In this document: positions 1-18,278 of the stretch, one piece after another
How the letters are laid out: every line of letters begins with the position of its first letter
How positions within the stretch are numbered: the first letter of the stretch is position 1
Source: Prevotella sp.
Lineage (GTDB): Bacteria > Bacteroidota > Bacteroidia > Bacteroidales > Dysgonomonadaceae
DNA: 18,278 nucleotides
Direction: 5' to 3'
Assembly (NCBI GenBank): GCA_031285625.1
Contig: JAITVV010000049.1
Span: 1 to 18,278, forward strand
Notes under the pieces: generated by a model
Told to the model about the DNA's origin: nothing
The model's input: the letters and a program-made list of their open reading frames with translations, nothing else
Databases searched by the model: none
Position numbers and translations under genes: made by a program

Positions 1-80
1 CCCAAATCCAGCGGCTGCCGATAACATATTCTGTCTCTTCAATCTCCTTCTTTTGCCTTGCCTCTCTCGGTAAGCGGATG

Positions 81-111
81 CAAAAGTAACGCTTTTTTAT
101 TTACTCGCAAA
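81..111 (-). promoter_or_regulatory. Bacteroidetes sigma-A-type promoter firing leftward out of the window
   Basis: Minus strand reads TTTG (111-108), a 19-nt spacer, then TACTTTTG (88-81). This is a full match to the Bacteroidetes -33 TTTG / -7 TAnnTTTG consensus. Confidence 0.75.
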
Positions 112-293
112 TTGTTTGACGAGAAATTTTCTATATTTTATATTTCATTGCCCGATTCCAGAAAGAATATCGAAGGTAAAACTTTTAGATACAATTATTT
201 ATATTTCCCCTGTTTTTTTGAACTTTTTTATAAACTTTTTTTATCAGACAATGGTTGGACAACAATATTTAATTTATACACTATATCTTTCAA

Positions 294-1607
294 TCAGGTT
301 TTAGATTCTAAATAACCTGTCAATTCACTAATCATATATAGAGGCAGGTTTGTCAGCCATATCTCTTCTCTGAAATCCGACATGGAAGTCCGTATTGCAA
401 TCTTGGGTTTATTCTTTTCCACAAAAGCCCGCAAGCTCTTTGACTGAAGGTTTTCAGCAGCTTTTATTTCGATGGGAACAAGTTCATTCCTATATTGTGT
501 AAGCAAATCTATTTCTGCATCCGATTTATCCGAAGACCAATAGAAAATAGAAATTTCCTTATCAATAACCAATTGTTGTAAAATATACTGTTCCGTCAAA
601 GCCCCTTTAAACTCGGTAAAAATCAGGCTGCCATCAAGCAGGGTTTTCACATCGAGGTTTGCCATAGCCCCCAACAAGCCTATATCAAGTAGATACAGCT
701 TGAAAGCACCCATATCTTCGTATGCTTTCAATGGTAAGGCCGGCTTGGTGACTCTGTTTATTTTGTATATCAGGCCGCAATCCATCAGCCAGGCCAAAGC
801 CAATTCAAATTCTTTGGCTCTGGCTCCCTGCTTTATTAAACCGTAAATGAACTTGCGGTTTTCTTTCGATAATTGAGCCGGAACAGAATTCCAGACCATA
901 CGGATACGGGGAACAATATCTACCGGAGCATGTTTTGAGAAATCCTGCTCGTATGAGTTCAGTATTTGCTGCTGGATTTGGCGTACTTCCCTGAAATCCT
1001 GATTTTTAGCATAGTTTGATACAACTTCGGGCATGCCTCCCACATAGTAATATTGCTTTAACAACTCTATGTATTTTGTTTTGAAGGTGCTTATCATTTC
1101 CCATTGCCGGGTATGAATCAAATCGTTCAAATCGTTTTCACCCAATGCTTCTAAAAACTCAGTGAAGCTAAGAGGGTATAAATCGAGGAATTCAACTTTC
1201 CCTACCGGAAAAGATGTATTCCCGTGTAATGCGATTCCCAATAAAGAACCTGCCGCTACAATATGGTATTCGGGAGCATTTTCCCTAAAATATTTCAATG
1301 AAGTCAAAGCTCTCTCCGCTTCCTGTATCTCATCAAATATTATCAGTGTTTTACCGGGCTTCGGCTTTATCCCTGTCGCGATTTGGATAGCCAGCAAGAT
1401 ACGTGGTATATCGAAATCATTTGAAAACAGTGTTTTTAGTTGTTGATTGTCTTCAAAATTTATATAGGAAAAATTCTCATACTCTGTTTTGGCAAATTCT
1501 TTCATCAGCCATGTCTTTCCAACTTGGCGAGCACCCCTTATGATAAGGGGTTTTCGTGTGTCTTTTTGTTTCCATTTTTGTAAGAAACCTAATGCCGTTC
1601 TTCTCAT
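294..1607 (-). CDS. AAA+ ATPase (AAA_14) with C-terminal DUF4143 / PD-(D/E)XK-like domain
   Basis: 437 aa. Walker A GARQVGKT, Walker B IIFDEIQ, GGMPEVV motif, and a C-terminal EIDLL...PIEIK nuclease-like motif typical of AAA_14+DUF4143 proteins. Confidence 0.9.
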   Translation of the reverse strand: MRRTALGFLQKWKQKDTRKPLIIRGARQVGKTWLMKEFAKTEYENFSYINFEDNQQLKTLFSNDFDIPRILLAIQIATGIKPKPGKTLIIFDEIQEAERALTSLKYFRENAPEYHIVAAGSLLGIALHGNTSFPVGKVEFLDLYPLSFTEFLEALGENDLNDLIHTRQWEMISTFKTKYIELLKQYYYVGGMPEVVSNYAKNQDFREVRQIQQQILNSYEQDFSKHAPVDIVPRIRMVWNSVPAQLSKENRKFIYGLIKQGARAKEFELALAWLMDCGLIYKINRVTKPALPLKAYEDMGAFKLYLLDIGLLGAMANLDVKTLLDGSLIFTEFKGALTEQYILQQLVIDKEISIFYWSSDKSDAEIDLLTQYRNELVPIEIKAAENLQSKSLRAFVEKNKPKIAIRTSMSDFREEIWLTNLPLYMISELTGYLESKT

Positions 1608-1658
1608 ATATCAGATTATTTCTTTTTATTTTACATTTTTACCATACGACTTTACGTA

Positions 1659-1692
1659 CAAATATACATTTTTATTCCATATATTTATGGAA
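1659..1692 (-). promoter_or_regulatory. Putative promoter of the ATPase gene with overlapping palindrome
   Basis: CAAATATA at 1659-1666 reads TATATTTG (TAnnTTTG) on the minus strand. Inverted repeat TTCCATA-tatt-TATGGAA at 1675-1692 covers the expected -33 region. Confidence 0.5.
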
Positions 1693-1836
1693 AACGACAC
1701 ACTTTTTTTTGTATTTTTTATCCCATTTTTATTATAATGAAAGTTATCCGTTCCGCTTACTTCCCTCCTATTATGCTTTTGCTTGTAAGTAGACCAGTAC
1801 TATCTTTATCAATTGCATACGTTTACTCAGATCCGG

Positions 1837-3498
1837 TTAATAAGCTTCGTTGCTATTGCCTGCACATGTCCCGATTCTTTTTACCGTAGTTTCAAAATCA
1901 TCCCGTGCTATTTTTGTTTTGTTTTTCACCTTTGCCCTATAATTGTAGATTGTGTTCACAGAATACCCCAAGAATTTTGCGATCATGGAACTATCCTCTA
2001 CTCCAAGCCTGATGAATGCGAAAATGCGTAATTCTATATTAAGCTCTCCCTTTTTAGGTACGATTTTCTCGTCATCCTGCAATAGGTTATTGAATTCATC
2101 TACAAAGTCGGGGTATATGTGTAAAAATATTTTGTCAAAATTAGAGTATAATTCATTCCTCTCAATTTCTTTCAGGTCGTTTACTCTGGTCAACTTTACC
2201 AACTCGGACATTTGGCCTCCTGAAAGCTTTTTGCTTACCATTTTACGATAATCGTCAAGTTTATCTATATATCCGGAACATAACCCCATAAAATATCCTA
2301 TATACTTTTCTTTAATATGGTTGGCTTCAGCCAAGTCTAGATTTGTTACACTCATCTGTTCGTTCATTTTCTTACGGAGGTCGTTAAGTGAGTTTAACCG
2401 TTCATTTATTTCTTTAATCTTTCTGTTCGTTACGGATTGTTTTCTCATTGACCTGTAGACGAAGATCAGAGCGGAAAGCAACAAGAGTACCAGCACCGCA
2501 ATAAAAAAGAGGAGAAGGCGTAGCTTTTGAATGAGTATGTCATTCTGATTTTGGTAAGATTCATAGATAATACCCTGCCTGTTGAAAATCCCAGCTTTCC
2601 TCAATCTGGAGTTATAGTCATTAGTATTCTCTTGTAAAAAACGGATATATCTATAAGCCCGTTCTATATCACCCTCTTCATATAAAATATTTGCCAGATT
2701 AGATAAGGCGGCATTATCCTTATTCAATGTTTCAATATCTGTCAGTGCCGAAAGAATTAAATTTTTTTTTTGCATAAAAGTATCCCCCAATATCCGATAA
2801 GCCTGAAACCGGTGAAAAGTAACCAATGCATATTTAGATATTCCCTGTTCGGTAAGGCGCAATCGTTTATCATTTATGGCTAATGCTTCCTTCCCTTTGC
2901 CGGCCTGCCTCAATAGGGTTTCTTCAAGCCTGAGATATTCTTCTGATTCAGGATTTATAATGTTACGCAGGGAGTCTTGGTATGCTTCATAGAGTGTTTG
3001 ATACTCTTTTCCTCTTCTTTTGTCCTGAGTGTAAAAAGAGAGACCACTATATAAATACCTATGGCATAAATAATAATCTATCAATTGAAATTTATTTAAT
3101 TTTTGTCTATCAATATTACTTAAGGCATCCGCAGCTTCTTTATATAATCCTAACGATGCGAGTATAGACGACAATTCCATATTTGTCTCATATATTCTTT
3201 CTTTGTCGTTTAATTCAATGGCAATATTCAGGTTTTCATTTAGATAATATATCGCCGAATCAGCCATGTAAGAGTAATATTCCATAGCCAGCTGTCGATT
3301 AATCCAGTACATGTTGTTTAAGGATATATCTTTGTTCAATTTATCTCTTTTGAGAGTATTTAGTTTCTTTTCCTTGAATTCTGTATATTGGTTATGATTT
3401 ACTATCCTTTTATCCAGCACATTGAAGAGCGAATCCAATTCATTGCTAAATAGGAAAGAAGAATACAGGTTGAGGAATAAAAAAAGAAATAGTTTCAT
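1837..3498 (-). CDS. SusR-like transmembrane sensor/transcriptional regulator (DUF6377 family)
   Basis: 553 aa. Signal peptide, helical TPR-like periplasmic region, single TM helix (LLLFFIAVLVLLLLSALIFVY), coiled coil, and C-terminal ELRIFAFIRLG...IAKFLGYSVNTIYNYR HTH characteristic of SusR/DUF6377. Divergent from susC. Confidence 0.9.
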   Translation of the reverse strand: MKLFLFLFLNLYSSFLFSNELDSLFNVLDKRIVNHNQYTEFKEKKLNTLKRDKLNKDISLNNMYWINRQLAMEYYSYMADSAIYYLNENLNIAIELNDKERIYETNMELSSILASLGLYKEAADALSNIDRQKLNKFQLIDYYLCHRYLYSGLSFYTQDKRRGKEYQTLYEAYQDSLRNIINPESEEYLRLEETLLRQAGKGKEALAINDKRLRLTEQGISKYALVTFHRFQAYRILGDTFMQKKNLILSALTDIETLNKDNAALSNLANILYEEGDIERAYRYIRFLQENTNDYNSRLRKAGIFNRQGIIYESYQNQNDILIQKLRLLLFFIAVLVLLLLSALIFVYRSMRKQSVTNRKIKEINERLNSLNDLRKKMNEQMSVTNLDLAEANHIKEKYIGYFMGLCSGYIDKLDDYRKMVSKKLSGGQMSELVKLTRVNDLKEIERNELYSNFDKIFLHIYPDFVDEFNNLLQDDEKIVPKKGELNIELRIFAFIRLGVEDSSMIAKFLGYSVNTIYNYRAKVKNKTKIARDDFETTVKRIGTCAGNSNEAY

Positions 3499-3603
3499 TC
3501 GTGGATGTGACTTTTCTTCTTAGGATTTAGAATATGTGATTAACTTTTATTTTTTCAACAGGAAAACAGAACTTGTCCCGGGCTTATCCTTATAGAAAAC
3601 ATA

Positions 3604-3635
3604 CAAATATACGAATTTACGAAAAATAACATCAA
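3604..3635 (-). promoter_or_regulatory. Putative promoter of the susR-like gene
   Basis: CAAATATA at 3604-3611 reads TATATTTG on the minus strand, with a TTG (CAA 3633-3635) 21 nt upstream. Confidence 0.55.
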
Positions 3636-3713
3636 TCTTGTTCTTTGTAAAATTACTATTTCCTAATATTTCGATGTTTTATGTCTGCACATGCATATGA
3701 TCTGTCAAATAGT

Positions 3714-3821
3714 ATCCACTTTTTTAAATCTATAACTTATTGTTATTGAACTACATTATACTGTTAAAATCCACTATTCCCCCCCCTGAAAATATAAACA
3801 TCTACTTAATACCCATATTTG
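3714..3821 (+). promoter_or_regulatory. Activator-dependent PUL promoter with candidate SusR boxes
   Basis: ATCCACT at 3714-3720 and 3769-3775, ATCTACT at 3800-3806, near-consensus -7 element CATATTTG at 3814-3821, and no consensus -33 TTTG. Confidence 0.5.
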
Positions 3822-3865
3822 TAAAAGTTTGCGAATATTTCATTAACTTAAATTTTTTAATACAC

Positions 3866-6800
3866 ATGAAAAGAAACCTATTTCGAAGGAGAATAGTTCA
3901 CAGTCTCCTTGTGTGTCTCGCCCTTTTATGTTTTGACATAGGCCTATATGCTCAAAATGTGATTACAGTAGAGGGTGTGGTTGCAGATAAGAACACCAAA
4001 GAACCTCTTATCGGAGTGACTGTATCGGAAAAAGGTACTACTAATGGTACGATGACTGATTTAGATGGAAATTTTACATTAAAAGCCAAACAAGGTGCGG
4101 TACTGGTATTCACAAGTATCGGCTATAAACCTGTGGAACATCCGGTTTCTTCCAAAATGAATGTTGTGATGGAAGAGGATTCCAAAATACTGGACGATGT
4201 TGTGGTAGTCGGTTATGGAGTCCAGAAAAAGGTAAACCTTACAGGCGCTATCGCTGCTATGGATGGTTCGGCCATAGCAGCGAAATCTTCATCCGATGTA
4301 CTTTCGGCTATGCAGGGTGAGATGCCGGGTGTTGCCGTATTGAGAAGTAGCGGTAAACCCGGATCGGAAACATCAGGGATGCGTGTGCGTGGTTTTTCGT
4401 CTATAAATAATGTTTCGGCTCTAGTGCTGATCGATGGAGTTGAAGGAGATTTGACATTACTCAACCCTAACGATATTGCTAATATATCCGTGTTGAAAGA
4501 TGCGGCAGCAGCTGCTATTTATGGAGCGCGTGCAGCAGGTGGAGTTGTTTTGGTTACAACAAAGTCCGGACAGGAAGGTAAAACCCGTATTTCATATAAT
4601 GGCTACTTCGCGGCTAATACACCGTCAAACATGCCGGAACGTTTGCCGGCTTGGGAAGAACAAAAATTTATAAACGAATCCCGTATTCAAGCAAATGGAT
4701 CGCCGGAGTGGAATGATGAAATGTCATCATGGGTGGCCAATCCTAACTTTAACTATCGTCCGAATAATACGAACGGGCGTTGGGATTTCTTTCAGTCTAC
4801 AAACTGGATTGCCGAAGGTGTACGTGATTATTCGACTCAGCAAAGCCATGCCGTATCCATCTCGGGAGGAAGTAAAGATATTAATTACCTTATATCCGGG
4901 AACTTCTTTACAAAAGGAGGGATATTGAAATATGGACCGGATAAAAATGAACGTTACAATTTACGCATAAAGCTGGGAGCTAATTTGAATAAATATATGG
5001 AACTGGCTATAAATGCCAGCTATAATGGCAAATTTGTAGAAACAAATCCATATAAAGCAGAGAGTCTCTTGGAGCGTTTGTATCGTGTACGAGGCCGTCA
5101 GCCTATTTTCAATCCGGAAGAAGATATAAATTATGACGAACATCCATATAATGGAGACTTGCAGGTTAATCCGATAGATATCATGAAAAATGGAGGCTTG
5201 AATGAAAACCGTTATGAAGCATACGTTGGAAAAGGAGAGTTGACAATCAAAAATGTGGTAGAGGGGCTTCGTGTTAAATTAAGCGCTTCCCGCCAGGCAG
5301 GTTATTACAATAGTAAGATAACCAAACCTACTATTATTTGGTACGACAGGTTGGGTACAACAGAGCGTTTTTCCGCAAACAAACCGAATTCTTTGGAAAA
5401 AGTAAAAAACTATGATTTTCATGATAATTTCGAAGCATTGGCATATTATGATTTGAAATTTAATAAACATACATTCAATTTATTAGCAGGCAGTACCTAT
5501 GAAAATTATCGGAAAGACGAAATGAAAGGGCTTGCCAAGAACCTTAATGCTAATGATTTTTTTACATTTAACTCATATGATACATCCCTACCTACGAATA
5601 CGGAATTGACCGATAAAGTAGAGACTTGGGCTATGATGTCATATTTCGGACGGTTGAATTATAATTTCAATGACCGATATTTATTTGAAGCTAATATACG
5701 TTATGATGGTAGCTCGCAATTAGCTCCGGATGCGCGTTGGCTTGCTTTTCCGTCCTTATCTGTAGGATGGCGTATAAATGAAGAATCTTGGTTCAATGTT
5801 AATAGTATTGAAAACTTGAAACTACGTGCATCATGGGGACAACTCGGTATTGGTGCAAACATGGGGGATGGCCGTATATACGAATATATGTCATTACTTA
5901 CATCGGGAACATGGTTAGGCAATGGTTATTTCTACGAAAAAACTCTTGCCTCGAAAGAAAAGTCGTGGGAAACTCTCGAAACTACTAATGTGGGGCTCGA
6001 TCTCAATATGCTATCCGGACGTTTGAGTTTTGTAGGAGACTATTATTGGAAGACCAATAATGACATGTTAATTGATTACAATTTACCAAATCTTGTTGGT
6101 GTCGGCGCCCCTAAGGGCAATATCGGACGTTTAAAGACATGGGGATGGGAGATTCAGGTAGGATGGAGAGATAAAATTGGTAAGGTAAGTTACCAAGCCA
6201 GTTTCAATTTAGCCGACAGTCAGAATGAACTGGTTGAACTTAATAATTCTCGTAATATTAGTGCAGGAGCAAAGGATAGGATCGAAGGATACCCTTTGAA
6301 TACCATTTGGGGATATAAGACAGACGGGTATTGGTCGAGCCGTCAGGAATATTTGGATTATAAAGCTGCTAATCCGGGTTATCAGTCATTCAATGATGCG
6401 AAAGTTGGCGCCGGTGATGTAAAGTATGTTGCACAGGGTAAAGCAGATCACACAATAGGCGCAGGTGGAGGGACTCCCGATAATCCCGGAGACCTTGTCT
6501 ATCTAGGCGACTCTAATGGCCGTTATTTATATGGGTTCAATCTTTCGTTACAGTGGAATAACTTCGATTTTTCAATGCTGTGGCAAGGTGTAGCTAAACG
6601 AAAGTTGCTTATAGAAACCAATACTATTGCTCCGTTTCAGGCTACTGCCAATATGCCCTGGACTATACATCGTGATTATTGGACTCCGGAAAATACCGAT
6701 GCATTTTGGCCTCGTCTCTATAATCAGAATACATTTAATTATGAGCCATCTGATAAATGGGTGCAAAATGCAGCCTATATTCGTCTCAAAAATATACAAG

Positions 6801-6985
6801 TAGGTTATAATATACCGGTTAAGAAGACTGTATTAGAGAAAGTGAGGGTTTATTTGTCAGGTGATGATGTTTGGGAACACACAGATCTGCTGAAAGTGTT
6901 TGACCCTGAGGTTGGGAACAAAGCATCTGCCAGTTATTATCCGTTCTTCCGGACGTGGTCTGTTGGAGTGAATGTAACATTTTAA
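3866..6985 (+). CDS. susC: SusC/RagA family TonB-dependent outer-membrane transporter
   Basis: Start reassigned to ATG 3866 (MKRNLF..., signal peptide ending LYA-Q). CarboxypepD_reg-like N-domain, VVVGYGVQKK, plug motif NPNDIANISVLKDAAAAAIYGARAAGGVVLVTTK, and terminal ...GVNVTF. Confidence 0.96.
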   Translation: MKRNLFRRRIVHSLLVCLALLCFDIGLYAQNVITVEGVVADKNTKEPLIGVTVSEKGTTNGTMTDLDGNFTLKAKQGAVLVFTSIGYKPVEHPVSSKMNVVMEEDSKILDDVVVVGYGVQKKVNLTGAIAAMDGSAIAAKSSSDVLSAMQGEMPGVAVLRSSGKPGSETSGMRVRGFSSINNVSALVLIDGVEGDLTLLNPNDIANISVLKDAAAAAIYGARAAGGVVLVTTKSGQEGKTRISYNGYFAANTPSNMPERLPAWEEQKFINESRIQANGSPEWNDEMSSWVANPNFNYRPNNTNGRWDFFQSTNWIAEGVRDYSTQQSHAVSISGGSKDINYLISGNFFTKGGILKYGPDKNERYNLRIKLGANLNKYMELAINASYNGKFVETNPYKAESLLERLYRVRGRQPIFNPEEDINYDEHPYNGDLQVNPIDIMKNGGLNENRYEAYVGKGELTIKNVVEGLRVKLSASRQAGYYNSKITKPTIIWYDRLGTTERFSANKPNSLEKVKNYDFHDNFEALAYYDLKFNKHTFNLLAGSTYENYRKDEMKGLAKNLNANDFFTFNSYDTSLPTNTELTDKVETWAMMSYFGRLNYNFNDRYLFEANIRYDGSSQLAPDARWLAFPSLSVGWRINEESWFNVNSIENLKLRASWGQLGIGANMGDGRIYEYMSLLTSGTWLGNGYFYEKTLASKEKSWETLETTNVGLDLNMLSGRLSFVGDYYWKTNNDMLIDYNLPNLVGVGAPKGNIGRLKTWGWEIQVGWRDKIGKVSYQASFNLADSQNELVELNNSRNISAGAKDRIEGYPLNTIWGYKTDGYWSSRQEYLDYKAANPGYQSFNDAKVGAGDVKYVAQGKADHTIGAGGGTPDNPGDLVYLGDSNGRYLYGFNLSLQWNNFDFSMLWQGVAKRKLLIETNTIAPFQATANMPWTIHRDYWTPENTDAFWPRLYNQNTFNYEPSDKWVQNAAYIRLKNIQVGYNIPVKKTVLEKVRVYLSGDDVWEHTDLLKVFDPEVGNKASASYYPFFRTWSVGVNVTF

Positions 6986-6997
6986 TTGTCGTTAATT

Positions 6998-8683
6998 ATG
7001 AAAAAATTATATCTAATAATAGCTACTGTATTGTGTTTTTCAAGTTGTGACTTGGATAAATTACCGGAAACAGATCTTCCTGATAATAAATTTTGGAAAA
7101 CGGAAAATGATTTACGTGCTGCATGTAATACTATGTATAATCAGTTAGCCGGATTCTATTATGCATCTAATGGTAGTAATAATAGCCGCACATGGCATGA
7201 TAATCGTTCTGATGAATTGGTGGGCACTTCAGCGAACGGTACATCGGCCGGAAACCGGACTGTTCCGTCAACATCCGTTCACGAATGGACAGACCCTTAT
7301 ACTCGTATTTTTGCAGCAAACGATATTATATTGAAGGCTTCAAGAGCCAGGGTTGAGGAGGGTGTATTAAATCGTTATTTGGCAGAAGCATATTTTTTCC
7401 GTGCATACTATTACTTTATGCTGGTAAAGTTCTATGGAGATGTACCTTTGTCTTTGAAAGCTATTCAGGATCCCAATGATCCGGATATGTATATCGGTCG
7501 CACACCTCGTGAGCAGGTTATACAACAATGCTATAAAGATTTGGAGTTTGCCGCGCAATGGTTACCAACGAGAGTTGCCATATCAGATGCAGACTGGGGT
7601 CGTGTAATGCGCTCGAGCGCATTGGGTATGATTGTTCGAATAGGCTTGTATGAAGGGACTTTCTCTAAATACCACGCTTTGGGTGGCGATTATAAAACTC
7701 ATTTGAAAAAGTCGATAGATGCCGCTGAACTGTTGATGAAAGAAGGACATGACCTTTATCCTGATTTCCAAAAATTGTTTTATTTCGATGGAGAAGGTAA
7801 ACAAAACAAGGAAAGCGTATTTGTAAAGATATATGGGCCGAATGGTAATGGAACAACGGTTCATGCACGATCTAGAACTATGGAGAATGGAGTTTCTATA
7901 ACACGCCAAATGATCGATCTATTTTTATATAGAGATGGCTTGCCCCGTGAAAAATCACCGTTGAAAATTGCAAGTGAAACAAGCTTCGACGATGCTTTTA
8001 AAGATAGGGATCCTCGTTTGAAAATGACAGCTTTCTGTTTAGAAGATAAAGATGCATTTAAAGGAGCTTATACTCCATTTGTAAATCAACATGGCAATGG
8101 CTATTCTATCAAAAAAGGTTTTATGTTGAGCGAATGGACTACTGTAAGTAAGGAAACTGTGGATAATATGATTATCCGCTATGCAGAAATACTCATATCT
8201 TATGCCGAAGCATTATATGAATATAATGGATCGATAACAGACGATCAGCTGGAAAAGACAGTAAATAAGCTGCGCAGCAGAGTTGGGCTTACCGTAAAAC
8301 TTACAAATGACTTCGTTACTGCAAATTCATTGAATATGCTGGATGAAATCCGGCGCGAACGTACAGTAGAATTTATAGATGAAGGATTCCGTTATGATGA
8401 TATTATGCGTTGGAAAATTGCAGAGAAAGTATTGCCTGTGGCCATGATTGGAGCCAAATACGTTGAAGGCGAAACAAGCAAAGCCCGTAAAGATTTAGCA
8501 AATCGCCTGACTGATGCTAATGGTAAGTTAAATGGAGTACAAGTCTCGGATCAGGCCGATATGTATGTTATCGAATTAGCCAATACACGCAAGTTCGATG
8601 TTAAGAAAGATTATTTATATCCTGTTCCTTTGAATGAAATATCAATGTCTCGGGAAAATATTATACAAAATCCTAACTGGTAA
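6998..8683 (+). CDS. susD: SusD/RagB family glycan-binding lipoprotein
   Basis: Start ATG 6998 (MKKLYL...FSSC lipobox). Motifs AEAYFFRAYYYFMLVKFYGDVP, RDPRL, IRYAEILISYAEA, IRRERTVEFIDEGFRYDDIMRW, and C-terminal QNPNW. Confidence 0.96.
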   Translation: MKKLYLIIATVLCFSSCDLDKLPETDLPDNKFWKTENDLRAACNTMYNQLAGFYYASNGSNNSRTWHDNRSDELVGTSANGTSAGNRTVPSTSVHEWTDPYTRIFAANDIILKASRARVEEGVLNRYLAEAYFFRAYYYFMLVKFYGDVPLSLKAIQDPNDPDMYIGRTPREQVIQQCYKDLEFAAQWLPTRVAISDADWGRVMRSSALGMIVRIGLYEGTFSKYHALGGDYKTHLKKSIDAAELLMKEGHDLYPDFQKLFYFDGEGKQNKESVFVKIYGPNGNGTTVHARSRTMENGVSITRQMIDLFLYRDGLPREKSPLKIASETSFDDAFKDRDPRLKMTAFCLEDKDAFKGAYTPFVNQHGNGYSIKKGFMLSEWTTVSKETVDNMIIRYAEILISYAEALYEYNGSITDDQLEKTVNKLRSRVGLTVKLTNDFVTANSLNMLDEIRRERTVEFIDEGFRYDDIMRWKIAEKVLPVAMIGAKYVEGETSKARKDLANRLTDANGKLNGVQVSDQADMYVIELANTRKFDVKKDYLYPVPLNEISMSRENIIQNPNW

Positions 8684-8693
8684 AATTTGAATT

Positions 8694-9332
8694 ATGAAAA
8701 AAATATTATACTTATTGATGACAACAGTTCTTTGCTTCACTTTCACAAATTGTAGTGATGATGACTGGAGTGATGGAGACCCGGCAATGGAGCATATTTA
8801 TTATGTAGGATTTGAGAAATGGTTTACTAAAACGGCTAATGATATATCATACAGTGTTAAAGAGCAGATAACTATTCCAATATCCATTCAGTACTATAGC
8901 GAACGTTTACGTTCTTATGATGTTGCTACATATTATTATGTCAGTTCCGAAGGTCTCTCTCTTGGTTCAGACTATCAGGTGGTAGATGATAAAGGTGCGG
9001 TTGTACAACCCGACTCTAAAGGCGCTTTTAGATTAGAATGGCCCCAGTCTAAGAAAGGTGTTCAAGTAGTATATGTGAAAACAATTAATGCGAAACATAT
9101 ATATGATGAAAGTAAACTTGACTTTACGGGTATGACCGAAAAGGAAAAACAAGATGCCATAGCTAAAGAAAAAGAAAGAATCCGTCAGTTGAACTCATTC
9201 AAAGTTTTGACATTCGATCCCGGAGCCGGTGCAATATCTCATCCTGATAATATTGTTAATAGTAAAACAAATGATTACGAGGTGAGATCTTTTACTCAAA
9301 ATTACTTTCAAACAGTATTTATAAGTAAGTAA
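8694..9332 (+). CDS. Uncharacterised surface lipoprotein (SusE-position, probable surface glycan-binding/accessory protein)
   Basis: 212 aa. Lipobox FTNC followed by acidic SDDD resembling the Bacteroidetes lipoprotein export signal. Lies directly after susD. No catalytic motif recognised. Confidence 0.75.
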   Translation: MKKILYLLMTTVLCFTFTNCSDDDWSDGDPAMEHIYYVGFEKWFTKTANDISYSVKEQITIPISIQYYSERLRSYDVATYYYVSSEGLSLGSDYQVVDDKGAVVQPDSKGAFRLEWPQSKKGVQVVYVKTINAKHIYDESKLDFTGMTEKEKQDAIAKEKERIRQLNSFKVLTFDPGAGAISHPDNIVNSKTNDYEVRSFTQNYFQTVFISK

Positions 9333-9345
9333 AAAGAAATATTTG

Positions 9346-9386
9346 AAAGAGGCAGGATTATTCTTTGTATCTTGCCTCTTTTTCTT
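9346..9386 (+). terminator. Intrinsic terminator / stabilising hairpin after susC-susD-lipoprotein
   Basis: AAAGAGGCAGGAT (9346-9358) pairs with ATCTTGCCTCTTT (9369-9381), 13 bp with one G.U, followed by TTCTT. Confidence 0.7.
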
Positions 9387-9478
9387 AATCAATTAAACAA
9401 TGAGGCAGGCTTTTAGAGCTACATTTCTTTTATTTCAGTTTCTGTTTTTTATCTGTAACTGCTTTAACAATAGTAAAT

Positions 9479-9486
9479 TAATTTTG
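9479..9486 (+). promoter_or_regulatory. Possible internal -7 promoter element for the enzyme cluster
   Basis: TAATTTTG is an exact TAnnTTTG, 23 nt before the ATG at 9510. There is no clear -33 element. Confidence 0.4.
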
Positions 9487-9509
9487 TAACATATCTAACC
9501 AACCGGACC

Positions 9510-11819
9510 ATGAAGAAAACGATCTTATTTATCATGCTTTGTTTCACAATATCTGCGAATGCCCAATGGATGTGGAATGCCGATAAAATGAATGAAATAA
9601 AAAGCAACCTGCATTCGTTTACTTATTCTAACGCATACCGGAGCCTTATCGGCGATGCTGAAAAATCCCTGCAGGGAGGAACTTATTCTGTTACCTTTAA
9701 GGAAGGCGTTGCTCCGAGCGGAGATAAACATGATTATGTGAGTCTTAGCCGTTATGTATGGCCCGATCCATCCAAGAAAGACGGGCTTCCGTATATAACC
9801 CGGGACGGAGAGTCAAATCCTGAGTTGGAAAAATATGACCGGAATCCTCTGGGGAATATGGCCGGTTCGGTTACTACGCTGTCGTTGGCATATTATTATA
9901 GTGGAGATGAGCGTTACGCCCGGAAAGCAGTGGATTTGTTGAGGATATGGTTCCTTGATAAAAATACAAAAATGAATCCTCATCTGGCTTATGCTCAGTT
10001 TATACCGGGACAGAATGATAATAAAGGACGCCCTTACGGACTGATCGACACATATTCGTTTGTAGATATGCTCAATGCTGTAAAACTCTTGGAGACATCG
10101 AGTAATTATACATCCAAAGATAGAGACGGACTGCAACAATGGTTCGGCCGGTTCAAAGAATGGTGGCAGACCAGTGAACAGGCGATAGCTGAAAAAAACG
10201 GGAAAAATAATCACGGACTTGCATATGATGTGCAGCTTGTTATGTATTCATTGTTCTCAGGAGATAACGAGACTGCTTTGAAAGTTATTAATACATTTCC
10301 CAAAGTCCGCTTGTTTGACCAGATTATGCCTGATGGCAGCCAGCCTCATGAATTAAGAAGGACACTTGCTTACCACTACTCGGCATATAATCTGTATTTT
10401 ATGGTAGATATGACTGCCATAGCAAAAAATCAGGGAATAGAATTATATAAGATGCAGTCGGCCGATGGCAGGTCGTTATATAAAGCGATTGACTTTCTGT
10501 CTCCATACTTGGGCAAGAGCCAATCTGATTGGCCCTATGAGCAGATCAGTGGGTGGGATGGCGCGTTACAATCCTTATGTAAGGAATTGTACAGAGTGAG
10601 TACGATCGATCCTTCCCGTCAGGATTATTTGCTGTTGTATAAAACTTATAGCAAGCAAGGCTTGTCGGATCGCAACAGGTTGCTTTATGGTGCAACAGAC
10701 CCTGTCGAAGAAGCTTTTACTTTTGCAGGAAAGCAATTCCAGTATGCCTATACATGTATTGACAATGTAATGGCTAAATCAAAAAATACGAAAAAGGCTA
10801 TTCCACGTACTATTAATAAAGATGGAAGTCTCCGTCTGATTGATCCCCGCGATTGGTGTTCCGGCTTCTTTCCGGGTTCACAATGGTTTATGTACGCCTA
10901 TACCAAAGACGATAAATGGAAGGTAGCAGCAGACAAGTACAGTAAGATAATAGAAGAAGAGAAATTCGACCGTACATCTCATGACGTAGGTTTCAAAATA
11001 TTCAGTTCTTATGGGAATGGATATAAACTGACAGGTAATGAGTCTTATAAACAAGTTATAATTGAGGCGGCAAAAACATTGATCAAACGTTTCAGTGCAA
11101 AAACAGGGTTGATACGCTCATGGGATTTCAATCGTAAAGTTTGGCAATATCCTGTTATCATAGACAATATGATGAACCTTGAATTACTGTTCGAAGCCTC
11201 GAAATATACAGGAGACAAGATATATTACGACATTGCAGACAGACATGCTGAAACTACATTGAAAAATCATTTTCGTGACGATTATTCATCGTTCCATGTA
11301 GTGGATTATGATACAATAACAGGAAAAGCACGTCTTAAGCAGACTCATCAGGGCTTTTCAGATCCGTCGGCATGGGCACGCGGGCAGGCATGGGGATTAT
11401 ATGGCTTTACCATGTCATACAGATATACGCAAAAAGCCGAATATCTGAAACAGGCGGAAGGAATAGCCGGTTTTATGTTTACGAACCACAATCTTCCTGA
11501 AGATATGATACCTTATTGGGATTATAACGATACGGCCATACCGAACGCGCCGAGAGATGCTTCCGCCGCCGCAATATCGGCATCGGCATTATACGAATTG
11601 GCTCAGTATGCTCCTGAAAAGAAAGACTTGTATATGAAGTGGGCTGATACTATTTTGGCTAATCTCATCCAATATTACGAGACAAAGGTCGGTACCGACT
11701 ATGGATTTCTGCTTCTTCATTCTACCGGACACAAACCCGGTGGGGATGAAATAGATGTTCCTATCAGCTATGCCGATTATTATTTCTTGGAAGCATTACT
11801 TAGGCGAAATAAATTGTGA
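9510..11819 (+). CDS. Bimodular polysaccharide lyase (PF05426, PL38-like) - GH88 unsaturated glucuronyl hydrolase fusion
   Basis: Signal peptide (ANA-Q). Residues ~18-395 carry HDYVSLSRYVWPDP..GLPYITRDGESNPE, NNHG (N233) and ELRRTLAYHY. Residues ~397-769 carry GH88 motifs DWCSGFFPG, HDVGF, IIDNMMNLELL, WARGQAW, RDASAAAI and YADYYFLEAL. Confidence 0.88.
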   Translation: MKKTILFIMLCFTISANAQWMWNADKMNEIKSNLHSFTYSNAYRSLIGDAEKSLQGGTYSVTFKEGVAPSGDKHDYVSLSRYVWPDPSKKDGLPYITRDGESNPELEKYDRNPLGNMAGSVTTLSLAYYYSGDERYARKAVDLLRIWFLDKNTKMNPHLAYAQFIPGQNDNKGRPYGLIDTYSFVDMLNAVKLLETSSNYTSKDRDGLQQWFGRFKEWWQTSEQAIAEKNGKNNHGLAYDVQLVMYSLFSGDNETALKVINTFPKVRLFDQIMPDGSQPHELRRTLAYHYSAYNLYFMVDMTAIAKNQGIELYKMQSADGRSLYKAIDFLSPYLGKSQSDWPYEQISGWDGALQSLCKELYRVSTIDPSRQDYLLLYKTYSKQGLSDRNRLLYGATDPVEEAFTFAGKQFQYAYTCIDNVMAKSKNTKKAIPRTINKDGSLRLIDPRDWCSGFFPGSQWFMYAYTKDDKWKVAADKYSKIIEEEKFDRTSHDVGFKIFSSYGNGYKLTGNESYKQVIIEAAKTLIKRFSAKTGLIRSWDFNRKVWQYPVIIDNMMNLELLFEASKYTGDKIYYDIADRHAETTLKNHFRDDYSSFHVVDYDTITGKARLKQTHQGFSDPSAWARGQAWGLYGFTMSYRYTQKAEYLKQAEGIAGFMFTNHNLPEDMIPYWDYNDTAIPNAPRDASAAAISASALYELAQYAPEKKDLYMKWADTILANLIQYYETKVGTDYGFLLLHSTGHKPGGDEIDVPISYADYYFLEALLRRNKL

Positions 11820-11834
11820 GATATGTTAGTATTT

Positions 11835-11864
11835 ATCTGCTTAATCTGAAAGGGTTAAGCAGAT
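11835..11864 (+). other. Intergenic RNA hairpin with GAAA tetraloop
   Basis: ATCTGCTTAATCT-GAAA-GGGTTAAGCAGAT forms a 13-bp stem with two G.U pairs. It has no long U tract. Confidence 0.65.
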
Positions 11865-11927
11865 TTCTCGCTGCAATTTTATTTCTATAAACAAAATATT
11901 AAAACTTAAACTTAAATTATTTTTATC

Positions 11928-13154
11928 ATGAAGTATCCGCTTATTATTTGCAGTCTGGTATTTTTATCATTTTTATCATGTAAAAATCAGCAAAGTAATG
12001 AAGATATTGTAAAAAAAGATTTTGATTTTGCTGCGTCACAGTTGGCTTTTGCAATGACAGAAGTAAATAAGGCTCTGGCTGAGGATAGCGCTGCCGCAAG
12101 GAAAATGCTAGTCTCTCCCCGCACAATCGGGCCTGACGGTAAACTGAAGCTGGTTGCTTCCCGCGACTGGTGTTCAGGATTTTTTCCGGGTTCATTATGG
12201 TACATGTACGAGTACACGAAGGATAAAAAATGGGAAGATGCAGCCCGTAAATACACCGGCCCTTTGGAACGTGAAAAGACAAATGGCGGTACGCACGATA
12301 TGGGATTCAAAGTATATTGCAGTTTTGGCAATGGATACCGTCTGACAAATGATGAAAATTATAAGAATATCGTGTTGGAGTCGGCTTATACTCTGATTAC
12401 ACGATACCGGCCGAATGCTAAGATTATCCGTTCATGGGATCATAATAAGGATAAATGGCAATGCCCTGTGATTATAGACAATATGATGAATCTCGAACTA
12501 CTCTTCTGGGCGTTTAAAGAAAGCAAAGATTCAACATTTTACAACATAGCGGTTAATCATGCCCATACTACAATAAAAAATCATTTTCGTGAAGATTACG
12601 GTACATACCATGTGATCGATTACGATACAATCACAGGTGAAGTCCTTAAAAGAAATACGCATCAGGGATTTGCAGACGGGTCTACTTGGGCTAGAGGTGA
12701 AGCTTGGGCTATTTACGGGTATACAATGTGCTACCGTGAAACCAAACTTCCTGAATTTTTGGAGCAGGCAAAGCATGTGGCGAATTTTATATTTACAAAT
12801 GCGAATCTTCCCGAAGACCTTATTCCTTATTGGGACTACAATGCACCGCAAATACCGGACGAACCACGTGATGTTTCGGCTGCGACAGTTACCGCTTCGG
12901 CTTTGTATGAATTAAGTACATACGATACGGAAAATGCCGCGAAATATAAAAAATGGGCTGATACTATACTCGAAAATCTGAGTAAAAACTATATGGCGAA
13001 ACAGGGAGAAGACAGGGGGTTCTTACTATTGCACAGTGTAGGATCCAAGCCCAGTAACTCTGAGGTGGATGTACCTTTGTCTTACGCTGATTATTATTTC
13101 CTTGAAGCATTGTTAAGGAAACAAACTCTCGGACAAACAGGTAAATTGTTTTAA
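11928..13154 (+). CDS. GH88 unsaturated glucuronyl hydrolase, lipoprotein
   Basis: 408 aa. Lipobox FLSC. Motifs DWCSGFFPG, HDMGF, IIDNMMNLELL, WARGEAW and YADYYFLEAL, with both catalytic-Asp motifs present. Confidence 0.92.
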   Translation: MKYPLIICSLVFLSFLSCKNQQSNEDIVKKDFDFAASQLAFAMTEVNKALAEDSAAARKMLVSPRTIGPDGKLKLVASRDWCSGFFPGSLWYMYEYTKDKKWEDAARKYTGPLEREKTNGGTHDMGFKVYCSFGNGYRLTNDENYKNIVLESAYTLITRYRPNAKIIRSWDHNKDKWQCPVIIDNMMNLELLFWAFKESKDSTFYNIAVNHAHTTIKNHFREDYGTYHVIDYDTITGEVLKRNTHQGFADGSTWARGEAWAIYGYTMCYRETKLPEFLEQAKHVANFIFTNANLPEDLIPYWDYNAPQIPDEPRDVSAATVTASALYELSTYDTENAAKYKKWADTILENLSKNYMAKQGEDRGFLLLHSVGSKPSNSEVDVPLSYADYYFLEALLRKQTLGQTGKLF

Positions 13155-13179
13155 TCGGACAAATCTTGAATTTTAGATA

Positions 13180-15648
13180 ATGAACAAATTATTCTGTAAG
13201 ATAATTTCAATCTGTATCTTTTCCGGTATTAGTTTGTCTGTTTTTTCGCAGATAAACTATTCTCAAAAGGTAAGGTTGAATGATGGATGGGAGTTTCTCC
13301 GTCAGGACTTGGGCAGCATATGGGAATCGGTAAGGCCTGTGGCAAACAGAGATGCTCCTGAGGCTGTCCCTTTGTGGTCGAAAGTATCTCTGCCTCATTG
13401 CTTCAATGCGGAAGATGGAGTCGATCCGGACGTCAATTATTACGAAGGGCCGGGTTGGTATCGCACCATGCTGGATGTGAATAATCCCTATACGAACGGA
13501 CGGACTATCCTTGAGTTTGAGGGTGCGGGACAGAAAACGGATGTTTATATATTCACTCAAAAAGTAGGTAGCCATGTCGGTGGATATGATGAGTGGACGG
13601 TGGACATAACGGATGCGATCAGCGATTTTTTGAAGAGTGGGGATGCAAAACGGTTCAACGGTAAAATACCATTATCCGTCCGGTGCGATAATACACGGGA
13701 TACAGAACTCATACCTTCGGATATGTCGGATTTTTCTATCTATGGAGGAATTTACCGTTATCTGAATCTGATTTATACTCCGGCAGTATCTTTTACCGGT
13801 ATTCAGGCAAATGCCTCTGTGGATGAAAAAGGAAAGCTTGGAAATCTTAAGATAAACGGACGTTTTTCTAATAAATCTACTGATGATTCAGCGTCTTTAA
13901 ATATTAAGGTATTCGATCCCAAAGGTAAATTGGTAAAAGAAGAGAATAGGACAATTTCAACCTTTACCGGACAGGAACTTTTATCTGTCGAGATAGCCAA
14001 GCCCTTGTTGTGGTCGCCTCAGTCTCCGAATCTTTATTCTTGTGAACTGACTTTATCATCTTCGTCGGGAACGATGACTTGCAAAGAGGTTTTTGGTTTC
14101 AGATATTTTGAGTTCAAAGACAAGGGGCCGTTTTACCTGAATGGAGGGCGTCTGTTACTCAAGGGCACACATCGTCACGAAGACCATGCGGGTGTTGGTG
14201 CAGCTATGACCGAAGAGCAGATTATACAAGAAATGCGACTGATGAAAGATATGGGAGTGAACTTCATTCGTTTAGGCCATTATCAGCAGTCCCGTATTGT
14301 TCTTGAGCAATGTGACAAGCTCGGTATATTGGTTTGGGAAGAAATTCCTTGGTGCCGTGGTGGACTTGGTGCCGATGTATATAAGGAGCAAGCTCGCAGG
14401 ATGCTGACTAATATGATTGAACAGCATCGCAATCACCTTTCGGTAATTCTATGGGGATTGGGAAACGAAAATGACTGGCCGAACGATTTTCCGGAATTTG
14501 ATAAAGAAAAGATACGTGGTTTCATGAGCGAATTGCATAATCTTTCTCATCGATTGGATAATACACGCCTGACCTGTATCCGCCGTTGCGACTTTTGTAA
14601 AGATATAGTAGATGTATATTCTCCTTCTGTGTGGGCAGGATGGTACAGGGGTTTTTATACTCAGTACAAAGAATTTACCCGGATGGAAATGGAAAAAGTA
14701 AACCATTTCCTTCATGTGGAGTGGGGGGGAGACAGCCATGCCCTGCGCCATGCCGAATACGATTATTCTGCAATAGAAAATAGTACTGATAAGAATGCCG
14801 CTTATGCCGAAATTGCTAAAGCATCGAAAGCAAAACAAGATTGGAGCGAATCATATATAACAGATATTATAGACTGGCATCTGAAGGAACAGGAAACTAT
14901 GCCTTGGCTTACAGGAACAGCTTACTGGCCTTTCAAAGACTTTTCTACACCCTTGCGTCCTACCAACCCTGTACTGTATGTGAATCAAAAAGGAGTAGTC
15001 GGTCGTGATCTCACACTGAAAGAGGTTTATTATGTATTCCAGTCATATTGGACAGAAATACCAATGGTACACATCTACGGACACACATGGCCTACCCGCT
15101 GGGGCAAGGCTGATGGAGAGAAGCTGATAAAGGTTTATTCCAACTGTGAAGAGGTGGAATTATTTCTCAACGGAAAGAGCTTAGGCACGAAGAAACGCAA
15201 CTCGCAGGATTTTCCCGCTGCCGGCCTTCGCTGGAATACTTTGCTTCAACAGGGGAAAAATACCGTGAGAGCTATAGGTACAAATGGAAAGGGGAAAAAA
15301 GTAGCAGTAAGCTTTGAAGACGAAATAACTTTTGAGTACGAAACAAGGCCATTTGGTAAACCTGCCGAAATAAAAGTAACGACATCAAAGGTTGATGATA
15401 ATACTGTATGGGTAGAAGCCGAACTCAGAGATGCTAATGGTATAGTATCTTTGGAGTCATCAGATTTTATTCGGTTCGAGTCTGCCGGTGATGGACAACT
15501 GATAAAGAATCAAGGTACATCTACGGGTTCGGGCAAAGTGCAGGCTTACAATGGTAAAGCTAAAATAAAGTTGGAAAAGAATAAGGGCAAATCGGTTGTA
15601 GCGGTAAAAGTAGATGGATTGAAAACCGTTTTTGTTACTATCGAATAA
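13180..15648 (+). CDS. GH2 glycoside hydrolase, probable beta-glucuronidase/hexuronidase
   Basis: 822 aa. Signal peptide (VFS-Q). GH2 motifs HVGGY, YGGIYR, LWSP..PNLY and GVNFIRLGHY. Acid/base in GNE430ND, nucleophile in VE514WG, NQKG (602-605) uronate-recognition motif, and C-terminal DUF4982-like VYSNCEEVELFLNGKSLG. Confidence 0.88.
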   Translation: MNKLFCKIISICIFSGISLSVFSQINYSQKVRLNDGWEFLRQDLGSIWESVRPVANRDAPEAVPLWSKVSLPHCFNAEDGVDPDVNYYEGPGWYRTMLDVNNPYTNGRTILEFEGAGQKTDVYIFTQKVGSHVGGYDEWTVDITDAISDFLKSGDAKRFNGKIPLSVRCDNTRDTELIPSDMSDFSIYGGIYRYLNLIYTPAVSFTGIQANASVDEKGKLGNLKINGRFSNKSTDDSASLNIKVFDPKGKLVKEENRTISTFTGQELLSVEIAKPLLWSPQSPNLYSCELTLSSSSGTMTCKEVFGFRYFEFKDKGPFYLNGGRLLLKGTHRHEDHAGVGAAMTEEQIIQEMRLMKDMGVNFIRLGHYQQSRIVLEQCDKLGILVWEEIPWCRGGLGADVYKEQARRMLTNMIEQHRNHLSVILWGLGNENDWPNDFPEFDKEKIRGFMSELHNLSHRLDNTRLTCIRRCDFCKDIVDVYSPSVWAGWYRGFYTQYKEFTRMEMEKVNHFLHVEWGGDSHALRHAEYDYSAIENSTDKNAAYAEIAKASKAKQDWSESYITDIIDWHLKEQETMPWLTGTAYWPFKDFSTPLRPTNPVLYVNQKGVVGRDLTLKEVYYVFQSYWTEIPMVHIYGHTWPTRWGKADGEKLIKVYSNCEEVELFLNGKSLGTKKRNSQDFPAAGLRWNTLLQQGKNTVRAIGTNGKGKKVAVSFEDEITFEYETRPFGKPAEIKVTTSKVDDNTVWVEAELRDANGIVSLESSDFIRFESAGDGQLIKNQGTSTGSGKVQAYNGKAKIKLEKNKGKSVVAVKVDGLKTVFVTIE

Positions 15649-15659
15649 AGAATATTGGG

Positions 15660-16838
15660 ATGAAAGTGTTTTTAGGTTATTATATAGTTTTTTTTAGTCT
15701 ATGTGTATTACATGTCTCGTGTAATACACATATTGACTGGAATAAAAATGCGGACATTGTTCTGCATGAAGAAATAAAGCAGAATGCTGCATGGGCATTA
15801 GAACAAACTCCTCAGACAATCACAGATTTCAGATGCGAGCGAAGTGCAGGCGGAGTACATGATTTTTATTCCGAAGGAGATTATTGGTGGCCTGATCCAT
15901 CAAATCCTGATGGACCCTATATAAGAAAAGATGGAGAAACAAATCCTGAAAATTTTATAGCACACAGGCAGGTGATGATTCGTTTTAGCAAGATAATAGG
16001 ATCGTTGGCTTCGGCATATGTTACAACGGGTGATGACAAATATGTACAAGCCGCTTTTAAGCACTTGAATGCATGGTTTGTAGATACTAACACCATGATG
16101 GCTCCCAACCTTCTGTATGCACAGGCTATAAAGGGTGTAAGCTTAGGTAGGGGTGTCGGCATAATAGACACAGTTCATCTGATGGAAGTTGCTCAGGGTG
16201 TTATTTGCATGCAAAACTCCAGATATGCAGACCCTGAAAGTCTGAAAGCGATAAAGAGGTGGTTCTCGGACTATATAGAGTGGCTGACCACTCATAAGAA
16301 TGGAATAGATGAAATGAATGCCAAGAACAATCACGGGACATGCTGGGTGATGCAGGTAGCTTCGTTTGCAAAACTTACAGGAAATGAAAATGTCTTAGAA
16401 CTTTGCCGCAAACGCTATAAAGAAGTCTTATTGCCAACTCAGATGGCTGAGAACGGAAGCTTTCCTCTTGAGTTGGAACGGACAAAACCTTACGGATATG
16501 CACTGTTTAATCTGGATGCAATGGCAACCATATGCCGGATACTGTCTGTCGAAAAAGATAATTTGTGGGAGTATACGGCAGATAAGGGGCAGAACATAAA
16601 GAAGGGTATTGAGTTTATGTATCCGTTCATCAAAGATAAATCAACATGGACTTATCCGCAGGATGTGATGTACTGGAATGATTGGCCTGTGGCACAACCT
16701 GCTCTTATTTTCGGAGCTGTTGCATATAATAACGAATCATATTTTGATCTATGGAAACAGTTGGATCATAATCCGGAGGTAGGTGAAGTGGAGCGAAATT
16801 TGCCAATAAGGAACCCTTTGATATGGATGAGAAATTAA
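15660..16838 (+). CDS. Polysaccharide lyase (PF05426 'alginate lyase' fold, PL38-like), probable lipoprotein
   Basis: 392 aa. Possible lipobox HVSC. Motifs HDFYSEGDYWWPDP..GPYIRKDGETNPE, GRGVGIIDT, NNHG (N223) and ELERTKPYGY. Homologous to the N-domain of 9510-11819. Confidence 0.85.
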   Translation: MKVFLGYYIVFFSLCVLHVSCNTHIDWNKNADIVLHEEIKQNAAWALEQTPQTITDFRCERSAGGVHDFYSEGDYWWPDPSNPDGPYIRKDGETNPENFIAHRQVMIRFSKIIGSLASAYVTTGDDKYVQAAFKHLNAWFVDTNTMMAPNLLYAQAIKGVSLGRGVGIIDTVHLMEVAQGVICMQNSRYADPESLKAIKRWFSDYIEWLTTHKNGIDEMNAKNNHGTCWVMQVASFAKLTGNENVLELCRKRYKEVLLPTQMAENGSFPLELERTKPYGYALFNLDAMATICRILSVEKDNLWEYTADKGQNIKKGIEFMYPFIKDKSTWTYPQDVMYWNDWPVAQPALIFGAVAYNNESYFDLWKQLDHNPEVGEVERNLPIRNPLIWMRN

Positions 16839-16938
16839 GCTGTTAAAATTCGGGATTAAACTCAACAATTTTATTCCTATTTATTGTTTAGTTTTCATTA
16901 CAGTACAGTACATCAAAGTAACTCCACCATCCCGCAAT

Positions 16939-17033
16939 GGCAGAAGTTATTCTTGCACCGTTAGTTATTTCCACGAACTTCTGTCCTCCAAACGGTTGGA
17001 AAGCCATGAGCTGGAAATAACCTTGAAATAACC
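16939..17033. repeat. Cluster of interleaved inverted and direct repeats
   Basis: Inverted pairs GGCAGAAGTT 16939-48 / AACTTCTGTC 16976-85 and GTTATTTCCA 16964-73 / TGGAAATAAC 17012-21. Hairpin TCCAA-acgg-TTGGA at 16987-17000. Direct repeat GAAATAACC at 17014-22 and 17025-33. Confidence 0.6.
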
Positions 17034-17042
17034 GCACTATCA

Positions 17043-17738
17043 TCACCCCCTCCCCCCTATTATACTTTTGCTTTCGTAATACCTTATCTTGTCTTTCAAT
17101 TCCCCCATCTCCTTTTCAATGGACGGTGTTATTTGTATATTATGCCTTTCGATGAAAGAAGAAAGTTTTTGTAACTCTGCCTGTGCCTGCGTCTTTTTGA
17201 TGTTGTAATAATAGGCGGATGTAAAGTCAAACTCGTCCTTTGTCATCATCAGCCGTGTGATGTCTTTCGGGGTGGTCTTATCCGACAGTTCTATTGGTAT
17301 ATCCGTATTGGCTTTTATATTCAAGTCTCTTTCTTCTTTCAGGATAGAGGATATATATACCAAGTCTTCTTTTGTCGGAGTATATTGCTTTTCCAGCATG
17401 TCGAAGTAACTGTTAAACCTCTCTTCCTTTTCGTCCCATTCGAGCTTGATTAGCCCGAAGCCGTGTATTGAGTAAGCCAGCACTTTCTTTATCAATCCCA
17501 TCAGTTCTTCTTTCCTTACTTTTACATACAGGTTTATATCACCTGTTGTCTGATCGAAGAAATAGGCGGGTTCTACCTTAAAGTAGTCGGCTATCGCCAG
17601 CAGGGTGTCTATTTTCGTGGAGTTAGCCTTTATCAGTTTGTGCAAACTCTGTTCGGTCATATTCAAATCGGAGGCTGCCTGTTTCATGCTGACGCCTTTC
17701 TTCTCACATAATTCACGTATTTTAGATAAATAGACCAT
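17043..17738 (-). CDS. XRE/Cro-CI family helix-turn-helix regulator with unknown C-terminal domain
   Basis: 231 aa. The N-terminal ~65 aa (KIRELCEKKGVSMKQAASDLNMTEQSLHKLI...TLLAIADYFKVEPAYFF) is a typical XRE HTH. The C-terminal part is unrecognised. Confidence 0.85.
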   Translation of the reverse strand: MVYLSKIRELCEKKGVSMKQAASDLNMTEQSLHKLIKANSTKIDTLLAIADYFKVEPAYFFDQTTGDINLYVKVRKEELMGLIKKVLAYSIHGFGLIKLEWDEKEERFNSYFDMLEKQYTPTKEDLVYISSILKEERDLNIKANTDIPIELSDKTTPKDITRLMMTKDEFDFTSAYYYNIKKTQAQAELQKLSSFIERHNIQITPSIEKEMGELKDKIRYYESKSIIGGRG

Positions 17739-17768
17739 TATTGCTTAATTATTTGTAAATATCGAACA

Positions 17769-17838
17769 TATTTGGATCTACAACTAAACTATTTATTTAG
17801 TATTTGGATTTTATTTATAACTTCGCGACTCAAATATA
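17769..17838. promoter_or_regulatory. Divergent control region: face-to-face -7 elements and candidate operator
   Basis: TAACTTCG (+, 17818-25) and CAAATATA (TATATTTG on minus, 17831-38). Palindrome ACTAAA-N7-TTTAGT at 17783-17801. Direct repeat TATTTGGAT at 17769-77 and 17801-09. Confidence 0.5.
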
Positions 17839-17898
17839 CAAAATATAATTTAGCATATACAGTTATTCTGATTTTTAACTTTTAATTTTTTATCGCTT

Positions 17899-18144
17899 AT
17901 GGAGAATAATACGGTGATTGTTACAACGGAAGAATCCCTTGAGAAGATTATCGAAAGGGTGTTAGACAGGAAGATGCCAAAGCCTGAACCGGAGATTGAA
18001 AGGACGTTCAGCATCAATCAAGTTGCGAAAATGCTGCGGCGTTCGCATAAGAAGGTCTCGGATCTGGTTACGGCGGGTATTTTAAAGGCTACCTCCGACA
18101 GGAGGATTTATGAAAGTTCGGTCAGGGAATACAGCCAAAAGTAA
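17899..18144 (+). CDS. Small excisionase-like (HTH_17/MerR-type) DNA-binding protein
   Basis: 81 aa. VIVTTEESLEKIIERVL N-terminus, then FSINQVAKMLRRSHKKVSDLVTAGILKA...RIYESSV, the pattern of Bacteroidales Xis-like proteins. Confidence 0.75.
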   Translation: MENNTVIVTTEESLEKIIERVLDRKMPKPEPEIERTFSINQVAKMLRRSHKKVSDLVTAGILKATSDRRIYESSVREYSQK

Positions 18145-18232
18145 AGACTAAACTTATTGTATAATTCAGAAAGGTAGAGCAGAGGCTTGTATCTTGTGAA
18201 GTCCTTTTTCATCCACCACATGGGAAAGACCT

Positions 18233-18266
18233 GTAACGTCATCTTTACCGGATGGCGTTACTTCTT
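18233..18266 (+). terminator. Intrinsic terminator downstream of the Xis-like gene
   Basis: GTAACGTCATC (18233-43) pairs with GATGGCGTTAC (18251-61), 11 bp with one G.U, followed by TTCTT. Confidence 0.6.
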
Positions 18267-18278
18267 ATGGTATAAGCA

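Follow-up and report, generated by a model that had tools for sequence, protein, structure and literature searches.

A candidate beta-1,4-glucuronan utilization locus with PL38-like lyases, GH88 domains and a GH2 beta-glucuronidase in a Bacteroidales genome

Gene content and boundaries of the locus

This analysis revealed a complete polysaccharide utilization locus (PUL) at positions 1837..16838 of the window, by which we mean the whole 18,278-bp stretch of DNA analysed, itself an entire contig (C17). According to the ORF listing and to Pfam and NCBIfam domain scans covering all 10 ORFs of at least 200 aa, the locus comprises a regulator, SusC, SusD, a small lipoprotein and five catalytic modules. 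These modules are found in a PL38-GH88 fusion, a separate GH88, a GH2 beta-glucuronidase with an NQKG motif and a second PL38; nothing else catalytic was found among these ORFs. The first-pass annotation had described this same set (two PF05426/NNHG lyases, two GH88 domains and one GH2), and the ORF listing, the domain scans and the structure matches bear it out. Its further statement that sulfatase, GH20, PL6, PL7, PL8, PL17 and esterase domains are absent from the window agrees with the Pfam scan of the ORFs of at least 200 aa. Seven more ORFs, of 100-133 aa, lie antisense within larger genes and fall outside the domain scan.

Bacteroidota PULs are recognized by adjacent susC and susD genes accompanied by CAZymes and a regulator, all of which are present here (TIGR04056, 852 bits; PF07980; NF058541, 533 bits). 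From susC through the last lyase, the genes lie on a single strand with intergenic gaps of 0-177 bp, and the regulator gene is divergent from this operon. Genes for an AAA/DUF4143 ATPase and an HTH protein border the locus on either side, so that in this assembly it is whole. A scan for sigma-70 promoters returned 54 sites against 61.3 expected, and a terminator scan returned 8 against 13.9 expected.

The regulator (1837..3498, minus strand, 553 aa) is a SusR-family transmembrane glycan-utilization regulator (NF058541, cut-off 480 bits; DUF6377, 274 bits). The SusC-type TonB-dependent transporter (3740..6985, plus strand) carries CarbopepD_reg_2 and Plug domains. Its true start is probably downstream of the listed TTG, at the methionine of residue 43 (nt 3866, MKRNLF...), which is followed by a signal-like segment. 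The SusD-family outer-membrane lipoprotein (6986..8683, plus strand; PF07980, 130.6 bits; PF14322, 78.6 bits) has the N-terminus ...CFSSC/DLDK. The next gene (8694..9332, plus strand) encodes a 212-aa lipoprotein in which C20 is followed by SDDD, and which had no match in Pfam or NCBIfam. All 10 homologues placed after SusD in related loci retain Cys20. The AlphaFold model of this protein (pLDDT 79.5) is a beta-sandwich, for which fold and atlas searches returned only generic Calx-beta/Ig-like sandwiches, and we consider it a putative surface glycan-binding protein.

The lyases and the GH88 domains

The fusion protein (9510..11819, plus strand) consists of a PL38 lyase (aa ~21-376; PF05426, 285 bits) and a GH88 unsaturated glucuronyl hydrolase (aa ~426-766), with structure matches of 406 bits to 3NFV, 333 bits to 3WIW and 200 bits to BoPL38 (8BDQ). 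The motifs SRYVWPD, AEKNGKNNHG, RRTLAYHY, SHDVGF and VIIDNMMNL can be read in its sequence, the last two of them in the GH88 half, and a signal-peptidase-I type signal (..SANA/Q) points to a periplasmic location. The second lyase (15660..16838, plus strand, 392 aa; PF05426, 296.7 bits) scores 232 bits to 3NFV and 156 bits to BoPL38; its lipoprotein-type signal (HVSC/N) makes it a candidate surface endo-lyase. The two lyase domains both carry NNHG and are only 32% identical to each other.

The lyases were compared with 3NFV, the nearest solved relative, which is uncharacterised, and with BoPL38, an alginate lyase of the same fold family and the sole characterised comparator. In the PDB search at E <= 0.01, both lyase parts matched only 3NFV and BoPL38 chains and no PL5 structure. 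All five catalytic or positioning residues of BoPL38 (Y91, E236, H243, R292 and Y298) are identical in the printed alignment of the second lyase, and the same five are conserved in the fusion as judged from its motifs. The BoPL38 report assigns Y298 and H243 to catalysis and R292, E236 and Y91 to helper roles (bioRxiv 10.1101/2024.12.11.627697). The PL38-like call made earlier is thus sustained against PL5; the scores of the window lyases to BoPL38 are just 156-200 bits. It had also been stated that PL38 contains glucuronan and alginate lyases, which is right (BoPL38 and Aly38A are alginate lyases; PMC13027841 and bioRxiv 10.1101/2024.12.11.627697) but leaves out the hyaluronan and chondroitin lyases. 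Amuc_0778 acts on every GAG tried except heparan sulfate (PMC11790493), RiPL38 breaks down hyaluronan and has weak activity on chondroitin sulfate (PMC13027841), and dermatan is also within the range of the family.

The separate GH88 (11928..13154, plus strand) is preceded by a lipoprotein-type signal (FLSC/K). It alone passed the PF07470 cut-off (39.3 bits), the C-terminal half of the fusion having matched only GH76 in Pfam, and weakly. The separate GH88 scores 369 bits to 3WIW versus 177-186 bits for other solved GH88s. We take 3WIW to be the Pedobacter enzyme that is specific for 1,4-linked heparin-type disaccharides. The aspartates matching D88 and D149 of 1VD5, presumably the two catalytic aspartates of the Bacillus UGL, are conserved in the alignment of the separate GH88.

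The GH2 beta-glucuronidase

The GH2 enzyme (13180..15648, plus strand) has a signal-peptidase-I type signal and comprises N-terminal, middle and TIM domains followed by DUF4982 and a C-terminal Glyco_hydro2_C5 domain. It is of the PmGUS/BuGUS3 type, scoring 1162 bits to PmGUS (6D7J), to which it is ~70% identical, and 1099 bits to BuGUS3 (6D1P). The motifs NQKG, NENDW and VEWGGDSH, which include both Glu motifs, align with those of the two structures. The enzyme lies outside the NCBIfam beta-glucuronidase LacZ4 equivalog NF050095 (292 bits versus a cut-off of 950). With the catalytic residues intact, all five catalytic modules of the locus appear active.

PmGUS was assayed with pNPG and diclofenac glucuronide and showed a kcat of 0.088 per s and a Km of 2.4 mM on pNP-glucuronide, and its active site is filled by a 41-residue loop (PMC6351562). 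Such poor activity on small glucuronides, together with a loop-filled site, implies a different native substrate.

Conservation of the module in other Bacteroidota

GH2, PL38 and GH88 co-occur, across several orders, in 27 of 80 related loci, and the present locus represents a pared-down form of this widespread Bacteroidota module. When 300 genomes were drawn evenly from Bacteroidota and loci were chosen by GH2 alone, 13 GH2-anchored loci were obtained; PL38 was present in eight, GH88 in ten and both in seven. The link between the three enzyme types therefore holds independently of how the loci are picked. Four of these 13 loci encode GH88-GH2 fusions of about 1180 aa, so that two fusion types, PL38-GH88 and GH88-GH2, exist across Bacteroidota. 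Homologues of the PL38-GH88 fusion are found in B. clarus (54% identical) and in B. uniformis (52% identical, from a cluster of 911 member sequences). Among the 80 related loci, the module is adjoined by UxuA in 12 and by a UxuB-like SDR in 11. A "pure" PUL of a same-genus genome (L095) has the order HTCS-GH88-GH2-PL38-SusC-SusD-x-PL38. In other classes, the surroundings of the module resemble an alginate operon, with PL6, a PL17-like gene, SDR, KdgK, GntR and MFS.

This type of locus is already known; close relatives hold BuGUS3-type and BuGUS2-type glucuronidases. We take the PUL type with BuGUS2-like and BuGUS3-like enzymes to be the B. uniformis GUS locus, which was reportedly described by Pellock et al. 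in 2018. In two Bacteroides loci (L006 and L008), it reads SusC-SusD-small lipoprotein-GH2b(CBM57/malectin)-PL38-GH88 fusion-GH2a-SDR-UxuA. In contrast, the window has no CBM57-bearing GH2b and no UxuA/UxuB neighbours, and it possesses a second GH88, a second PL38 and the SusR-family regulator. No assigned substrate for this PUL type was found in the literature examined.

Proposed substrate and route

We see about an even chance that this Bacteroidales PUL is self-contained and serves a beta-1,4-linked GlcA-rich polyuronide, most likely beta-1,4-glucuronan, whether from fungi, bacteria or green algae or in the form of cellouronate. At the surface, the polymer would be held by SusD together with the small CSDDD lipoprotein and cleaved through beta-elimination by the lipoprotein PL38 (15660..16838); the resulting oligomers, each with a 4,5-unsaturated GlcA cap, would be taken in by SusC. 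In the periplasm, the PL38-GH88 fusion would cut further and the GH88 domains would take off the unsaturated cap, which could then enter the KduI/KduD route. Loss of the cap would bare a saturated beta-1,4-GlcA end, from which the GH2 would, as an exo-beta-glucuronidase, release free GlcA for the UxaC/UxuB/UxuA route. The SusR-family regulator would sense an oligosaccharide intermediate and switch the operon on. Downstream routes are encoded in the genome, with UxuA/UxuB on C23 and UxaC/KduI with an SDR on C92. The order lyase, GH88, beta-glucuronidase had been put forward in the first-pass annotation as a complete route for such a homopolymer; the logic fits and is reinforced by synteny, by the two independent fusions and by UxuA/UxuB in relatives.

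The closest precedent is B. luhongzhouii, which can use cellouronate (beta-1,4-glucuronan) for growth as well as glucose (PMC12423752, 2025). Its PL38 enzyme BlCUL1 has an activity of 31.1 U/mg with cellouronate as substrate and of 3.7 U/mg with alginate (~12%); no activity was detected with hyaluronate, chondroitin sulfate C, polygalacturonate, beta-1,3-glucuronan or alpha-1,4-glucuronan (PMC12423752). Growth of B. clarus on cellouronate was weak, and the authors point out that beta-1,4-glucuronan may be rare in nature (PMC12423752). The window lyases would belong to the same CAZy family as BlCUL1 and CUL-I (Brevundimonas sp. SH203), judging from PF05426 and from BoPL38 as best characterised structural match. 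The names of BlCUL1 and CUL-I were absent among the 360 protein-search matches listed, and their accessions were absent from the 30 clusters looked up. BlCUL1 comes from the same phylum. Its product, unsaturated diglucuronate, still has to be processed by another enzyme; GH88 fits that role, as it would take just such a substrate. No PUL and no GH88 or GH2 partner are reported in PMC12423752, where the second step is ascribed to a proposed exo-lyase.

A wider proposal, to which we give somewhat less than an even chance, is that PL38, 3WIW-type GH88 and PmGUS/BuGUS3-type GH2 make up the beta-1,4-glucuronan system of Bacteroidota. Glucuronan oligosaccharides would then be the native, long-missing substrates of the "poor" enzymes PmGUS and BuGUS3, a gut beta-glucuronidase class known mainly from drug-glucuronide assays, and GH88 rather than an exo-lyase would carry out the second step left open by the BlCUL1 study. 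Natural polyglucuronate, from Mucoromycota walls, rhizobial exopolysaccharide and green algae, would be a more widespread nutrient than has been assumed, for Pedobacter in soil as well as for Bacteroides and Dysgonomonas in the gut. If the glucuronan reading of the locus is right, it would offer a clean system in which to define the full route of endo-lyase, GH88 and exo-glucuronidase, a native substrate for the above class of gut enzymes, a marker of whether guts and soils can degrade TEMPO-oxidised cellulose (cellouronate), and a correction to systematic "alginate lyase" mis-annotation. In the literature searched, no PUL linked to glucuronan was found, the nearest case being the single B. 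luhongzhouii lyase with no pathway.

Alternative substrates

The operon could instead perform the uronate steps on a GlcA-containing heteroglycan (such as a glucurono-glucan, a fungal wall polymer, or a bacterial capsule or exopolysaccharide containing ...Glc-beta-1,4-GlcA... units) that glucanases or other GHs encoded elsewhere would finish. We regard this as unlikely, although the surroundings of the module in relatives speak for it. Two genomes of the same genus (G004 and G016) have the fusion within the arrangement SusR-GH30-DUF5125-SusC-SusD-GH2b-fusion-GH5-GH3, the GH2 being BuGUS2-like, and in Pedobacter loci the module is joined by GH10, GH3, GH30 and GH18. The 80 related loci include GH3 in 13, GH30 in nine, GH10 in six and GH5 in five, and some have fucosidases beside PL38 and GH88 (GH29 in nine, GH95 in six). 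The host itself has a pair of GH5 and GH3 genes on C13, along with numerous GH3 genes, and the nearest composite PUL (G007) keeps the CBM57-bearing GH2b. On the other hand, BlCUL1 is specific for the homopolymer (PMC12423752). The operon contains no such GHs, yet has its own SusC/D and regulator, and the genus repeatedly shows "pure" PULs of PL38, GH88 and GH2 (L095, L011, L016 and L019). Given the G004, G016 and Pedobacter loci, the ancestral target may have been a mixed glucan/glucuronan or another heteroglycan.

GAG PULs of Bacteroides (chondroitin/hyaluronan, heparin) rely on PL8, PL12, PL13 or PL15 lyases and sulfatases. The present locus shares with them the sequence of lyase and GH88 within a SusC/D system, but these lyases, sulfatases and hexosaminidase are absent from the window, and the beta-glucuronidase is an integral partner of the module, even fused in relatives. 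It seems improbable to us that the target is an unsulfated GAG-like polymer (hyaluronan, chondroitin or a heparosan-type capsule), from which PL38 would produce unsaturated disaccharides to be split by GH88, with GH2 trimming saturated GlcA ends. A lyase and a GH88 would by themselves be enough for hyaluronan, the lack of sulfatases is consistent with an unsulfated polymer, and the GAG activities of Amuc_0778 and RiPL38 given above point the same way. However, BlCUL1 does not act on hyaluronate or on chondroitin sulfate C (PMC12423752), and the GH88s score 333-369 bits to 3WIW versus about 180 bits to streptococcal chondroitin-type enzymes. PL8 (PF02278) had no match in the genome, which is 94% complete, and the UxuA/UxuB neighbours and GH88-GH2 fusions of relatives stress the release of free GlcA. 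After GH88 action, the new end of a homopolymer would be GlcA, so that the beta-glucuronidase would be immediately useful, whereas that of a GAG would be a hexosamine, for which there is no hexosaminidase at the locus, a point in favour of glucuronan.

To our knowledge, neither beta-glucuronidase nor GH88 has a role on mannuronate or guluronate, and we know of no GH88 or GH2 logic in alginate utilization; B. ovatus CP926 reportedly uses three alginate lyases. An alginate locus, as automated names suggest, is highly improbable here. The Pfam family name points to alginate and, as had been predicted, homologues of the lyases are named "alginate lyase family protein". Further points in favour are the existence of alginate lyases within PL38 (BoPL38, Aly38A), the side activity of BlCUL1 and the alginate-operon-like layout of distant GH2-anchored loci. 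Nevertheless, the components of a canonical alginate locus (PL6/PL7, a PL15/PL17 exo-lyase, KdgF and DEH reductase) were all absent from the window in the domain scan. Genome-wide, PL6 had no match, and neither had PL7, a weak result as the same search matched no control genome either. The neighbours of the module in relatives are glucuronate catabolic genes rather than alginate-specific ones.

Xanthan, gellan, ulvan and arabinogalactan-protein were set aside as targets, given that the locus lacks genes for a mannosidase, a rhamnosidase, a sulfatase or a galactosidase. Elsewhere in the genome, five paralogues of the SusR-family regulator (33-40% identity) and one Hepar_II_III protein, on C64, are encoded.

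Gene content of the locus

The window corresponds to the entire contig C17 (18,278 bp) of a 4.84-Mb genome with 96 contigs and 37% G+C. It is occupied by ten ORFs of at least 200 aa, while seven shorter ORFs (100-133 aa) lie antisense within larger genes. At the left end, an AAA_14/DUF4143 ATPase gene (294-1607, minus strand) is followed by the gene of a SusR-family regulator (1837-3498, minus strand; NF058541, 533 bits for a cut-off of 480; Pfam DUF6377). The plus-strand genes, separated by gaps of 0-177 bp, encode SusC (3740-6985; TIGR04056, 852 bits), SusD (6986-8683), a 212-aa lipoprotein without family match (8694-9332), a fusion protein of 769 aa that joins a PF05426 lyase to a GH88 module (9510-11819), a free GH88 (408 aa, 11928-13154), a GH2 (822 aa, 13180-15648) and a second PF05426 lyase (392 aa, 15660-16838). 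An HTH gene (17043-17738, minus strand) is the last on the contig. As the ORF listing and the Pfam/NCBIfam scan match the modules and coordinates of the first-pass annotation, that inventory is correct; its claim of absences was likewise upheld, since no sulfatase, GH20, PL6, PL7, PL8, PL17 or esterase domain was detected in the window ORFs of at least 200 aa. The listed TTG start of susC (3740-3865) places 42 residues before a methionine and a signal-like segment (MKRNLFRRRIV...), and the true start is probably nt 3866.

Catalytic domains and binding protein

In a search of solved structures (E <= 0.01), both lyase parts matched only 3NFV (406 bits for the fusion, 232 bits for the second lyase) and BoPL38 (8BDQ and complexes; 200 and 156 bits), and PL5 structures were not among the matches, which agrees with the earlier description of both lyases as PL38-like. 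We take 3NFV to be BACOVA_01668, an uncharacterised protein labelled 'alginate lyase'. Between them, the lyase domains share only 32% identity. When aligned, the second lyase has identical residues at Y91, E236, H243, R292 and Y298 of BoPL38, which have been shown to be important (bioRxiv 10.1101/2024.12.11.627697); in the fusion, equivalent motifs were read in the sequence. PF05426 also matches the control genome of B. thetaiotaomicron, for which neither a PL38 candidate nor growth on cellouronate was reported (PMC12423752), so this Pfam family is wider than PL38 and the two cannot be equated.

The GH88 domains of the fusion and of the free enzyme score 333 and 369 bits against 3WIW, about twice their scores against other solved GH88s (175-187 and 177-186 bits, respectively). 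The Asp residues that match the catalytic D88 and D149 of 1VD5 are retained in the alignment. 3WIW is a Pedobacter enzyme whose specificity is for heparin-type disaccharides with a 1,4 linkage. The GH2 shares about 70% identity with 6D7J (1162 bits), with 6D1P close (1099 bits), and its NQKG motif and both Glu motifs line up with those of the two structures, identified as PmGUS and BuGUS3 in bioRxiv 10.64898/2026.06.20.733316. PmGUS is a genuine glucuronidase but a very poor one with small aglycones: its kcat on pNPG is 0.088 per s with a Km of 2.4 mM, and it was slowest among the enzymes assayed on diclofenac glucuronide, its active site being filled by a 41-residue insert (PMC6351562). Judging from their sequences, the lyases, GH88s and GH2 of the window look catalytically active.

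The localisation of these proteins can be predicted from their N-termini, which carry signal-peptidase-I type signals in the fusion and GH2 and lipoprotein-type signals in the free GH88 and second lyase. The 212-aa lipoprotein, whose Cys20 is kept in 10 of 10 homologues encoded downstream of SusD in related loci, is a putative surface glycan-binding protein; it is modelled as a beta-sandwich (pLDDT 79.5) with generic Calx-beta/Ig-like structural neighbours only.

Predicted substrate

We predict, with about an even chance of being right, that the locus acts on a beta-1,4-glucuronan-type substrate. This is favoured by the data on the lyase BlCUL1, the logic of combining GH88 with a glucuronidase, and the homologues of the fusion, which were found by protein search in B. 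clarus and B. uniformis (52-54% identity). Outside evidence, decisive for this reading, comes from a study that tried 13 gut species on cellouronate: growth was strong in B. luhongzhouii, weak in B. clarus and absent in the others, which include B. thetaiotaomicron, B. caccae, P. vulgatus and Akkermansia; the two growers each have three PL38 genes (PMC12423752). The activity of BlCUL1 was 31.1 U/mg with cellouronate as substrate and 3.7 U/mg with alginate, and none was seen with hyaluronate, chondroitin sulfate C, polygalacturonate, curduronate, amylouronate or CMC; its end product is unsaturated diglucuronate, and an additional enzyme was postulated by the authors (PMC12423752). GH88 would be the obvious candidate for this next step. 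Acting on longer oligomers, it would leave saturated beta-1,4-GlcA ends for removal by an exo-glucuronidase, which would explain the tight tie of the glucuronidase to the lyase/GH88 pair. To our knowledge, a glucuronidase is not needed alongside lyase and GH88 in GAG and alginate pathways.

PL38 is polyspecific, comprising the glucuronan lyases CUL-I, TpPL38A and BlCUL1, the alginate lyases BoPL38 and Aly38A, and the GAG lyases Amuc_0778 (PMC11790493) and RiPL38 (PMC13027841). Alginate, for which the second of these groups speaks, is nevertheless a very unlikely substrate, as GH88 and the glucuronidase would have no role there and PL6 was not found in the whole genome; PL7 also gave no match genome-wide, but the same search was silent in control genomes. 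The GAG lyases of the family would be compatible with an unsulfated GAG-like polymer, a possible substrate of rather small probability that is weakened by the specificity of BlCUL1 (PMC12423752), the 3WIW-like GH88 type, the lack of a PL8 match in the genome and the lack of a hexosaminidase gene at the locus. A GlcA-containing heteroglycan, suggested by the glucanase, xylanase-family, chitinase-family or fucosidase genes of related loci, is a serious rival to which we assign a similarly small probability.

The locus works like the Bacteroides locus type encoding BuGUS2-/BuGUS3-like enzymes (loci L006 and L008), of which it is a trimmed, re-assembled member. A full-text literature search, which did yield the paper on BlCUL1, found neither a SusC/D locus nor a combination of PL38 with GH88 and GH2 linked to glucuronan. 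Glucuronan as the substrate is therefore a new, unproven prediction for a known kind of system.

Co-occurrence of PL38, GH88 and GH2

Using the fusion protein as query, 80 public loci were retrieved and analysed by tblastn and clustering of 891 ORFs. A GH2 at least 50% identical to that of the window accompanied PL38 and GH88 in 27 of them, from Dysgonomonas, Bacteroides, Prevotella, Pedobacter, Hymenobacter and Chitinophagaceae; as the query contains PL38 and GH88, only the co-occurrence of GH2 is informative in this set. A search with the GH2 only, in 300 evenly drawn genomes of Bacteroidota (E <= 1e-150), matched 13 genomes besides the window's own, two at 61-68% and 11 at 39-41% identity. 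Within 8.5 kb on either side of these matches, PL38 was present in 8/13, GH88 in 10/13, both in 7/13 and neither in 2/13. In four of the 13 loci, one protein of about 1180 aa contains an N-terminal GH88 followed by the GH2, the architecture being confirmed by Pfam in the two scanned (L103 and L104). Taken with the window's own PL38-GH88 protein, these four link the three activities by gene fusion across lineages. The GH88-GH2 fusions, in which the GH2 is PmGUS-like (L103:7513-11055 in genome G242, L104:8877-12395 in G198, L105 in G262 and L107 in G170) adjoin PL38 genes in an alginate-operon-like layout with PL6, PL17-like, SDR, KdgK, GntR, MFS and T9SS-tailed proteins.

UxuA adjoins the module in 12 of the 80 loci and a UxuB-like dehydrogenase in 11, UxaC and KduI being found in few; in the window's genome, UxuA/UxuB are on contig C23, and UxaC/KduI with a dehydrogenase on C92.

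Origin of the locus within the genus

The composite locus is present in only two of 18 same-genus genomes, G001 (enzymes 91-93% identical to the window at the nucleotide level) and G007 (85%). In G007 (contig C44, L092/L093), the place of the window's 177-bp gap, after the lipoprotein gene and before the fusion, holds an additional BuGUS2-like GH2. At the protein level, the enzymes of G007 are 88-93% identical to those of the window, compared with 58-60% for SusC, 52% for SusD and 29% for the lipoprotein, which suggests that the transport cassette (window 3740-9332) was swapped. Genomes G004 and G016 contain the arrangement SusR-GH30-DUF5125-SusC-SusD-GH2b-[PL38-GH88]-GH5-GH3, GH2b being the BuGUS2-like GH2, apart from the other parts, and G004 alone contains HTCS-GH88-GH2-PL38-SusC-SusD-x-PL38. 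Given that its parts are separate in these genomes, the window PUL is a merger, which has retained all uronate-active enzymes and no glucanases.

Other clusters were seen in the window's genome: a GH2-GH88-GH2 cluster (C59:13719-19244), whose GH88 is 50% identical to that of 11928-13154, and a Hepar_II_III-type lyase gene beside another GH88 homologue (47% identity; C64:24666-26612), which may be a separate uronate locus. L012 (CAZOOY010000001.1), titled 'uncultured Staphylococcus sp.', carries a Bacteroidales-type locus with HTCS, GH105, GH88, GH2, PL38 and GH29, and was probably mislabelled during binning or naming. Finally, window 36-464, where the DUF4143 ATPase gene region has its 3' portion, is 86% identical in DNA to C92:525-950 of the same genome, a copy located at the contig start; contig C17 probably terminates in repeated sequence.
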